From positions 32,001 through 96,000 of the IMG/VR virus record IMGVR_UViG_3300035698_018475: a stretch of 64,000 nt of DNA; one strand, 5' to 3'. The notes below the pieces were generated by a model that worked only from the letters and a program-made list of their open reading frames with translations, was not told where the DNA came from and did no database searches. The translations under genes and the position numbers were made by a program. Source of the DNA: a virus. How positions within the stretch are numbered: the first letter of the stretch is position 1; each line of letters opens with the position of its first letter. Positions 1-64,000 of the stretch are shown in pieces.

Positions 1-13
1 ATTAGAGAATAAC

Positions 14-229
14 ATGGCTAACAGCTTGGAATCGGGACAATCCCCTCTTAGGGGAGAGCCTGAGAAGCCTAAGAACGGTTCTAGTCTGAATGCAACACTT
101 GAGAAGGTGTTACAAAACAAAGAGGAAGTGCATGACTTATCTGAGAGTGAGAAGTCGGGGTTGAGGCAAGAGGTTCTGGCAGATATGGATACCTCCCTGG
201 TGGGTAAAATTATGTCAGGAGTGTTCTAA
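14..229 (+). CDS. Hypothetical small protein
   Basis: 71-aa ORF; its TAA overlaps the next ATG (TAATG at 227-231). Confidence 0.6.
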   Translation: MANSLESGQSPLRGEPEKPKNGSSLNATLEKVLQNKEEVHDLSESEKSGLRQEVLADMDTSLVGKIMSGVF

Positions 230-588
230 TGTTTAGTAAAATACTTGAGTTTGTGAAGGATAGATCTCATTTAAGTACTGCCAAACTAAGAGTGGTTGTA
301 CAGTGGCCGGAATCAGAAGGTAAATTATCTTCCAAGCAGGTTCGATCTTTGCTGAATAAAGAGATCAGAAAGTTGGGAGTAGTATTGGGTGATGTAGAAT
401 GTGTCCCAACTGAATTAGTGGGGAGAGATAAATCCGTGATTGGTCCCAGAAGAGTGCATCAGTTATATTTTGATCTTCGGTATGATCCTGGGAACAAACC
501 ATCCAAGAAAGATATAGAGCTTGCACTGGGTAATATCTTTGAACCAGTAGGTGGTAAGATTCAGAGAGTACAAACATCAGGATTTTAA
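229..588 (+). CDS. Hypothetical protein, head region
   Basis: 119-aa ORF coupled to the upstream stop; leader MFSKILEFVKDRS. Confidence 0.7.
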   Translation: MFSKILEFVKDRSHLSTAKLRVVVQWPESEGKLSSKQVRSLLNKEIRKLGVVLGDVECVPTELVGRDKSVIGPRRVHQLYFDLRYDPGNKPSKKDIELALGNIFEPVGGKIQRVQTSGF

Positions 589-599
589 GGAGTATATAA

Positions 600-1088
600 A
601 TGAGTAAGTTTCAAGAGTTACACAAGGTGGTAAAAGAATCAGTTACTTTATCAGAAGCCACAGGGGAGTGGGCATCCCAGTGGTATAAGTGGATAGATCA
701 AGAACAAGACACTGGAGAGTTATGGGAAATCTATGATTCTATCACCGGTGCGGCAGGGAGGGAATTTCCTGAAGATACTGCTGATATGGATATCACTAAA
801 CTTCGTGTGGCATTGAAGAAGGCTGTGAGTGGTATGGATGAGGAGGAGTTGGAAGATAAGTTTCCCGGAGAGATCGGGGCTAAAAAGGAGAAGGTTATAA
901 CCTTATCTAAAATATTGGATTCTATCTTTAAGAGTATCTTGGAGTCCGATGTTGATGGGGTTATAGATCAGTATAATGAGTTTTTTGGGACTAATTATAC
1001 TGCACAAGATGTACAACGGGATGTTGAAAGTTTCGTAGATTATGCTGAACAGAAGGGTATAACTCCACCTTATAGTGAGGAGGGGTAA
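600..1088 (+). CDS. Acidic hypothetical protein, possible internal head protein
   Basis: AAGGAG RBS; N-terminus MSKFQELHKVVKESVTLSEA resembles that of ORF 1491. Confidence 0.75.
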   Translation: MSKFQELHKVVKESVTLSEATGEWASQWYKWIDQEQDTGELWEIYDSITGAAGREFPEDTADMDITKLRVALKKAVSGMDEEELEDKFPGEIGAKKEKVITLSKILDSIFKSILESDVDGVIDQYNEFFGTNYTAQDVQRDVESFVDYAEQKGITPPYSEEG

Positions 1089-1091
1089 CTA

Positions 1092-1475
1092 ATGTCTGTA
1101 CAAGCTGATAAAGTCTATGCCCGATTGCAGGAAGTAAGGAAGTACTGTATACCTCAGGATGATTCCGTACTTAGTACAATACTTCGCGACATGTTTGTGG
1201 AATATCAGGCTGGGAATTACCAACGGGTGGAAGAGTGGTTAAAGTCTTTTACCACACAAGAACAACTGATGGCCCGGTTAATAGTTAAGTTGAAGGATAA
1301 AGCAGTGTATAAGACTTTGAAAGCCTTATCAGAGGGTAGGGTGGAACACACTCCTACAGCTTTGAAGGGTCTATTCAGTTTAGGCACACATATAGCGATA
1401 GAATTAGAACAAGGGAATAAAAAGTTTGGTATGCTGCTTCCCCCATTATATAATAAGATAGGAAAGCTGATTTAG
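1092..1475 (+). CDS. Hypothetical protein
   Basis: 127-aa ORF with GAGG-type RBS, contiguous with neighbours. Confidence 0.7.
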   Translation: MSVQADKVYARLQEVRKYCIPQDDSVLSTILRDMFVEYQAGNYQRVEEWLKSFTTQEQLMARLIVKLKDKAVYKTLKALSEGRVEHTPTALKGLFSLGTHIAIELEQGNKKFGMLLPPLYNKIGKLI

Positions 1476-1490
1476 TTAAGGAGTACACAG

Positions 1491-1847
1491 ATGAATAAGT
1501 TCCAAGGCATTCATCAAGCGGTAAAAAATGAAGTAAGTATCAAAGAGCAGGGAGGAGGGGAAGATTATGAAGATGTTATCCGGGGATCAGAAGAAGAGTT
1601 TGCAGCCAGATCTGGTGGAGAGTTCCCCGGTGAAGATGATAATACTATTAGTAAGATCATAAGTATTATCTCTAATCAGCTCAGGGATAGTACTTTCAGG
1701 CAGGATATAGAGGAGATACTGGCAGAAGATCTGGGGTTTGGTTATGAGAAAGCCGAAGGAGTGGTAGGTAAAGTACTAGAAATTGTTGTCGCCAGGATGG
1801 GTTCTAGTATGTTCCGGGAAGATATAGAGGAATTGTACCATGAATGA
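1491..1847 (+). CDS. Acidic hypothetical protein, possible internal head protein
   Basis: AAGGAG RBS; N-terminus MNKFQGIHQAVKNEVSIKEQ. Confidence 0.75.
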   Translation: MNKFQGIHQAVKNEVSIKEQGGGEDYEDVIRGSEEEFAARSGGEFPGEDDNTISKIISIISNQLRDSTFRQDIEEILAEDLGFGYEKAEGVVGKVLEIVVARMGSSMFREDIEELYHE

Positions 1848-2061
1848 TTTATTGGATAAAACCATACCGGATAAGCATCAACCTATACAAGAGGCAGATA
1901 AGGGTCAGGATGAGTGGCAAGCTGAGAAGGTCCTGACCTATATCCGGGATCTACTACAGGCAGCGGGCAAGGAAGATCTGGTGGTGGCCATGGAGGGTAC
2001 AGAGTTGCTACTAAAAGCACAGGGTAAGGTGTTCAAGGTGAATGTTGAAAAGGTGTTATAA
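1840..2061 (+). CDS. Hypothetical small protein
   Basis: 8-nt overlap with upstream gene, GAGG RBS. Confidence 0.65.
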   Translation: MNDLLDKTIPDKHQPIQEADKGQDEWQAEKVLTYIRDLLQAAGKEDLVVAMEGTELLLKAQGKVFKVNVEKVL

Positions 2062-2189
2062 TGTTTAGTAAATCATGCCAGTGGAGCAAATTTCTGCTGA
2101 TGCGTGTGTGGCAGGAAGTGGTGGCTGGTTGGTTTGGTGTGACTGGTCATCACTTCTATATTAAGTAAGTAAGTTTAAGGAGCTTTGAT

Positions 2190-2540
2190 ATGGCTGGGAC
2201 ATTGGACAATATCACAGGCCCTTTGATGAAGTCTATTTCTCGGGTGAGAATAGAGTTTAGTGGTACTACTCTGTCTGAAATAGTGGCAGGAGTAGCTGGT
2301 GAGAGAGTTAAGGTCTTCAAGATGATGATCTCAGTAGATACTTCCTGTGAGATCGCACTAAGATCTGGAACAGGGAATGATATTTTTACTCTTCATGCCG
2401 GTGATAACTGGGGCCAGATTCTGCAGGGATCTGAGAAAAACCCTGTTATTGTCTCTAATGTCAGTAATAGTCTTACCATACAGGCCGATACGGTGGGTAT
2501 TAGTGGTAATGTTTATGTTGAGTATTTGGTAGAGTCATAA
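2190..2540 (+). CDS. Beta-rich hypothetical protein, paralogue of 5846..6202
   Basis: AAGGAG RBS; shares motifs IFxLHAGxxWG and TIQADxxxxxxNVY with ORF 5846. Confidence 0.8.
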   Translation: MAGTLDNITGPLMKSISRVRIEFSGTTLSEIVAGVAGERVKVFKMMISVDTSCEIALRSGTGNDIFTLHAGDNWGQILQGSEKNPVIVSNVSNSLTIQADTVGISGNVYVEYLVES

Positions 2541-4627
2541 TGTACTCAAACTATAAATACAAAAAGCAGATAAGTCTCACAGGAGAGTCCGGTGCCGGAA
2601 CCGGTTATCAGGTCAAACTTCTCATTGCAAAGACTTCTGCTGCAGTGGGAGAAGATCTTGATCTAGATGGTCACTGTAAAGATGACTTTTCTGATATTCG
2701 TTTCACGAATTCTGTGGAAGATACTGCACTTAGCTATTGGATCGAATCCATAGTAGATTCAGGTGGTACTAAGTTAGCCACTGTTTGGGTAAAAGTGGGG
2801 GATGACCTTAGTTCTGGAACTGTCGATATCTATATCTACTACAGTCGTTCCATAGCGGTATCTGAAAGTAGTGGAACAAATACGTTTGAGCAGTTTGGTA
2901 TTGGTGCTCAATCTTTGGTCTCTCAGGATAACCCTTATCAGAATATTGTAGTACAGAATGATAACACCCAGCTTACTCTCAACCATGAAATAGTTGGTTC
3001 TGGTGAGCTTCATCCAAACGTGATCCACTTCCCGGATGGTCTGGATGGGTATACCTACTGGATGTTCTATACTCCCTATCCGGATGATAATGATGAGGAT
3101 GTTTGGCTTGAGCGATCAAATGATGGAATTACTTGGACAAAGTCAGGTGTTTCTAACCCCATAATTGCACATGGTGGTGGTGGGTGGATGGATACTCACC
3201 TTGCCGATCCCGATGTAATTTATGTCGAAGAGTATGACAAATTTTTCTGCGTCTTTGTTGGCACGGATGGCACGGATTATCAGATAGGGCTTGCTTATTC
3301 TGATACCGGCGATGGAACTACCTGGACGGTCTTAGGTGTACTGGTTGATGGTACTGAGGCCTGGGAGTTAGATAGTGTTGGTAATAAGGGGATCGTTTGT
3401 CCGGCTCTCTGGTTTGATACTACACAGCTAAAGTTTCATATTTGGTATACATGTCCCGATGAAGTTGTGGGTATTCCGGGTAATAGCAGAAAACTCTGTC
3501 ATGCAACTTTTACCTGGGTAGATACTGAGGGATCAGAGGCAGTGGCTAATTTTACACGAATCGGTGGCGATTTTATATTTTATCCTGACGCAGATGCTGA
3601 CTTCCAGGCTGGTTTGGGACATGTTGATGTGTGGTACGATCCGGATGATGCTTCTTATCCGTTCTATATGTATGCGGTTCGGGCCGTTGTAAATAAGCTC
3701 GCAACTAATCATTGGGAACTGGCTCTCTTTCGTTCTGCTGATGGGACGACTTGGTCCTATGTGGGGTCCGTAATGAAGCGATTGGCTCAATTGTGGGGTA
3801 ATCGTTTTATCTACCGTACCTGTGTGATGACACAAGGAAATGGTGAGGTTTACAAAGGTGACGATGATGAGATAACCATATTCTTCTCTTGTGCTAATTG
3901 TGTAGATCCTTACTCACCTTCTATCGGTATTGCCAACAGTTTAGCATCAAGACAAGTGTATTCCCTAGATACTGATGTCTGGTCTATATTATCCCAAGAG
4001 GCTGGTGCTTACCTTTCGACCTACGGTTCAAATGGTGGGGTGTTGCTTTATGGAGGGGCTGACACAAAAGAGATATGTCTTAAAGGGCAGGGACATACCC
4101 ACGGTCACGCTGCTCGTTGGCAAGGTGTGTTTTCCAATACGGCAGGTGCGAGTCAAATAAGTGCTGTTGGCTGGTTTGATGGTGTGGAAACAACAGCAGC
4201 CGCAAAGCAGAATGTACTGGAATCTGTGCATGGAACGGAGTATGCTTTGGCAGCCGACGGTACTAACTTTGGTCTTGATACGATTACCGGTGTACTTACT
4301 GTAAGTAGTCGGGCAATCTGGGAAATTCAATGTTTTGGTGATGCTGCTTCTCCATCGACCATAATGATTCAGAATGGTGTTGATCTTACAGCAAGCATAC
4401 CTGATGCTGAAGATGAGTGTTTCACTGCTCCACCTTCTTGGTACACTAAGCTATTCTGTCGGGATGAAGAAAACACAGCGTTCTTGATTGTTGATTGGTA
4501 TTTGATACGAAAGGTAGTGGCTACTGAACCGAGTTTTGACGAAGCTGGTGAAGAAGAGCGTATAGCACAGCAGATAGGATGGGGTAGTTGGTGGCCTAAG
4601 GCATCTTATATGGGTGCTGGTGGTTAG
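2540..4627 (+). CDS. DUF2341-domain protein with glycoside-hydrolase-like beta-propeller
   Basis: N-terminal YKKQISLT...DFSDIRFT...LSYWIE...TVWVKV...IYIYY (DUF2341 pattern); HPNVIHF, SNDGITW, SADGTTW Asp-box/propeller blades; C-terminal DWYLIRK...EPSF. Confidence 0.7.
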   Translation: MYSNYKYKKQISLTGESGAGTGYQVKLLIAKTSAAVGEDLDLDGHCKDDFSDIRFTNSVEDTALSYWIESIVDSGGTKLATVWVKVGDDLSSGTVDIYIYYSRSIAVSESSGTNTFEQFGIGAQSLVSQDNPYQNIVVQNDNTQLTLNHEIVGSGELHPNVIHFPDGLDGYTYWMFYTPYPDDNDEDVWLERSNDGITWTKSGVSNPIIAHGGGGWMDTHLADPDVIYVEEYDKFFCVFVGTDGTDYQIGLAYSDTGDGTTWTVLGVLVDGTEAWELDSVGNKGIVCPALWFDTTQLKFHIWYTCPDEVVGIPGNSRKLCHATFTWVDTEGSEAVANFTRIGGDFIFYPDADADFQAGLGHVDVWYDPDDASYPFYMYAVRAVVNKLATNHWELALFRSADGTTWSYVGSVMKRLAQLWGNRFIYRTCVMTQGNGEVYKGDDDEITIFFSCANCVDPYSPSIGIANSLASRQVYSLDTDVWSILSQEAGAYLSTYGSNGGVLLYGGADTKEICLKGQGHTHGHAARWQGVFSNTAGASQISAVGWFDGVETTAAAKQNVLESVHGTEYALAADGTNFGLDTITGVLTVSSRAIWEIQCFGDAASPSTIMIQNGVDLTASIPDAEDECFTAPPSWYTKLFCRDEENTAFLIVDWYLIRKVVATEPSFDEAGEEERIAQQIGWGSWWPKASYMGAGG

Positions 4628-4679
4628 TGTTTGTTTATGAAAGATAAGGTAAAAGTTACTTTTTATAGGAGATTGACAA

Positions 4680-5540
4680 ATGATTGATCCGAAGAAAATC
4701 ATGGAAAGCGTTGATAAAAACACCTCACGGGATTTCGGTGTATTTATCATGAAGTATGGTAATCAGGTGTATAACATCCAGGAATCCCGTTACTGGGAGC
4801 AACGTGAGAAAGCGTTGGAAGAAGCCAAGGCAATCACTCCACCGGCGAACTGTTATGTGGAAGTCAGGGAGAAGATCGATGGAACTTTCTTGCATGAGAA
4901 GAGTTCGTTATGGAGATCTGACAGAGTGGCAGAGGGTTCAGGTAAGGGTGACTATGGGCTAAACCCGGATACTACCTCTGCGGGCCCGAAAGAGACCGAT
5001 ACTCCCAAGGAAATTTCTCACGGTATAACCGATGGGGATAAGCTCAAACCTGAGACGGCCCCAAATGAAGGTGGGAAAAGTACCGTTGGTGCAGTGGTTA
5101 AGAGTAAGAACCTCACTCCGAAACCTAAGGGCTCCGGTGGTGGGGACAACTCGGGTGGTACAGAAGGTGGGGGCCAAACCGGGAAGCTACCTCTGAAGAA
5201 AGAGAAGGCTCCCAATGAGTCCCGCCAAAAAGTGGATGAAGGTACTCCCGAGTCCAAGTATGGTGGGGCAATAGCCAAAGCTGATAATATTATGACAGCG
5301 GCTAAGAAGGCTTATGATGACGCAAAAACCGCTCATAAGAAGGCAGTTGGTGCTGCGAGAGATACTTTGGCGAAGGATAAGGCTGCAGCCAAGAAGAATA
5401 AGAAGAAAACTAAGGAAGGTAAGGTCCCTGCATCCCCTTCAACAGATCCGGAGGGCACTCTGGTTAAGAAGTTGACCGAAGAAGAAGAGGGAGATCTTCC
5501 CGGTGAAGAAGAGAGGGAAGAACAGGACCCAAAAGAATAG
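4680..5540 (+). CDS. Low-complexity K/E/G-rich protein; may be extended by -1 frameshift
   Basis: AGGAG RBS; 286-aa ORF ending two codons after the slippery heptamer C_CCA_AAA. Confidence 0.75.
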   Translation: MIDPKKIMESVDKNTSRDFGVFIMKYGNQVYNIQESRYWEQREKALEEAKAITPPANCYVEVREKIDGTFLHEKSSLWRSDRVAEGSGKGDYGLNPDTTSAGPKETDTPKEISHGITDGDKLKPETAPNEGGKSTVGAVVKSKNLTPKPKGSGGGDNSGGTEGGGQTGKLPLKKEKAPNESRQKVDEGTPESKYGGAIAKADNIMTAAKKAYDDAKTAHKKAVGAARDTLAKDKAAAKKNKKKTKEGKVPASPSTDPEGTLVKKLTEEEEGDLPGEEEREEQDPKE

Positions 5541-5572
5541 GGGCTACTCCCGGAGAAGAAGGTGGTAGCCCT
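5528..5572 (+). other. Candidate -1 programmed ribosomal frameshift signal (heptamer plus hairpin)
   Basis: C CCA AAA at 5528-5534, 5-nt spacer, stem GGGCTAC 5541-5547 / GTAGCCC 5565-5571; the -1 frame runs open into ORF 5579..5839. Confidence 0.6.
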
Positions 5573-5578
5573 ACTGAA

Positions 5579-5839
5579 ATGGATCATTCCGAACTTACAA
5601 GTATAATACGACAAATGGCTTTCCTTGCTGGTCAGGGACATTCTGAAGAGTGGGTAAGAAATTTGGTATTAGCCGTTGCTTCTGATAACAATTTAGAACT
5701 TAGTTCTACAGAACAACAAGAGGTCATGAAAGGTTGGCAGGAGGATCTTGCTATGTACTTGGGTTTGGAGGATGATACTGATAATGGGGAAGGTGCTGAA
5801 GGGTTTGAAGTAACAAGATTTGGAGAAGAAGAAGACTAA
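5579..5839 (+). CDS. Hypothetical acidic protein, probable trans-frame C-terminus of 4680 ORF
   Basis: 86-aa ORF whose frame is open upstream across the slippery site. Confidence 0.65.
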   Translation: MDHSELTSIIRQMAFLAGQGHSEEWVRNLVLAVASDNNLELSSTEQQEVMKGWQEDLAMYLGLEDDTDNGEGAEGFEVTRFGEEED

Positions 5840-5845
5840 CCACTT

Positions 5846-6202
5846 ATGGCACTACAGGATATAAATCTGTCTTACCTGGGATTAGTCAAGCAATTGTATG
5901 TCCCTATAACAAGTAATGTTCTCCTAACCTTGGTGGAGGGGGAATTAGATTACAGGATTTGGATATGGAGGTTTGAGATATCGAGTGATGTACCGGCCAA
6001 GTTCATCATAAGAACTGGGACTAACCAGATATTCAACATGCACGCAGGCCAAAAGTGGGGTCATGTGGATCCATCAGAATCCAGATCACCCCGGTATATA
6101 ACAAATGATGGCGAAGATTTTACTATACAGGCTGATAAGGCCGTATTGGATGCAAATGTGTATCTCCAATGGCAGTTGAGAAGGGTAGAACCTTTAGAGT
6201 AG
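5846..6202 (+). CDS. Beta-rich hypothetical protein, paralogue of 2190..2540
   Basis: RTGTNQIFNMHAGQKWG and FTIQADKAVLDANVY match ORF 2190; ends TAG TAA. Confidence 0.75.
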   Translation: MALQDINLSYLGLVKQLYVPITSNVLLTLVEGELDYRIWIWRFEISSDVPAKFIIRTGTNQIFNMHAGQKWGHVDPSESRSPRYITNDGEDFTIQADKAVLDANVYLQWQLRRVEPLE

Positions 6203-6208
6203 TAACAT

Positions 6209-7537
6209 ATGGAAATACCTTCACTATTATTGCCCAGAGTATCCTTACCACTGATAATCACTGGTGGTATCATAGGGCTATCTTACGATACCACCCAATT
6301 TGAATTGGTGACTAATGAGCTGCATCTACAGCATCACACTATAACTCCCGGTTCAGTGACTATCACCCAACCACTTACAGTTCAGGGTGATCTAATCACG
6401 AATGGACAATTGAATGTTATATCAGTTTCAACTCCTCAATTTACTCTAACCAATGGGGCCACCACTGCAACTTTTGCATTAGATGTCGTTGGAGATCTTA
6501 CTATTAACCCATCAGGGAACGAGCTTTCCATTGAGGCTGATGTTAATTTGGGGGGTAGTGGAATAACGGCTGCTATAGGGCAATTTACGACGAATTTATT
6601 AGCGGAAAATCTTGATGTTGATACTTTGAATCTGAATGGAAATGTAATTTCTGATAGTACAGGAACAATAAGTTTTGATGATGAGATTCTTACTACTACG
6701 GGACGAATAGGTATTGGGACTGTTCCTCTTGCTAGTTCATTGTTACATATAAAATATGGTAGTGCAGGGGGCTATCCCGCATGGTTAGAATGGGATAAAA
6801 ATATAATAGAAAGTAGTGGAGCATCCGTATTAACATTACTAAGCCCTAATACAGGTGGGGGTTGGATAGTTTTTGCAGACCCACAGAATAGAGATAGTGG
6901 GGCAATAGGTTATATTCACAGCACAAACCAAATGAGATTCTATACCCTTGGCACTCAACGAGTCACAATCCTCAGTACGGGACTGGTTGGGATCAATGAT
7001 ACAACACCAAGTTACACATTAGATGTTAATGGAACTTTCCGAGTAGCAGGGGTGAGTATTTTTGAGGAAGACTTCTATTTTAGTGGTGACAGTTCTGGAT
7101 TACCTTACGGTTCTTGTTCTTGTTATGAGATAGGTTGGACACAGGTAGCAGCCGTGAATACCTGGTATAATGTAATTGATGCGGGTTTTATAAGTGGTTT
7201 ACTAAATAATGTGACTCATGATGGAAATGGGAAGCTAACTGTTAGTAAAGCAGGGATATATAAAGTCATTGTAAGTTTGGATCTTGAGGTTAATGCTGTA
7301 AATAATCATGTAGAAATAGGTTTTGAAGTAAGTAATAGTGGGAGTGCAGTCACAGAGGGAATAGTGTGTACGGAAACAAAGTTTGCAAACGAAGAACATC
7401 AAATGGCTACAACTGCACTATTAGATTTAGCTGAAAATGCTACAATAGAATTATGTATAAGGACAACTGATGCGGGAAACCCCACTATTAAATTAGAGTG
7501 TGTAAGTATGAATTGTATTCAAATAGGTGGAACTTAA
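6209..7537 (+). CDS. Fibre/adhesin-like protein with C1q/TNF-like C-terminal domain
   Basis: Fibre repeats RIGIGTVPLASSLLHIK and VGINDTTPSYTLDVNGTFRV; beta-sandwich-like tail (GKLTVSKAGIYKVIVSL). Confidence 0.7.
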   Translation: MEIPSLLLPRVSLPLIITGGIIGLSYDTTQFELVTNELHLQHHTITPGSVTITQPLTVQGDLITNGQLNVISVSTPQFTLTNGATTATFALDVVGDLTINPSGNELSIEADVNLGGSGITAAIGQFTTNLLAENLDVDTLNLNGNVISDSTGTISFDDEILTTTGRIGIGTVPLASSLLHIKYGSAGGYPAWLEWDKNIIESSGASVLTLLSPNTGGGWIVFADPQNRDSGAIGYIHSTNQMRFYTLGTQRVTILSTGLVGINDTTPSYTLDVNGTFRVAGVSIFEEDFYFSGDSSGLPYGSCSCYEIGWTQVAAVNTWYNVIDAGFISGLLNNVTHDGNGKLTVSKAGIYKVIVSLDLEVNAVNNHVEIGFEVSNSGSAVTEGIVCTETKFANEEHQMATTALLDLAENATIELCIRTTDAGNPTIKLECVSMNCIQIGGT

Positions 7538-7559
7538 TGGACTTCAAGGAGCATAAGAT

Positions 7560-7799
7560 ATGGATATAATTTTTCGTATCCCAGATCAACATATAACTCG
7601 GGTAGTTGATGGCCTTCAAAAGCAATTTTTTAGTCTTGCCCCACCTGGAATTGATGCTAGTGGATTAACTAGTGCTAAACGTGCAAAAGAAGCAATACGA
7701 CTATGGATTATTCAATCGGTAAAAAGTTCAGAATATCAGGACGCTATGGATACTATTACTATTGATGTCCCAGATGATGTAGTGGAGAGTGATATTTAG
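7560..7799 (+). CDS. Small hypothetical protein (fibre-associated)
   Basis: AAGGAG RBS; follows the fibre gene. Confidence 0.7.
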   Translation: MDIIFRIPDQHITRVVDGLQKQFFSLAPPGIDASGLTSAKRAKEAIRLWIIQSVKSSEYQDAMDTITIDVPDDVVESDI

Positions 7800-7820
7800 T
7801 TATTTAGAAGGAGAAGTATC

Positions 7821-8186
7821 ATGAGATTTACTTTTACTGATCGGATGATGGTTAATACCTTACTTCCCGGTCAAGGTAATATGCTTACCTTACGTTTAGT
7901 GAAGGACATAAGGGAGAAGTTTGATTTTTCCGTGGAAGAACTTGAGAAGTATAAAATAAATTCCAAGGAGAGTGGGAGAATAACCTGGGATCCTGCACTG
8001 GATGTTCATATAGAGTTCGATATTGATCTGACAAATTCGGAGATTGGATTTCTTAAAGATCGTGTGGGTGAGATGGATACAACCAGTTCTATCCCTTATA
8101 GTGCATTGGAATTGTGTGAAAAGATCAAAGCTCTTGAGGTGGAACAAAAAGAAGTAGTAGTAGAAGAAGGACCTAAGGTAGAGTGA
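7821..8186 (+). CDS. Hypothetical protein (fibre-associated)
   Basis: AAGGAG RBS; 121 aa. Confidence 0.75.
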   Translation: MRFTFTDRMMVNTLLPGQGNMLTLRLVKDIREKFDFSVEELEKYKINSKESGRITWDPALDVHIEFDIDLTNSEIGFLKDRVGEMDTTSSIPYSALELCEKIKALEVEQKEVVVEEGPKVE

Positions 8187-8539
8187 TGGCAAAACTGGGT
8201 TTTAGATATTATAATACTGGATCGAATATATACTTGGTCCTTGTTTATGGGAACAATCAGCATGTTCGGGCATTGGATAATGCTCTGGTGGATTACGACG
8301 TCGATGATTGGGAAGATTATGAACGGTATATGATTGAAATAGGGGATTACTTTTATGAGTATGAACTGCCCGCAGGCTTACTGGACGGTAATTACTCAGT
8401 TGATGTATTTGATGCCCTGGATAGTTTGGCTTACCCCACAGATCAAAAGGTAGGTCAGTTAATATTTGATTTGAAAGATGGGGAATTCCAGACTATAATA
8501 GTTGTTGTAGAAGGTATGGAAGATATTGGGAGTTGGTAA
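8183..8539 (+). CDS. Hypothetical protein
   Basis: GTGA overlap with upstream stop; 118 aa. Confidence 0.7.
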   Translation: MMAKLGFRYYNTGSNIYLVLVYGNNQHVRALDNALVDYDVDDWEDYERYMIEIGDYFYEYELPAGLLDGNYSVDVFDALDSLAYPTDQKVGQLIFDLKDGEFQTIIVVVEGMEDIGSW

Positions 8540-8540
8540 T

Positions 8541-10784
8541 ATGAAGAATAATAGTCTAATGAATCATGTGATTTCCAATAGTAGGGCTATAAATGATGAG
8601 GCTTCCCTAAGTGCAGGTATGTCTGATAGAGAGATGTTACAGGCTCATAGGGATATGCTGGGTTCCACCGCTGGGAGAGTGGGGCTTGATGCCAGCAGGA
8701 AGTCCCAATATGTAGCTTTTATGTTGGAGAGATATGAGTTGGGTACCTATGCTCCAGAGTTTGCACATGAGTGGGCCACGAGGTTTAAGCAGGGTAAAGA
8801 GTGGAGTTTCTCGGATGGTGAGAGTAAGAAAGTATTGGAGAGGTTGTATCCTGCATTGTATGAAGGTAGTAAAGTCCCAGAAGAGACATCCGACCACTAT
8901 AAGAATCTGATATATCGTATATTTAACGATATGGATCGGGATACTCTTTTACAAGTTATACAAGGCGAGGGTATTACTAGTGAATTTGAAGAACAATTAC
9001 CAGGCAAGTCCCTAGGTGGGGCCAGTGATGATGAGATAAGAGATACGTTGATAGGTGTTTGGGATGAGTTTGATGCAGATGTGTATAATAATATAAGGAA
9101 GTATACCACGGAATCTAAAAGTGACCATCAAAAGAAACTATTGGAATTGATTCAACTGGATGGTGAATTGGTGTTCAACATCCATAGAAACTACATAGGG
9201 GAAGTGGAGGAAGTCACCGATGAAACAAGAACAAGGGTGCAAGGTTTTCTGGGGGAGTCCGCCACGGATCAACAAATCAAGCAAATCTGGGAAGAGTACA
9301 ACTCCACGGGAAGTGAGGATCAGGAGCGGGGGGATGGAACACATACAGATCAAAGTGGAGAGAAAGTAGATAAAAATGGGTATCTTCTACAGATGGGTTT
9401 ATTCCATGATGAACTTAGTGCTGCTCTTTCCGAAGAAGAGTATAACATGTTATCCCAGTTAGTGGGTAAGCAGGATTCTTCAATTGATAAGATTGATTCT
9501 CCGGCTATAGATAAATGGTTGGTCGATGGTGGTCCCCTTCAAGAAGTAGAAGATTTTGTAGATTCTGAAGAGTCCCTACTTAGCTTATTAAGGAGTTTGG
9601 ATAATCCTACGGTAGAAGAACAACAGTTGACTAAATTAGTTACAAGGATTGTAAGTATATTAGTTGCTAAGGATCTAACTTCTGAGTCTAAGAAAGTAAA
9701 TGAACAAGAAGAGGGTGGTAAAGAAGATATACTTGGGGACTATATTACTCAACGAATTAGGAAGATGACTCCTGAGCAGGCGAGAGAAGTTGCAAAGAAG
9801 ATGATCTCTAGGATGGAGTCCGAGATAGAGCAGATAAAATCCGAACTTCCTCCCGCTGAAGAGTCTAAGAAAGTAAACGAACAAGGTAAAAAGGGTAAGA
9901 GGCCATGGGAAGAGCCAGAAGAAGAGGACGAAGGTCCTATTGGTTTACCTGGTCGTGATTTATCACGTGATCTATCAGATGAAGAAGAGGACGACGAAGG
10001 TCCTATTGGTTTACCTGGTCGTGATTTATCAGATGATGAGTTCGAGGAGGAACCCATGGATAAGCCTGAACCTGGGGTGGATATGGAACCTGTGGAACAA
10101 CCAGTTGAACCCCCAGAGGAAGAACTACCTATGGAAGAAGAGCCCACTATGGAGAAAGAGTATGTGGGTAAAAAGGGAGAAGAACATTACTATATGGTAC
10201 AAGGTACTTCCAATACTGGGGAAGTAAATGATTTGATTATGCAGGATGCAGAGGAAGAGAAGTTGTTCTCCGCATCTGAACAGAATCTGGATCCTACCGA
10301 TATTCCCGGGTTTATCATATCAGCCATGAAAGAACTGGATTTGGAAGAAATATCTACCTCTCTGGTGGATAGGTATATAATCCCTGCGGCCGAAGATAGA
10401 GCGAAGGAACAGGCGGAAGAGGAATTCACTGAACAAGAACCCTTGGAACTTGGAGAGGAACCGAGGGAAGATCAAGTGGAAGAAATGCCACCTGAGGGGG
10501 AAGAAGAAATGATACCACCTGAGGAAGAAGAGGAGTTTGAGCCTGAACCCAGGAGGAAGAAGAGGCATGAGGGTGTAATACCTTTCCAGGGAAAGAGTTA
10601 TGCTTATTCCATTTATGAAGGGCAGACTTCTGTTATGGTAAATATAGGTGGAAGGAACTTTACCTTCGCTTCTGGAACCATCAGTTTATATGAATCTATG
10701 GGACAGGTAAAAAATCTAATGGTAGATACCCTTAAACAGTTGTCTAGCCTGGAGTTAGGGAAGTTACGGGAGAATACAAAATAG
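8541..10784 (+). CDS. Glu-rich modular head/prohead-core-like protein
   Basis: Probable start at ATG 8541 after TAA 8539; repeated ESKKVNEQ linkers; E/P-rich tracts; directly upstream of the prohead protease. Confidence 0.75.
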   Translation: MKNNSLMNHVISNSRAINDEASLSAGMSDREMLQAHRDMLGSTAGRVGLDASRKSQYVAFMLERYELGTYAPEFAHEWATRFKQGKEWSFSDGESKKVLERLYPALYEGSKVPEETSDHYKNLIYRIFNDMDRDTLLQVIQGEGITSEFEEQLPGKSLGGASDDEIRDTLIGVWDEFDADVYNNIRKYTTESKSDHQKKLLELIQLDGELVFNIHRNYIGEVEEVTDETRTRVQGFLGESATDQQIKQIWEEYNSTGSEDQERGDGTHTDQSGEKVDKNGYLLQMGLFHDELSAALSEEEYNMLSQLVGKQDSSIDKIDSPAIDKWLVDGGPLQEVEDFVDSEESLLSLLRSLDNPTVEEQQLTKLVTRIVSILVAKDLTSESKKVNEQEEGGKEDILGDYITQRIRKMTPEQAREVAKKMISRMESEIEQIKSELPPAEESKKVNEQGKKGKRPWEEPEEEDEGPIGLPGRDLSRDLSDEEEDDEGPIGLPGRDLSDDEFEEEPMDKPEPGVDMEPVEQPVEPPEEELPMEEEPTMEKEYVGKKGEEHYYMVQGTSNTGEVNDLIMQDAEEEKLFSASEQNLDPTDIPGFIISAMKELDLEEISTSLVDRYIIPAAEDRAKEQAEEEFTEQEPLELGEEPREDQVEEMPPEGEEEMIPPEEEEEFEPEPRRKKRHEGVIPFQGKSYAYSIYEGQTSVMVNIGGRNFTFASGTISLYESMGQVKNLMVDTLKQLSSLELGKLRENTK
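9927..10031 (+). repeat. Two identical 39-bp coding repeats (period 66 bp)
   Basis: gacgaaggtcctattggtttacctggtcgtgatttatca at 9927-9965 and 9993-10031, encoding DEGPIGLPGRDLS. Confidence 0.9.
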
Positions 10785-10793
10785 GAGTTTATT

Positions 10794-13700
10794 ATGAAAG
10801 TTATACCTTTTCCGAAGGATGACAGGGAAGTTGTGTTCGAGAAGTACCAGATGGTACAAATGCAAGAAGGGGAAGAGCTCCCAAGTAAGGTGTTGTGCAG
10901 AGTGGTATATCCTGTGTGCAACCTTGATCAACTTAATGCAAATAAGAGGAGGTATAGGAAGGCAGTGTGGGAACAGGTGATGGATTCCGATACTCTTAAG
11001 GAAAAGTTGGACCACCGATGTCTGTTTGGGCACGCAGAACATCCTAAGGAGTCCCAGAGTCAGTTGGAGAAAACCTCTCATGTCATAAATAGGATCTGGG
11101 TAGATGAGGATTCTAATAGGGTGTTGCAGGAAATTGATGTTCTGGACACTCCTTATGGAAGAATAGTGGATACTCTACTGCAAGCTGAATGTGGAGTTGG
11201 AGTGTCCACCAGGGCTGAGGGGGAATTGGAGGAACAGAAAGATGATGAGGGTGAAACCTTTTATGATGTGATCCCGGAATCTTATGGATATATTACTACT
11301 GATTTCACCGCCGATCCCTCAACTCCTAATCCTTATCCCATGGAAGTGCAAAGGAGAATGGTGGAATCGATCGAAAAAGACAGGAACGATCTTGATCAGG
11401 GGTTCGCCATAGCCATGTTGGAGAGTATAAAGGGTAAGAAGGCACAATCTTTATGTGAGTCCATCAAGAGTAGTAAGGTGGAAGAAGAAGAGAAACCTTT
11501 GCAGAAAGTTAAACTAGTTGAACGAAGAGGTAAATCCGATCCCACCTATGCCAAGAAAATCATGGACTTCATAGATGGGGAGTGGAAAGAGACCCGGGAG
11601 AAGGATCTCACCAAGTTGATGCAAGAGTACAGGGAGCATATTAAGGTGGCACCCAAAGAGTCAGTGAAGAACTGGCTCGGTAGATTATGGCAGACTAACG
11701 AGAAAGGTTTGGTCCCCTTTGTGTCTGAAGAGTTCGTGAGGGACTATAAATCGTTATTGGAGCAGGAGGATCCGGGAGAGTTCGATCTTGATGGGGAAAT
11801 GGCGGCAGAGGGGAATGCTGGGGCAAAACCAGGTGAGGAGGAGTTGGAGGGAGATCTGGGTGATGAGGAAGTTATAGGTGAGCCTGAGGGAGATGGGGAT
11901 ATCCCGGGAGAGCCTGGTCCGGATCTGGAAGTTCCTGGGGAAGAGATGATAGTGGGTGAAGAGTTACCTGCAGAAGGAGAACTACCACCTGGGTTTGGTG
12001 CAGAAGTATCAGTGGGAGTTATGGATATTCCCGATGTATCGGCCACAGCCCTGATGTTACCTCCCCCGATATTGGATCCTCGAACAGCGGGAGTGAGCCA
12101 GATAGCCGATAGATTTGGATTCTTGGAGTTTATGACAGATTCAGGTAATAGTGTGGTCAGTCCATATCTGCAGAGGTTGGAAAAGGAGAGGTTGGATCTA
12201 TTGGATGAGTTGTCCTACAGATATTCCAGATCTGTCAGGGAAAGTAAGAAAGGGCAAAAGATTGAGTTCCGTGTTGATGAGTCTAAACTGTTGGAAATCC
12301 AGGATGTTAGATCCTCCAAGAGGGTTATTGAGTTCCTGGAAAGGGATTGGACAGAACCCGTGGAGAAGAAGATCTCCAAAACTATCCTGGAAAATAAGGA
12401 TACTATTCTTAAAGCTCCTATGGGGGAGACCAAGGATTATCTTTCCAGGGTGTGGGAAGCACAGTCTGAAGAGTTGATAGTTGATGCTTCTGATGACTTT
12501 GTTGATGAGTTACTGGAATTGATTAACTCTGATCCAGTGGATGAAACAGAAGATATCAAACAAGTATATACCGATGCTGGATTGGATCCCCCGAAAGGTA
12601 AGGGTATTCATACCAAGAAGTTCCATCGGATGGCGACTGATATAATGAAGGGGTATAGTGATGGGGAGCCCACTGAAGAAGAGAAGGGTATAGCATACGC
12701 AACTACCATGGATAGACTGGGAAGAGATAAGTCGGTGAGGAAGAGTCACCATCAGGATAAGTCTGAGAAGATTAACATCCAGGAAAACTACTGGGGGTTA
12801 TTGGACTTCCTAACTAAGTGGGAGGAGAACAAGGGTAAAGTGCCAAAGAAGAAGAAAGTGGAGTCAAGTGCAACTAAACCCGTCAGTTGTCAGTCTGAGG
12901 GAGACATAGTCAGTGGTAGGTTGTTTGAGAAGAAGAAAGTGAATGAGCAAGAGGGAGATTTATCTATAGAAGAAATTAAAGGTTACATGAGAAAGACCAT
13001 AGCTCAGATGTCTGATCCACAGTATGAGGATGTGATAGCTTTTACAGAAGAGTGGTCTAAGATAAAGCTCCCTGATACTGATGAAGTAATGGATGCTGCA
13101 AATGAGGTTATACGAGAGTTTGATCGTCTGGTGGAGATGTGGTCAAGTGGAGAATCTGGATGGGTAGGGGATGATGATATGGAGGAATCAAAGAAAAATA
13201 AATCTTCTATTGATCTTCAAATACAAGAGGCTTCCACCCGGGCTGAGAGAGATAAAGCTTTGGAGGTTCTGGAAGATATCCAGAACCAGCTTAAGCAATT
13301 ACAGGATTCAAAAGAGGTGGAAGTCGGATTACTGTTAGCTAAGTTACAGGAGAGTTCCTCTGATATAGTCCAAAGTTATCAAGCGTTGAAGAATAAGTTG
13401 AAGGAAACCTTCGGGGAACTAAAGGTGGCAAAGGCCAGTCTTGATGCAGATCAAGAGGAACTGGCCAAGAAGGATGCTACTATAGCTACTTTGAAGGGGG
13501 ATGTTACTCAGATGAAAGCTGAGTATGGTACAGAGATAGAACAATTGGAGAACCGTCATCTTACTGAAAGAACTAAGATGTTAAAAGGTTATACACAAGC
13601 CAGATTAGGCGAAAGTTCTTATAAAGCAATTCCAGACAGAACTCGAGCACTTCTTGAGGAATCAAAAGATCTGGAAGAGGTTGAAGACCGGCTAATTGCG

Positions 13701-13865
13701 GTCCGGCAGACCCTTAGAGAGAATGCACTTCATTCTACCGGGGATATTGGGATTGATAAGATCTCTGTCACTACCATAGATAGTACCGATCCTAAGCAAG
13801 CTGCAGTCAGTAAAGGCGTTAATCTGGCCTGTGAGGGTATGTTAGGAACTAAGAAGAAAAGTTAA
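10794..13865 (+). CDS. gp21: Prohead maturation protease (T4 gp21-like) fused to scaffold/core domains
   Basis: NANKRRY, FGHAEHP, SHVI, LDTPYGRI, GVSTRAEG match gp21/S77 protease motifs; long acidic and coiled-coil C-terminus; sits just before the capsid gene. Confidence 0.85.
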   Translation: MKVIPFPKDDREVVFEKYQMVQMQEGEELPSKVLCRVVYPVCNLDQLNANKRRYRKAVWEQVMDSDTLKEKLDHRCLFGHAEHPKESQSQLEKTSHVINRIWVDEDSNRVLQEIDVLDTPYGRIVDTLLQAECGVGVSTRAEGELEEQKDDEGETFYDVIPESYGYITTDFTADPSTPNPYPMEVQRRMVESIEKDRNDLDQGFAIAMLESIKGKKAQSLCESIKSSKVEEEEKPLQKVKLVERRGKSDPTYAKKIMDFIDGEWKETREKDLTKLMQEYREHIKVAPKESVKNWLGRLWQTNEKGLVPFVSEEFVRDYKSLLEQEDPGEFDLDGEMAAEGNAGAKPGEEELEGDLGDEEVIGEPEGDGDIPGEPGPDLEVPGEEMIVGEELPAEGELPPGFGAEVSVGVMDIPDVSATALMLPPPILDPRTAGVSQIADRFGFLEFMTDSGNSVVSPYLQRLEKERLDLLDELSYRYSRSVRESKKGQKIEFRVDESKLLEIQDVRSSKRVIEFLERDWTEPVEKKISKTILENKDTILKAPMGETKDYLSRVWEAQSEELIVDASDDFVDELLELINSDPVDETEDIKQVYTDAGLDPPKGKGIHTKKFHRMATDIMKGYSDGEPTEEEKGIAYATTMDRLGRDKSVRKSHHQDKSEKINIQENYWGLLDFLTKWEENKGKVPKKKKVESSATKPVSCQSEGDIVSGRLFEKKKVNEQEGDLSIEEIKGYMRKTIAQMSDPQYEDVIAFTEEWSKIKLPDTDEVMDAANEVIREFDRLVEMWSSGESGWVGDDDMEESKKNKSSIDLQIQEASTRAERDKALEVLEDIQNQLKQLQDSKEVEVGLLLAKLQESSSDIVQSYQALKNKLKETFGELKVAKASLDADQEELAKKDATIATLKGDVTQMKAEYGTEIEQLENRHLTERTKMLKGYTQARLGESSYKAIPDRTRALLEESKDLEEVEDRLIAVRQTLRENALHSTGDIGIDKISVTTIDSTDPKQAAVSKGVNLACEGMLGTKKKS

Positions 13866-13881
13866 GTAAGGAATATAAAAA

Positions 13882-15357
13882 ATGGAAATGCAACAGATGA
13901 TAGAGAATCGTTTGACCGCTATCACTGAGAGCCGGAAGAGGCTGATCAATGAGTGGGATCCCTATATCTCTGCGGTCAATGAATGGATGAAGAGTGAAGG
14001 TGGTGGGCAAGAACTTTCTGAGTACGATAAGCAGAACATTGCCCAGTGCCTGGAGAATGCGTTGGTTGAGACCGGGTTGAAAAGTCGATCTCGGCTCTTA
14101 CAAGAAGCTACCACCGGAGATGCCATTCAGTTCATGGCTGTACAACTTCCGGTAATTGCCGCTCTTATTCCCAGTCTTGTGCTGAATAAGGTGGCAATCG
14201 TCCAAGCCCTGGATAGGCGGCAAGGTGCAGTATTTTATCTTGACGCCCTATATGGTACCACTAAGGGTGCCATTACGGCCGGCGATACCATGATCAGTGC
14301 TCAGACCGGGCATGCAAGGACTCGGGCAGCTCAGCGGTATGCTGTTACTACGGTGGAAAATGAGACCCTGGCAGATGACACTCTGGCAGCCAATACCATT
14401 ACTGGGTCGTTGGCTTACCGGCCCATGCTGGGTACTCTGAATATCACCCACGGTTCAGAGACTATTACTGATGTGGTGAATCCGGGTCAGTTGGTTTCTA
14501 ATGTCACAAACAACCCCTGTGGTTGGGTCAAGGTGGATGGTACATTCAGTGTGACCCTGAATGCCACTCCCTCAAGTGGTGGTAATGTGTATGCCGATTA
14601 CTGTTACTACTATGACACGGCCGACGATGGTGATCCCCTGGTCCCGGAGATTGATATCCAGCTACGATCTGAGATGTTGACTGCTCAGGACTTCCCGCTG
14701 AGAGCAAACTATTCAGTGGGTGCCAGTATTGATCTTGAGAAAGCACATGGTTTAATCCTCGAGGACGAGATCGTGAAGTTCCTCGGTGGTGAAATCAAGT
14801 TCGAGGTAGATCGCTACGGGCTCGATTTGATCTTACAGGCGGCCACTGGTGCCAGTGCAGCGACTCCAACTGGTACCTGGGTGGCAGCCCCCGGAGCCGG
14901 TCAGGAATGGTTATGGAAGAAGTATGAGTTCTTGGATCGGATAGAATATGGATCCAACAACATCTTCAGCCAGACCCTCCGTGCCATGTGTAATTTCATT
15001 ATCGCCGGTAATGATGTTGCTCGAGTTATCCGGCAGATGGGTGATCACTTCAAGCCCGCCCCCGGGTTGGACAAGCAGGTGCCCACCGGACCAATCGAGT
15101 TGGGTACTCTGGATGGTCGGCTGGTCATCCAGGATCCATTCCAGACTCATGACAGGTATATCCTCGGTTATAGGGGAGACAACTACCTGTTTGCGGGTGC
15201 TGTGTATGCACCGTATATTCCCCTGTTCAGTACTCCCACATTGGTAACTGCTGATCTGATGGCTCAGAAAGGCTTTATGACCTCCGCTGGTTTTAAGATT
15301 ACCAATCCCGGGATGTACACCTATGGGGATATAGATATATCCGGTATGTCCTCCTAA
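13882..15357 (+). CDS. gp23: Major capsid protein (T4 gp23-like)
   Basis: 491 aa; VQALDRRQGAVFYL, EIKFEVDR, YAPYIPL, C-terminal Y..I motifs typical of the gp23 family; GC-richer codon usage. Confidence 0.93.
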   Translation: MEMQQMIENRLTAITESRKRLINEWDPYISAVNEWMKSEGGGQELSEYDKQNIAQCLENALVETGLKSRSRLLQEATTGDAIQFMAVQLPVIAALIPSLVLNKVAIVQALDRRQGAVFYLDALYGTTKGAITAGDTMISAQTGHARTRAAQRYAVTTVENETLADDTLAANTITGSLAYRPMLGTLNITHGSETITDVVNPGQLVSNVTNNPCGWVKVDGTFSVTLNATPSSGGNVYADYCYYYDTADDGDPLVPEIDIQLRSEMLTAQDFPLRANYSVGASIDLEKAHGLILEDEIVKFLGGEIKFEVDRYGLDLILQAATGASAATPTGTWVAAPGAGQEWLWKKYEFLDRIEYGSNNIFSQTLRAMCNFIIAGNDVARVIRQMGDHFKPAPGLDKQVPTGPIELGTLDGRLVIQDPFQTHDRYILGYRGDNYLFAGAVYAPYIPLFSTPTLVTADLMAQKGFMTSAGFKITNPGMYTYGDIDISGMSS

Positions 15358-15397
15358 AGAAGAACCTATGGAGGTAGGTTAGTGAGTGTTATGGCGT

Positions 15398-15433
15398 TAG
15401 GTGGGAGTCATTCATTATGGTGGCTCCCGCCTA
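15398..15433 (+). terminator. Stem-loop after the capsid gene, probable terminator or attenuator
   Basis: 13-bp stem TAGGTGGGAGTCA / TGGCTCCCGCCTA (two G-U pairs), 10-nt loop, followed by T-rich sequence. Confidence 0.65.
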
Positions 15434-15471
15434 TTGATAATATTGTTGTCCTATTTGGTGGAGATTAAATT

Positions 15472-15963
15472 ATGGTCTTACGTAAGAAGAAAGCAGAACC
15501 AGTGGAGAAAGTGATTCGTAGTTTACTTACTGGTGGATTAAAGACCAGTGTTAGTAGTTACTCAGTGGAGAAGGATGAAATACTGGTAGCAACTTTTGCC
15601 AGTGAAGCAGAGTACAAGCGTCTTCTCACAATACAATCTTTTGTCCCCGCCACTGAAGAGGAACTATTGGATTATGCCAATAGGATCATTCCTATAGTGG
15701 ATGAAATAGTGGATATGCATTATTTTGAACAACCTGTTGTTGTTCCAGTGGTGTCTCTTGTTCCAGAGGTGCCTCTTGTTCCAGAGGTGCCTCTTGTTCC
15801 AGGACCAACGGAAGAGGTAGTGGATGGGGATATTAAGTTTGAATCAGTGGAGAGTACTTTTGATGAGGGTGAATCCTCAGAAATAGAACCTCCCTCGGAA
15901 GATGATGATGTCCCGGATGAACCTAAGAAAAGTGTTCCTTCCCGAAGGAGAAGAAAGCCATAA
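15472..15963 (+). CDS. Hypothetical protein with V/P/E repeats and basic tail
   Basis: GGAG RBS; 18-bp tandem repeat encoding VPEVPL. Confidence 0.7.
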   Translation: MVLRKKKAEPVEKVIRSLLTGGLKTSVSSYSVEKDEILVATFASEAEYKRLLTIQSFVPATEEELLDYANRIIPIVDEIVDMHYFEQPVVVPVVSLVPEVPLVPEVPLVPGPTEEVVDGDIKFESVESTFDEGESSEIEPPSEDDDVPDEPKKSVPSRRRRKP

Positions 15964-15966
15964 GTT

Positions 15967-17397
15967 ATGTCCAGACTACTTAATTCATCTAGTACTTCTT
16001 TTACCGGGGTGGATCTAACGGCTTCCCTGGATGTGGAACTTGTGGCTTATACTGCTACCAAAGATGTTGTATTGGATATACGTGCAGATATTGGTTCATC
16101 CTTAGGACCATTGAATAATGCAGTGAGTACTATAACTATCTCCGCCTGGATAACCAGGACCAATGGGGAAGAAGTAGAGACTTTCAGTGAAGATCTAAGT
16201 AAAGCATCCGGGCAGACTCAACTTCCATACAATTTTTATAAGAAGCTCTTGGTTCTTCGTGGTGAAGTTATAACCATAACTGGTTATAGTACCAACGCTT
16301 TGGATACTTCTATTGGTGGAGAGGTGTATATCTTTGGTAGGAATGTAAATTACTCTAGCGTCTCTTTCACTCAAGCAGATTTAACATCTTTGGTAGAACT
16401 GGGTTCATACACAGCCACCCATGATTTTGAAGTTTATGTCAGGGTAGACCTAGGTACTTCCACTTATGTATTAAACACTGGGGTGGTAAATCTAGATCTT
16501 ATTGGGGATTTGACCAATAGTTCTGGAGTGGAGGCCATTACCTATGAAGCAACTATCAGTAAGGGTGTAGGAATAACCATGCTGATATATATGCTGGATG
16601 ATTCTGTCAAGCTCCGGGATGATGAACAATTGGCTATAAATGTTGTATCAGATAATGCATCAGATATTGCTGTCAGTGGTACCATCTATTTTGCCCTATT
16701 AAGTACCACCACCAAGAGTGCAACTTTGGATTGGTTGAAAAATGAGTTCCTCCCATTGGAATTGATAACCCCGGATGAAGCGATCTACCAGCAGATAGAT
16801 AATTCAATTCGTTATTGGAATACCCACAGTGGTCGTAAGATTAGTGCTGTGGTGGAAGCAAATAGAGGGGATTCCAGGGTTCAGGTGGATCCAGAGTTTA
16901 AGACTGTAGTGCAGGTGTGGCCCACACAGAACACTGAGTGGATCCTGAATGATCATCCCATGTGGTCCCTGTTGGGTATAACCTTATTAGATAATGTGAC
17001 TACTGATCTGATTATAATGTCGGAGGCTTTCAAGAATTATAGGCAGTATGTGGGGACTAATTTCCAATGGACTTTTGAGAGGTCCTTGGATCCCGCCGTT
17101 GGGGGTTACTTGTATTATGATAATATACCTTCCCAGAATGAAGCCTTATTTGTAATAGGTACAAAACGAATCCTAGATGGGGAGGACATAGTAGATGATT
17201 ATATCCTGGATTGGATACAATACTATGCTCTATCGTTGATAAGAATTATAGAGGGAAATGCTCAGAGGAAGGCCGGCATCATAGGGGTAGCCAATGATGG
17301 GGCCGATCAATTACGGCAGGGGATGGATGAGAAGAAGGAACTACAGCAAAGGGTAGCTATAGATGCAAGATGGGTTGCTCTTGCAAAGAGAATATAA
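15967..17397 (+). CDS. Neck/head-completion protein (T4 gp13-like C-terminus) with duplicated N-terminal beta domain
   Basis: LDWLKNEFLPLELITPDEAIYQQIDNSIRYW resembles the gp13 N-terminus; two ~120-aa repeats precede it. Confidence 0.65.
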   Translation: MSRLLNSSSTSFTGVDLTASLDVELVAYTATKDVVLDIRADIGSSLGPLNNAVSTITISAWITRTNGEEVETFSEDLSKASGQTQLPYNFYKKLLVLRGEVITITGYSTNALDTSIGGEVYIFGRNVNYSSVSFTQADLTSLVELGSYTATHDFEVYVRVDLGTSTYVLNTGVVNLDLIGDLTNSSGVEAITYEATISKGVGITMLIYMLDDSVKLRDDEQLAINVVSDNASDIAVSGTIYFALLSTTTKSATLDWLKNEFLPLELITPDEAIYQQIDNSIRYWNTHSGRKISAVVEANRGDSRVQVDPEFKTVVQVWPTQNTEWILNDHPMWSLLGITLLDNVTTDLIIMSEAFKNYRQYVGTNFQWTFERSLDPAVGGYLYYDNIPSQNEALFVIGTKRILDGEDIVDDYILDWIQYYALSLIRIIEGNAQRKAGIIGVANDGADQLRQGMDEKKELQQRVAIDARWVALAKRI

Positions 17398-18209
17398 TGT
17401 TTCAAGAATTACTAACATTTGTGCAGCAAGAAGTTGAGCATGACAAGTGGGTGTGCTTCGACTTTGATGGAGTGTGTTCAAAATATGATGATAATTTTGA
17501 ACTGGACTCCTTTGGACTCCCTATTCCTGGGGTAGCTGAGTGTATAAGGAATTTAAGGGGTAGTGGTTATAAAGTAACTCTTAATACTTGTAGGACTAGG
17601 ACTCCTGCGATGGATCAGTGGTTAGAAGAGAATGGGTTTGTCTTTGATTCTATAAATGATACTTCTCATAACCCTCAGTACTCTAGTAATGCTAAACCCG
17701 CGGCTGAACTATATGTGGATGATAGGGGGTTCAGGTTTAACCAGGATGAACCGGATAAGGGTGTGGAACAGATCTATCACTTATTGGATATGAATGAATC
17801 TGTCTCGTTCCATGTTATTAGTGAGACCACTGTGGATCATGCAAAGAACGAGTTGGAGAAGGCCGGATTGTTTGATAAAGATTCTGATTATGAAGGTATG
17901 ATTGGTCAGGCCGTTATGGATCTGATGAAAGTGTTTAGTGGTCAGGGTCACTCCGGGTTCTCCGCTGGAATGACTAGAGATATTTTTAACAAGTTGTCCA
18001 ACTTTGAAACCTTGACCCCAATAACTGATGATCCTTCAGAGTGGATGGATGTGACTGAATATGGAGCAGAAGGGTCTCCAAAGATGTGGCAGAGTAAGAG
18101 AGATCCATCCTTGTTCAGTTCCGATGGGGGAAAGACTTATTATGATGTGGATAAACCGAAGAAGATCATGAAGTCTGAGACAAGTAAGAGTAAGAAAGAT
18201 GTTGCCTAA
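17397..18209 (+). CDS. HAD-superfamily (PNKP-like) phosphatase fused to a conserved phage domain
   Basis: CFDFDGV motif I, LNTCR, KP and YVDDR motifs; probable start at 17397 (TAATG overlap). Confidence 0.75.
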   Translation: MFQELLTFVQQEVEHDKWVCFDFDGVCSKYDDNFELDSFGLPIPGVAECIRNLRGSGYKVTLNTCRTRTPAMDQWLEENGFVFDSINDTSHNPQYSSNAKPAAELYVDDRGFRFNQDEPDKGVEQIYHLLDMNESVSFHVISETTVDHAKNELEKAGLFDKDSDYEGMIGQAVMDLMKVFSGQGHSGFSAGMTRDIFNKLSNFETLTPITDDPSEWMDVTEYGAEGSPKMWQSKRDPSLFSSDGGKTYYDVDKPKKIMKSETSKSKKDVA

Positions 18210-19005
18210 CAGTTTATTGCGTATACCTTTGGATGAAGCAAACCTTCCTGCTATTAAAAGGAAGCAGGCATCTATAACCAGGTTATTTCCCCCGTTCCAT
18301 AAAAGAGTTAGGGCGGTTAAGAGGAATGGTGGAGTCACTCTGTTCGATACTGATCCTACTGTATGGCATTTTGAGGTAACTTCTGGGACGGAACCAGGTA
18401 CCAGTTATGTTGCTCATGTTAAATTCATGAACCTTAAAAGGTGGTTACGTAGAGCAGTAGCAGATAAGAGATTGTGGAAGAAGGGAACTAATCGTATTGA
18501 CCTAAAGAAAGTGGCTGATCTTATACTGAACAAGATAGATCTAAGAGTTTTATGTACCTGTCCGGCCTTCCAATACTACGGCCCTGCTTATATCTTAAGT
18601 CTAGGGAAGTATAAAGCCAAGTATGGTTCTCAAGAAAGACGACCTCCAGATATCAGGAATCCTAAACAGTATGGTGCTGTGTGTAAACATATGCACCTAT
18701 TATTGAAGGAACTCCCTGGTATGACCAGTAAGTTTGCTAATTTCTTAAGGGAATACTATACGGAAGATATTGAAAGATTTAGGAAGAAGGGAATTCAGCA
18801 AGCAATTAAGTTCAAGAGAGCCGGGGAGGAACTGGGTAAGCGTAAGGAAGAAGTTGAAGTTGAAACAGAAGAAGAGATGGAGTATGATATGGGGGAAGCC
18901 ACTACAGGGGATGCAATTGCTTTTGAACCATCACACTTTGGGACAAAGCCAATAGGTTCTGTCCCTGATTCTTTAACAAAGAGGAAGAAAAAGAAAAAGA
19001 AATGA
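18199..19005 (+). CDS. SWIM-type zinc-finger-like protein with basic tail
   Basis: CTCPAF...CKH motif; ends EATTGDAIAF...KRKKKKK. Confidence 0.65.
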   Translation: MLPNSLLRIPLDEANLPAIKRKQASITRLFPPFHKRVRAVKRNGGVTLFDTDPTVWHFEVTSGTEPGTSYVAHVKFMNLKRWLRRAVADKRLWKKGTNRIDLKKVADLILNKIDLRVLCTCPAFQYYGPAYILSLGKYKAKYGSQERRPPDIRNPKQYGAVCKHMHLLLKELPGMTSKFANFLREYYTEDIERFRKKGIQQAIKFKRAGEELGKRKEEVEVETEEEMEYDMGEATTGDAIAFEPSHFGTKPIGSVPDSLTKRKKKKKK

Positions 19006-19586
19006 GTGACATCATACTTAACCAGTTAGAGAAACTAATAGCTACTGAACCTTTTAAGGTCATAGATAATAATGCTATGCTGTGGAGAGATATATTTGGA
19101 GTAAGATCTGTACCTACTCCAAATACAATTGCAATCCCTGCTTTTTCCATTAGTAGGAAGAATAACCGATTAGAGACTTTGGCTAAGATGATCCAGCGGT
19201 TAGTGGATAACAGAAGGGTTAAACAAGTAAAAGGGGATATCATAGATAGGATGATAGGGGAGAAGAATACTTCTCTTATACTTTCCCATCTTAAGAATTT
19301 GAGTCACCTATATGGGATAAAAATTTGGAGTTCTATTGATTGTATAAGTGTTACTTACAGTGCAGTAATAACTTCTGATCTCCGTCCTCTTGAACAGGTG
19401 CTGATAAGTGACGGGGATATAATGGATAAGGTGCAAGAGATTGGGCAGGGTCTGGTGGTGGGGGACTATATCATACCCTCTGGGGGTGGTAATTTCGATA
19501 GTAGATTTTTCTATACCATAAAAGACGTGATGGAAGGAAGATATGATGAAGTCGATGAAGTCAGTGAAGTCGATATTGGAAGCTAA
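19002..19586 (+). CDS. Hypothetical protein
   Basis: ATGA overlap; 194 aa. Confidence 0.7.
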   Translation: MSDIILNQLEKLIATEPFKVIDNNAMLWRDIFGVRSVPTPNTIAIPAFSISRKNNRLETLAKMIQRLVDNRRVKQVKGDIIDRMIGEKNTSLILSHLKNLSHLYGIKIWSSIDCISVTYSAVITSDLRPLEQVLISDGDIMDKVQEIGQGLVVGDYIIPSGGGNFDSRFFYTIKDVMEGRYDEVDEVSEVDIGS

Positions 19587-19986
19587 AGACGTTGATACCT
19601 ACAAGGCGTTAATCCAGGCATTGGGAGATTTCTCCAAGAGTCAACCATTTACCGGGGTGGACAAGCTCTTTAAGAAAGCTATTGATGATGGTAAGAAAAT
19701 ACTGCCCAAGGATAAACAGGCATTGGCCATTCTGGACCATCTTCTTCAGGGAGACTCCACTTCTTCCAGTAAGGTCCAACAGGTATTAAACACCAGGTTT
19801 GATACTCTTCCGATAGAGGTTAGACCTATTATTAAAGCCGGGGATAACAAAGAAGTGGCTTTTTGGATGGTCGGCGATAGGATGAGTGATAAGGTACAGG
19901 ATCTTATTAACTTCAGTGGTGAAGGTAAAGGTAAGTGGGTAGATAAGAATGGGAAGAAGGCAACTTTAGTTGTAAAAGATAAATGA
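19543..19986 (+). CDS. Hypothetical protein, possible internal head protein
   Basis: Leader MKSMKSVKSILEA ending in ILE-A. Confidence 0.65.
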   Translation: MMKSMKSVKSILEAKDVDTYKALIQALGDFSKSQPFTGVDKLFKKAIDDGKKILPKDKQALAILDHLLQGDSTSSSKVQQVLNTRFDTLPIEVRPIIKAGDNKEVAFWMVGDRMSDKVQDLINFSGEGKGKWVDKNGKKATLVVKDK

Positions 19987-19996
19987 GGTGATTACT

Positions 19997-21460
19997 ATGG
20001 GTGTTAATGTAACAAGTCTTTTAAGTTATATCCAGGATTCTGTCAACAGTCCCACTAATGAGGAACGGGGGGAAGGCATGGGTGTGGGTGGTCCCCGTCA
20101 GGGGGATGGTGGGATGGCTGCTTGTTATTGCCAGGAGTGTGGAGCTATACTTGAAAAGAAGAGGGGAGTTCCCTGTACTCTTGCCTATCAGAAATGTCCT
20201 GAGTGTAGTAAAGATGCTGTGGTGGGTATAGACCAACAGGAGCTTGATAGGATTAACCAAGAGAAGGAGAAGACTACTTCCAGTACTGAAGAGAGTAAAG
20301 AAGAAGTACCCTGGCACAAAGTTCCTGTAGGGAGAAGGGGAAGGACAGATTATGAGCTTCAATGTTTGGAATGTGGTCATAAGTTCCATACTCTTCCACC
20401 AAGTGAAAAATGTCCAATATGTGGATCAACTGATATTGATACCTATGTTGAGGAGAGTGTGGAGGGGAAGAAACCTGTTGTAGAAGAGTTAGGTACTCCA
20501 GAGGTAGGGGAGGAACAGGATAAAGTTCAACCCATTCCCACCGATAGAGAAGTATTTGCCTTTCAACACTGGGCTAATGGTCAGGAATTATTGAACTATG
20601 TTGAGAGGGAATTGGATAATATGGAGTTATCCAAAGAGAATGTACCAAGGGATGGTAAGATGTATGTGGAGGGGGAATCCACTTTTAAGGGGAATACTGT
20701 TCAAGTGGCTTCTGATTGGTTAGGGCAGGCACCATCAAATAAACATCACTTCATTATTTACCCAAGGTCTGAAGAAGGTAGATGGGAAGAATCTAAGGAG
20801 AATATACTACTGCAGTGTCGGGGGTGTGGGGAAGTCCTCGATGAGAAGGTGGAGAAGTGTAATTGTGGAGCCACTGAGTTTGAGGATCTACTCCCAAAAG
20901 TAAGTGAGGGGGGTTCCAAAAGTAAGGAAGAATCTATTAGAGAACAGTTTGGAGAGGAAGGTAAATTAACTCCTGTAGCCAAGGGTGTAGCAGACAAGAT
21001 GGATGCTGAGACTATAGCCAGGAATAAAAATGGTAAAGTAGTATCCGACCCGGATGATCCCCAGAAATTTATGGTAGTTGTAGAAGAAAGTGGATCTATA
21101 AATGAGCAGGAGAGACAGAACTTTACTACAGAAGTGGATGTTAACCTGACTTGGGAAGGGTATGGGGAGAGAGAAGAAGATATAGATCTTGTATCTAGGA
21201 AAGCCACTGTCAATTATGCATTGGATGTGCACTACCGTGCTTATGGTATAGGAGGTATAGTGCCTACTTTCACAGAACCAGTGGAAATCCTATACACTGA
21301 TGCCTCTGGGGAAAGAAAAGTAGAAGCAGATCTGAACGATGCTGAGATATACTGGGAAGCTGGAGAAGTGTATGCCCCCAATATGATAGGAGTAAAAGTT
21401 GATTCAACTGGTAAAGTTTTGAATACAGAAGTTTGGTTTAGTTACATAACGAAGACTTAA
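19997..21460 (+). CDS. Modular protein with several Zn-ribbons and EES/NEQ linkers
   Basis: GAGGTGA RBS before ATG 19997; CxxC pairs CQEC/CPEC, CLEC/CPIC, CRGC/CNC. Confidence 0.75.
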   Translation: MGVNVTSLLSYIQDSVNSPTNEERGEGMGVGGPRQGDGGMAACYCQECGAILEKKRGVPCTLAYQKCPECSKDAVVGIDQQELDRINQEKEKTTSSTEESKEEVPWHKVPVGRRGRTDYELQCLECGHKFHTLPPSEKCPICGSTDIDTYVEESVEGKKPVVEELGTPEVGEEQDKVQPIPTDREVFAFQHWANGQELLNYVERELDNMELSKENVPRDGKMYVEGESTFKGNTVQVASDWLGQAPSNKHHFIIYPRSEEGRWEESKENILLQCRGCGEVLDEKVEKCNCGATEFEDLLPKVSEGGSKSKEESIREQFGEEGKLTPVAKGVADKMDAETIARNKNGKVVSDPDDPQKFMVVVEESGSINEQERQNFTTEVDVNLTWEGYGEREEDIDLVSRKATVNYALDVHYRAYGIGGIVPTFTEPVEILYTDASGERKVEADLNDAEIYWEAGEVYAPNMIGVKVDSTGKVLNTEVWFSYITKT

Positions 21461-21470
21461 ACGACTATAG

Positions 21471-21502
21471 GACCTCCCAGGATCTCCCCTAAGAGGGGAT
21501 TT
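21471..21502. repeat. 32-bp hairpin element, copy identical to 43011-43042
   Basis: gacctcccaggatctcccctaagaggggattt; stem TCCCCT-AAG-AGGGGA. Confidence 0.9.
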
Positions 21503-21533
21503 TGGGGGATATGGTTTGTGGGGTTAGATATAT

Positions 21534-23621
21534 ATGTTAGATCTTGAATCAAGGCATTTATGGATCAAAACTGATGGTACTACCTGGGATGCACCAGAAG
21601 GGCATGACCAATGGGCTTACAGGAAGATGAGGGGCTTCACTGGGAAAGAACCTGTATCAGATCCATCAGAGTTATGGCAGAAACTGACTGGGGATGTTAA
21701 GGTAAGTATTTCTGGGAATAGTATAGGGTTTGCATTCCATCGGGGAATTACCAGGAATCAAATAGATACTCTTAGATATATGGCAGAAGATTATACTACT
21801 ATTGGTTATGAGATATTTCCCTCTGAGGGTAATCCTATACAGACCCATGAGGAGATGCCCATAGGATTAACTTCTATGATGGGGGATCTTAGACAGGCAG
21901 GTATGTTGAAAGAAGCAACAGAGTACCCAGAATGGGGGCAGTATTGGATATATCCAAATGGAAGAGTAGAGGAAGTAGAAGGACATCAAGTAAGTGCTGG
22001 GAAACATTTTGGAATTAAACGACCTGCTTATAGTGCGGTGTACAGATTTATGAAGAAAAAGAAACTTATACGTGCTGTCACTTATGACTATACAGAAGTA
22101 GTTGTATTTGAATCTGTAATTAAACCTACTTCTTCTCAAATGAGAACCATCAGAAAGATGATGAGAGGAGCAAAAGAGGTACAGTTTGAAGTAACAAAGA
22201 AGATAGGTAGAACATATGAAACGGTATTTACAACAGAGGAACTTCATGAATTCTACAACTATAATTATGGTAAGGAGATAGATGAATCTCTTACGGAAAC
22301 TGTTAATAAGCAAGGATTACAACGTTTACTAAGGGTATATCAAGCACAGGAAAGAGGGGAAGATCCTGATTCTCAAGATCTTTATCATTCTCTAGTGATG
22401 ATGAGGGGGTACTATTCTGAATTCCTCGATTGGTACAAGAAGTATACGAGAGAGAAGTTACCTAAGTCAGCGAAGTTGGCAAGAGAAGATTATCGTAAAA
22501 GATTGAAAGAGATTGAAGCTGTTTTGGGGTCTGAAGAACTTAGATATAAAAGATTAGTAGTTTTAGATACTGCTATAAACCAGTGGCATGTAGATTTTCC
22601 CGTTATCTCTCATTTGGGGATGGAGGAAGGTGAAGATGATTTTGAATTGGAAAATCTTGCACATGATATTGCAATTATTCTTCGTAAGTTAGGAAGATTA
22701 CCAAAGAAGAGTCCTTATGTTACAGAATCTCTAATAGACTTCCCAGAGCAAGGGTTAGACCCTTCTATATGGGATTCTTATGTGAGTGGTTTACATATAT
22801 TAAAACCAGAGGTAAAGAGAAAGATTTTTCTAACTCTTCAACAATATCCTGGGTTTAGCCTATTGTCCATCCCTGGAGCTGATTATCATATAACTGGGTC
22901 GATGGGTACTAATCAGTATCAGGAAGATACAGATATAGATATTCATATAGTCCTCCCAGAGAGTTCTGAATATGCTGATAAGGAAATTCAGAGGCAGGTA
23001 TTTAAGTGGTTCAAAGAGTACAGAGATGTGATTGATGGTTATGTCAATCAGCATCCAATAGAAGTATACCTCCAGATAAATCCTTATCAGGAATACCTTT
23101 CCGATGCGGTATATGATATATTGAACCAAGAGTGGAAGAAAGGACCTTCCGTGGTACCCATGGATTTTGATCCATACGAAGAATATGTGGATATCTTGGA
23201 TGATGTGAATCAGGAAGCAGTTGCCGCAGATATACTCCTCGGAGAGTTGAAAAGGGATGTAATAGATTATGATACTATTAGACTTGCAATCAAAAGGAAT
23301 TTACCCACAGAGGTAAAGCAAAAGTTACTGACTCGTTTGCAGTCCCATCTGGAAGAGGTTGAGCAAGATATAGAAGAGTTGTATAAATTGAGGGGAGAGT
23401 GGGTACAGGATAGGAATCTGGCTTCTCAACCCACCAGTTTGGAACAGGCATTGGGTGATGTTGAGATGTCCAAGAGTTGGCGAGATAAAAATGCTATTTT
23501 CAAGTTTTTGAATCGTTATAATTATTTGAAACTTATTAGTGATTTGGCTAAAATGATAGAGGATGAAGTGGTAACTGATAGTGAGATGAATATCATTGGG
23601 GGTATGATAGGAATTGGGTAA
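21534..23621 (+). CDS. Multidomain protein with C-terminal Pol-beta-family nucleotidyltransferase domain
   Basis: ITGSMGTNQYQEDTDIDIHIV (GS...DxD) plus PIEVY third carboxylate; two N-terminal WIxxxG...EGH repeats. Confidence 0.75.
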   Translation: MLDLESRHLWIKTDGTTWDAPEGHDQWAYRKMRGFTGKEPVSDPSELWQKLTGDVKVSISGNSIGFAFHRGITRNQIDTLRYMAEDYTTIGYEIFPSEGNPIQTHEEMPIGLTSMMGDLRQAGMLKEATEYPEWGQYWIYPNGRVEEVEGHQVSAGKHFGIKRPAYSAVYRFMKKKKLIRAVTYDYTEVVVFESVIKPTSSQMRTIRKMMRGAKEVQFEVTKKIGRTYETVFTTEELHEFYNYNYGKEIDESLTETVNKQGLQRLLRVYQAQERGEDPDSQDLYHSLVMMRGYYSEFLDWYKKYTREKLPKSAKLAREDYRKRLKEIEAVLGSEELRYKRLVVLDTAINQWHVDFPVISHLGMEEGEDDFELENLAHDIAIILRKLGRLPKKSPYVTESLIDFPEQGLDPSIWDSYVSGLHILKPEVKRKIFLTLQQYPGFSLLSIPGADYHITGSMGTNQYQEDTDIDIHIVLPESSEYADKEIQRQVFKWFKEYRDVIDGYVNQHPIEVYLQINPYQEYLSDAVYDILNQEWKKGPSVVPMDFDPYEEYVDILDDVNQEAVAADILLGELKRDVIDYDTIRLAIKRNLPTEVKQKLLTRLQSHLEEVEQDIEELYKLRGEWVQDRNLASQPTSLEQALGDVEMSKSWRDKNAIFKFLNRYNYLKLISDLAKMIEDEVVTDSEMNIIGGMIGIG

Positions 23622-23626
23622 AGTCA

Positions 23627-24175
23627 ATGTTTAGTAGTTTATTATCTCATATTAGAGAGAAAACTAGTCCTTACGGTATTGCTGGTTTAGAAGGTAAGAT
23701 GTGGTCTAAACTAGTAAGTTTAGAGATGGAAGCTACAGGAGTAGCTTTTGATATGGAGAATGATGATTCTGTGGGAGAACCCAAGAAGATAAAAGTTGAA
23801 GTTCTAGATAATATGAAGGACTTGTATCCCAAGGTGTTTGTACTATGTACTTTATATTCTGCGGGAGGAGATTGGCAGAACTCTGTAGGGTACTTCCGTT
23901 GTCAGTTGTTTAAGGGTACTGAAGCAGGAGAAGTATTTGTTGTAATACCAGTTGAGGGTAATGCTAATTTAGAAGCTAATGATAAAGGAGTGTACATTCC
24001 TACGGAGGGGGATGATCACACTTTGGTTAAGGATATGAATCTTTGGAAAGGTTTGAAAGATCTGATACAGGATAGGTTGGAAGTACATCATGATCCTTCT
24101 CAACCTTACGATGGAGCACCTTATAAGAGATCCAGGATGTTTCCTTCACATGATGTTCATAGGATATTTAGTTAA
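23627..24175 (+). CDS. Hypothetical protein
   Basis: 182 aa; leader MFSSLLSHIREK. Confidence 0.7.
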   Translation: MFSSLLSHIREKTSPYGIAGLEGKMWSKLVSLEMEATGVAFDMENDDSVGEPKKIKVEVLDNMKDLYPKVFVLCTLYSAGGDWQNSVGYFRCQLFKGTEAGEVFVVIPVEGNANLEANDKGVYIPTEGDDHTLVKDMNLWKGLKDLIQDRLEVHHDPSQPYDGAPYKRSRMFPSHDVHRIFS

Positions 24176-24639
24176 TGAGTAAGATGTTGCCCCAGGAAAC
24201 TGTTGATGCAATGAGACAGCACCAAAATATTTCTGTCGATTCCTTCGGTATAGATTGTGATCTATACATACCATCCAACCTGGAAGTTCTGGAACCAGAA
24301 GACATATATACTAAGCCTGCGGATTACACCTATGTTCATTATACTACAATAGTAAGGATTGAGTGGTCTCCCAATATGCGGAGATTGCGGGCTTTAGGAT
24401 TATTCGCTGAGAATGATTTACCTATATTATCAAGGTTCCAAACTGAAGCACAAGCAGATGATGATACAATAAGACAGGTGGATATCCAGGTAAGAAGTTA
24501 TATCAAGGTTCCTATTCAATTTGTTCCTGATAAGTATAGTAAGACTGATGAGTTTGAGGTGGTAGATATTTTAACCGGGCCAGTTCATGATGCAACTTTA
24601 TCAAAAATATTCAAACTTGCCCCACGGAGAACGAGATGA
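24175..24639 (+). CDS. Probable head-completion/neck protein (gp14-like)
   Basis: ISVDSFGIDCDLYIP resembles gp14-type neck N-terminus; position between head and tail genes. Confidence 0.45.
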   Translation: MSKMLPQETVDAMRQHQNISVDSFGIDCDLYIPSNLEVLEPEDIYTKPADYTYVHYTTIVRIEWSPNMRRLRALGLFAENDLPILSRFQTEAQADDDTIRQVDIQVRSYIKVPIQFVPDKYSKTDEFEVVDILTGPVHDATLSKIFKLAPRRTR

Positions 24640-24821
24640 GTAAAGTCACAAATAAGAAAGATCATGAAGTAACCCTCAGATTGGGAGAGGAAAAGATACA
24701 TCTAGGTTCAGGACAATCCATTGATGTGGATCTCAGTAGGGTTAAGAATCTTCCTGAAGTAAGAAGGGATGTTACTATAGGAGGAGATCTGTCTGAGGTA
24801 CCTTCCAGATCAAGTAGTTAG
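24636..24821 (+). CDS. Small hypothetical protein
   Basis: ATGA overlap; fills the gap exactly. Confidence 0.6.
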   Translation: MSKVTNKKDHEVTLRLGEEKIHLGSGQSIDVDLSRVKNLPEVRRDVTIGGDLSEVPSRSSS

Positions 24822-24823
24822 TT

Positions 24824-25564
24824 ATGGCAGACACTTTCATAAAAGTCATAGATGAAGCTGTTAGAAGCTTGGTTTTCACCAAGTTTGGTGATGATATGGG
24901 CTTTTCTTCCATTGAGAGTGATGATGTTATATTGTTTCCCAAGGAAGTAGCTCAGAGAGTTATTGCCGAGAAGAGGGGAGTGAATGAAGTAGAGTTCGCA
25001 AATGTGTGGAGAGAAGCGACAAATATTGATTGGTCGAGGCAGAGAACTCCGTTAGCCAGACATGGTGTGTGGGGATCCTATGTGGATGGAGAATCCCCTG
25101 CTTCCGGTATAAGTGGAGAACGTATTGCTTTGGTAAATGCAAAGGCTGTTCCGGGAACCTTTGATTACGGTATTTGGTTCTGGAGTCAGGATAAGGATAA
25201 GGTAAATGCAGTTACTGAAACATACATGTTTTGGCCTCAGGATGACCCAAATCTTAGTCTAATTTTGAATGATATATATCCCCTCGAGTTTGATCTTCAT
25301 TTTGGGGAAATCCTGGATGAATCAGATCTCCCCACTATATTTGAGGTAGGTAGACTATTTGTAATACATATTCCTCTTAAGGTAGATGGTTGGGTGTTTA
25401 ACTTATCTCAGACAAGGACAATTAAGAAAATAGTCTTGACTTTATGGGATCATGATAATATATTAGACAGGTATGATGATGAAGAGGAGTTTTTACAAGA
25501 TGCTCCTTCAAGCGAGAAGAGTGTGTTACAATTATATCAAGAAACTACTTATGCAGATGAATGA
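24824..25564 (+). CDS. Probable tail terminator/completion protein (gp15-like)
   Basis: Size, position before the sheath gene and beta-rich core; family call is inference. Confidence 0.45.
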   Translation: MADTFIKVIDEAVRSLVFTKFGDDMGFSSIESDDVILFPKEVAQRVIAEKRGVNEVEFANVWREATNIDWSRQRTPLARHGVWGSYVDGESPASGISGERIALVNAKAVPGTFDYGIWFWSQDKDKVNAVTETYMFWPQDDPNLSLILNDIYPLEFDLHFGEILDESDLPTIFEVGRLFVIHIPLKVDGWVFNLSQTRTIKKIVLTLWDHDNILDRYDDEEEFLQDAPSSEKSVLQLYQETTYADE

Positions 25565-26654
25565 TCTTTTACAATTTATTAGAGATTCTGTTCAGGTAGA
25601 ATCCAAGAAGTCTGTAAAACGGACTTATTTGGATACAGGTAGAATCTCCCAGGAAGAATATAATAGTATCCTATCTTGGGATCCTACTGAACAGAAAAAG
25701 TACAGTGACTGGTTAGCCAAACAGTTTGTGGCCAAAGTTGATCCAGTGGAACTGGAACATGGTATACAAGACTTTCACCAAGGAGTAGAGAAGGGTTTAA
25801 TCAGAAACAAAGATATAAATACTTATACAATGGAGGAGTTTAATCAAGTTCTTGGTGAAATTGAGGGAGTTAAGACCGGGGGTGAAACAGAGGAGGAAGT
25901 TAAGAAAGGTGCTGACAAAGTTTGGGAGGATAGTTCCTATCTTGTGGTTTCACCACAAACTAGGGAAGCCTCTTGTTATTATGGGAAAGGTACTAAGTGG
26001 TGTACTTCTGCTACCAAGAGTAAGAATTATTTTGATACTTATAGATATAAAAAACATGTGAAATTTTACTATATAATAGATAAGAGGACGCAAGAGAAAT
26101 GGGCTGTGGCTGTAGATAGGTATGGTAATAAAGAATATTTTGATCAAAAAAATAAAAATATACAGAACATTCCTAGTGATGTACCTAAAAATATATTTAC
26201 ATCTTTCTCTAAGAAAGAAATAAAACAAATTATATTTGGGCAGGGAACAAGGAATTCTGATGGTTCTTACAGTTTTAAGGGAGATTTGGGTATAGCTGGC
26301 TTAGATCTGAAGAGTATAAAAGACTTAGGTGTAAAGATAAGAGACGTAGGAGGGAATTTTGATTGTTTTGATAATGAACTAACTACTTTAGAGGGATCTC
26401 CACAAAAAGTAGGAGGAAATTTCAATTGTCTGTATAACATACTAACTACCTTAGAAGGATCTCCACGAAGGATAGGAGGAAATTTCAATTGTTCAGGTAA
26501 TAAATTAACTACCTTAGAAGGAGCACCAGATTGGGTGGGAGGAAGTTTCAATTGTTATGATAACCCTCTTGAATCCTTAGAAGGTAAACCGGAATATATA
26601 GGTAAGAAATTTATGGTTCCAAGAAAATTGAGTAAGAGAAAAATTGAAATATAA
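25557..26654 (+). CDS. Phage protein with ASCYYGKGTKWCT domain and C-terminal 22-aa LRR-like repeats
   Basis: Probable start ATG 25557; repeats VGGxFxCxxNxLTTLEGxP. Confidence 0.75.
   Translation: MNDLLQFIRDSVQVESKKSVKRTYLDTGRISQEEYNSILSWDPTEQKKYSDWLAKQFVAKVDPVELEHGIQDFHQGVEKGLIRNKDINTYTMEEFNQVLGEIEGVKTGGETEEEVKKGADKVWEDSSYLVVSPQTREASCYYGKGTKWCTSATKSKNYFDTYRYKKHVKFYYIIDKRTQEKWAVAVDRYGNKEYFDQKNKNIQNIPSDVPKNIFTSFSKKEIKQIIFGQGTRNSDGSYSFKGDLGIAGLDLKSIKDLGVKIRDVGGNFDCFDNELTTLEGSPQKVGGNFNCLYNILTTLEGSPRRIGGNFNCSGNKLTTLEGAPDWVGGSFNCYDNPLESLEGKPEYIGKKFMVPRKLSKRKIEI
26346..26603 (+). repeat. About four tandem 66-bp coding repeats (LRR-like)
   Basis: gtaggagg.aattt.aattgt....ataa....ctaactac.ttaga.gga.c.cc units. 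Confidence 0.85.
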
Positions 26655-26671
26655 TTTATAAGGAGATAGTG

Positions 26672-28303
26672 ATGAGTCAGTACATTTCTCCCGGAGTATA
26701 TGTTAAAGAGAGAGATTTATCCACCATTATTCCCAACGTTTCTGCCACTACTTCGGCATTAGTGGGGTATTCCATCAAGGGTACTGTTGAAGTTAAGCTT
26801 ATAACTAACTCTCAACAGTTTATCAGTGAGTATGGAGAGCCGGTTCCTGGTAACTACTTCCACTACTCTGCTCTGGCTTTCCTTGAGAATGGGAATGCTC
26901 TGTACTGTTTACGGGTGATTAACGGAGCACTATATGGGGGTATGAATGTGGTTAATGAAGATTCAGAGTATGATAATGTGGGGTTCTCCGTAGGAAGATC
27001 TTCAATAGCATTCTATGATGATTCTCCGGTAACAGATGAGTTATTCTCCATATTCGGAAAAGATCCGGGAGTATGGGATAATAGGATTTCTATAATTGTT
27101 AGAGATGTGAATAATTTATACTATGATGGAAATCTGAGCTATCCTGCAGATGTGGTGGATCAGTACACATTTACTATTGATGTGTATTATCAGAATGATG
27201 ATGGGGAAAATCAGTTAGTGGAATCTTGGACCGTTTCAAGGCAGGAAAAAATTGATGGTTATGGACGACAGATGTATCTGGAAGATCGGATCAATGATTA
27301 CAGTGATTACATAATGGTGGCGGATAATACCGGGCAGGCAGATACGGTGGTACCAAAAGCTAATTCCAGTGTGGTACTACTCGTTGGTGGTACCGATGGT
27401 TCTGTTGCGACTTCAAGTCAGATAGCAACCGCTTGGGGTGAATTTACTAATCCGGATGATATTGATGTCAGGATACTTATCAACGGTGGAATTACTGCTG
27501 TGGCGGTCCAGCAGGCAATGTTGACTATTGCTGAGGCCAGGATGGATTGTATTGCTATTTTGGATATGCCTTATGGTTATATTGATTCTGTGGATGATAT
27601 AATAGATTGGCGTAGAAGTGTACAGAACTTTAATAGTTCCTACTGTGCCTTATACGCCCCGTGGGTCAAAATAAATGATTCCTTTAATGATAGGATTTTG
27701 GAAGTGCCTCCTTCTGGGTATGTGGCTTCCCAATATGCTTATAATGATTATGTGGCTCACCCATGGTTTGCACCTGCTGGTTTTAATCGAGGTATATTGA
27801 ATGTATTATCCATCTCCAGTGTGTTTACCCAAGGGGAAAGGGACCAATTATATAAATACCAGATCAATCCTTTGCAGGTCTTTAGAGGTCAAGGGAATGT
27901 TATCTGGGGGCAGAAGACCCAACAGTTTAAGCCATCAGCATTAAGTAGAGTGAATGTGAGGAGGATGTTGATAGTATTGGAGAAAGCAATATCTATTGCC
28001 TTACAGACCTTTGATTTTGATCCTAATAGTGAATTTTACAGGTTCAGAATTACTGCTATGGTTATAGAATATATGGATCTATTATCTACCCAAGGAGCGT
28101 TTCAAACAGAGTTGGGAGATGATGGGTATAAAGTAGTTTGTGATGATACTAATAATACTCCTGCTGTTATTGATAGAAATGAGTTAAGGGTAGACATATT
28201 TATCAAGCCCAGTAGAGCGGCAGAGTTTATTCAGTTACAGACCATTATTACAAGAACTGGAGCGTCGTTCAATGAACTTATTAGCCGCGGAGCTCTCCTC
28301 TAA
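26672..28303 (+). CDS. gp18: Tail sheath protein
   Basis: ISPGVYVKERDLS start; YAPWVK, PPSGYV, WFAPAGFNRG, INP, WGQKT, RVNVRR, FIKPSRAAEFI. Confidence 0.95.
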   Translation: MSQYISPGVYVKERDLSTIIPNVSATTSALVGYSIKGTVEVKLITNSQQFISEYGEPVPGNYFHYSALAFLENGNALYCLRVINGALYGGMNVVNEDSEYDNVGFSVGRSSIAFYDDSPVTDELFSIFGKDPGVWDNRISIIVRDVNNLYYDGNLSYPADVVDQYTFTIDVYYQNDDGENQLVESWTVSRQEKIDGYGRQMYLEDRINDYSDYIMVADNTGQADTVVPKANSSVVLLVGGTDGSVATSSQIATAWGEFTNPDDIDVRILINGGITAVAVQQAMLTIAEARMDCIAILDMPYGYIDSVDDIIDWRRSVQNFNSSYCALYAPWVKINDSFNDRILEVPPSGYVASQYAYNDYVAHPWFAPAGFNRGILNVLSISSVFTQGERDQLYKYQINPLQVFRGQGNVIWGQKTQQFKPSALSRVNVRRMLIVLEKAISIALQTFDFDPNSEFYRFRITAMVIEYMDLLSTQGAFQTELGDDGYKVVCDDTNNTPAVIDRNELRVDIFIKPSRAAEFIQLQTIITRTGASFNELISRGALL

Positions 28304-28330
28304 ACCTTTGCTATATAAGGAGTTATAGAT

Positions 28331-29134
28331 ATTCCTAAAGGTGTTTATAAAAGAACTGAATTTCATAAAGAACGTATGAGATCAGGAAAAGTCCTTATAA
28401 CAAGGGTTTGTCCTATATGTGGGGATACTTTTGAATGTGGGGATTGGGCATATAAGTATACTTATTGTAGTATTCGATGTTCTGGTATTTCACAAAGAGG
28501 TAAAGTGATTTCACAAGAACAGCGAGATAAAATAAGTACGACTCTACGAACTGTTAAAAGAGAAAGAAGGAAGTGCCTGGAGTGTGGAGAAATATTTGAG
28601 ATTAAGGTGAATGTTACTAAGAAATTTTGTAATAGAACTTGTTACTTTTCTTATAAAAAACGTGGTATGTATAAACATTCAGAGGAGACAAAGAAGAAGA
28701 TAGGAGATAGACATAGAAGAGAGAAGTTGAAGAAAGTCTGTCTTTCTTGTGGGAAGGAATTTTATGTATGTAAGTGTTTCAAATCCACTAAGTATTGTTC
28801 TATGAAGTGTTTTGGTTTGGATCATAGAGGGGATGGAGCAGCTGCTTGGAATGGTGGCACATCAAACTTTCCATATCCATTTGATTTTGATAAAGAACTG
28901 AAGGAGTTAATTCGTAAGAGAGATAGTTATGAATGTAGATTTTGTGGTATGTCACAAGAAGAACACTCGGAAGTTCTGGGAGAGCAGTTAAGTATACATC
29001 ATATTGATTATGATAAGGAAAATTCTGATCCAAACAATCTTATTTCCTTATGTAGAGGATGTCATCTCAGGACTAATGTTAATAGAGAAAGTTGGAAGAA
29101 GATTTTTAGATTAAAGTTAAAAATGGCGATTTAG
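28331..29134 (+). mobile_element. Free-standing HNH homing endonuclease gene with Zn-finger and NUMOD3-like repeats; likely ATT start at 28331 (first ATG 28376)
   Basis: IRKRDSYECRFCG...IHHIDYDKENSDPNNLISLCRGCH; three CxxC...KxCxxxC repeats; AAGGAG 8 nt before the in-frame ATT; 12-bp direct repeats on both flanks. Confidence 0.85.
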
Positions 29135-29157
29135 GGAACTATATAAGGAGAATAATT

Positions 29158-29676
29158 ATGAGTCCGACTATGGGAGTGGACAATCTTCGGGATAACTTAA
29201 CTAATCCACAACGTACTTATATGTGGGAATTCCAATGTGTGAATCCCATAGGAGGTGGTGATGGGGAGACCCTACTCCTTCGTTGTCAGACTATGGTTTG
29301 GCCGGGAGAAGCTTTCGGTGAAATACTTATTCCCTACAAGCAGACTGCCGGTCTGAAGGTTCCCGGTAAACGTAGCTATACTCATACTTTGGATACTACA
29401 ATGATCGAGGGGGAAGATGGGGTAGTACATGATATAATCCACGCTTGGATGCAACTTATTGTGGATAATAAAACTGGGATAGGAGTGGGGGATAATGCGG
29501 TGAAAACTGATATTTATCTTCGATTACTTTCTACTAAGGGGGAACAAACCAAGAGGATCCGGGTGATAGGTTGTTATCCACAGGCCAGAGATGAAATACC
29601 CCTATCCTATGATGATGAGGGTAATACATTGTTCCCCGTAACTTGGAGTTATGATCGTTGGGAAGAGGTTGTGTAG
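29158..29676 (+). CDS. gp19: Tail tube protein
   Basis: 172 aa after the sheath; RTYMWEF, VPGKRSY, YPQ...LSYD, FPVTWSYDRW. Confidence 0.88.
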   Translation: MSPTMGVDNLRDNLTNPQRTYMWEFQCVNPIGGGDGETLLLRCQTMVWPGEAFGEILIPYKQTAGLKVPGKRSYTHTLDTTMIEGEDGVVHDIIHAWMQLIVDNKTGIGVGDNAVKTDIYLRLLSTKGEQTKRIRVIGCYPQARDEIPLSYDDEGNTLFPVTWSYDRWEEVV

Positions 29677-29679
29677 TAT

Positions 29680-30249
29680 ATGGCTAAGTTCTCAGATTTA
29701 GTTTCTGGAGTTATGGGACCACAATCCCTTTTGTCCTATCATAGGACTTATAATTGGGATATATATTTCTTCTTCTCCATGGGTGGTATAAGGGGAGAAC
29801 TATTATCTAAGTTCTGTCAAGACATTACATTTGGTGGTTATTCCATATCCGATCTGGTAGAATTACGTAAAGGAGGAAGACAAGAGTTTTATCCCGGGAT
29901 GATGAATGTTAATACTGTTACTATGACCTTTGTCATTCCGTCTCCTGATATAGTGGGTAAATTCTTTCAATCTTGGAGGGAGCTAATAGTTGATCGTCAA
30001 GGTTTTTATGGAGTGAAGAATGACTATTCTAACAATATTTACATTTGGTTGGAGGGCAATAATTACTTTCCTAGTTCCAGATATGTATTAAAAAGAGCAT
30101 TTCCTCTGGATGTACCTTTGTTCAATTTATCTTATGGAGATGAAGATGTAGTGAGATATCCAATAAACTTTAAGGTGGATGATGTACAATTGGCAGGAGT
30201 TGCTGATACTGCAATAGATTTTGCCACTGGTCTTTTTAAGTGGTTTTAA
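29680..30249 (+). CDS. Tube-fold protein (tube initiator, gp54/gp48-like)
   Basis: Tube-like motifs (WRELIVD, AFPLDVPLFNLSYGDEDVVRYPINF). Confidence 0.65.
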   Translation: MAKFSDLVSGVMGPQSLLSYHRTYNWDIYFFFSMGGIRGELLSKFCQDITFGGYSISDLVELRKGGRQEFYPGMMNVNTVTMTFVIPSPDIVGKFFQSWRELIVDRQGFYGVKNDYSNNIYIWLEGNNYFPSSRYVLKRAFPLDVPLFNLSYGDEDVVRYPINFKVDDVQLAGVADTAIDFATGLFKWF

Positions 30250-30270
30250 GGAGATACATTTACAGAAGGG

Positions 30271-31032
30271 TTGGTAGATACAATGGGAAAGGATTTTAGA
30301 AGCGTTAAATTACCGTCTAAATGTTTGGTATATCCCGGGGTAAGTCCAGAGGATATATCTATCTGTCAATTAACTGGGGAGGAAGAAAGGTTATTATCGG
30401 AGGTCAATACTTCTAATTTGGATAGGAAGGTTCTTGAGGTCCTAAAGAATGTAGTACGAGGTGTAGACGTTTCTGTACTAACCGCAGGGGATCGATTGTT
30501 TCTCCTGATATGGGAGATTATGAATTCCTTTTCTGATGAGATTCCTGTAAGTTATCTATGTTACAATTGTAACAAGAAAGTGGATATTACTGGGAAGTTC
30601 TCTACTATGGAGGTTATAGAACTTCCAGATGATTTCAAACAACCATATCCAGTGACTCTGTCAGATGAAAAAGTAGTAAATCTCCGTTTACTCACAGCGG
30701 GTGATGAAGTTCTGATCTCTGATTATGAAAGTAGTGGTAAAGATGCTTGGTGTTATAGGTATGCATTAAGTATAGTTTCTGATGATGATATTTTGAGAAG
30801 GATTAAGTTCTATCAGGATCTTCCAGTAAAAGATACTGCTAAAATCAGAGCTTTCCAAGAGAAGTTTTTCCATGGACCCAGTATGGAATTTCCCTGTAAA
30901 TGTCCATACTGTGGGGAGGAGGAACTTGTTTCCATACCCTTTCGTATTGAGTTCCTTTTTCCGTCTGGCGAGGGGCTTGTCAGAAATCATGGAATTGGAG
31001 TTTCATCTGATGTGGTACCTAAGGATGAGTAA
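30271..31032 (+). CDS. Baseplate hub/tail assembly chaperone (gp26-like)
   Basis: VKLPS, LTGEEE, LTAGDRLFLL, CxxC pairs, FFHGP...CKCPYCG; ATG alternative at 30283. Confidence 0.75.
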   Translation: MVDTMGKDFRSVKLPSKCLVYPGVSPEDISICQLTGEEERLLSEVNTSNLDRKVLEVLKNVVRGVDVSVLTAGDRLFLLIWEIMNSFSDEIPVSYLCYNCNKKVDITGKFSTMEVIELPDDFKQPYPVTLSDEKVVNLRLLTAGDEVLISDYESSGKDAWCYRYALSIVSDDDILRRIKFYQDLPVKDTAKIRAFQEKFFHGPSMEFPCKCPYCGEEELVSIPFRIEFLFPSGEGLVRNHGIGVSSDVVPKDE

Positions 31033-31120
31033 ATCTGATCTTCTGCAGTGTTCTCTGAAAGAAAGAGATTGGTTATATAACAGATTGATACAGGTGATTA
31101 GTAGGAAGAAAGATGGCTAA
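30962..31120 (+). CDS. gp51-like/GT chaperone extension, read by +1 frameshift or from ATG 30989
   Basis: ELEFHLMWYLRMSKSDLLQCSLKERDWLYNRL is typical of pre-tape-measure chaperone extensions; overlaps the 3' end of 30271..31032. Confidence 0.6.
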   Translation, partial: RLARGLSEIMELEFHLMWYLRMSKSDLLQCSLKERDWLYNRLIQVISRKKDG

Positions 31121-32633
31121 GAGACCTACTTGGATTAGATCTTATATGAAGCTTGGGAGGTAGGCTTTTGATGATTACACCCTTTCTGTACTTCGCCTAA
31201 TAGAGAAGAAGTACTCTGAGGACTATGTAGTATTTCTTAAACAACTTAGATCTCATTTTTCTCCCGGCACTTCTATAGGAGAAAAGGCACGTATTTTAGA
31301 AAAACAGGTTCATCAGTCTATTAAGACCATCAGGAATCTCCGTGGTTGGTATGGTGGGAAAGCCACGAGAAAAGAAATATCTGAATTGTATGTGACCTTG
31401 GAAGCAATAGAATTGGGGATAAAAGATATTGCTGAGATGTCGGGAGCTTCCCAGGAGTTGAAAAGTGTACTGGTTTCTATACAGGAGCAGGTTAATGTTT
31501 CAGTAGAAGAAATCCAGAAAGCAGGAAAAGCGATTAAGAAAGGAGTATCTTCTGCAAGAGTAAAAGGAAAAGGTAGAAAAAGGCAGAGAAGGGATTCTTC
31601 TTTCCAAAGGGATATTTTAAGAGGCTTTCTTGGGGAAATGGTGGTGGGGAGAGGAGATGGACGTAGGACTAAAGGTAAGGCAGAGGGTCGTGGAAGAACC
31701 AGGTTAATGCGGGCTCTGACTCCAGTTTCTACCCCTGAGATAGGTGGAGAGAGGCCCAGAACCAGGGCAACCACAGTAGGAGGAGTATCTGCAGGAGGTT
31801 TATATGAATTCTTTGACCAAGGTGCTTATAAAGCCACATGGACCAGAGATGTTATTAGTGAGTTGAGGGAGATTAGAACCAAATTAACCATTGGTACAAA
31901 AGGTAAGGGAGTGGGTGGTTTACTGGGTAAGTTGGCTTTAGTTCTTGGTGGTGGGGCGGGAGTGGTGGCACTTATGGGTGGTTTGGTCGTTACTCTAGGA
32001 TTATTGGCAGGTGCTGTTGTAACTTCTATCGGTGCTTATAATAAGTTCAAGAATATGATAGTAGGAACAAAAGAGGTGGGTAGGAGAGCGGGGGAGGCTG
32101 TGTCAGAAAGAGCTTCTGCAGATAGGATAAGACAAAGTCTTGGTTTACCATCTGTTGCAAAAGCATTTGGAGAATCTCCAGAAGTACAGAGAGATCTTAG
32201 GAGAGCCAAAGCACAGGAGAAGTTATGGTCTTCAAAGACTAAGATCAAAGAAAGATCTAAGTCACTGGTACAATGGTTGTTCCCCGGAATTAGGACAGAT
32301 CCTTATCAACCTCATAAGGGGACAGAGATAGGTATGACAGCATCAATAGAAAGTATTCTGAAAAGTAGAGAAGCCACGGCAGCAGAAGCCAAGAGAATTA
32401 CAGAGATGTTAGGAATATCTGGGGCTGGGGGAAGACCAAGAGGAGGACTTCCTCCCCCAAAATCAGATGTGTTTACCCAGCAGTTTATGACAGAACATGG
32501 GAATACCATGAAGAAGGTAGATAGTTCTTTGAATCAATTAGTTAAGCAAAGAGGTAAGAAAGATCCCACTCCTATTACTAAAGATAGGCAGTTTGAGGTG
32601 GATACTACTCATAATTGGATGAATACAAATTAA
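31113..32633 (+). CDS. Tape-measure-like protein with an in-frame TAG at 31161-31163
   Basis: ATG 31113 is in frame with 31386..32633; only one stop (codon 17) lies between; G/A/L-rich hydrophobic stretch; position between chaperone and baseplate genes. Confidence 0.6.
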
Positions 32634-32643
32634 GGAATAGGAT

Positions 32644-33570
32644 GTGACCATAACGGCGGAACCAACTACTGGGGAACAGTATATAAAAACTTTGGGTAAG
32701 ACTGCCAGGAATCCAAATAATATCCGTGTCCGTTTTCGAGAAGTTCCACAGGTGACACAGAATCAATATTCCCGAGTAGGTTATCTTCCCGAAACGTCTG
32801 GAACTCCCGATGCTTATATAACTACTATTATTAGTAGGACTTTACAATGTAAGATATATGCAATTATTCCGGAAGAGATAAGATTTGTGGTAAATAGTGT
32901 GTGGGAACCTTTTCCAGGATTAGGTATGTTTAGTGATTTGGCAGAACTAATTCCACAAGCACTGTTTGGGGTAACTTTGGTTCAGCCTTGGATGAAGAGG
33001 AGGATGTGGCGGGGTTCAACTCCTATTCAGATACAGGTTCGGATGCAATTTGTAGCTTATGATAATGCGATGAATAATGTGGTTACTCCTTGTATGTACC
33101 TCCAGCAGATGACTTTACCTCATGAGAGTTTTAACCTAGATTATGTGGAAAATGAGGGGGCTAAAAATGAGAGTTCTGAGAGATTGTTCACCGCTTACAG
33201 TCCACCGGGACCAAGTCCGTTCACTGTATTTGAGGATGTAGGAAAGGGGGATAAGATAGACCTAACCTTTGGTACCTTCTTACAGTTTGAGAATGTTATT
33301 ATCACTGAAGCCGAGATTACTTTTGATAGTCGGTTTACTCCTGAGGGATTTCCAGTATCTGCTGCAGCAAATATTACCTTTGAAACATTTGAGATGGTAA
33401 CAAAAGAGAAGTTAAGAGCAGCCTATGAGTTTAATACTTCGATTCCCAAATTAGATGAGGGGCAAATGCAATCAATTACCTTAAATCAACTTGGAAAAGG
33501 TTTGGGGGATACCGTACAAGATACAGTGAATAAAACTTCTAGTTTTGCCAAGAAATTTTTACCAGGATAA
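32644..33570 (+). CDS. Baseplate/tube-initiator protein (gp48-like)
   Basis: Tube-fold C-terminus (FENVIITEAEITFD...SAAANITFETFE); position after the tape measure. Confidence 0.6.
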   Translation: MTITAEPTTGEQYIKTLGKTARNPNNIRVRFREVPQVTQNQYSRVGYLPETSGTPDAYITTIISRTLQCKIYAIIPEEIRFVVNSVWEPFPGLGMFSDLAELIPQALFGVTLVQPWMKRRMWRGSTPIQIQVRMQFVAYDNAMNNVVTPCMYLQQMTLPHESFNLDYVENEGAKNESSERLFTAYSPPGPSPFTVFEDVGKGDKIDLTFGTFLQFENVIITEAEITFDSRFTPEGFPVSAAANITFETFEMVTKEKLRAAYEFNTSIPKLDEGQMQSITLNQLGKGLGDTVQDTVNKTSSFAKKFLPG

Positions 33571-33577
33571 ATAAACC

Positions 33578-33883
33578 ATGGATAGGACTAAGTTTTTCAA
33601 GAGAACTACCGTTGCCGGGGTACGGGAATTGGATTTTCTATACAATACTATATCCAATTTGGTTCCTAGACATAAAAGTACATTCTATCGTCTATCCATA
33701 CTGGACAGAAAGAGACCAGATATTACCAGTTTCAGGAATTATGGTACCCCCAGCTGGTGGTGGATAGTTTTAGCATTTAATGGTATACAAGATCCCTTTT
33801 TTGAAACTAAGGTGGGAAGGATGTTGGAAATACCAAACGTTTTGGATATTTATGAGTTTGCCAAGGATTTTAAGTTAAGATAG
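33578..33883 (+). CDS. Baseplate wedge LysM-like protein (T4 gp53 / P2 gpX-like)
   Basis: RPDITSFRNYGTPSWWWIVLAFNGIQDPF. Confidence 0.8.
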   Translation: MDRTKFFKRTTVAGVRELDFLYNTISNLVPRHKSTFYRLSILDRKRPDITSFRNYGTPSWWWIVLAFNGIQDPFFETKVGRMLEIPNVLDIYEFAKDFKLR

Positions 33884-33887
33884 TAAT

Positions 33888-35174
33888 ATGTTAACAAGAA
33901 CTACTGATTATTCTGTACGCTTGAAGTTTGGGGATGTTGAAGCCACAGTGGACCCTCATACTATGAGGGAATTCACAGTTACCCAGGATATCAATAGTTT
34001 CCTTCCATCTTTTAAGATTCGGACCGTGGATCGTCAGGGATTATTGACCCATGTAGTTCCTTTTGATAGAAGAGTGAGTAGAATCTTTGTTCAGTTCAGT
34101 GGTTTTGAAGATATTCAAAATGGGGAGAATCATAACTTTTTTAATTTCATAGTGCATAGGAAATTCCCGGATAGTGATGGTTTGTTCCATATTGAAGGAT
34201 TGTTGGATGTAGATGGTCTGTTCTATCCAAAGAGAACCATTGGCAGACAAGGAATGGTATCTTCAATCATAAAAGAGATATCTGAGAATGAACTACGGGT
34301 GGTAGAAACAGATATAAGTCCATCTCTTGCAGGAACAATGACTACGGTTCAGGGGGATTCTAGTAATGCTGAGTTTCTCAAGTGGTTAAAAGATCAGTCT
34401 ACTGGATCCAATAATGAGGGATGTTTCTTTTGTTTTGTCCGAGTTAGAAGAGGAATAAGAGAATTGGTTTTTCGAAGTTTGCATGATTTTGTCAGGTTAG
34501 AACCAGTGAACAACTTTGCTTTCTTTAGGGAAAAGGTGGAAGATTATTATCCTATCTTAGATTATCAAATAGTAGATACTTTTACGTCTCATAGAATGGG
34601 TGGATATAAGACTCAAACCTATTCTTACTTTGATTATTATCAAGGAAAGTATGTAAACCAATCTTTGGATACCACGGAGTACTTTGCACTGGCAGAGAAG
34701 TTTCTAATAGATTCGAATAGACCGGATGAAGATGTTAATGAGATATCGAATCTTGGGAGAAACAAGGAAGATGATAGGACCTACACCGGTAAAATAAAAG
34801 GACTGTACTATAAAGCACTTACTTCTCTATCAAAGATGTGGATTACTACCAGAGGTATGCAGAATATATGTCCGGGAGATATAGTGTTATTGGCCTTCCC
34901 TGGTCCTGCAATAGATGGTAAGATCCTGGATTATCAATATTCCGGTTTTTGGTTGGTGGAAAGGATTGTCCATTCCTTTGGTACAAGTTATATTAGTAAA
35001 ATACTTCTTACTAGGAATGGAGTGGATTCTACTATTGAGTCCACCTTATTACCAGCTAGTATCAAGAAGACCAGATCCAGAGAGTTTGGTAGAAGAAGAA
35101 CTTTCGAAACTCCTTCGGTTCGGAAGGAGATAGGAGAGACTGGGAGAGATGGAGAATCTATTACAACCAGTTAG
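33888..35174 (+). CDS. Baseplate hub protein (gp27/gpD-like)
   Basis: C-terminal ICPGDIV...YSGFWLVERIVHSF...SKILLTR motif. Confidence 0.8.
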   Translation: MLTRTTDYSVRLKFGDVEATVDPHTMREFTVTQDINSFLPSFKIRTVDRQGLLTHVVPFDRRVSRIFVQFSGFEDIQNGENHNFFNFIVHRKFPDSDGLFHIEGLLDVDGLFYPKRTIGRQGMVSSIIKEISENELRVVETDISPSLAGTMTTVQGDSSNAEFLKWLKDQSTGSNNEGCFFCFVRVRRGIRELVFRSLHDFVRLEPVNNFAFFREKVEDYYPILDYQIVDTFTSHRMGGYKTQTYSYFDYYQGKYVNQSLDTTEYFALAEKFLIDSNRPDEDVNEISNLGRNKEDDRTYTGKIKGLYYKALTSLSKMWITTRGMQNICPGDIVLLAFPGPAIDGKILDYQYSGFWLVERIVHSFGTSYISKILLTRNGVDSTIESTLLPASIKKTRSREFGRRRTFETPSVRKEIGETGRDGESITTS

Positions 35175-35180
35175 GAATAA

Positions 35181-35684
35181 ATGGAAGAGAAAGATAAAAT
35201 TCTAGGTAATTATAGAGGAAAAGTTCTTTCCACAGACGATCCGGATCAAAAGGGTAGGATCAAGGTTGAGATCTATCCTTGGTTTATTGGAGTTCAAGCA
35301 AAGTTTCTCCCGTGGGCAGTTCCTTGCCGATCCATGTTTTGTGGAGCTGGAGATGGTATAGGTTCTTTTTGTATACCCAGTGTAGGTAGTTATGTTTGGT
35401 GTTTCTTTGAAGCAGGAGACAGGCATCAACCAGTCTACTTCGGGGAAGCCCCTGATTTTGTACATGGTATAGTCCAAGAGGCACTTGATAGTTATCCTAA
35501 TGTTCGTGCTTGGAAGACTCCATCTGGGATAGTTATACAAATAGATGATTCTGCTCCAAGTATAACAATCACTCATCCACAGGGAGCTAGTATTGAGATA
35601 GATAGTACAGGTGCTTTAACAGTATCTTCTGAAGGAATTATAACATTACAAGGGCAAGAAGTTAATATCAATCCGGAAATATAA
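35181..35684 (+). CDS. Baseplate central spike (gp5-N OB fold / gpV-like)
   Basis: YRGKVLSTDDPDQKGRIKV, PSVGSYVWCFFEAGD..QPVY; no lysozyme domain. Confidence 0.85.
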   Translation: MEEKDKILGNYRGKVLSTDDPDQKGRIKVEIYPWFIGVQAKFLPWAVPCRSMFCGAGDGIGSFCIPSVGSYVWCFFEAGDRHQPVYFGEAPDFVHGIVQEALDSYPNVRAWKTPSGIVIQIDDSAPSITITHPQGASIEIDSTGALTVSSEGIITLQGQEVNINPEI

Positions 35685-35983
35685 TGGCTAAGAGAAGAAT
35701 AGCTTGTTTGGGGGATCCTATGATGACTCCTGCAGGTGCGTCCAGAGGTACTATAATAGAGTCAGGACAAGAATCTTGGGCAAATAAGTTTAAGGTGAAT
35801 GGTTTGGAAGTAGCGGTAGAAGGTGCTAAATCCAAGTATGCTGCTAATCCTAAGAGGAACCTGGTTCCTACTGTACTTAAAACTTTTTCAAATGGTAAGA
35901 AGATAATAGTGGCAGGGGATCCACATGATGGTCCTGGTACTGCTGTTGCCACTCCTCCAGATCGTTCAGTATATGTGGAATAA
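35684..35983 (+). CDS. PAAR-like spike tip protein
   Basis: 99 aa after the spike; IACLGD / VAVEG / IVAGD triplet. Confidence 0.65.
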   Translation: MAKRRIACLGDPMMTPAGASRGTIIESGQESWANKFKVNGLEVAVEGAKSKYAANPKRNLVPTVLKTFSNGKKIIVAGDPHDGPGTAVATPPDRSVYVE

Positions 35984-35986
35984 ATT

Positions 35987-36409
35987 ATGGCCAGTAAAAT
36001 TTTAGTTGAAGAGACTTCTCTGATAAATCCGGGAGAAGTTTGGAGTGAGATCCATCAAGAGATTATCTTGGATTCCCGTGGGACCGTAAAGAGGGTTGTC
36101 AATGAAGCAGCTGTGGTGGCTTCCATAGATAATATACTTCGTACCTCAGTTTATGAGAGAGTGATGTTGCCCAGTTTTGGGGCAGGGATTGATAAACTTC
36201 TGTTCGATCCTATATCTCAATCTTTAGCCACTGAAATATCTACTAAGATAAAAGAGAACATTAGTAGATGGGATGATAGAGTTATAATTAACTCTATAGA
36301 TTTTACACAACAACCGGATTCTAATTTTATGGGTTTGAGGATGGTCTTTTCTATTGCGGGATATGAGAATGTATTTGAATATCAAGCAGATATACCTGTT
36401 GGAGATTAG
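35987..36409 (+). CDS. gp25: Baseplate wedge subunit gp25/gpW-like
   Basis: SIDNILRT..YERVMLPSFGAGIDKLLFDP, RWDDRV. Confidence 0.9.
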   Translation: MASKILVEETSLINPGEVWSEIHQEIILDSRGTVKRVVNEAAVVASIDNILRTSVYERVMLPSFGAGIDKLLFDPISQSLATEISTKIKENISRWDDRVIINSIDFTQQPDSNFMGLRMVFSIAGYENVFEYQADIPVGD

Positions 36410-38211
36410 TGATGCCGAACCTTTTGGACTACGTAAATTATGACTTTGATAATCTAGTGGCTCAGCTCCAAGAACGGTTGAGGGAGAACGATGCTTGGAA
36501 AGATGCTTATAGATCTGGCACAGGGCAGATGCTGATTGAATTCTATGCTTATGTGGGGAATTTAGTTCTTTACTATGTGGAAAGAAGAGCAGAAGAGGGT
36601 TATATAGGTACTGCACAGAATAGATCCAGTGTGGTGAATTTAGTTAAACTACTTAACTATTCTCCGAAGAGAAAAACTTCTTCCACCGGGTTATTAACAT
36701 TTTCTCTAGCATCAGCGAATGCTTTTGATATCTATATAGAGAAGTTTGTACGAATCAGTACTTCTGCTGGATTAAAATTTGTTGTAGGAGAGAAAGAACT
36801 GGACGAGGATGGAGAATATACCGGCAATATAGTTGGTGGTGGGGTATTAAGAGCAGGTTCTACCAGTATAGACCTGACAGCTATACAGGGAGAATTGGTA
36901 CAGAAAGAAATAACCTCCCCCGGAACTGCGGATCAGACTTACATAATAGAGGATACTAATGTAGAGAACTACACTTTGTCCGTAACAGTAGATGGAATAA
37001 TTTGGACCAGAGTCACTTCTTTTGCTGCATCCGAATCTAGTGATGCTCATTATGTGGTCAGGGAGGAATTGGATGGTACTCTGAAGATATTATTTGGGGA
37101 TAATGAGAAAGGATATATTCCCCCAATACTGAGTACTATATTTATTCAATATATACTGTCTGATGGGTTGGATGGTAATGTGTTTCAGGGAGATCAAATA
37201 ACCACTATAGATTCTGATATCTTCGATGTAGAGGCAAATTCTATAACTTTGACTGTCACTAATTCAAGTGCAATTGATCCTGATACGGGAGATACCATTG
37301 GTGCTTTTGTGGGTGGGGATAATGAAGAAGATATTGAAGAAATCCGATATGAAGCACCCAGAGTGTTCAGAACAGGAGAAAGGGCGGTCACTAGGAATGA
37401 TTTTATTGCTATACTTGAGAATTATGCCGGAATTGCAACTGCCAATGCCTGGGGAGAAAATGAAGAGACCCCACCAGATTATGATATGTTCAATACGGTA
37501 AATCTTTGCTTCCTTTTGTATGGATGGGCACAACCAACTACTACCTTTAAGTCAGTATTGTCTGATTATTTGTATGGTAGATCCCTGATAACCGTAAAGT
37601 ATGAGTATGTAGATGTGGAAATAGTTTATGTCATTCCTGTTATTGATGTTATTACTACCAAGAACTATTCTTTATCCCAGGCAAGGTTAGATGTGGAAGG
37701 AGTATTTGAAGATCAGTTCGTACTAGGAAGTACCACAAAATTGGGAGAGGCTAAAAATTATTCTAATCTTGTCAGTATGGTTGATGAATTAACTGGAGTA
37801 TCTTACCATCATTTGGTATTGGAATTACATCAAGAAATACAGGATGAAGAGGAGTCATCCTTAGGTTCTGGTGGTACTTATTCTGGAACTTTATTATTGA
37901 TTCCTGTAAAAGCAGAAGCAGAATCGGTTAAGGTCTATCTGGGTTCTGGAAGTACTGCAACTCAGATTGGGGAAGATGATGGTTCTGGAGTATTAGCTTC
38001 TACTGGAGTCACATATACAGTTACGGGAACTATCAATTATACTACTGGAGTATTTTCTGTGACAGTAAGTCCGGAACCAACTTCAGGGACTGTGATAGCC
38101 ATAAGATATCAGCAGGATTATACTGATCGTGAGCAGGATGTAGTAGTAGATTACAATCAGATATGTCGATTACAAGACGTGGATATAACCAGTATTTCAA
38201 GCGAGAACTAA
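36409..38211 (+). CDS. gp6: Baseplate wedge protein gp6 / baseplate-J-like
   Basis: DFDNL, AQNRSSV, FGDNEKG, GGDNEEDIEEIRYEAP, RAVTRNDF. Confidence 0.9.
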   Translation: MMPNLLDYVNYDFDNLVAQLQERLRENDAWKDAYRSGTGQMLIEFYAYVGNLVLYYVERRAEEGYIGTAQNRSSVVNLVKLLNYSPKRKTSSTGLLTFSLASANAFDIYIEKFVRISTSAGLKFVVGEKELDEDGEYTGNIVGGGVLRAGSTSIDLTAIQGELVQKEITSPGTADQTYIIEDTNVENYTLSVTVDGIIWTRVTSFAASESSDAHYVVREELDGTLKILFGDNEKGYIPPILSTIFIQYILSDGLDGNVFQGDQITTIDSDIFDVEANSITLTVTNSSAIDPDTGDTIGAFVGGDNEEDIEEIRYEAPRVFRTGERAVTRNDFIAILENYAGIATANAWGENEETPPDYDMFNTVNLCFLLYGWAQPTTTFKSVLSDYLYGRSLITVKYEYVDVEIVYVIPVIDVITTKNYSLSQARLDVEGVFEDQFVLGSTTKLGEAKNYSNLVSMVDELTGVSYHHLVLELHQEIQDEEESSLGSGGTYSGTLLLIPVKAEAESVKVYLGSGSTATQIGEDDGSGVLASTGVTYTVTGTINYTTGVFSVTVSPEPTSGTVIAIRYQQDYTDREQDVVVDYNQICRLQDVDITSISSEN

Positions 38212-38213
38212 TT

Positions 38214-38708
38214 ATGGGTAGACATCAACTTTATGTATGTGAGTGGACCTTCACTCATAGGGATCTAAATGGAATACTCTCCAAGAAGACCATAAGGAAT
38301 GCTTTGGTAGATCAAGGAGAGAGACTGATACTGGAAACCTTCTTCCGTGGACAGAATACTCCTACGGATTTCTTTGTAGGTCTTGCCTATGGATCTATGT
38401 CAGAATCCAGTACTCTGGATACCATTCCTGGAGAGCCCTCCGGTAATGGTTATGCCAGAGTTACTTTGAGTAGGAATACCACGGACTTTCCTGAGATGGA
38501 ACAGGATGAAGGGGATTGGGTGGTTTATACGCTGGCGAAGGTTTTCACGGCAAGTGGGGGAAGTATTGGTCCAGTTAATCTGGCTTTCATGGGGGCGAAT
38601 ATAGGAGATGGTACTTCCAGACTAGTCAGTTATTTATCATTGCCGGTGGAAACTACTTTACAAGATGGGGAGACTCTTACCTTTACACTGAAGATGAAAG
38701 CGATGTAA
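38214..38708 (+). CDS. Baseplate/tail-associated protein
   Basis: Probable start ATG 38214; RNALVDQG, FVGL, GNGYARV, LQDGETLTF motifs typical of baseplate-adjacent phage proteins. Confidence 0.65.
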   Translation: MGRHQLYVCEWTFTHRDLNGILSKKTIRNALVDQGERLILETFFRGQNTPTDFFVGLAYGSMSESSTLDTIPGEPSGNGYARVTLSRNTTDFPEMEQDEGDWVVYTLAKVFTASGGSIGPVNLAFMGANIGDGTSRLVSYLSLPVETTLQDGETLTFTLKMKAM

Positions 38709-40019
38709 ATGAGAATAGAATTTGAGATACAGGTAGAACGGTCCAGGCAACTTGATCTATTACAACTTATTCCTGATAAGTTCCATGGTTCTGTGGTATT
38801 AAAAGATCTTATCAGAGAAGTGGGTTATCTTGTGGGAACCTGGTTGGAGAAGATAGAAGATCTTATTAAGTTGCAAGACCCTGATATAATTCAACTACGG
38901 TATCTTTATGAGTTGGGTAATCTACTGGGAGTGGAATTTCCTTATGTTAGTTCCAAATTTGAAGTCAGGGTAAGAAAAGAATTAAGGAATGTTATTGATT
39001 GGTATAGAGTAAAAGGTACATATTCTGCACTTACCATTATTGCTAATTTGTTAGGAGTAGATGCAAATATATATGATTTTTACACCAACGATTATACAAA
39101 CTTTTACGCCTCAGAATGGTTTGTGGGAGAAGCGGGGGAAAACCCTCCCGATTTTGATTCCACCTATTATAAATCTCCTCACTTTGGGTTCGAAGTCATA
39201 TTGTTATATAAATTAGATACCGAGGGAGAAGGTTCCTCCGAGGGAGTCGGGCATTTGTGGACTTTTGGCAACTTCTCTGATCTAATAAGGTATTTGGATC
39301 AGGTAAGACCTGTAAATACAGTGCCTCATTTTATACTCCTCTTAGATATCGATCTGGATGAGACCACTGAATATGATTGGCCCTCTGATTGGTATGAACT
39401 ATGGGCGGACGATTCCTTTGGGACCGGTGGACCACCGGTGGTTATAGGGGATATTGTTGGTAGAACCCTGGTGGATCGTCCTGATGCTAAGATCTTTTTT
39501 GATGAAAGATTTATGGTAGAAGGGAGGAATATTAGATTCGATCAAGATGATGGTGAAGGTACGGGAGATAATCATCGGTTTGATGATTATGATACTACCT
39601 TTATGTTATCCATCAATAGTTGGACTATTGGTCAAGGAAATAAAAATGCTACTATATTAGAAAAAGCTGCGGCTTTGTTAGAAACAGATTTTGATATCGA
39701 AACTCCATATCTGTCAGGCACAAGAGCATCTTATACCACTGAGTCAGATCCTATTACTGGGAGAGCGAGATATATTTGGGTGGATGCATTGGGGGTAGAT
39801 ATTTTAACCCTCTCCGATTTGGAAGATAGTTGGGAGTTTGAGATTATATTAGATCCCGAAGATAGGATAGCGGGACTATCAGAGGCTGTTTTGTACATAG
39901 ATGGAGAGCCTGCGGCGGGGGCACTCTTTCCTGATATTGATAAAGATGGGGAAGGTATATATGATTGGTATACCTTTACTGGAGTACAATTACGTATTGT
40001 TTTTAGACTATATAAATAA
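38709..40019 (+). CDS. Baseplate wedge/tail protein (P2 gpI / gp7-like)
   Basis: YLYELGNLLG, WYRVKGTYSAL, QVRPVNT. Confidence 0.75.
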   Translation: MRIEFEIQVERSRQLDLLQLIPDKFHGSVVLKDLIREVGYLVGTWLEKIEDLIKLQDPDIIQLRYLYELGNLLGVEFPYVSSKFEVRVRKELRNVIDWYRVKGTYSALTIIANLLGVDANIYDFYTNDYTNFYASEWFVGEAGENPPDFDSTYYKSPHFGFEVILLYKLDTEGEGSSEGVGHLWTFGNFSDLIRYLDQVRPVNTVPHFILLLDIDLDETTEYDWPSDWYELWADDSFGTGGPPVVIGDIVGRTLVDRPDAKIFFDERFMVEGRNIRFDQDDGEGTGDNHRFDDYDTTFMLSINSWTIGQGNKNATILEKAAALLETDFDIETPYLSGTRASYTTESDPITGRARYIWVDALGVDILTLSDLEDSWEFEIILDPEDRIAGLSEAVLYIDGEPAAGALFPDIDKDGEGIYDWYTFTGVQLRIVFRLYK

Positions 40020-40034
40020 GTGAGGAACTAAACA

Positions 40035-41183
40035 ATGGCTGTTCCAGATCAATTATTGTCGGTGGAGTATCAGGATTATGCAGATTCTCCAGTAGTGAAT
40101 AGGAGATTCCGAAACATAAGACCTCTAGGGATTTACCATGGGGGATATATTACTTTAGAATCTGCAACCAGTATAAAAATAGGAACCCTGGATTGTGAAG
40201 TATCGTCTACTTATCTGAGTACTATACATCAGATAAAATTAGAGACCACTACTGATACTACCATGACCGGACTTGTATCTACCCAGAGATATGTGGTTAT
40301 ACGATGGCAGTATGCTCCAGTCAGGGGAAGTAATGATGCTCAGATATTAGTGGTAGCCTTGGGAAATATACAGACCTATGATTTGGTAGTAGGTATACTT
40401 ACTTGGAATGCAGGTGGTACTGCTATTATTGCAGTGGGTTATTATGATTCTAGTAATAAGGTAAGGCGGGACACGCCGGAACATCCTGAACAATTACTGA
40501 AAGTGGTTCCCCATCCCAGTGGTGCAAGAAATGTGATGGTCAAGTATGGTCGGGCCACTGTTGGTTCTGTCTTATACACTGTAGATGAGCAAGCAGTAGT
40601 TTGTACATCTGCCCCTGGATTTATCTATGTAAATAGTTCCGGAAGTTTGGTATTTGAAGTTGGGGGTACTTATACTGGAAAATTAGTTCTAGCTGCAATC
40701 AGTAATGATCTTATAATTGTATCATCTTCCATAACTGATTTGCGGAGCTTCATTTCCTTACCCAGTTCTTCCAGTAACTATGCATCAGCAACCAGTATAA
40801 CTGCATTTAGTATAGCAAAAGATACTGGTACTGGTCCGGATGGTCAGGGCTCTTTCTATGACATCCCAGTAATGTCTGTAGATATAACAACTACTGGTGG
40901 ACCTTTATTAGTCATGTTTAATGCTTCTATGGGTCAGAAGGTTAATGTTTCTAATTATGTTAGATTATTGGTCGAACGTACTTTAATAGCCAAAAAGATT
41001 TTGCGTACGGGAGAAGGATTTTCTCATCCAGATGCCAGTTTAATGGGAGTATTAGCAGTGGCTGCAGGGACTCATACAGTAAAAGCACAGGTATGGCCCA
41101 GAAATTCAGCAGTGAATAATATTTGGGATGCTACATGGGATTATGAGAACAGGAGAAATCTTGTTGCTGTAGAGTTAGGTTAA
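40035..41183 (+). CDS. Tail fibre-like protein
   Basis: Follows the wedge genes; beta-rich C-terminus (DITTTGGPLLVMFNAS, AAGTHTVKAQ). Confidence 0.6.
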   Translation: MAVPDQLLSVEYQDYADSPVVNRRFRNIRPLGIYHGGYITLESATSIKIGTLDCEVSSTYLSTIHQIKLETTTDTTMTGLVSTQRYVVIRWQYAPVRGSNDAQILVVALGNIQTYDLVVGILTWNAGGTAIIAVGYYDSSNKVRRDTPEHPEQLLKVVPHPSGARNVMVKYGRATVGSVLYTVDEQAVVCTSAPGFIYVNSSGSLVFEVGGTYTGKLVLAAISNDLIIVSSSITDLRSFISLPSSSSNYASATSITAFSIAKDTGTGPDGQGSFYDIPVMSVDITTTGGPLLVMFNASMGQKVNVSNYVRLLVERTLIAKKILRTGEGFSHPDASLMGVLAVAAGTHTVKAQVWPRNSAVNNIWDATWDYENRRNLVAVELG

Positions 41184-41185
41184 GT

Positions 41186-42349
41186 ATGGCTAATAAGAGA
41201 ATGGAACTAGTGGATGAAGAGTCGTTTCCTCCCGATGGGTTTGTGGTAGGTCCCAGTCCTGGTTTAAGGTTTGATCTAGAAGATGAATTTACCATTGGTG
41301 ATGAGTATATCCGTATTTATACTGATATACTTTCAGGTCATGGTAAATATGCTATTCCTCCTTATGCAGGTAATCTCAGTATTCATGCTCTTGATGGTTC
41401 ATATACAGGTCCTATCAATCATGATGGAAGTAATACAGTAGATGTAATTGTGGTGGACTATCTTGGAAGTTTCTACGTTGGGATTACTGGTCCAGGAGCT
41501 GAAGTTTCAAAATATAATAGTGCAGGAGTTAAAGTCGCATCTTGGGGAGTTGGTGGGGATATTGCTCTTAGTAGTACAGGAATATATGTAAATCCAGATC
41601 GTTCATTGTATATTACTACATCTATTGCAGGTAGAGGAATAGAGAAGTATGATAAAGATGGCATTTTAGAATGGTCAAACGGTCTTTCATTTCCTGGATA
41701 TCCAACTTCTATAGATGTGGATGATGATCTGAATATTATAGTAGGTCTTACTACTTCAGGTGCTTCTGGTGTTCCTCTTATCAGTAAATACAGTGCAGCA
41801 GATGGATCTTTACTAGAAGTTATAATGCTTGGGGCCTCAAGAAGTCGTATATATTGGATAAAGTATGAACTTGATGATGATAGAATGTATTGTATATTTA
41901 ATCGTTATACTACTGGAGCACATGCTTTTTGGATAAGAAGTTTGAGTGGTGGTACTAATTTGGATACCTTATCATTTGATGATATGAAACAGTGTGTGTA
42001 TTTTGAAGGTTTCTTCTATGTTACCGCTGGTAATCCTCAGACTGTACAAGGATTTTATGGTACTATATTTAAGTTAAAGGTTACGGGTGATGTTATAACC
42101 GTAGTAGCTACTTATGATACCAATGCTTACTCCAGATCTATATGTATAGATCAGTATAAAAGAGTTTGGGTGGGGGGAAACATAGGGACTAATCCAGATG
42201 CAACAGATGCTATATTTTGGGTATTAGATATAGATCTTAACTTTTTGTATGCAGGGTATCCTCCACTGAAGAATAATACATTCATTTCTCAGTGGCTTGC
42301 ATCTATACCAACAGGAAGAGATTATGATATAGGATTTTTACCTGGATAA
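41186..42349 (+). CDS. Beta-propeller protein, probably tail/receptor-binding associated
   Basis: Repeated blades (VSKYNSAG, IEKYDKDG, ISKYSAADG, ICIDQYKRVWVGG). Confidence 0.6.
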   Translation: MANKRMELVDEESFPPDGFVVGPSPGLRFDLEDEFTIGDEYIRIYTDILSGHGKYAIPPYAGNLSIHALDGSYTGPINHDGSNTVDVIVVDYLGSFYVGITGPGAEVSKYNSAGVKVASWGVGGDIALSSTGIYVNPDRSLYITTSIAGRGIEKYDKDGILEWSNGLSFPGYPTSIDVDDDLNIIVGLTTSGASGVPLISKYSAADGSLLEVIMLGASRSRIYWIKYELDDDRMYCIFNRYTTGAHAFWIRSLSGGTNLDTLSFDDMKQCVYFEGFFYVTAGNPQTVQGFYGTIFKLKVTGDVITVVATYDTNAYSRSICIDQYKRVWVGGNIGTNPDATDAIFWVLDIDLNFLYAGYPPLKNNTFISQWLASIPTGRDYDIGFLPG

Positions 42350-42359
42350 GGATTGATCA

Positions 42360-43001
42360 GTGGGTGGAGCCAAAGTATTTGTAATCGGGGGTGGTCCTTC
42401 TTTAGAGCAGTTTGATCTATCTCTCCTGGAGCAGGAAGATACTATCTGTGTGAACCAGGCAGTATTTGATGTTCCTAACCCCACTTACCTTATAACCTGT
42501 GATTATACTTTCCTGCATAAGGTAGGGAGACAAAAAGTAGCTAATTCCCCTGCTAGGAAGATATTTGTAGCTCAGTTTATAGGTGATACTTTACAAGATA
42601 TTGATTCTCGTATAGTGGACACCCAGCACAATATTGTTTATGATCTATCACTTTTTGATCAGATTATAAGAGCATATACCAGATCTGGTTTGGGCCTTAC
42701 CTTTAATGATTTTCGGAGTGGTGGTAATAGTGGCTATTGTGGTCTGCAATTGGCAGTACTTCTGGGTTATAGGGAAATAAGACTCCTGGGGTTCGATCTG
42801 GGTGTAAGAGGTAGGAGAACTCATTATCATAATGTTTATAGATCTAGTCCTGAAAAATTTCAGAAAAAACTTGATGCTTATTTGAAAGAGTTTATAATTG
42901 GGATCGAACAGTTGCGGAAGGAGATGCCAGATAGAGAAGTATATTCCTCCAGTCCTTTTAGCAGATTGAATGATTATATCCCCATGAAGGAGGGCGTATA
43001 G
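42360..43001 (+). CDS. DUF115/MAF (MptE-like) glycosyltransferase-fold protein
   Basis: VFVIGGGPSL, TICVN, GGNSGYCGLQLAVLLGYREIRLLGFD, THYH. Confidence 0.7.
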   Translation: MGGAKVFVIGGGPSLEQFDLSLLEQEDTICVNQAVFDVPNPTYLITCDYTFLHKVGRQKVANSPARKIFVAQFIGDTLQDIDSRIVDTQHNIVYDLSLFDQIIRAYTRSGLGLTFNDFRSGGNSGYCGLQLAVLLGYREIRLLGFDLGVRGRRTHYHNVYRSSPEKFQKKLDAYLKEFIIGIEQLRKEMPDREVYSSSPFSRLNDYIPMKEGV

Positions 43002-43010
43002 TGTTATTTA

Positions 43011-43042
43011 GACCTCCCAGGATCTCCCCTAAGAGGGGATTT
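43011..43042. repeat. 32-bp hairpin element identical to 21471-21502
   Basis: Exact match, 10 bp after the stop of the upstream gene. Confidence 0.9.
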
Positions 43043-43094
43043 CCCCGATTATGGAGTGCAACCCATGTATTTGCTATTATGAAGGGAATGGCTT

Positions 43095-43174
43095 ATAACT
43101 CCTTATGTTATAAGGGTTTAGAGATTGTTTTTATTATATGTTCCATAACTCGTTATTTTATAAAGGGTTAGAGA
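43095..43174. promoter_or_regulatory. Two 30-bp imperfect direct repeats with dyad symmetry (operator-like)
   Basis: 43095-43124 and 43145-43174, 26/30 identical, 50-bp period; copy 1 contains CCTTAT-gtt-ATAAGG. Confidence 0.5.
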
Positions 43175-43226
43175 AACTTTTTGATACCAAGGATTCTACT
43201 TCTGTATTGGAGTATATTATATACGT

Positions 43227-43907
43227 ATGGATAGTATTACCATAGTTATACCAACAAGGAATAGATATGAGAAGTTGATCAAAACTTTAGAGTCTATTCC
43301 CGATCTTTCTTATGTGAAAATCATTGTAATTTGTGATGGTGAGGATGAGACAAGAAGATTATTGGAAAAAGAGTACATAAGATTTGCGAGAAATATGGAC
43401 GTTTGGGATTTTGCTATTCAGGCAGGTGCAGTACGTTGTAGGAATCATGTTATACAACGTATAAGTGATGGAGTATTATATGCAACTGATGATATAACAT
43501 TCCAGGAGGGAGCAATAGAATCTGCTTTTCACACTTTTAATAAGAACTTCCCCGATGATGATGGAGTAGTGGGATTTGTACAAATTCCAGGTTCTTTTGA
43601 TCCAACAGGAGTGGCCCTAGTGGGTCAAAAGTTTCTCCACAGATACCCGGAGAAAAAGTTGTTCTTCCCTGGATATTTTCATTTTAGTTCTCAAGAAGTT
43701 CATAGATTATGCGAAAGAATTGAATATGTTCATCATGGTATAACTACTTTTGTTCAGGATAAGAATGCGGTGGTGGAGCACCTTCATCCTGGTAAGTTCA
43801 AGGATCAGATGGATCAAACTCATTTAGATGCAAGGATCTTCCGAAGTAGAGATCTTGAATTGTCCAGAAGAAGGAAAAAGGATGCATTAGTTTGGGGTAA
43901 TGTTTAA
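43227..43907 (+). CDS. Glycosyltransferase family 2 (GT-A)
   Basis: ITIVIPTRNR, IIVICDG, ATDD, VEHLHP. Confidence 0.85.
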   Translation: MDSITIVIPTRNRYEKLIKTLESIPDLSYVKIIVICDGEDETRRLLEKEYIRFARNMDVWDFAIQAGAVRCRNHVIQRISDGVLYATDDITFQEGAIESAFHTFNKNFPDDDGVVGFVQIPGSFDPTGVALVGQKFLHRYPEKKLFFPGYFHFSSQEVHRLCERIEYVHHGITTFVQDKNAVVEHLHPGKFKDQMDQTHLDARIFRSRDLELSRRRKKDALVWGNV

Positions 43908-43919
43908 GGAGTTTTAGTA

Positions 43920-44804
43920 GTGGGAAAACCATGTTTCTTTGCTGATGTGGGAGAATTGGGTTGGAGTCTTGACCTTTCCGCTCATATGAGATATCGAAAG
44001 TGTTTGGGTGAAGAAAGTCATGTTATGACTTACCCAGAGAGGTTCTGCCTATATGAGGGTCTTTGTGGATATTCACAAGTACCTGATTCTTTCTACTCAA
44101 ATTTTAGTGAGTTGTTTCCAGATGGCTTTGGTTTTTATGACGAGTTTGGTAGAAGAGTAAAGTTATGGGATTACTTCTCTAAATTAGTACCAGAGGGTTT
44201 TGAGATGTATCCTGGTATGAGGTTTAAGTGTGATAAGTTTTGGGTAGGGAGTTGTATATATCAATCTTATCCAGTTAAGAATCAAATAGAAGGTAAGTAT
44301 ATTCTGGTCTTTCCAAGGTATAGGAAGGAAGCACCTTATAATAGGCGTAATTTATCACAACAATTTTATGTAGATTTAGTGAGAGAATTATGCAGAACTT
44401 TTTCTAATACGAGAATTATTATGGTAGGGGATAGTAGATCTTCCTATTCCTTAGGATTAGTTGGTATATGCCATAATTATGTTGATTATACAAGTGTTCG
44501 ACCAGATCTGCAGAAGATGATAGATCTTTGTGGATCTGCAGTTGCAGCTATTGGTGGACAATCAGCTTTACCAAAACTATCATTGCTTCAGAAAGTCCCA
44601 ACTTTTATGATAGGTCATGAACGGGAAAGACATATAAAGGAACAAAATTGGACGAATACCGAGGTTGGTTTTTATGAAGTGGAGGAAGATGGTTATTCTG
44701 ATCTTACTTTAGACAGTCATTTGTTCCATCCTGGAGTGGATCAGACTATAAGTTGTGGGGAATCTATCATCTCTTTTGTGAGGAGTTGTTTATGTCCATC
44801 TTAG
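43920..44804 (+). CDS. Glycosyltransferase-like protein (GT-B, GT9-like)
   Basis: GELGW start; LVFPR; AIGGQSALPKLSLLQKVPTFMIG. Confidence 0.55.
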   Translation: MGKPCFFADVGELGWSLDLSAHMRYRKCLGEESHVMTYPERFCLYEGLCGYSQVPDSFYSNFSELFPDGFGFYDEFGRRVKLWDYFSKLVPEGFEMYPGMRFKCDKFWVGSCIYQSYPVKNQIEGKYILVFPRYRKEAPYNRRNLSQQFYVDLVRELCRTFSNTRIIMVGDSRSSYSLGLVGICHNYVDYTSVRPDLQKMIDLCGSAVAAIGGQSALPKLSLLQKVPTFMIGHERERHIKEQNWTNTEVGFYEVEEDGYSDLTLDSHLFHPGVDQTISCGESIISFVRSCLCPS

Positions 44805-45607
44805 GGGTATGTATTGTTACTTGTGATAGACCAAATCATCTTGAGAGTTGTATTAAGTCTATACGTAAAGGTAATTATCCTTGTAAAATTGTTGTAGTGG
44901 ATAATGGGGATGTGAAGAAGGAGCAAACTTATCGTATTGTTGAAGAACTCTGTTGTACTTATCTGGAAGGGAGAAATGGAAATTCCCCTGAAGGACAGAA
45001 TATAGGTTTCAATTACTTACAAACAAATGTTGATTTTATACTTAAGTCCGATGATGATATTGAGTACAGTGGAGACTATATCAATAAGTTAATGGAACAT
45101 ATTTTGTTTGATCAGGGTATATGTGCTGTGGGAGGGACTTGTTACTCAAGGCACAGGAAAGAGCGGGTGGAACTTAAAAATGGGAAGTGGTTTTGTGGGG
45201 ATAAAGATGTATCTTCCCGGTTTATGTTATGGAGGGTGAGGCGGCCTCCAAATCTGGTAGATATGAGGTTCTTACATGGTGGATTTATTTATAGAGTAAA
45301 AGATGCTCTGACTTTGAGAAAACATACCCAAAAGGTAAGGGGAGAAGGACCTTTTGGAGACTACTTTTCCAGGGTGGCTTATAGGGAGGAAACTGAATTT
45401 AGTTTTTTACTAAGAGAAATGACTGGACAAAGATTAGTGTTAGATACTTCTGCAGAATCTTTCCACTACTATGCCAAAGGTGGAATAAGAAGATTTGATG
45501 TTAAGGCCTGTTCAAGATCAGACGAGAAAAATATGATGAATGTTTTTGAGAGGTTAGGTAAAGTCCCAACCATATTACCACCTTTTATTGGAGTTCTAGA
45601 TGAATAG
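44792..45607 (+). CDS. Glycosyltransferase family 2
   Basis: GAGGAG RBS before ATG 44792; IVTCDRP, VVVDNG, KSDDD, YREETEF. Confidence 0.85.
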   Translation: MSILGVCIVTCDRPNHLESCIKSIRKGNYPCKIVVVDNGDVKKEQTYRIVEELCCTYLEGRNGNSPEGQNIGFNYLQTNVDFILKSDDDIEYSGDYINKLMEHILFDQGICAVGGTCYSRHRKERVELKNGKWFCGDKDVSSRFMLWRVRRPPNLVDMRFLHGGFIYRVKDALTLRKHTQKVRGEGPFGDYFSRVAYREETEFSFLLREMTGQRLVLDTSAESFHYYAKGGIRRFDVKACSRSDEKNMMNVFERLGKVPTILPPFIGVLDE

Positions 45608-46529
45608 AACAGTAATAGTTAGTTACGGGATTTACCCGGATAATAAAGGTGGAGCTTGTTTGTACAATCATTATCTACAAAGGATGTTCCCAGATATTAA
45701 GATATATGGATGGAATAATTTTATTCTTAGTACGAAATATCCGGATGTTTCAGAAGTGGAAAAGGCAGCTCTTTTGAATGCTTTTTTGTGTGCTAAAGGG
45801 TATATCAGAGAAGGAGATACAATTCTGGGAGACGGTATCTGGGGGAATTTTGGTTTAGATCTTAATAAGTATAATTTAATAAGTGTATGTCACGGGCCAT
45901 GGAGTTCTGTTTGTTCCCCCAGTGATCCCAGGATAGAAAAGCAAAGATTTGGTTATATCCGATCCAAAAGAGTTATAGCTGTATCTTCCAGTGCTGTGCA
46001 GGAATGTAAAGAATCTTATGGAGTAAAAGCTCATGAGATTTTGACTGGGTTGGATACTGATTTTTGGAAACCTATTTGTGGCAAGGAGAGGAACACTGTT
46101 ATCTGGGAGGCCGGGAAGTGGAACAGTCTGAATACTTTAAGAGATGAGTGTCAAGCAAGACTAAGAGAGTTTTCTCATGTTGAAATAAGAACTTTTGATG
46201 ATAAAGAAGTTCGAGAACTTTATAGTACTGGATTTGTATATGTTCATCTTACCAAGTGGGAAGCAAATAGTTTTGCTATCTTAAAAGCACTGTCTTGTGA
46301 TAGACCAGTGATTGGAAGTAATACTGGTTTACTGTTGTGTAAGAGTATTATGGGGAAGAACAAGTTGGGAATTCCAGTTTCTTCACCTGTGCAGAATGTA
46401 GTATTAGCTATAGAGAAGATACATCAGTTACAAGATACATACCATCCAAGAGATTGGATTCTTCGTAATTGTACCTTAGAGAAGTTCAAAGAGCAATGGT
46501 TACCCATACTAGACCAAGACGTGCAGTAA
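45600..46529 (+). CDS. Glycosyltransferase family 4-like (GT-B)
   Basis: VCHG, IAVS, GLDTDFWKP, WEANSFAILKALSCDRPVIGSNTG. Confidence 0.75.
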   Translation: MNRTVIVSYGIYPDNKGGACLYNHYLQRMFPDIKIYGWNNFILSTKYPDVSEVEKAALLNAFLCAKGYIREGDTILGDGIWGNFGLDLNKYNLISVCHGPWSSVCSPSDPRIEKQRFGYIRSKRVIAVSSSAVQECKESYGVKAHEILTGLDTDFWKPICGKERNTVIWEAGKWNSLNTLRDECQARLREFSHVEIRTFDDKEVRELYSTGFVYVHLTKWEANSFAILKALSCDRPVIGSNTGLLLCKSIMGKNKLGIPVSSPVQNVVLAIEKIHQLQDTYHPRDWILRNCTLEKFKEQWLPILDQDVQ

Positions 46530-47296
46530 GAAGAAAGCAGAGAAGATCTGTTAAGAACCTCTGTTCTACCAGATCCAGATCTTCACTACTCCAGGATATG
46601 TCCAAAGTAGGAATAGGTATTTGTACTTATAACAGATTAGGACCATTGGTCAAACTGATAGATATGGTTCAATCTACCACTAAGGCCAGATTGGTTGTGG
46701 CAGATGATGGTAGTCAGGATGGGACTTCTGTTTTTCTGGGAGCCAGAAATATAGAGCACGTTACTGGGGAGAACCTGGGAGTTGCAGGTAATAAAAATAG
46801 GTTGTTCCAAGCATTGAAGAATCACGATTTCATTTTTATATTGGAAGATGATGTTACAATTAAAATGAAAGGTTGGATAGAACCATATCTGGAGGCTCAT
46901 CAAAAGACTGGTATTCATCATTTTATATTCTGTCCACCAAGAAAATATGGATCTACTGGTCAAGTTTCAGAGATAAATAATGTGCGTATAGATCATCCTA
47001 GTCAAGATGGAGGGGTATTCAGTTTTTATACTAAGCAAGTGATTGAAACTTGTGGTGGAATGGATCCTAGGTTTGTAGGTTATAGTTTTGAACATTGTGA
47101 TTTCACTGAGAGAATCCACCGTGCGGGGCTTTCGGGAAGTTATGTACATAATCATCTTCCGGAGAGTGAGAGGTATATAAATTTTAATAAACTGCCTTCC
47201 ACTCTGGATAAGGGGAAGAAGAAGGAGTTCCAGGATCATAACCTTGGTCTTTGGATGGACAATAGGAATAGAGGAGTAGTGAAGACCTTACTTTAA
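46496..47296 (+). CDS. Glycosyltransferase family 2 (start ATG 46496 or 46598)
   Basis: GICTYNR, VVADDGSQD, NLGVAGNKN, LEDD, GYSFEHCDF. Confidence 0.88.
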   Translation: MVTHTRPRRAVRRKQRRSVKNLCSTRSRSSLLQDMSKVGIGICTYNRLGPLVKLIDMVQSTTKARLVVADDGSQDGTSVFLGARNIEHVTGENLGVAGNKNRLFQALKNHDFIFILEDDVTIKMKGWIEPYLEAHQKTGIHHFIFCPPRKYGSTGQVSEINNVRIDHPSQDGGVFSFYTKQVIETCGGMDPRFVGYSFEHCDFTERIHRAGLSGSYVHNHLPESERYINFNKLPSTLDKGKKKEFQDHNLGLWMDNRNRGVVKTLL

Positions 47297-47311
47297 GATG
47301 GGAGAACCAAT

Positions 47312-47605
47312 ATGTGGGAAAAGATTTGGGATACCTTAGAAGAGTTTAAGAAGGTAGTATGGTTACTATATGTGATATCTTTTGTATCTGTAATGATATT
47401 TGCATTTAAGTGTGATGGTTATTTGCCTCTTGGTATTGTGGTATTTCTTGGTGGTTTAATATTTTGTCTTTTATTTTCTTGCCATATACTATCAGGTGAT
47501 TTAGGTTATGAGGAATTCTGTATAAAATTGGTATTATTATTTCTTTGTGCAATTGCTACTGCGGTCATTGCAGTGGTACTCGCAAGTAAGGGTAATGGGA
47601 GTTAA
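47312..47605 (+). CDS. Small membrane protein (about 3 TM segments)
   Basis: Long hydrophobic stretches; GGGAG RBS. Confidence 0.65.
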   Translation: MWEKIWDTLEEFKKVVWLLYVISFVSVMIFAFKCDGYLPLGIVVFLGGLIFCLLFSCHILSGDLGYEEFCIKLVLLFLCAIATAVIAVVLASKGNGS

Positions 47606-47607
47606 AT

Positions 47608-48609
47608 ATGAAAGTACTTATAACAGGAATAACCGGGTTTGTAGGAAGTCACTTGTTGGACTACCTTCTAACTATGCCATATATGGAGATTCATGGTTTT
47701 AGCCGTTGGAGGTCTCCTTTAGACAATATCTGGCATTGTAAAGATCAGATAATGTGTAACCTTCATATGGGGGACTTACTGGATATTTGTTCTATAGAGA
47801 AGTGTATTGAGGAGGTAAAACCAGATATCATATTTCATCTGGCTGCACAGTCTTATGTTCCCTACAGTTTCACAGCACCAATATCCACCATGGAAGTTAA
47901 TAGTGAGGGAACTTTTAATCTTCTTGAAGTGGTGAGACGTATTAGAGATAGATCAAATGGTAAATTTGATCCTGTGATTCATATATGTTCATCTTCTGAA
48001 GTATATGGACAGGTCAAAGAAGAAGATATTCCTATAACAGAGGACCAACTATTTAATCCTGCTTCTCCCTACGGAGTGTCCAAAGTGGCACAAGATATGT
48101 GGGCATTACAATTCTTTACTTCTTATGGGTTGAAAACTATGAGGACCAGGATGTTTACTCACACCGGTCCCAGGAGAGGTTCAGTATTTGTCTTATCTGA
48201 TTTTGCTATGCAGTTGGTTCGTATTGAAAAGCAATTACAAAAGAGAAAAGTTTATGTGGGTAATTTAGATAGCTTACGAACTTTTGCTGATGTGAGAGAT
48301 GCAGTGAAGGCCTATTGGTTGTTAGTCACCAAGTGTCAGTATGGGGAAGCATATAATATAGGAGGAGAAACTACAATAACTGTAAGAGAGATGCTTATGT
48401 GGTTGATAGATGTATCTGGTCTTGTAAATATTCATATAGTAAAAGAACAAAAAAGACTCCGTCCCTCTGATGTTACTAATCAAGTTCCTTGTTCAGATAA
48501 GTTCAAAGAAGCGACTGGGTGGGAACCAGAAATTCCATTTGAAACAACTTTAATAGATACTCTTGACTATTGGAGAAAGTTATATGATGCAAAATCAGGT
48601 CCAGTGTGA
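47608..48609 (+). CDS. gmd: GDP-mannose 4,6-dehydratase family
   Basis: ITGITGFVGSHL, HLAAQSYV, SSSEVYG, PASPYGVSK, GNLDSLRTFADVRD. Confidence 0.88.
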   Translation: MKVLITGITGFVGSHLLDYLLTMPYMEIHGFSRWRSPLDNIWHCKDQIMCNLHMGDLLDICSIEKCIEEVKPDIIFHLAAQSYVPYSFTAPISTMEVNSEGTFNLLEVVRRIRDRSNGKFDPVIHICSSSEVYGQVKEEDIPITEDQLFNPASPYGVSKVAQDMWALQFFTSYGLKTMRTRMFTHTGPRRGSVFVLSDFAMQLVRIEKQLQKRKVYVGNLDSLRTFADVRDAVKAYWLLVTKCQYGEAYNIGGETTITVREMLMWLIDVSGLVNIHIVKEQKRLRPSDVTNQVPCSDKFKEATGWEPEIPFETTLIDTLDYWRKLYDAKSGPV

Positions 48610-49552
48610 TTTATACACGAAGATGTTTCTTTGTCGGTATGTGGAAGAAGTTATCCAGAGGGAGTACTTTGATGATGAAATGAAAACCCCTATGCATATG
48701 TCGATGGGGAGTGAGCATATAGCTGCCGGGTTGTGTCAAGCTCTGGGAGATAGAGGGAGAGTGTTTGGTACTTACCGCTCTCATGCTTTGTACCTCGCTC
48801 GTACTGGAGATACTGATGGGTTCTTCGCTGAGATGTATGGTAAGCAAACTGGGTGCTGCAGGGGAAAAGCTGGGTCCATGCACTTAAATAATCCTAGGTT
48901 AGGTTTCATGGGAGCCTCGGCAATTGTTGGTAGTATTATTCCAGTAGCAGTGGGGTATGCATATAGTAACTTAAAACAAGGTATAAATGACATCACTGCA
49001 GTTTGCTTCGGGGATGGTGCTACAAACGAAGGTACTTTCTGGGAGAGTTTGAATCTTGCCTGTGTTAAGAAACTTCCAATTCTGTTTGTTTTGGAAGATA
49101 ATGATTTAGCAGTTCATACTTCTAAATGTGAGAGAGATGGGTATGATTTAAGAGATGTAATTAAAGGATTTAACTGTGTATCTAATCAATCTAGCTGGAC
49201 AGGAGTTGATAGAGTATATGATATTGTTTGTTCTTGTTTATCTGAGATGAAAGAAAAAGGTGAACCTGGATTTTTAGATTTTAAGTACTATCGTTATTTG
49301 GAGCATGTTGGGGTCAAAACCGATTTTGATAAGGGGTATCGTTCAGAAAATGGGTATAAGAAATGGTTGGAGAGAGATCCACTTATGCTATGGAGAAAAA
49401 AATTACAGGAAGATTTTGGTTTTCACCCTGACCACTTATTAGCAATCGAACTAGAAGTTACAAATAAGGTGGAAGTGAGTTTACAAAAGGCAAAGGAAGC
49501 CCCTTTTAGTCCTGTACAAGAACTTTATGCTGGAGTATATTATGACGAGTAA
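48584..49552 (+). CDS. TPP-dependent dehydrogenase E1 alpha-like subunit
   Basis: YRSH, GKAGSMH, GDGATNEG...N TPP motif, YRYLEHVG, RDPL. Confidence 0.9.
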   Translation: MMQNQVQCDLYTKMFLCRYVEEVIQREYFDDEMKTPMHMSMGSEHIAAGLCQALGDRGRVFGTYRSHALYLARTGDTDGFFAEMYGKQTGCCRGKAGSMHLNNPRLGFMGASAIVGSIIPVAVGYAYSNLKQGINDITAVCFGDGATNEGTFWESLNLACVKKLPILFVLEDNDLAVHTSKCERDGYDLRDVIKGFNCVSNQSSWTGVDRVYDIVCSCLSEMKEKGEPGFLDFKYYRYLEHVGVKTDFDKGYRSENGYKKWLERDPLMLWRKKLQEDFGFHPDHLLAIELEVTNKVEVSLQKAKEAPFSPVQELYAGVYYDE

Positions 49553-50591
49553 TAGATCAATTACTTACTGTCAAGCAATAAGTGAAGCCACTCATCAGGC
49601 AATGGAGAGAGATCCCAAGGTATTTCTATATGGTATAGGAGTACCGGATCATACTCAAATATATGATAGTATAAAAGGTGTGGTAGATACCTTTGGGGAG
49701 GAACGATGTATGGATGTTCCTCTTTGTGAAGATACCTTGGCCGGGTTTGGTTTAGGTGCCGCTCTTGGTGGACTTAAGCCTGTGTTTATCAACATAAGAG
49801 TCGATTTTCTTCTTCTGGCTATGAATCAGTTGGCCAAAACAATATCCAGTTATAGGTACAATTCTGGGGAAGAATTAGAAGTACCACTTGTTATTCGTGT
49901 TCTTATAGGGAGGGGATGGGGACAGGGATGTCAGCATTCTAAGAGTTGCCAATCTTTGTTTGCACATATACCGGGATTGAAAGTGGTAATGCCCACTACT
50001 CCAAGAGATGCCAAAGGATTGTTCCTAGCGGCACTGGAAGATAAAAATCCTGTCATTATCCTGGAACACCGGTGGTTGTATTGGCAAGAGGGTATGGTCG
50101 AGGAAGAACCATTTATTACTCCGATAGGACAGGGGGAGGTCCTAAAGGAAGGGATTGATATTACAGTAGTAGCTACTTCATGGATGAATGTGGAGGCAAT
50201 TCATGCGGCTAACATTTTGGAGAAGCATAATGTTAGTGTGGAAGTGGTGGATCCTAAATCGGTATATCCTTTGGATGAAGATATTATTTGTAATTCAGTT
50301 AATAAAACCAAGCATTGTATTGTGGCAGATTATGATTGGCACTTTTGTGGTTTTAGTGCAGAAATAGCTTCTGTGGTTAATAAGCAATGTTTTCATCGGT
50401 TGGAAAAACCAGTTACCAGGATAGGTTTTGCACCTACTCCTTGTCCTACTGCAAGACATTTGGAGAATGAGTTTTATCCAAATGCGATTACCATAATACA
50501 AGCAGTAGAAACTATGTTAGGACTTATTGAGATAGATCTGTCGAGTGAAGAATTCTATAGTCATGAGAAGAAGTTCAAAGGACCATTTTAA
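49542..50591 (+). CDS. TPP-dependent dehydrogenase E1 beta-like (transketolase-C) subunit
   Basis: DVPLCE, GLKPV, QHS, PGLKVVMP, NPVIILEHRWLY, VEVVDPKSVYPLD. Confidence 0.9.
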   Translation: MTSNRSITYCQAISEATHQAMERDPKVFLYGIGVPDHTQIYDSIKGVVDTFGEERCMDVPLCEDTLAGFGLGAALGGLKPVFINIRVDFLLLAMNQLAKTISSYRYNSGEELEVPLVIRVLIGRGWGQGCQHSKSCQSLFAHIPGLKVVMPTTPRDAKGLFLAALEDKNPVIILEHRWLYWQEGMVEEEPFITPIGQGEVLKEGIDITVVATSWMNVEAIHAANILEKHNVSVEVVDPKSVYPLDEDIICNSVNKTKHCIVADYDWHFCGFSAEIASVVNKQCFHRLEKPVTRIGFAPTPCPTARHLENEFYPNAITIIQAVETMLGLIEIDLSSEEFYSHEKKFKGPF

Positions 50592-50606
50592 TTGAGGTGA
50601 TTAGAG

Positions 50607-51314
50607 ATGTGTTGGCATGACAGAATAGCATATGAACAGATTCATCAAATAGCTTATGACTTTGGGATCTCTGTTTTTATTGAAACCGGTACCTTCAAAG
50701 GAGTGAATGCTAAGTTTCAATCAAAGAATTTTAAGACTGTAATATCTTGTGAGATCAATAAGACTTATTTTGAAGCAGCAAAAGAGCGGACAAAGAATTG
50801 TCAAAACGTACATCTACTTAATGACAGTAGTGTACAGTTCCTTGCAATGTTTACAGCTTTATATAATGCGGCTGAGAGAGAAGATATTGTATTTATTTAT
50901 CTGGATGCACACTTTTATGATCCTAACCTCCCGAAGGAGAAGAGATGGGTTGTTATTGAAGAGTTGAAGGCCCTACAAGGATTTCACAATTGTATTATCT
51001 GCATTCATGACTTTCATTGCAACGGATTAGGAGGTTTAACTTATGATAATATTCCTCTTGATTTTGATCTGATAAAGGACTATATTTATAAAGTTAATGA
51101 AAACTTTTGGTTGTATTGTAATACAAAAGAGAGTTGTGAGATACACACTGAACAATCAATCATAGGAGTTCCGGGACTAGAGGCTGATGAAGAGACCGTG
51201 GATAATATAAGGTTCTCCCATACTACTGAAGCCAGGAAGTATCGTGGTATGCTATATTGTGTACCATCTTCATTAGATCTTTCAAGATATCAATTAAGGA
51301 GTTTTAGAGAATGA
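50607..51314 (+). CDS. Class I SAM-dependent methyltransferase-like
   Basis: FIETGTFKG, ISCEI, DS..FL, IYLDAH, IHDF. Confidence 0.75.
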   Translation: MCWHDRIAYEQIHQIAYDFGISVFIETGTFKGVNAKFQSKNFKTVISCEINKTYFEAAKERTKNCQNVHLLNDSSVQFLAMFTALYNAAEREDIVFIYLDAHFYDPNLPKEKRWVVIEELKALQGFHNCIICIHDFHCNGLGGLTYDNIPLDFDLIKDYIYKVNENFWLYCNTKESCEIHTEQSIIGVPGLEADEETVDNIRFSHTTEARKYRGMLYCVPSSLDLSRYQLRSFRE

Positions 51315-52027
51315 GTGATCCAGTGATTAGTTTAATAGCAACAGCTATACACACAGAGTTTTGGCAGCAACTTCATGCAGATTTAAGTAATGGTAATACT
51401 ATACCGTTTGAAATGGTATTTGTAGGGCATACTCCACCAACCTTTCCTCTACCGGAAAACTTTATTTACATTCATAGTGAGGCCAAACCAGTTCAATGCC
51501 TGGAGACAGCCTGTAGGAATGCTAAAGGTGAGTATGTTATGATGGTTATGGATGATCAAACTCTACCTCCACAGATGTTGAATACTATGTATTCTTATGT
51601 TAAGCGTATGATTAGTGATAAAGCTAATGTTATGGCCAGGTTTGCTGATTCAGTGGAAGGTCCTCCAAGGGATCTTCTATTAGTGTATGATGTGTATAAT
51701 CCTGATTCTCCGGTTCTGGGTGTTAATTTTATTATCAGACGTAATCTTTGGCAAGAACTAGGAGGTTTGGATCGGCGATTTTATGCGTTCAAAGCAGATC
51801 TTGATCTGCAGATGAGAGTATATGAGGCTGGGGGGCATCCTTTTTTGGTTCCAAATTGTCTCGCCAGAGAAAAACCACGACCAGGTTCTCGATTGACCAA
51901 TACTTATAGTGCATCGGATAGTGCTACATTATACTCATTTTGGACACTTCCGGATGGGTCTGTCAGTAGGAAGCGTTTAGATGAAGTTCAAACTTTTACT
52001 GCTGAGGAGATTTCAATAGTAAGGTAG
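51311..52027 (+). CDS. GT2-fold glycosyltransferase, paralogue 1 of 9
   Basis: PVISLIA, FEMVFVG, KPVQC, MDD, GGLD..F...DLDLQMR. Confidence 0.75.
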   Translation: MSDPVISLIATAIHTEFWQQLHADLSNGNTIPFEMVFVGHTPPTFPLPENFIYIHSEAKPVQCLETACRNAKGEYVMMVMDDQTLPPQMLNTMYSYVKRMISDKANVMARFADSVEGPPRDLLLVYDVYNPDSPVLGVNFIIRRNLWQELGGLDRRFYAFKADLDLQMRVYEAGGHPFLVPNCLAREKPRPGSRLTNTYSASDSATLYSFWTLPDGSVSRKRLDEVQTFTAEEISIVR

Positions 52028-52039
52028 AAAGGTTTTATT

Positions 52040-52777
52040 ATGAGTGATCCTATTATTAGTGTAATAGCTACCGCAGTTCATACTGAGTTTTGGCAGCAAT
52101 TACATGCAAATTTAAGTAATGGTAATACCATACCATTTGAAATAGTATTTGTGGGGAATGTAAGACCAACCTTTGATCTACCAGAAAACTTCATATACAT
52201 CTGTAGTGGAGCCAAACCGGTTCAATGTTTGGAAACCGCTTGTAGGAATGCCAGGGGTGAGTTTGTTATGATCATAGCGGACGATCACTTACCTCCTCCA
52301 CAGATGTTGAATACTATGTATTCCTACGTACGTAGGATGATAAATAGCAAATGTGTTGTTGTGGCAAGATACATGGATGATATAGAGGACTGGATTCGTG
52401 ATGAATTACTAAGTTTTTATGTACATGGTGCCACTTTTATAGAGGTTAGTCCGGTTGTTGGAGTAAATACAGTCCTTCGGAGAAGTGTTTGGACTGAATT
52501 GGGTGGTTTAGATAAAAGGTTTATATCGGTAAAATCTGATCTTGACATGCAGATGAGGTTCTATGAAGCTGGGGGACATCCTTTTATTGTTCCCACCTGT
52601 ATAGTACGGGAAAGATCACATGATACACGTGATAGATTATTAGATGCAAGTGGGGATACAGATCTAGAGACTCTACGTACTCTTTGGATAAAGGATGATA
52701 TAATAAGTAGACAACGTTTAGGTAGTGTTCAATCTTTTACAAGTGATGAGATACCTATTGTTAGGGAGAGAAATTGA
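52040..52777 (+). CDS. GT2-fold glycosyltransferase, paralogue 2 of 9
   Basis: Same motifs (ADD, GGLDKRF, DLDMQMR). Confidence 0.75.
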   Translation: MSDPIISVIATAVHTEFWQQLHANLSNGNTIPFEIVFVGNVRPTFDLPENFIYICSGAKPVQCLETACRNARGEFVMIIADDHLPPPQMLNTMYSYVRRMINSKCVVVARYMDDIEDWIRDELLSFYVHGATFIEVSPVVGVNTVLRRSVWTELGGLDKRFISVKSDLDMQMRFYEAGGHPFIVPTCIVRERSHDTRDRLLDASGDTDLETLRTLWIKDDIISRQRLGSVQSFTSDEIPIVRERN

Positions 52778-53496
52778 TGAGTACTCCAGTTATTAGTGTC
52801 ATAGCTTCAGCAATTTTTACACAATACTGGGAAGAACTATATGAGCAATTATCTCATAAGAACAAAATACCTTTTGAGATAGTATTTGTGGGAAATGTAA
52901 GACCAATCTTTCCTCTACCAGAAAACTTCATTCATATCTATAGCGAAACCAAACCGGTTCAGTGTTATGAGATAGCTGCTAGGAATGCTAAAGGGAAATT
53001 CTTAATGACTTGTCAAGACGATTTAGTGTTTCCCGAAAAGTTTCTGAATGTCATGTATATGTATCTAGTTCGTATGCCTAATCCAGCGAAGATAGTTCTA
53101 ACGCCAAGATTTAGTGATCGTTTGGATGGTCCACCACAAGATCAGTTGTTGAGTATATATCCAAACGATCTTGAATCGCCTATAGCAGGCGTTGGGACAA
53201 TTTATAATCGACAATTATGGTATGATCTGGGAGGGTTGGATAGAAGATTTAACTTATTATTCTACGACCTTGATATGATGATGAGGATATATGAAGCTGG
53301 GGGACATCCTTTTATTGTTCCCAGTTGTATTGTTCGAGAACGACTACGTGGTGATCGGCCAAGGTTGATTGATGACTATCATCCGGATAGAAAATTATTG
53401 TATGCACTTTGGTTATTACCCAGCGATAAGCTTAGTAAGACACGATTACTACCTCTTGAACCCTTTGGAAAAAATGAGATTTCAATAGTGAGGTAG
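52777..53496 (+). CDS. GT2-fold glycosyltransferase, paralogue 3 of 9
   Basis: Same motifs (QDD, GGLDRRF, DLDMMMR). Confidence 0.75.
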   Translation: MSTPVISVIASAIFTQYWEELYEQLSHKNKIPFEIVFVGNVRPIFPLPENFIHIYSETKPVQCYEIAARNAKGKFLMTCQDDLVFPEKFLNVMYMYLVRMPNPAKIVLTPRFSDRLDGPPQDQLLSIYPNDLESPIAGVGTIYNRQLWYDLGGLDRRFNLLFYDLDMMMRIYEAGGHPFIVPSCIVRERLRGDRPRLIDDYHPDRKLLYALWLLPSDKLSKTRLLPLEPFGKNEISIVR

Positions 53497-53498
53497 AT

Positions 53499-54287
53499 AT
53501 GGATTTAGATCTAGAAGGTAAGAGAGCAATAGTTACTGGTGGAAGTCATGGTATTGGCAGGGCCATATGTATAGCTCTGGCGGAAGAAGGATGTAATGTG
53601 GTTGTATGGGGAAAAACAGCAGAGCATGTTAAGGAAGTGGGAGATAGTTTACATAAGAAGTTAAGTGTAGATGTGGATCATCTGGGAATAGTTTGTGATG
53701 TTATGGATCGGATGGATGTTGATTCTAAAATTGATGCGATTAAAAGAAAATGGCAGGGAGTAGATATAGTTATAAATAATGTAGGTGGTGGAGGTAGGTG
53801 GGGATCCCCACTCTATGAAGAAACTCCCGTACATATATGGGAAGAAGTTTATAAGAAGAACGTGCTAACAGCAGTTAAATTTACTAATACCTTTCTTCCT
53901 GGGATGATAGAAAACAAGTGGGGAAGAATTATAAATATAGCTTCTATGTATGGAAAAGAGGGAGGAGGAAGACCCTGGTTTTGTTGTGCAAAGAGTACAA
54001 TGATAGCTATGATGAAAAGTATGTCCAAAGAGAAGGAATATGCTAAGAGGAATATAACCTTTAATAGTGTAGCTCCCGGAAATATCTTGATTCCTGATAC
54101 TGGATGGGATAAAATACAAAAAGATGACAAAAAGTTATTTGAAGAAGAAGTGAGTAAAATACCTATTGGTAGAATGGGTACTGTAGAAGAAGTAGCGTCA
54201 ATTGTTACTTTCTTATGTTCTGATAGAGCTTCATTTATAAATGGAGCTTGTATTAGTGTAGATGGTGGACAGAGTAACAGTTTTTGA
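53499..54287 (+). CDS. Short-chain dehydrogenase/reductase (classical SDR)
   Basis: VTGGSHGIG, INNVGG, IAS, FCCAK, NSVAPG, PIGRMG, VDGG. Confidence 0.9.
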   Translation: MDLDLEGKRAIVTGGSHGIGRAICIALAEEGCNVVVWGKTAEHVKEVGDSLHKKLSVDVDHLGIVCDVMDRMDVDSKIDAIKRKWQGVDIVINNVGGGGRWGSPLYEETPVHIWEEVYKKNVLTAVKFTNTFLPGMIENKWGRIINIASMYGKEGGGRPWFCCAKSTMIAMMKSMSKEKEYAKRNITFNSVAPGNILIPDTGWDKIQKDDKKLFEEEVSKIPIGRMGTVEEVASIVTFLCSDRASFINGACISVDGGQSNSF

Positions 54288-54301
54288 TAAGGAGTAATAC
54301 A

Positions 54302-55327
54302 ATGAGTAAGTTTAGGAGTAAAAGAGAATCTTCAGAGGAAGTACCGAAAGAGAAAATAGTTCCAAGAAAAGTTGTAAAATCTTCAAAAAAGGTTAATGAT
54401 AAGATTCAACTTTTTCATGTTGGAGGCGTTGGTAGTATAGGTCCAGCTGATGTACTTTTTGGTTTAGGACCAGATGGTATTCATCAGACTGTATTTGAAG
54501 CCAATAGTGAAGCACCACCTTCAAGTTCTCCCGTTCCCATTACACTTATTCCCAAGTGTTTGTGGAGTACTGAGAAAGAAATCGATTTTCATACCATGTG
54601 GAAACCCTTGGCTAGTAGTGTGTTTCGTGGAAGTAGGAAGAATAGAAAACTTCAACGAATGGATGTTGATAAGAGGTTAGTTGTGGAAGAAATGTGTCAT
54701 GTGGTAAAAACAGAGAGGTTGGCAGCAACTACTCTTGATAAACTAATTGAAGATAAAGAAGTACCCATCCCTGACTTTTTGAGTATGGATGTTCAAGGAG
54801 CTGAGTTGGATATTATGAAGGGTGCAACAAAAGCTTTTGAAACAGACTTATTGGGTGTTTGTACAGAGATGGAGTTTCAAGAGTTGTATGAAGGCCAACC
54901 TTTATTTGCTGATCAGGATGCTTTTCTGAGAGCAAATCAGTTTACTTTATGGAGTTTCTTTAATGAAGAGTATTGGTATCCTGGTATTGTAATGGCACAA
55001 GGAGCTCTTACGGTAGTTGAAGGCGTTTATTTCCGGGATATGAGTTGGTTTATCAAGAGGTATAAGGATGATAAGTGGTCTCTTCTTGAAAGACTACTTA
55101 AACTGGCTCTGGTAACCAAGCAGTTTGGTTTTATCTCTTATGCAGTCTCGATACTGGATTGGATTTCTTACCAGATCAATGATACATATGCAGAGTTTCA
55201 AGCAGATTATAGGTACGCTTGGTTTGCAAATTCTATAATTGCATACCATACTTCTATGTGTAATGAGAGAATACCTTTTGAACAGATTCCCTCATGGATG
55301 CAAGTACTGGGTAGGCCTTCCAAATAA
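54302..55327 (+). CDS. FkbM-family methyltransferase
   Basis: HVGG, FEAN, TTLD, FLSMDVQGAELDIMKG, ELYEGQPLF. Confidence 0.85.
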   Translation: MSKFRSKRESSEEVPKEKIVPRKVVKSSKKVNDKIQLFHVGGVGSIGPADVLFGLGPDGIHQTVFEANSEAPPSSSPVPITLIPKCLWSTEKEIDFHTMWKPLASSVFRGSRKNRKLQRMDVDKRLVVEEMCHVVKTERLAATTLDKLIEDKEVPIPDFLSMDVQGAELDIMKGATKAFETDLLGVCTEMEFQELYEGQPLFADQDAFLRANQFTLWSFFNEEYWYPGIVMAQGALTVVEGVYFRDMSWFIKRYKDDKWSLLERLLKLALVTKQFGFISYAVSILDWISYQINDTYAEFQADYRYAWFANSIIAYHTSMCNERIPFEQIPSWMQVLGRPSK

Positions 55328-55357
55328 AAAGTAATTGGAAGTAAGGAGTAAAATATA

Positions 55358-56344
55358 GTGTTAAATGCAGAGATATGTAATTATCTTAAGGGTAAGAATT
55401 GTTTGGTCACTGGTGGGACTGGTTTGATCGGCCGGCAGGTGGTGGAGTTGCTTGTTGGTTGTGGAGCAGAAGTTACTTCGGTTTCTTTGGATGATCTAAA
55501 ACTGAATGATAAGGTAACCTATGCTAAAATGGATCTATCTGGTTTTGAGGATTGTCTAGCTCTAACTTATAAGAAGGAGTGTGTATTTCATGTTGCTGGT
55601 ATAAAGGGTTCTGTCCAGGTAACCAAGGAAAAACCAGCAAGTTTCTTCGTACCACTTCTAATGATGAATACAAACATATTAGAAGCTTGTAGGATAAACG
55701 AAGTTTCGAAAGTGGTTTATACTAGTTCTGTAGGAGCTTATTCCAGTGCTGAAGTGTTTCAGGAAGTATATGCTTATGATGGGGTTCCTATGGATGAGTA
55801 CCCCGGTTGGGCCAAGAGGATGGCTGAACTACAAATACAGACTTATATGAAACAATATGGAATATGTAACTTTGCAATAGTTCGTCCGGCCAACATCTAT
55901 GGACCGGGGGATAACTTTGATCCTGATAATGCAATGGTGATTCCATCTCTTATAGCTAAGATAGTGCGGGGGGACGATCCTATTAAAATCTGGGGAGATG
56001 GGAAGGCCATAAGAGATTTTGCTTACAGTTTGGATGTGGCAGAAGGAATTATTCAAGCTTTGTATTATGGCACATTTGGTTCACCTATCAACCTTGGGAG
56101 TGGAGTAGGTGTAACTATAAGAACCTTGGTGGGAACTCTCCGTGAGATTGTGGAGTTTAATTATGAATTTGATGAAACAAAACCATCGGGTTATCCCAAG
56201 AGAGTTGTGGATATTTCTCATGCGAGAAGAAGATTAGATTATAATCCTTCTGTAAGTTTAAGGGAAGGTCTACAGGAAACTTACAATTGGTACAAAGAGT
56301 TTGGTAATCAAGAAGCAGATAAGAGAAAGAATTATTTCAAGTGA
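55358..56344 (+). CDS. NAD-dependent epimerase/reductase (GDP-fucose-synthase-like extended SDR)
   Basis: VTGGTGLIG, VRPANIYGPGDNFD, WGDGKAIRDF. Confidence 0.88.
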   Translation: MLNAEICNYLKGKNCLVTGGTGLIGRQVVELLVGCGAEVTSVSLDDLKLNDKVTYAKMDLSGFEDCLALTYKKECVFHVAGIKGSVQVTKEKPASFFVPLLMMNTNILEACRINEVSKVVYTSSVGAYSSAEVFQEVYAYDGVPMDEYPGWAKRMAELQIQTYMKQYGICNFAIVRPANIYGPGDNFDPDNAMVIPSLIAKIVRGDDPIKIWGDGKAIRDFAYSLDVAEGIIQALYYGTFGSPINLGSGVGVTIRTLVGTLREIVEFNYEFDETKPSGYPKRVVDISHARRRLDYNPSVSLREGLQETYNWYKEFGNQEADKRKNYFK

Positions 56345-57129
56345 GCAAACCATTGGTTAGTATATATGCTGCGGCAATACGTCCTCAATTGTGGATGAGA
56401 TTGTATGAATCATTACAGAAGAATAATACTGTTGATTTTGAACTTGTACTTGTAGGTCATATACCCCCAACTTTTAATCTACCGGGTAATATGATACATA
56501 TCAATTCTGGAGTTAAGCCTATACAATGTGCTGAAATAGGATTTAGAGCTTGTAAGGGGGATTTCTGTATCTTAGGATTCGATGACCTCATTTTTTGGGA
56601 TGGGTGTTTAGATATTTTATATGAAAAGTTTATGGCAGTGGGTAGCGATTGGTTTCTCCCATGCTGTACACAGTGTAATCCGTGGGATGTTCCACTTACT
56701 CCTCTCGATATGAGATTTTGGGCTGGTATTGAATCCTCACCTATACTTCCCATTTGTGGTATGTATAAAAGGAGTATACTCGAAAGTATAGGTCCTAGAG
56801 ATCGAAACTTTGTCCGCTCTTATGCTGATGTGGATCTGGCTATGAGATTTTATGGACAGGGTGGGAGAGCCGAGATTTTTGAAGTTGCTAAAGTAACTGA
56901 AAGACCTATAGATGCTACATTTGATTCTGGTTTGAATTGGTTGGGATCACAGAGAGATGGACCATATTTGAGAGATCTTTGGACTGTGATTAACCCTGAA
57001 AAGGATTGGCCTATTTATTGTTCTAATGGTGAGTCACATATTTCTAAAGTAAGATTACGTCCAGTTGAACCTTTTGAAGGGGATTTGTTACTTAAATCAC
57101 AAGGAGTAAATGATGGTGATTGGCAGTGA
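56341..57129 (+). CDS. GT2-fold glycosyltransferase, paralogue 4 of 9
   Basis: KPLVSIY, FELVLVG, KPIQC, FDD, DVDLAMR, RPVEPF...SQG. Confidence 0.75.
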   Translation: MSKPLVSIYAAAIRPQLWMRLYESLQKNNTVDFELVLVGHIPPTFNLPGNMIHINSGVKPIQCAEIGFRACKGDFCILGFDDLIFWDGCLDILYEKFMAVGSDWFLPCCTQCNPWDVPLTPLDMRFWAGIESSPILPICGMYKRSILESIGPRDRNFVRSYADVDLAMRFYGQGGRAEIFEVAKVTERPIDATFDSGLNWLGSQRDGPYLRDLWTVINPEKDWPIYCSNGESHISKVRLRPVEPFEGDLLLKSQGVNDGDWQ

Positions 57130-57880
57130 AAAACCTTTAGTCAGCGTTTATCTACCGGCAATTAGACCACACTGGTGGATGCGTATGCATGAATCATTGC
57201 AGAGTAATAAGGATGTGGATTTTGAACTTATTTTTGTGGGTCATGTTCCTCCAGACTATGTTCTACCAGGTAATTGGACTTATATCAATTCTTCTGTCAA
57301 ACCGGCCCAATGTGCAGAGATAGGTTTTAGAGCCTGTAAAGGTGAGTTTTGTATGGCACTTGCTGATGATATTGTATTTGGTGAGAGGTGTTTGGACATA
57401 TTGTATAATAAGTTTATGTCTCTCAATAATGATTTGCTAGTGGTATCTTGCATACATCATGCCGGAGGGAAGGCTCTACCAAAAGAAACCAGTACTTTCA
57501 TTCCCGGCAGAGCGGATACTCCTAATCATCCAATCGGAGGTATGCTTAAGACTGAGGTATGTAGATCTTTAGGACCTAGAGATAGGAATTTTGTTTGTAC
57601 CTATTCCGATGCTGATATAATCTTTCGATTGTATGCTTTAGGAGGTCAAAGTGTGATTTGTGATGAAGCTCATGTTCATGAAGTAAATCCTCCCGATACA
57701 AAATTTGACTCAGGATTGAACTGGATAGGTAAAGATATAGATTGGCCACTGATGTTAAGTTTGTGGTTTGATGGGAATACCTATATAGTTAATAGGAAAC
57801 GTCCTGTTGAACCTTTTGTAGATCAAGATCTTTTAACTATCTCTCAAGGTCCTAAAGGACCAGAAGGAAGGTGGGTATGA
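57113..57880 (+). CDS. GT2-fold glycosyltransferase, paralogue 5 of 9
   Basis: AAGGAG RBS; same motifs; ends SQGPKGPEGRWV. Confidence 0.75.
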   Translation: MVIGSEKPLVSVYLPAIRPHWWMRMHESLQSNKDVDFELIFVGHVPPDYVLPGNWTYINSSVKPAQCAEIGFRACKGEFCMALADDIVFGERCLDILYNKFMSLNNDLLVVSCIHHAGGKALPKETSTFIPGRADTPNHPIGGMLKTEVCRSLGPRDRNFVCTYSDADIIFRLYALGGQSVICDEAHVHEVNPPDTKFDSGLNWIGKDIDWPLMLSLWFDGNTYIVNRKRPVEPFVDQDLLTISQGPKGPEGRWV

Positions 57881-58689
57881 TGAAACCCGTAATAAGCCTA
57901 TATGTTCCAAGTATACGTCCGGAGAATTGGTTAGCTCAATATACATCTATTAAAGAAACTAATGTAGTACCTTTTGAGATTATTTATGTAGGACATGTTC
58001 CTCCACAACCAGTGGGCTTACCTCCTGAAATCATCTATATTCACTCTCCTGTTAAACCTTCTCAGTGTGCGGAGATTGGTCGTAGAGCGTGTGAAGGTGA
58101 ATTCTGTATATTTGCTCAGGATGATATCGGGTTTGGTCCAGGTACTCTGGATATCTTACTTGCTAAATTCCAAGAAATGGGGAATGATAAGGTTGTTATA
58201 TCTTGTATGCCTTACTTGAATAATGTTCCATTAGAGACTGCAAGATATAGATTTTGGGATAGTGAGAGGGGTAGTCCTATGACTCCTTTGTGTGGTCTTT
58301 ATAAGAAGAGTGTTCTTGAGCAGTTGGGTGGTATTGATAAAAACTTTATCTGTACAGCTTGGGATATTGATATAGCCATGCGGCTATTTGAAATAGGAGG
58401 GTATGGTATATTCTGTGAGGGAACTATTGCTAATGAGGTTGTCCTTCCGAACATTCCAAGATTATGTTCTTATGGGGAAAATACAGATCGTCCATATATG
58501 CAAAATTTGTGGTCCATGACTCATGAAGAATATGCTAAAGTGGATAAGAGTACATTTAAGATACATTATACTAATCCTTTACGAGTTCCTGATGGTGTTA
58601 TATGTAAGAACAGAAGAAAACCTGTTGAGAGTTTCTCTCCCATAGACATACTCGTTGTATCACAGGGGCCAAAAGATAAATGGGTATAG
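57877..58689 (+). CDS. GT2-fold glycosyltransferase, paralogue 6 of 9
   Basis: ATGA overlap; QDD, GGIDKNF, DIDIAMR. Confidence 0.75.
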   Translation: MMKPVISLYVPSIRPENWLAQYTSIKETNVVPFEIIYVGHVPPQPVGLPPEIIYIHSPVKPSQCAEIGRRACEGEFCIFAQDDIGFGPGTLDILLAKFQEMGNDKVVISCMPYLNNVPLETARYRFWDSERGSPMTPLCGLYKKSVLEQLGGIDKNFICTAWDIDIAMRLFEIGGYGIFCEGTIANEVVLPNIPRLCSYGENTDRPYMQNLWSMTHEEYAKVDKSTFKIHYTNPLRVPDGVICKNRRKPVESFSPIDILVVSQGPKDKWV

Positions 58690-58690
58690 T

Positions 58691-59701
58691 ATGGGTTATA
58701 TTAGAAGACATGTTAGGAGGAATCGTCGTACGGCTGGTCGTGGTAGTAGTACCACCGCTCGTACTCATAAGTCTTCTGTGGAGTCATCAGTAAGTGTAAA
58801 GAAAGAAGAATCAGTTATTTTGGATAGTTATATGGGAGAAGCTTTTGTAAATAAAGAAGATATAAAAATGAGTTGTAAAAAACCAGTTATCAGTATTTAT
58901 ACACCAAGTATACGACCTTGGTTTTGGGCAAGGATGTATAATTCCCTACTTTCAAGTTCCATACCATTTGAAATTATTTTTGTTGGTCCTAAAAGATCTT
59001 GTTATAAAATACCACCAAACATACATCATATTCGTTCTAATGTCAAACCAGCTCAATGTGCTGAGATTGGTTTGCGAGCTTGTAAAGGTGAATATTGTAT
59101 GTTTGCCCAGGATGATATAGTTTTTAGTAAGAACGCTTTAGATATTTTATATGAAACTGCAGTTTCAGAAGGTGATGATGTTGTAGTGTCTTGTATTCCT
59201 TTTGTTAATGGGAAGAGGTATAATACTTCCTACTACAGATTTTTTCCGGTAGAAGATAAGAATAAAATTCATAAGAAAAATAGTCCTATTATTCCTCTTT
59301 GTGGTATATATAATCTAGATGTTGTACGAGAATTGGGTGGAGTAGATAGGAATTTTATCAGTTCTTTTTGGGACATTGATTTAGTTATGAGGTTCTATGA
59401 AGCTGGTGGAAGAGCAATTTTCTCTGAATCTGCAGGAGCCAATGAAATTATTATTTCCCCATTAGGGAGATTAGGATGTGAAGGATTAAAAGATCGAACT
59501 TTAATAGAGGCATTATGGACCTTGAAGCATAAAGAGTATAATGCTTTAAGTCATACTACTAGAGAGAGTATAGAGATTATACATTTTGATCCAAACATAC
59601 ATGTTGGAATTATTCTCAAGCATAGGACTCATCCAGTCGGATCTTTTAGAGATCATAATCTTTTAACGGTTTCTCAAGGTCCAAAAGGTAGATGGGTATG
59701 A
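58691..59701 (+). CDS. GT2-fold glycosyltransferase, paralogue 7 of 9, with Arg-rich N-terminal extension (alternative start 58868)
   Basis: MGYIRRHVRRNRR... then KPVISIYTPSIRP core. Confidence 0.75.
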   Translation: MGYIRRHVRRNRRTAGRGSSTTARTHKSSVESSVSVKKEESVILDSYMGEAFVNKEDIKMSCKKPVISIYTPSIRPWFWARMYNSLLSSSIPFEIIFVGPKRSCYKIPPNIHHIRSNVKPAQCAEIGLRACKGEYCMFAQDDIVFSKNALDILYETAVSEGDDVVVSCIPFVNGKRYNTSYYRFFPVEDKNKIHKKNSPIIPLCGIYNLDVVRELGGVDRNFISSFWDIDLVMRFYEAGGRAIFSESAGANEIIISPLGRLGCEGLKDRTLIEALWTLKHKEYNALSHTTRESIEIIHFDPNIHVGIILKHRTHPVGSFRDHNLLTVSQGPKGRWV

Positions 59702-60540
59702 AACCAGTTATTAGTATATACACACCAAGTATTCACCCAGAGTTTTGGATGAATATGTACAATTCTTTACTGGGTAATTCTATCTCCTTCGAGTTGATAT
59801 TTGTTGGTCCAATTTCTCCTGATTACGATCTCCCTGCAAACATCCATCATATATATACTGAAGTCAAACCAGCTCAATGTGCAGAAATAGGTTTTAGAGC
59901 CTGTAAAGGTGAGTTCTGTATGTTTATAGCTGATGATATAACTTTTAGTGAAAATGCTTTAGGTATTTTATATGAAATCTCAGTTTCAGAAGGTGAAGAT
60001 GTTGTAGTATCTTGTGTACCATCTGTAAATGGTACACTTATTGATACTTCTTACTACAGATTCTTCCCAATAGGACCAGAATCGGTTACTCGCAAAAAAG
60101 ATAGTCCCATAACTCCTTTAGGAGGATTATATAGGAAGGATACCATAAAAGAGTTAGGAGGAATTGATAAGAACTTTGTCTCTGTTATTTGGGATTTTGA
60201 TATAGTTATGAGATTTTATGAACAGGGTGGAAGAGCAATGTTTTGTCCTCAAGCGATTGCTGATGAGACTGTCGTATGTGAGAGAAGTAGACTAATTGCC
60301 GAAGCAGCAGTAGATCGTACTTTACTGAACCATTTATGGTTGATCAATTATCACGATTATATGAGTATGAGCGAAGAGCAGATAAATGAACTTGAAGTTT
60401 GTTACGTAGATGATTACCAGATAGTGGATTCTATAGGTCATGCGGGAGTTATTCTCAAACATAGAACCCGTCCTGTTGAACCTTTTGAAGATAAAGATTT
60501 ACTAACTATATCTCAAGGACCTAAAGGAAGATGGGTATGA
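59698..60540 (+). CDS. GT2-fold glycosyltransferase, paralogue 8 of 9
   Basis: ATGA overlap; same motifs. Confidence 0.78.
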   Translation: MKPVISIYTPSIHPEFWMNMYNSLLGNSISFELIFVGPISPDYDLPANIHHIYTEVKPAQCAEIGFRACKGEFCMFIADDITFSENALGILYEISVSEGEDVVVSCVPSVNGTLIDTSYYRFFPIGPESVTRKKDSPITPLGGLYRKDTIKELGGIDKNFVSVIWDFDIVMRFYEQGGRAMFCPQAIADETVVCERSRLIAEAAVDRTLLNHLWLINYHDYMSMSEEQINELEVCYVDDYQIVDSIGHAGVILKHRTRPVEPFEDKDLLTISQGPKGRWV

Positions 60541-61373
60541 AACCTGTAATAAGTATATATGCGCCCAGTATTCACCCAGAGTTTTGGATGAATATGTACA
60601 ATTCTTTACTGGGTAATTCTATTTCGTTTGAGTTGATATTTGTTGGTCCAGCCCCTCCTGATTATACTTTGCCTCCAAATACCCATCATATTAACAGTCC
60701 TGTTAAGCCTGTACAGTGTGCAGAGATTGGTCTTAGGGCCTGTCAAGGCGAATTTTGTATGTTCATGGCTGATGATATTGTTTTCAGTGAGAAGGCTTTG
60801 GACATTTTATATGAGTTTAGTATATCATATGGTGAAGATGTAGTTGTATCTTGTGTACCGTCCCTTAATGGTAGACTTATTGATACTTCTTATTATCGTT
60901 TCTTCCCGGTTGATAATACTGGTATTCCCATCCATAGGAGAGATAGTCCTATAACTCCCATAGGAGGATTGTATAGAAAAAGTACTATAATAGAATTGGG
61001 TGGAGTAGATAGGAATTTTATCAGTTCTTTTTGGGATGTTGATTTATCTATGAGGTTTTATGAAGCTGGTGGGAAAGCACTATTTTGTCCTGCGGCGGTT
61101 GCTGATGAGATTATTCTGACTGAAAGGGGAAGATTAGCTTTACTGGGAGCAACAGATCGTCTTTTACTGGAAGAATTATGGACCATGCTTTATGATGATT
61201 ATATGGATATGAGTGAAGAAGAGAGAAGTAAAATTGAGGTTTGTCATGTTGATGAGCATTTATCAGTAGGAGTTATTCTCAAACATAGAACTCATCCAGT
61301 TGAACCTTTTGAGGATTATAATCTAATGACTGTATCACAGGGTCCTAAGGGATTAGAATGTAGATGGCCATGA
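60537..61373 (+). CDS. GT2-fold glycosyltransferase, paralogue 9 of 9
   Basis: ATGA overlap; same motifs. Confidence 0.78.
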   Translation: MKPVISIYAPSIHPEFWMNMYNSLLGNSISFELIFVGPAPPDYTLPPNTHHINSPVKPVQCAEIGLRACQGEFCMFMADDIVFSEKALDILYEFSISYGEDVVVSCVPSLNGRLIDTSYYRFFPVDNTGIPIHRRDSPITPIGGLYRKSTIIELGGVDRNFISSFWDVDLSMRFYEAGGKALFCPAAVADEIILTERGRLALLGATDRLLLEELWTMLYDDYMDMSEEERSKIEVCHVDEHLSVGVILKHRTHPVEPFEDYNLMTVSQGPKGLECRWP

Positions 61374-62791
61374 GAGTTCTTTTTGTTGTAGCACAATTAG
61401 ATTTTGCCGATCATATAGCAGTGGCTTATCTGTCTGCAGTGGCGAAGCAATTAGAATGGGATACCTCTTTTTGTAACTTAGCAACTGATGATCTTAATTG
61501 GATGTTAGCTTATTTTGCTCCAGCAGTTGTGGCTTATTCAGCAAATATCATGGGATTTAGAAAGTTGGTAGAAGCACACGAACTTGTTGCTAAATTACGG
61601 GTCCAAACAGTTTCTATCATGGGTGGTCCTCATCCAACAGTATCTCCTGAGACTTTTCTTGAGAGTGGGATGGATGCTTATTGTATAGGAGAAGGAGAAG
61701 GTGCTTTCAAAGATTTTCTTATAGCAGTAGAAAGTGGTCAACCCTTTTATGATATTCCAAATCTCATAACCAAATGTACTGCTCACCCTGGTTGGCAACA
61801 AAATGAAGTTCGTCCTACAATAAAAAATTTGGATTCCTTACCAATGCCAGATAGGGATCTAACTATTGCTAATTCTTTTCTTCGGGATGTACCTAAAAAG
61901 ACTTTTTACGCAACTCGTGGTTGTCCTTTCCAATGTAATTACTGTTGCAATAATCACTATCATAAATTATACAAAGGGAAGGGACCATTGGTTAGAAGAT
62001 TTTCAGTGGATCGTCTTATTGATGAGATCCTAGATGTTAAGTCCAAATATAGAATGGACTTCGTCAAGTTCGGGGATGATCTTTTTGCTACAAAAGCAGA
62101 TGAGTGGATGTATAAATTTGCCATTGCTTATAGTACAGAAGTGAGTATCCCTTTTAATTGCTATCTGCGTTTTGATAGGGTGGATAAAGATCTGTTAAGG
62201 TTGTTGAAGGAAGCGGGTTGCTATTCTGTTCACTTATCTGTTGATAGTACTTCTCAATATATTCGAGAAACTGTATTGAATAGGCAGATGAAGGACGTTA
62301 ATATAGTTGGTACTTTGAAGATGATACAAGATATGGGTCTGAGGAGTTGGGTGAATTTCATGCTTGCCCTTCCTGAATCTACCCTACAAAATGATTTAGA
62401 TGCTATCAAAGTTTGTAGAGAAGCAAAAGTTACTTATGCATCCTATACTACTACTGATCCCATGAGAGGTACTAAATTGTTTGATTCGTGTGTAGAGAAG
62501 GGATATATAGATAAGGATTATGAAGGGGATATGACTAAGTTATGGGAGAGGTCTCCTTTATCTTGTTTCAGTAAGAAAGAGAAGAATATAAGATACAATA
62601 TATATTTTCTCGGTTCTTTCATTACTAAACTACCCCTATCACTATATAAGTTTGGGCTGTTTCTAATAAAACATGTTCCTCCAAATCCATTATTCAGATG
62701 GATTCATAATTGGTATTATCGTTACAGTATCACACATACAATCTTTCAATTACCGAAAGGAGAGATATGGAAACTGAAGAATCAAAGTTAG
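61370..62791 (+). CDS. Cobalamin-binding radical SAM enzyme
   Basis: N-terminal B12 domain (GGPHPT, IGEGE), RGCPFQCNYC CxxxCxxC, FGDDLF. Confidence 0.9.
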   Translation: MRVLFVVAQLDFADHIAVAYLSAVAKQLEWDTSFCNLATDDLNWMLAYFAPAVVAYSANIMGFRKLVEAHELVAKLRVQTVSIMGGPHPTVSPETFLESGMDAYCIGEGEGAFKDFLIAVESGQPFYDIPNLITKCTAHPGWQQNEVRPTIKNLDSLPMPDRDLTIANSFLRDVPKKTFYATRGCPFQCNYCCNNHYHKLYKGKGPLVRRFSVDRLIDEILDVKSKYRMDFVKFGDDLFATKADEWMYKFAIAYSTEVSIPFNCYLRFDRVDKDLLRLLKEAGCYSVHLSVDSTSQYIRETVLNRQMKDVNIVGTLKMIQDMGLRSWVNFMLALPESTLQNDLDAIKVCREAKVTYASYTTTDPMRGTKLFDSCVEKGYIDKDYEGDMTKLWERSPLSCFSKKEKNIRYNIYFLGSFITKLPLSLYKFGLFLIKHVPPNPLFRWIHNWYYRYSITHTIFQLPKGEIWKLKNQS

Positions 62792-63318
62792 TGGTACAGG
62801 GAACAAAATTACCCGGAGTCCTTCTATTTAAGAGAGAGGCGTTTGAAGACCATCGTGGGAGTTATGAACCATTGTGGAATCTACCGGTATATGAAGATAT
62901 AATTCAAAAGATGTGTCATGTAAGACTATCTTTTAAGGAGGACGACATTGCAGTATCTACTAGAGGGGTTCTGCGTGGTTTACATGGGGATGATAGGACT
63001 TGGAAACTAGTAACTTGTTTGAAGGGGAAGTATTACATAATTGTTGCTTGTTATGATCAGGCATCTCCTAACTGTTTTGATTGGGAATCTTTTGTTCTAT
63101 CAGATAGTAATAAGTTACAACTATTGATTCCTCCTCATTATGGTCATGGTTATTGTGTTATGAGTGAGGAAGCTATTTTCCACTACAAGCAATCCTGTAT
63201 TTACCAGGGTATGAGTGAGCAGTTTACAATAAGATATGATGATTCCAGATTTGGTTTTTGGTGGCCTATACAAAATCCTATTTTGTCCTTAAGAGATTCG
63301 AAAGGTGAAACAGTATGA
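62767..63318 (+). CDS. rmlC: dTDP-4-dehydrorhamnose 3,5-epimerase (RmlC/RfbC family)
   Basis: FEDHRG, STRGVLRGLH, QLLIPPHYGHGY, WWP...PILSLRD. Confidence 0.88.
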   Translation: METEESKLVVQGTKLPGVLLFKREAFEDHRGSYEPLWNLPVYEDIIQKMCHVRLSFKEDDIAVSTRGVLRGLHGDDRTWKLVTCLKGKYYIIVACYDQASPNCFDWESFVLSDSNKLQLLIPPHYGHGYCVMSEEAIFHYKQSCIYQGMSEQFTIRYDDSRFGFWWPIQNPILSLRDSKGETV

Positions 63319-64000
63319 ACAAGTTTTATGAGGGAAAGAGAGTCCTAGTTACCGGAGCATCTGGATTGAGTGGATCGCATCTTATGTATTCCCTTCTAAA
63401 AGCAGGTGCTCACGTAAGAGTTGTTGAACATGTTAAACTTATTGAAGATACTGCTCCTAATCTAGAAATCTTCAAAGGTGGATTGTGCAATATAGATAGT
63501 TGTAAAGATGCTGTGAAAGACATTGATTTTGTGTTCCACTGTGCTGCAGTAACTTCTGGTGCTATGGATATAGTTAATAATCCGGCTAAACATATAACTC
63601 CCAATCTTATTATGTGCTCCAGGATGTTGGAATGTGCTGCTGCAGTGGGGGTCAAACGCTTTTTGTTCATGAGTAGTTCCACAGTGTATCCTGATTGTAC
63701 TGATGCAATGAGAGAACCAGATGCTTGGACTGAGGATGTTCATCCCGCTTACCAGGCTGTGGGATGGATGAAGAGATATGTGGAAAAGTTGTGTGAGTTC
63801 TATCATGATAGAACTGATATGAAGGTCTGTATAGTCCGTCCTGCAAACATATATGGTCCGGGAGATGATTTCGATCTGGAGACTGCACATGTACTTCCTG
63901 CACTCATTCATAAAGTAGTAAGAGGGGATAATCCTTTGGAAGTTTGGGGCACTGGGGATGATATAAGAGAATTCATTTATGTGGGAGATATAGTACGGGG
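63315..64000 (+). CDS. Second NAD-dependent epimerase/reductase (extended SDR), truncated by window end
   Basis: Not in the ORF track; my translation gives MNKFYEGKRVLVTGASGLSG...VFHCAA...MSSSTVY...VGWMKR...VRPANIYGPGDDFD...WGTGDDIREFIYVGD. Confidence 0.88.
   Translation, partial: MNKFYEGKRVLVTGASGLSGSHLMYSLLKAGAHVRVVEHVKLIEDTAPNLEIFKGGLCNIDSCKDAVKDIDFVFHCAAVTSGAMDIVNNPAKHITPNLIMCSRMLECAAAVGVKRFLFMSSSTVYPDCTDAMREPDAWTEDVHPAYQAVGWMKRYVEKLCEFYHDRTDMKVCIVRPANIYGPGDDFDLETAHVLPALIHKVVRGDNPLEVWGTGDDIREFIYVGDIVR

Follow-up and report, generated by a model that had tools for sequence, protein, structure and literature searches.

The DNA analyzed here (the window) is a 64,000-nucleotide stretch of a tailed phage whose virus record spans 124,322 bp (124 kb). 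It contains a glycan island, all the features of which described below lie on the + strand. The island opens with a sialyltransferase-like/MptE-like protein (42360..43001), recognized by phrog_4603 and weak MptE-like matches, and closes just past the window end with a 479-aa paralogue of this protein; the phrog_4603 matches to the two sialyltransferase-like paralogues are 6e-18 and 2e-28. Within the island, positions 47608-56344 belong to a nucleotide-sugar operon in which an E1 pair is embedded, and encode, in order, a 4,6-dehydratase, E1 alpha, E1 beta, a methyltransferase, three GT-A-like proteins, a FabG-like SDR, an FkbM methyltransferase and an Fcl-like reductase. A scan of the interval 42000-56100 found no terminator-like sites. 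Directly 5' of the dehydratase lies a small hydrophobic protein of 97 aa (47312..47605) with about three membrane-helix candidates in a hydropathy scan and no match in Pfam or PHROG searches.

The GDP-sugar 4,6-dehydratase (47608..48609, 333 aa; Pfam GDP_Man_Dehyd 2e-72 and Epimerase) belongs to the GDP-heptose dehydratase/Rmd branch. Its SSSE (S-x-E) and YxxxK catalytic motifs are present and align with those of its best PDB match, the GDP-D-glycero-D-manno-heptose 4,6-dehydratase 7us5 (254 bits, versus at most 147 bits for true Gmd). The initial annotation had identified this protein as Gmd, an assignment that proves imprecise, as the protein reaches 170 bits against the NCBIfam gmd equivalog cut-off of 415 and is nearer to the Campylobacter GDP-heptose 4,6-dehydratase.

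The ThDP-dependent E1 alpha-like subunit (48584..49552; E1_dh 2e-37) is encoded by an ORF opening with TTG 48563; its likely start is ATG 48584, with GGAGAA upstream, which gives a 26-nt overlap with the dehydratase stop codon (48607-48609). The E1 beta-like subunit (49542..50591; Transket_pyr and Transketolase_C) likely starts at ATG 49542, with GGAG upstream and ATG 49527 as an alternative, and overlaps the E1 alpha stop codon (49550-49552) by 11 nt. These overlapping stop and start codons bear out the earlier statement that the dehydratase is coupled to a TPP E1 alpha/beta pair. The ThDP motif GDG...N and the catalytic His of the alpha subunit, as well as the Glu and His of the beta subunit, are all present, and the pair has the same fold, domains and cofactor motifs as the heterotetrameric E1 of pyruvate, acetoin and branched-chain 2-oxoacid dehydrogenases. 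Unlike those enzymes, it has no E2/E3 partner, falls outside all sampled E2-adjacent E1s, scores below the NCBIfam cut-offs (E1 alpha, 221.6 bits vs 393.85 for the PDH E1 alpha equivalog; E1 beta, 280.2 bits vs 321 for PDH E1 beta) and has a different active-site loop, the one lining the lipoyl-lysine channel in canonical E1 being rebuilt.

Downstream of the pair, a protein with a class I SAM-methyltransferase fold (50607..51314) was assigned by alignment, AlphaFold2 (pLDDT 91.8) and Foldseek, whose top matches are all methyltransferases, at a modest TM of ~0.47. It is followed by three GT-A-like glycosyltransferase paralogues (51311-52027, 52040-52777 and 52774-53496; weak Glyco_trans_2_3 matches) and by an SDR (53499..54287; adh_short 2e-41) with FabG proteins as its best PDB matches. 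This SDR is a classical FabG-type ketoreductase, in contrast to extended SDRs that act on ring ketones. An FkbM-family methyltransferase (54284..55327; Methyltransf_21, TIGR01444) precedes an extended-SDR reductase/epimerase (55358..56344; Pfam Epimerase) that resembles GDP-L-fucose synthases, its best PDB matches, and scores 148 bits, below the cut-off, with NCBIfam Fcl. The adh_short domain at 53499-54287 and the Epimerase domain at 55358-56344 agree with the initial description of an SDR and epimerase/reductases behind the E1 pair. Six further GT-A-like paralogues (56341..61373; weak GT2 matches) form with the preceding trio a family of nine members in all-against-all BLASTP. Beyond them lie a B12-binding radical SAM enzyme (61364..62791; Pfam B12-binding and Radical_SAM), an RmlC-fold 4-keto-sugar 3,5-(or 3-)epimerase of the GDP-heptose type (62710..63318) and a second extended-SDR epimerase/reductase of 321 aa (63315..64000; Pfam and PDB matches), which continues past the window to genome position 96280. 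Homology of the RmlC-like epimerase begins at about residue 31 of its ORF, and its best PDB matches are the Campylobacter GDP-heptose epimerases 7an4, 7m14 and 8db5 (103-107 bits, versus 83 bits for true RmlC).

Direct computation of orthology and synteny places these genes in a widespread cassette, whose genes have orthologues in the same order in at least 214 species of bacteria and archaea, spread over taxa that include Omnitrophota, Patescibacteria, Planctomycetota, Dehalococcoidia and Nanoarchaeota. Its conserved parts are the dehydratase, the E1 pair, the SDR, two reductase/epimerase genes, the RmlC-like epimerase and the B12 radical SAM enzyme. The full order, which recurs across many phyla, in related phages and in further IMG/VR contigs as long as 548 kb, is dehydratase, E1 alpha, E1 beta, methyltransferase, SDR, Fcl-like reductase, (B12 radical SAM), RmlC-like epimerase, epimerase; about 80 loci in bacteria and three related phages share the order of its first five genes. 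In 45 of the 77 bacterial loci examined, a dehydratase orthologue (56-61% identical) immediately precedes E1 alpha, and in 65 of the 77 the dehydratase is adjacent to the E1 pair or at most 4 kb away. SDR orthologues (44-51% identical) stand 3' of E1 beta and the methyltransferase in 31 loci, while those of the Fcl-like reductase (~60% identical) and the second extended SDR (~42%) were found in 61 and 65 loci, respectively; B12 radical SAM orthologues (49-59%) were located by tblastn within some bacterial and viral cassette copies. The methyltransferase in the slot after E1 beta is kept in phages and some bacteria, and bacteria mostly carry a different, 316-aa class I methyltransferase there. 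Bacterial cassettes often adjoin GmhA, GmhB and HddA, whereas the phage encodes no sugar-activation genes, including those for heptose activation, and its substrate therefore depends on the host.

The absence of E2 and E3 genes, initially reported for the window, holds for the whole 124,322-bp record, in which PF00198, PF00364 and PF07992 (E2, lipoyl domain and E3) have no match and E1_dh has a single one. No E2 match occurs in any of the 77 bacterial cassette loci examined. Two Omnitrophota genomes, one of them a complete 1.4-Mb chromosome, carry the same pair without any E2, and in three other cassette genomes E2 adjoins other E1 paralogues, never the cassette copy. Automatic annotation labels the homologues "pyruvate dehydrogenase E1", and the catalytic His residues used in lipoyl acetylation are conserved, as would suit an auxiliary metabolic gene whose E1 product docks on a host E2/E3 core and boosts pyruvate oxidation during infection. 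Such a role is nevertheless highly improbable, given that both subunits fall under the PDH cut-offs, the overlaps tie the pair into a sugar operon, the family is present in genomes without E2, the canonical lipoyl-lysine channel loop is rebuilt and both trees separate the pair from E2-adjacent E1s.

In the E1 alpha tree, phage and cassette sequences form one clade (support 100), and a split with support 98 sets them, along with TxnB3-type pairs and other pairs that lack E2, apart from all seven E2-adjacent E1 alphas; the equivalent split in the E1 beta tree (support 99, branch length 0.86) likewise leaves 7/7 on the other side. Both trees were inferred by quick searches, carry SH-aLRT values as their sole support measure and include long branches; their sugar-branching references are TxnB3 (P0215), which is genetically validated, and TxnB4-type beta subunits. 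The phage E1 alpha is 36% identical to TxnB3, little more than the 34% for the best E2-adjacent paralogue, and it differs from TxnB3 in belonging to a separate deep clade, whose long stem (~1.0-1.15) separates it from characterized members. The AU test rejects the alternative for E1 beta (p 0.013), whereas for E1 alpha a grouping with the nearest housekeeping pair is not rejected (p 0.197). The phylogeny proposed as a check in the initial annotation sets the pair apart from E2-adjacent E1s and beside TxnB3/TxnB4-type sequences, with backing from the beta AU test though not from the alpha one; despite an identity of only 36%, common ancestry with the genetically validated TxnB3/TxnB4 is supported.

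The phage clade is nested inside the bacterial radiation, a topology compatible with passenger DNA, that is, a cassette newly captured from a bacterium and without a role in the phage life cycle. However, the module occupies one and the same site in four phage lineages, after the baseplate genes, with motifs intact and no stop codons despite 54-67% protein identity. A module that has diverged yet remains intact at one site indicates long retention under selection, and recent, functionless capture has very little probability.

To our knowledge, E1 alpha/beta-type sugar-branching enzymes have been described only from actinomycete antibiotic clusters. These alphaKADH2-type pairs include TxnB3/TxnB4 (trioxacarcin), AviB1/AviB2, Pau11/12 = Plm8/9, KstD7/D8, AlmDI/DII and KbDH alpha/beta. 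Like them, the phage pair is a two-subunit E1-like ThDP enzyme that lacks E2/E3, has an NDP-sugar 4,6-dehydratase encoded close by and gives a product proposed to undergo tailoring at the branch ketone. It groups with the TxnB3/B4 type in both trees and has the same loop and indel signatures, a [KR]-[TSC]-P-x-H-x-S motif and a longer EHVG loop being common to the cassette pair and TxnB3. As a predicted stand-alone E1 alpha/beta in an NDP-sugar pathway, beside the enzyme that would make the keto sugar, it probably belongs to the alphaKADH2 type. Nevertheless, alphaKADH2 pathways are of the dTDP-deoxyhexose type, whereas the phage neighbours are of the GDP-heptose/GDP-mannose type, and the cassette genes lie in a phage glycan island or in surface-glycan loci of bacteria instead of antibiotic clusters.

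Surface glycans offer two further parallels. In the YerE/YerF (yersiniose A) and ErwE/MyGE (LPS) systems, a ThDP enzyme places an acyl branch on a 4-keto sugar nucleotide and a reductase acts next (PMC9306805), as is proposed for the phage. Unlike the phage pair, YerE is a single-chain, acetolactate-synthase-like member of the decarboxylase superfamily that acts on a CDP-3,6-dideoxy sugar; a YerE-type phage enzyme was rejected on its E1_dh and Transket_pyr/Transketolase_C domains, as opposed to single-chain TPP_enzyme_N/M/C. Among solved structures, the Campylobacter jejuni capsular GDP-heptose enzymes (7us5; Cj1430/DdahB/MlghB; Fcl-like C4 reductases) come closest to the phage dehydratase and RmlC-like epimerase, but those pathways contain no ThDP enzyme.

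The absence of E2/E3, synteny, trees, loop signatures and literature precedent (PMC5659172, PMC4802897, PMC12247030) are five lines of evidence supporting the view that the E1 pair is probably a sugar C-branching enzyme acting without E2/E3 within a nucleotide-sugar tailoring module. The initial annotation had proposed an NDP-branched octose rather than a pyruvate-dehydrogenase gene. Its E2-free branching component is supported, while neither "octose" nor "Gmd" is established, because the dehydratase and the RmlC-like epimerase, together with the genes that adjoin the cassette in bacteria, point to chemistry of the GDP-heptose type; instead of an octose, the product may be a branched derivative of a heptose.

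The module would consist of the three overlapping genes (47608-50591) with the downstream methyltransferase and FabG-like SDR, for which we infer the chemistry of every step, including the donor, the nucleotide and the carbon that is branched, as well as the acceptor on which the glycan is finally placed. The dehydratase would convert a host-supplied GDP-sugar, either GDP-D-glycero-D-manno-heptose or, in a host without heptose, GDP-mannose, into a GDP-4-keto-6-deoxy sugar. With ThDP and Mg2+, E1 alpha/beta alone would decarboxylate pyruvate, and the hydroxyethyl-ThDP carbanion would add to the ring ketone, producing an acetyl-branched tertiary alcohol (+44 Da). The SDR would then reduce the branch ketone to a 1-hydroxyethyl group, methyltransferases would decorate the sugar, and the product would be transferred to a glycan acceptor by the island's numerous soluble glycosyltransferases. 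Loss of txnB4 abolishes the two-carbon-branched octose (PMC5659172), and KbDH alpha/beta catalyzes in vitro carboligation of pyruvate to ketones without E2 (PMC12247030). Enzymes of known pathways go on to reduce, methylate or transaminate the branch ketone (PMC12247030), a tailoring that the SDR and methyltransferase of the phage module match, which favors the C-branching explanation. The RmlC-like epimerase and the two extended SDRs may fix the stereochemistry of the ring ahead of branching or else make a second sugar that stays unbranched. An epimerase and 4-reductases would no longer be able to act on a C4-branched sugar, a consideration that counts against the explanation, as does the phage's lack of sugar-activation genes.

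The same setting and enzyme class could also serve other chemistry: a 2-oxo acid other than pyruvate as donor (hydroxypyruvate, 2-oxobutyrate or, as with ErwE and MyGE, a longer hydroxylated keto acid), branching at C3 instead of C4, or a non-branching ThDP reaction of the keto sugar such as acyloin-type cleavage. Sequence cannot give donor specificity, the long stem lies between the cassette clade and characterized members, and the accompanying B12 radical SAM enzyme and methyltransferases point to a more elaborate product. We know of no ThDP-dependent ring cleavage of an NDP-sugar, which weighs against this alternative, as does the absence of any aldolase or keto-acid-forming gene from the phage island. 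YerE-like enzymes take C4-C8 donors (PMC9306805) and alphaKADH2 enzymes branch at C3 or C4, but the sole alphaKADH2 enzyme assayed in vitro prefers pyruvate (PMC12247030). On balance, such chemistry is unlikely, although distinctly less so than an auxiliary metabolic gene or passenger DNA.

Extending the pyruvate-derived C-branching reading to a final product is more tentative, and the following proposal is perhaps somewhat doubtful as a whole. Together with hundreds of bacteria and archaea, most of them uncultured, the phage might make a previously undescribed GDP-linked, C-branched, methylated 6-deoxyheptose derivative of at least nine carbons, with the phage building a cytoplasmic glycan by means of its nine GT-A paralogues and two sialyltransferase-like enzymes, either for its own virion or for a host envelope component.

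According to a 2025 review, cell-surface branched sugars come from YerE-like enzymes and viral orthologues are unexplored (PMC12247030); in the literature, no description of E1-type branching on a GDP-heptose-like scaffold was found. The automatic label "pyruvate dehydrogenase E1" can mislead efforts to list the auxiliary metabolic genes of viruses or to reconstruct the metabolism of small-genome bacteria. The compactness of the module makes its chemistry directly accessible with recombinant proteins. Judged from the genes, the module would bring E1-type branching into phages and into the glycans of surfaces and virions, with a scaffold resembling GDP-heptose.

The virus is a myovirus, since baseplate proteins (gp25 among them), a tail sheath and a prohead protease are encoded in the window. 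Its record comprises 124,322 bp, of which the window covers 32001-96000, with nearly all window genes on the + strand. The phage has only distant relatives among cultured phages, whose tail sheaths reach no more than 36% identity; a nucleotide search of cultured phages with the region gave no match, and a protein search with E1 alpha returned only matches below 30% identity, several on records of a few kb. IMG/VR assigns direct terminal repeats to the record; a script detected no exact repeat of at least 50 nt at the ends of the stored sequence, for which CheckV completeness is given as 80. Promoter-like sites occur at no higher frequency than in shuffled sequence. Directly 3' of the baseplate genes, some 24 kb (42360 to ~66880) form a glycan island, which carries the E1 module in its central part.

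All genes named in the initial annotation are present in the window, and the translational coupling proposed there is borne out by the gene boundaries. The stop of the dehydratase gene (47608-48609) overlaps the likely start of E1 alpha (48584-49552; ATG 48584, with GGAGAA ahead) by 26 nt, and the E1 alpha stop overlaps the likely start of E1 beta (49542-50591; ATG 49542, with GGAG ahead) by 11 nt. No terminator-like sites were found between 42000 and 56100. Immediately 5' of the dehydratase, 47312-47605 encodes a 97-aa protein that has roughly three hydrophobic segments and no family match. The reported lack of E2 and E3 genes extends to the whole phage genome, which contains no 2-oxoacid_dh (E2), lipoyl or Pyr_redox_2 (E3) domain. 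The genome likewise encodes neither a sugar nucleotidyltransferase (NTP_transferase) nor a GHMP kinase, and the activated sugar must therefore be supplied by the host.

Phylogenetic analysis of the pair, a check proposed in the initial annotation, parts it in both subunit trees from all seven sampled E1s encoded beside an E2. The trees were built without the AviB1/B2 and AlmDI/DII sequences; TxnB3 of the trioxacarcin cluster, whose partner TxnB4 is needed for a two-carbon-branched octose (PMC5659172), was reached through homology to a Streptomyces plasmid pair used as query and is 36% identical to the phage E1 alpha. In the E1 alpha tree, the phage and cassette sequences form a clade with a support of 100 on a long stem, and a split with a support of 98 joins this clade with the TxnB3-type clade and other E2-less pairs, namely the DegT-linked pair of an Azospirillum plasmid, another pair linked to a dehydratase, and one more. 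This split separates them from every one of the seven E2-adjacent E1 alphas. The E1 beta tree contains the same split (support 99, branch length 0.86). When the cassette was held with the nearest E2-adjacent pair as the alternative in an AU test, this topology was rejected for E1 beta only (p 0.013) and not for E1 alpha (p 0.197). Given these values, the deep placement of the cassette clade is supported but not beyond doubt.

Sequence signatures follow the same division. The motif [KR]-[TSC]-P-x-H-x-S-x-G is common to the E2-less sequences and G-[FLW]-x-H-L is found in the E2-adjacent ones; similarly, the E2-less enzymes carry YR[YW]xEHVG with a loop two residues longer, and the E2-adjacent enzymes carry YRxRGHSxxDP. 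In the human and Geobacillus structures, this loop borders the entrance through which lipoyl-lysine passes. The catalytic His and Glu residues are no guide to whether an enzyme depends on E2.

The cassette extends well beyond this phage. Metagenomes contain thousands of E1 alpha homologues that are 51-66% identical to the phage protein, compared with about 30% for solved PDH E1 alpha. Three related phage genomes (~124-127 kb) and one 56-kb fragment share the same gene order after the baseplate genes: dehydratase, E1 alpha, E1 beta, methyltransferase, glycosyltransferase, SDR, FkbM and reductase. A motif scan with one genome per species detected this E1 alpha type in 214 genomes, from which 80 loci were fetched, representing Omnitrophota, Patescibacteria, Planctomycetota, Dehalococcoidia, Desulfobacterota, Nitrospirota, Proteobacteria, Bacteroidota and one Nanoarchaeota genome. 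With the phage proteins as tblastn queries, an ordered cassette was recovered in the fetched loci, comprising the dehydratase (56-60% identical), E1 alpha (~50%), E1 beta (~60%), a class I methyltransferase, the SDR (44-51%), an Fcl-like reductase (~60%), an RmlC-like epimerase (~48%), a second epimerase (~42%) and, in some loci, a B12 radical SAM enzyme (51-59%). E1 alpha lies immediately 3' of the dehydratase in 45 of 77 loci, and a dehydratase is found within 4 kb in a further 20.

Several loci depart from this arrangement. Four IMG/VR contigs, L120, L121, L127 (E1 alpha at 10001, E1 beta at 11532) and L123 (E1 beta at 13880), have about 0.6-3 kb between the E1 genes and no overlap. The Saganbacteria MAG locus L035 carries two E1 alpha/beta pairs: a diverged one (2036-4900; 38-39% identical to the phage pair), which lies 3' of a dehydratase and is placed immediately outside the cassette clade, and a cassette-type one (8001-10000) with no adjoining dehydratase match. 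In L007 and on the Azospirillum thermophilum plasmid NZ_CP029359 (L112), a variant cassette has genes for a DegT-family enzyme and an oxidoreductase after E1 beta; this variant occurs in a culturable bacterium. The plasmid collection yielded matches of at most 36% identity, none in the cassette clade, which are usable as outgroups.

A gene for an HddA-like kinase is present in 35 loci, and in the one locus examined GmhA and GmhB score above curated cut-offs, which ties the bacterial cassette to GDP-heptose supply. Further IMG/VR contigs of up to 548 kb also carry the cassette, in some cases with the kinase. The phage dehydratase had been labeled Gmd, a label that does not hold, as it scores 170 bits against a gmd equivalog cut-off of 415. 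Among solved structures, the Campylobacter GDP-D-glycero-D-manno-heptose 4,6-dehydratase 7us5 scores highest (254 bits), ahead of Rmd (199 bits) and true Gmd (at most 147 bits), and the S-x-E and YxxxK motifs align. The RmlC-like protein encoded at 62710 is matched better by Campylobacter GDP-heptose 3,5- or 3-epimerases than by true RmlC, the product of gene 55358 resembles GDP-L-fucose synthase, and the SDR (53499-54287) is a classical FabG-like ketoreductase. The gene at 50607, 3' of E1 beta, has no Pfam match; the model of its product (pLDDT 91.8) finds only class I SAM methyltransferases as best fold matches, with a modest TM of ~0.47.

By analogy with known systems, a host GDP-sugar would undergo 4,6-dehydration, pyruvate would be decarboxylated with ThDP and its C2 unit added to the ring ketone, the FabG-like SDR would reduce the branch ketone, and methylation would follow. 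The proposed steps follow the logic of the alphaKADH2 pathways, in which the branch is afterwards reduced, methylated or transaminated and KbDH alpha/beta is active in vitro without E2 (PMC12247030), and they also match YerE/YerF (PMC9306805). The initial interpretation of sugar branching is largely right, and the sugar scaffold named there is probably not; the scaffold could be heptose or mannose and the branch could be at C4 or C3. In the literature searched, E1-type sugar branching is described only for actinomycete antibiotic pathways, and no work was found that connects ThDP branching enzymes with phages or with GDP-heptose.

The island contains nine GT-A-like paralogues alongside other GT2 and GT1 genes, with a sialyltransferase-like protein encoded at each end. 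The nine paralogues, most of which have only marginal Pfam GT2 matches, form two tandem arrays (51311-53496 and 56341-61373) with 27-68% mutual identity. The sialyltransferase-like/MptE-like paralogues (phrog_4603) flank the island at 42360-43001 and at genome positions 97439-98878 (3439-4878 of L002), and the phage genome contains neither CTP_transf_3 (NeuA-like) nor NeuB for nonulosonic acids. No flippase, polymerase or priming transferase was found in the island, and the 97-aa protein is its sole membrane candidate, a gene content that suggests that the glycan may be assembled in the cytoplasm on protein or another soluble acceptor.

Independence from E2 is also apparent in cellular genomes. 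The cassette loci contain no E2 or lipoyl matches, and among five cassette-bearing genomes searched in full, E2 is missing altogether from two Omnitrophota, one of them a complete chromosome of 1.4 Mb, and in the remaining three it adjoins other E1 paralogues and not the cassette copy. In the genomes G001 (CP070780, Omnitrophota, 1.4 Mb) and G005, the E1 alpha/beta pair is present and E2 is absent genome-wide, and a 'pyruvate dehydrogenase' annotation there would mislead metabolic reconstruction.
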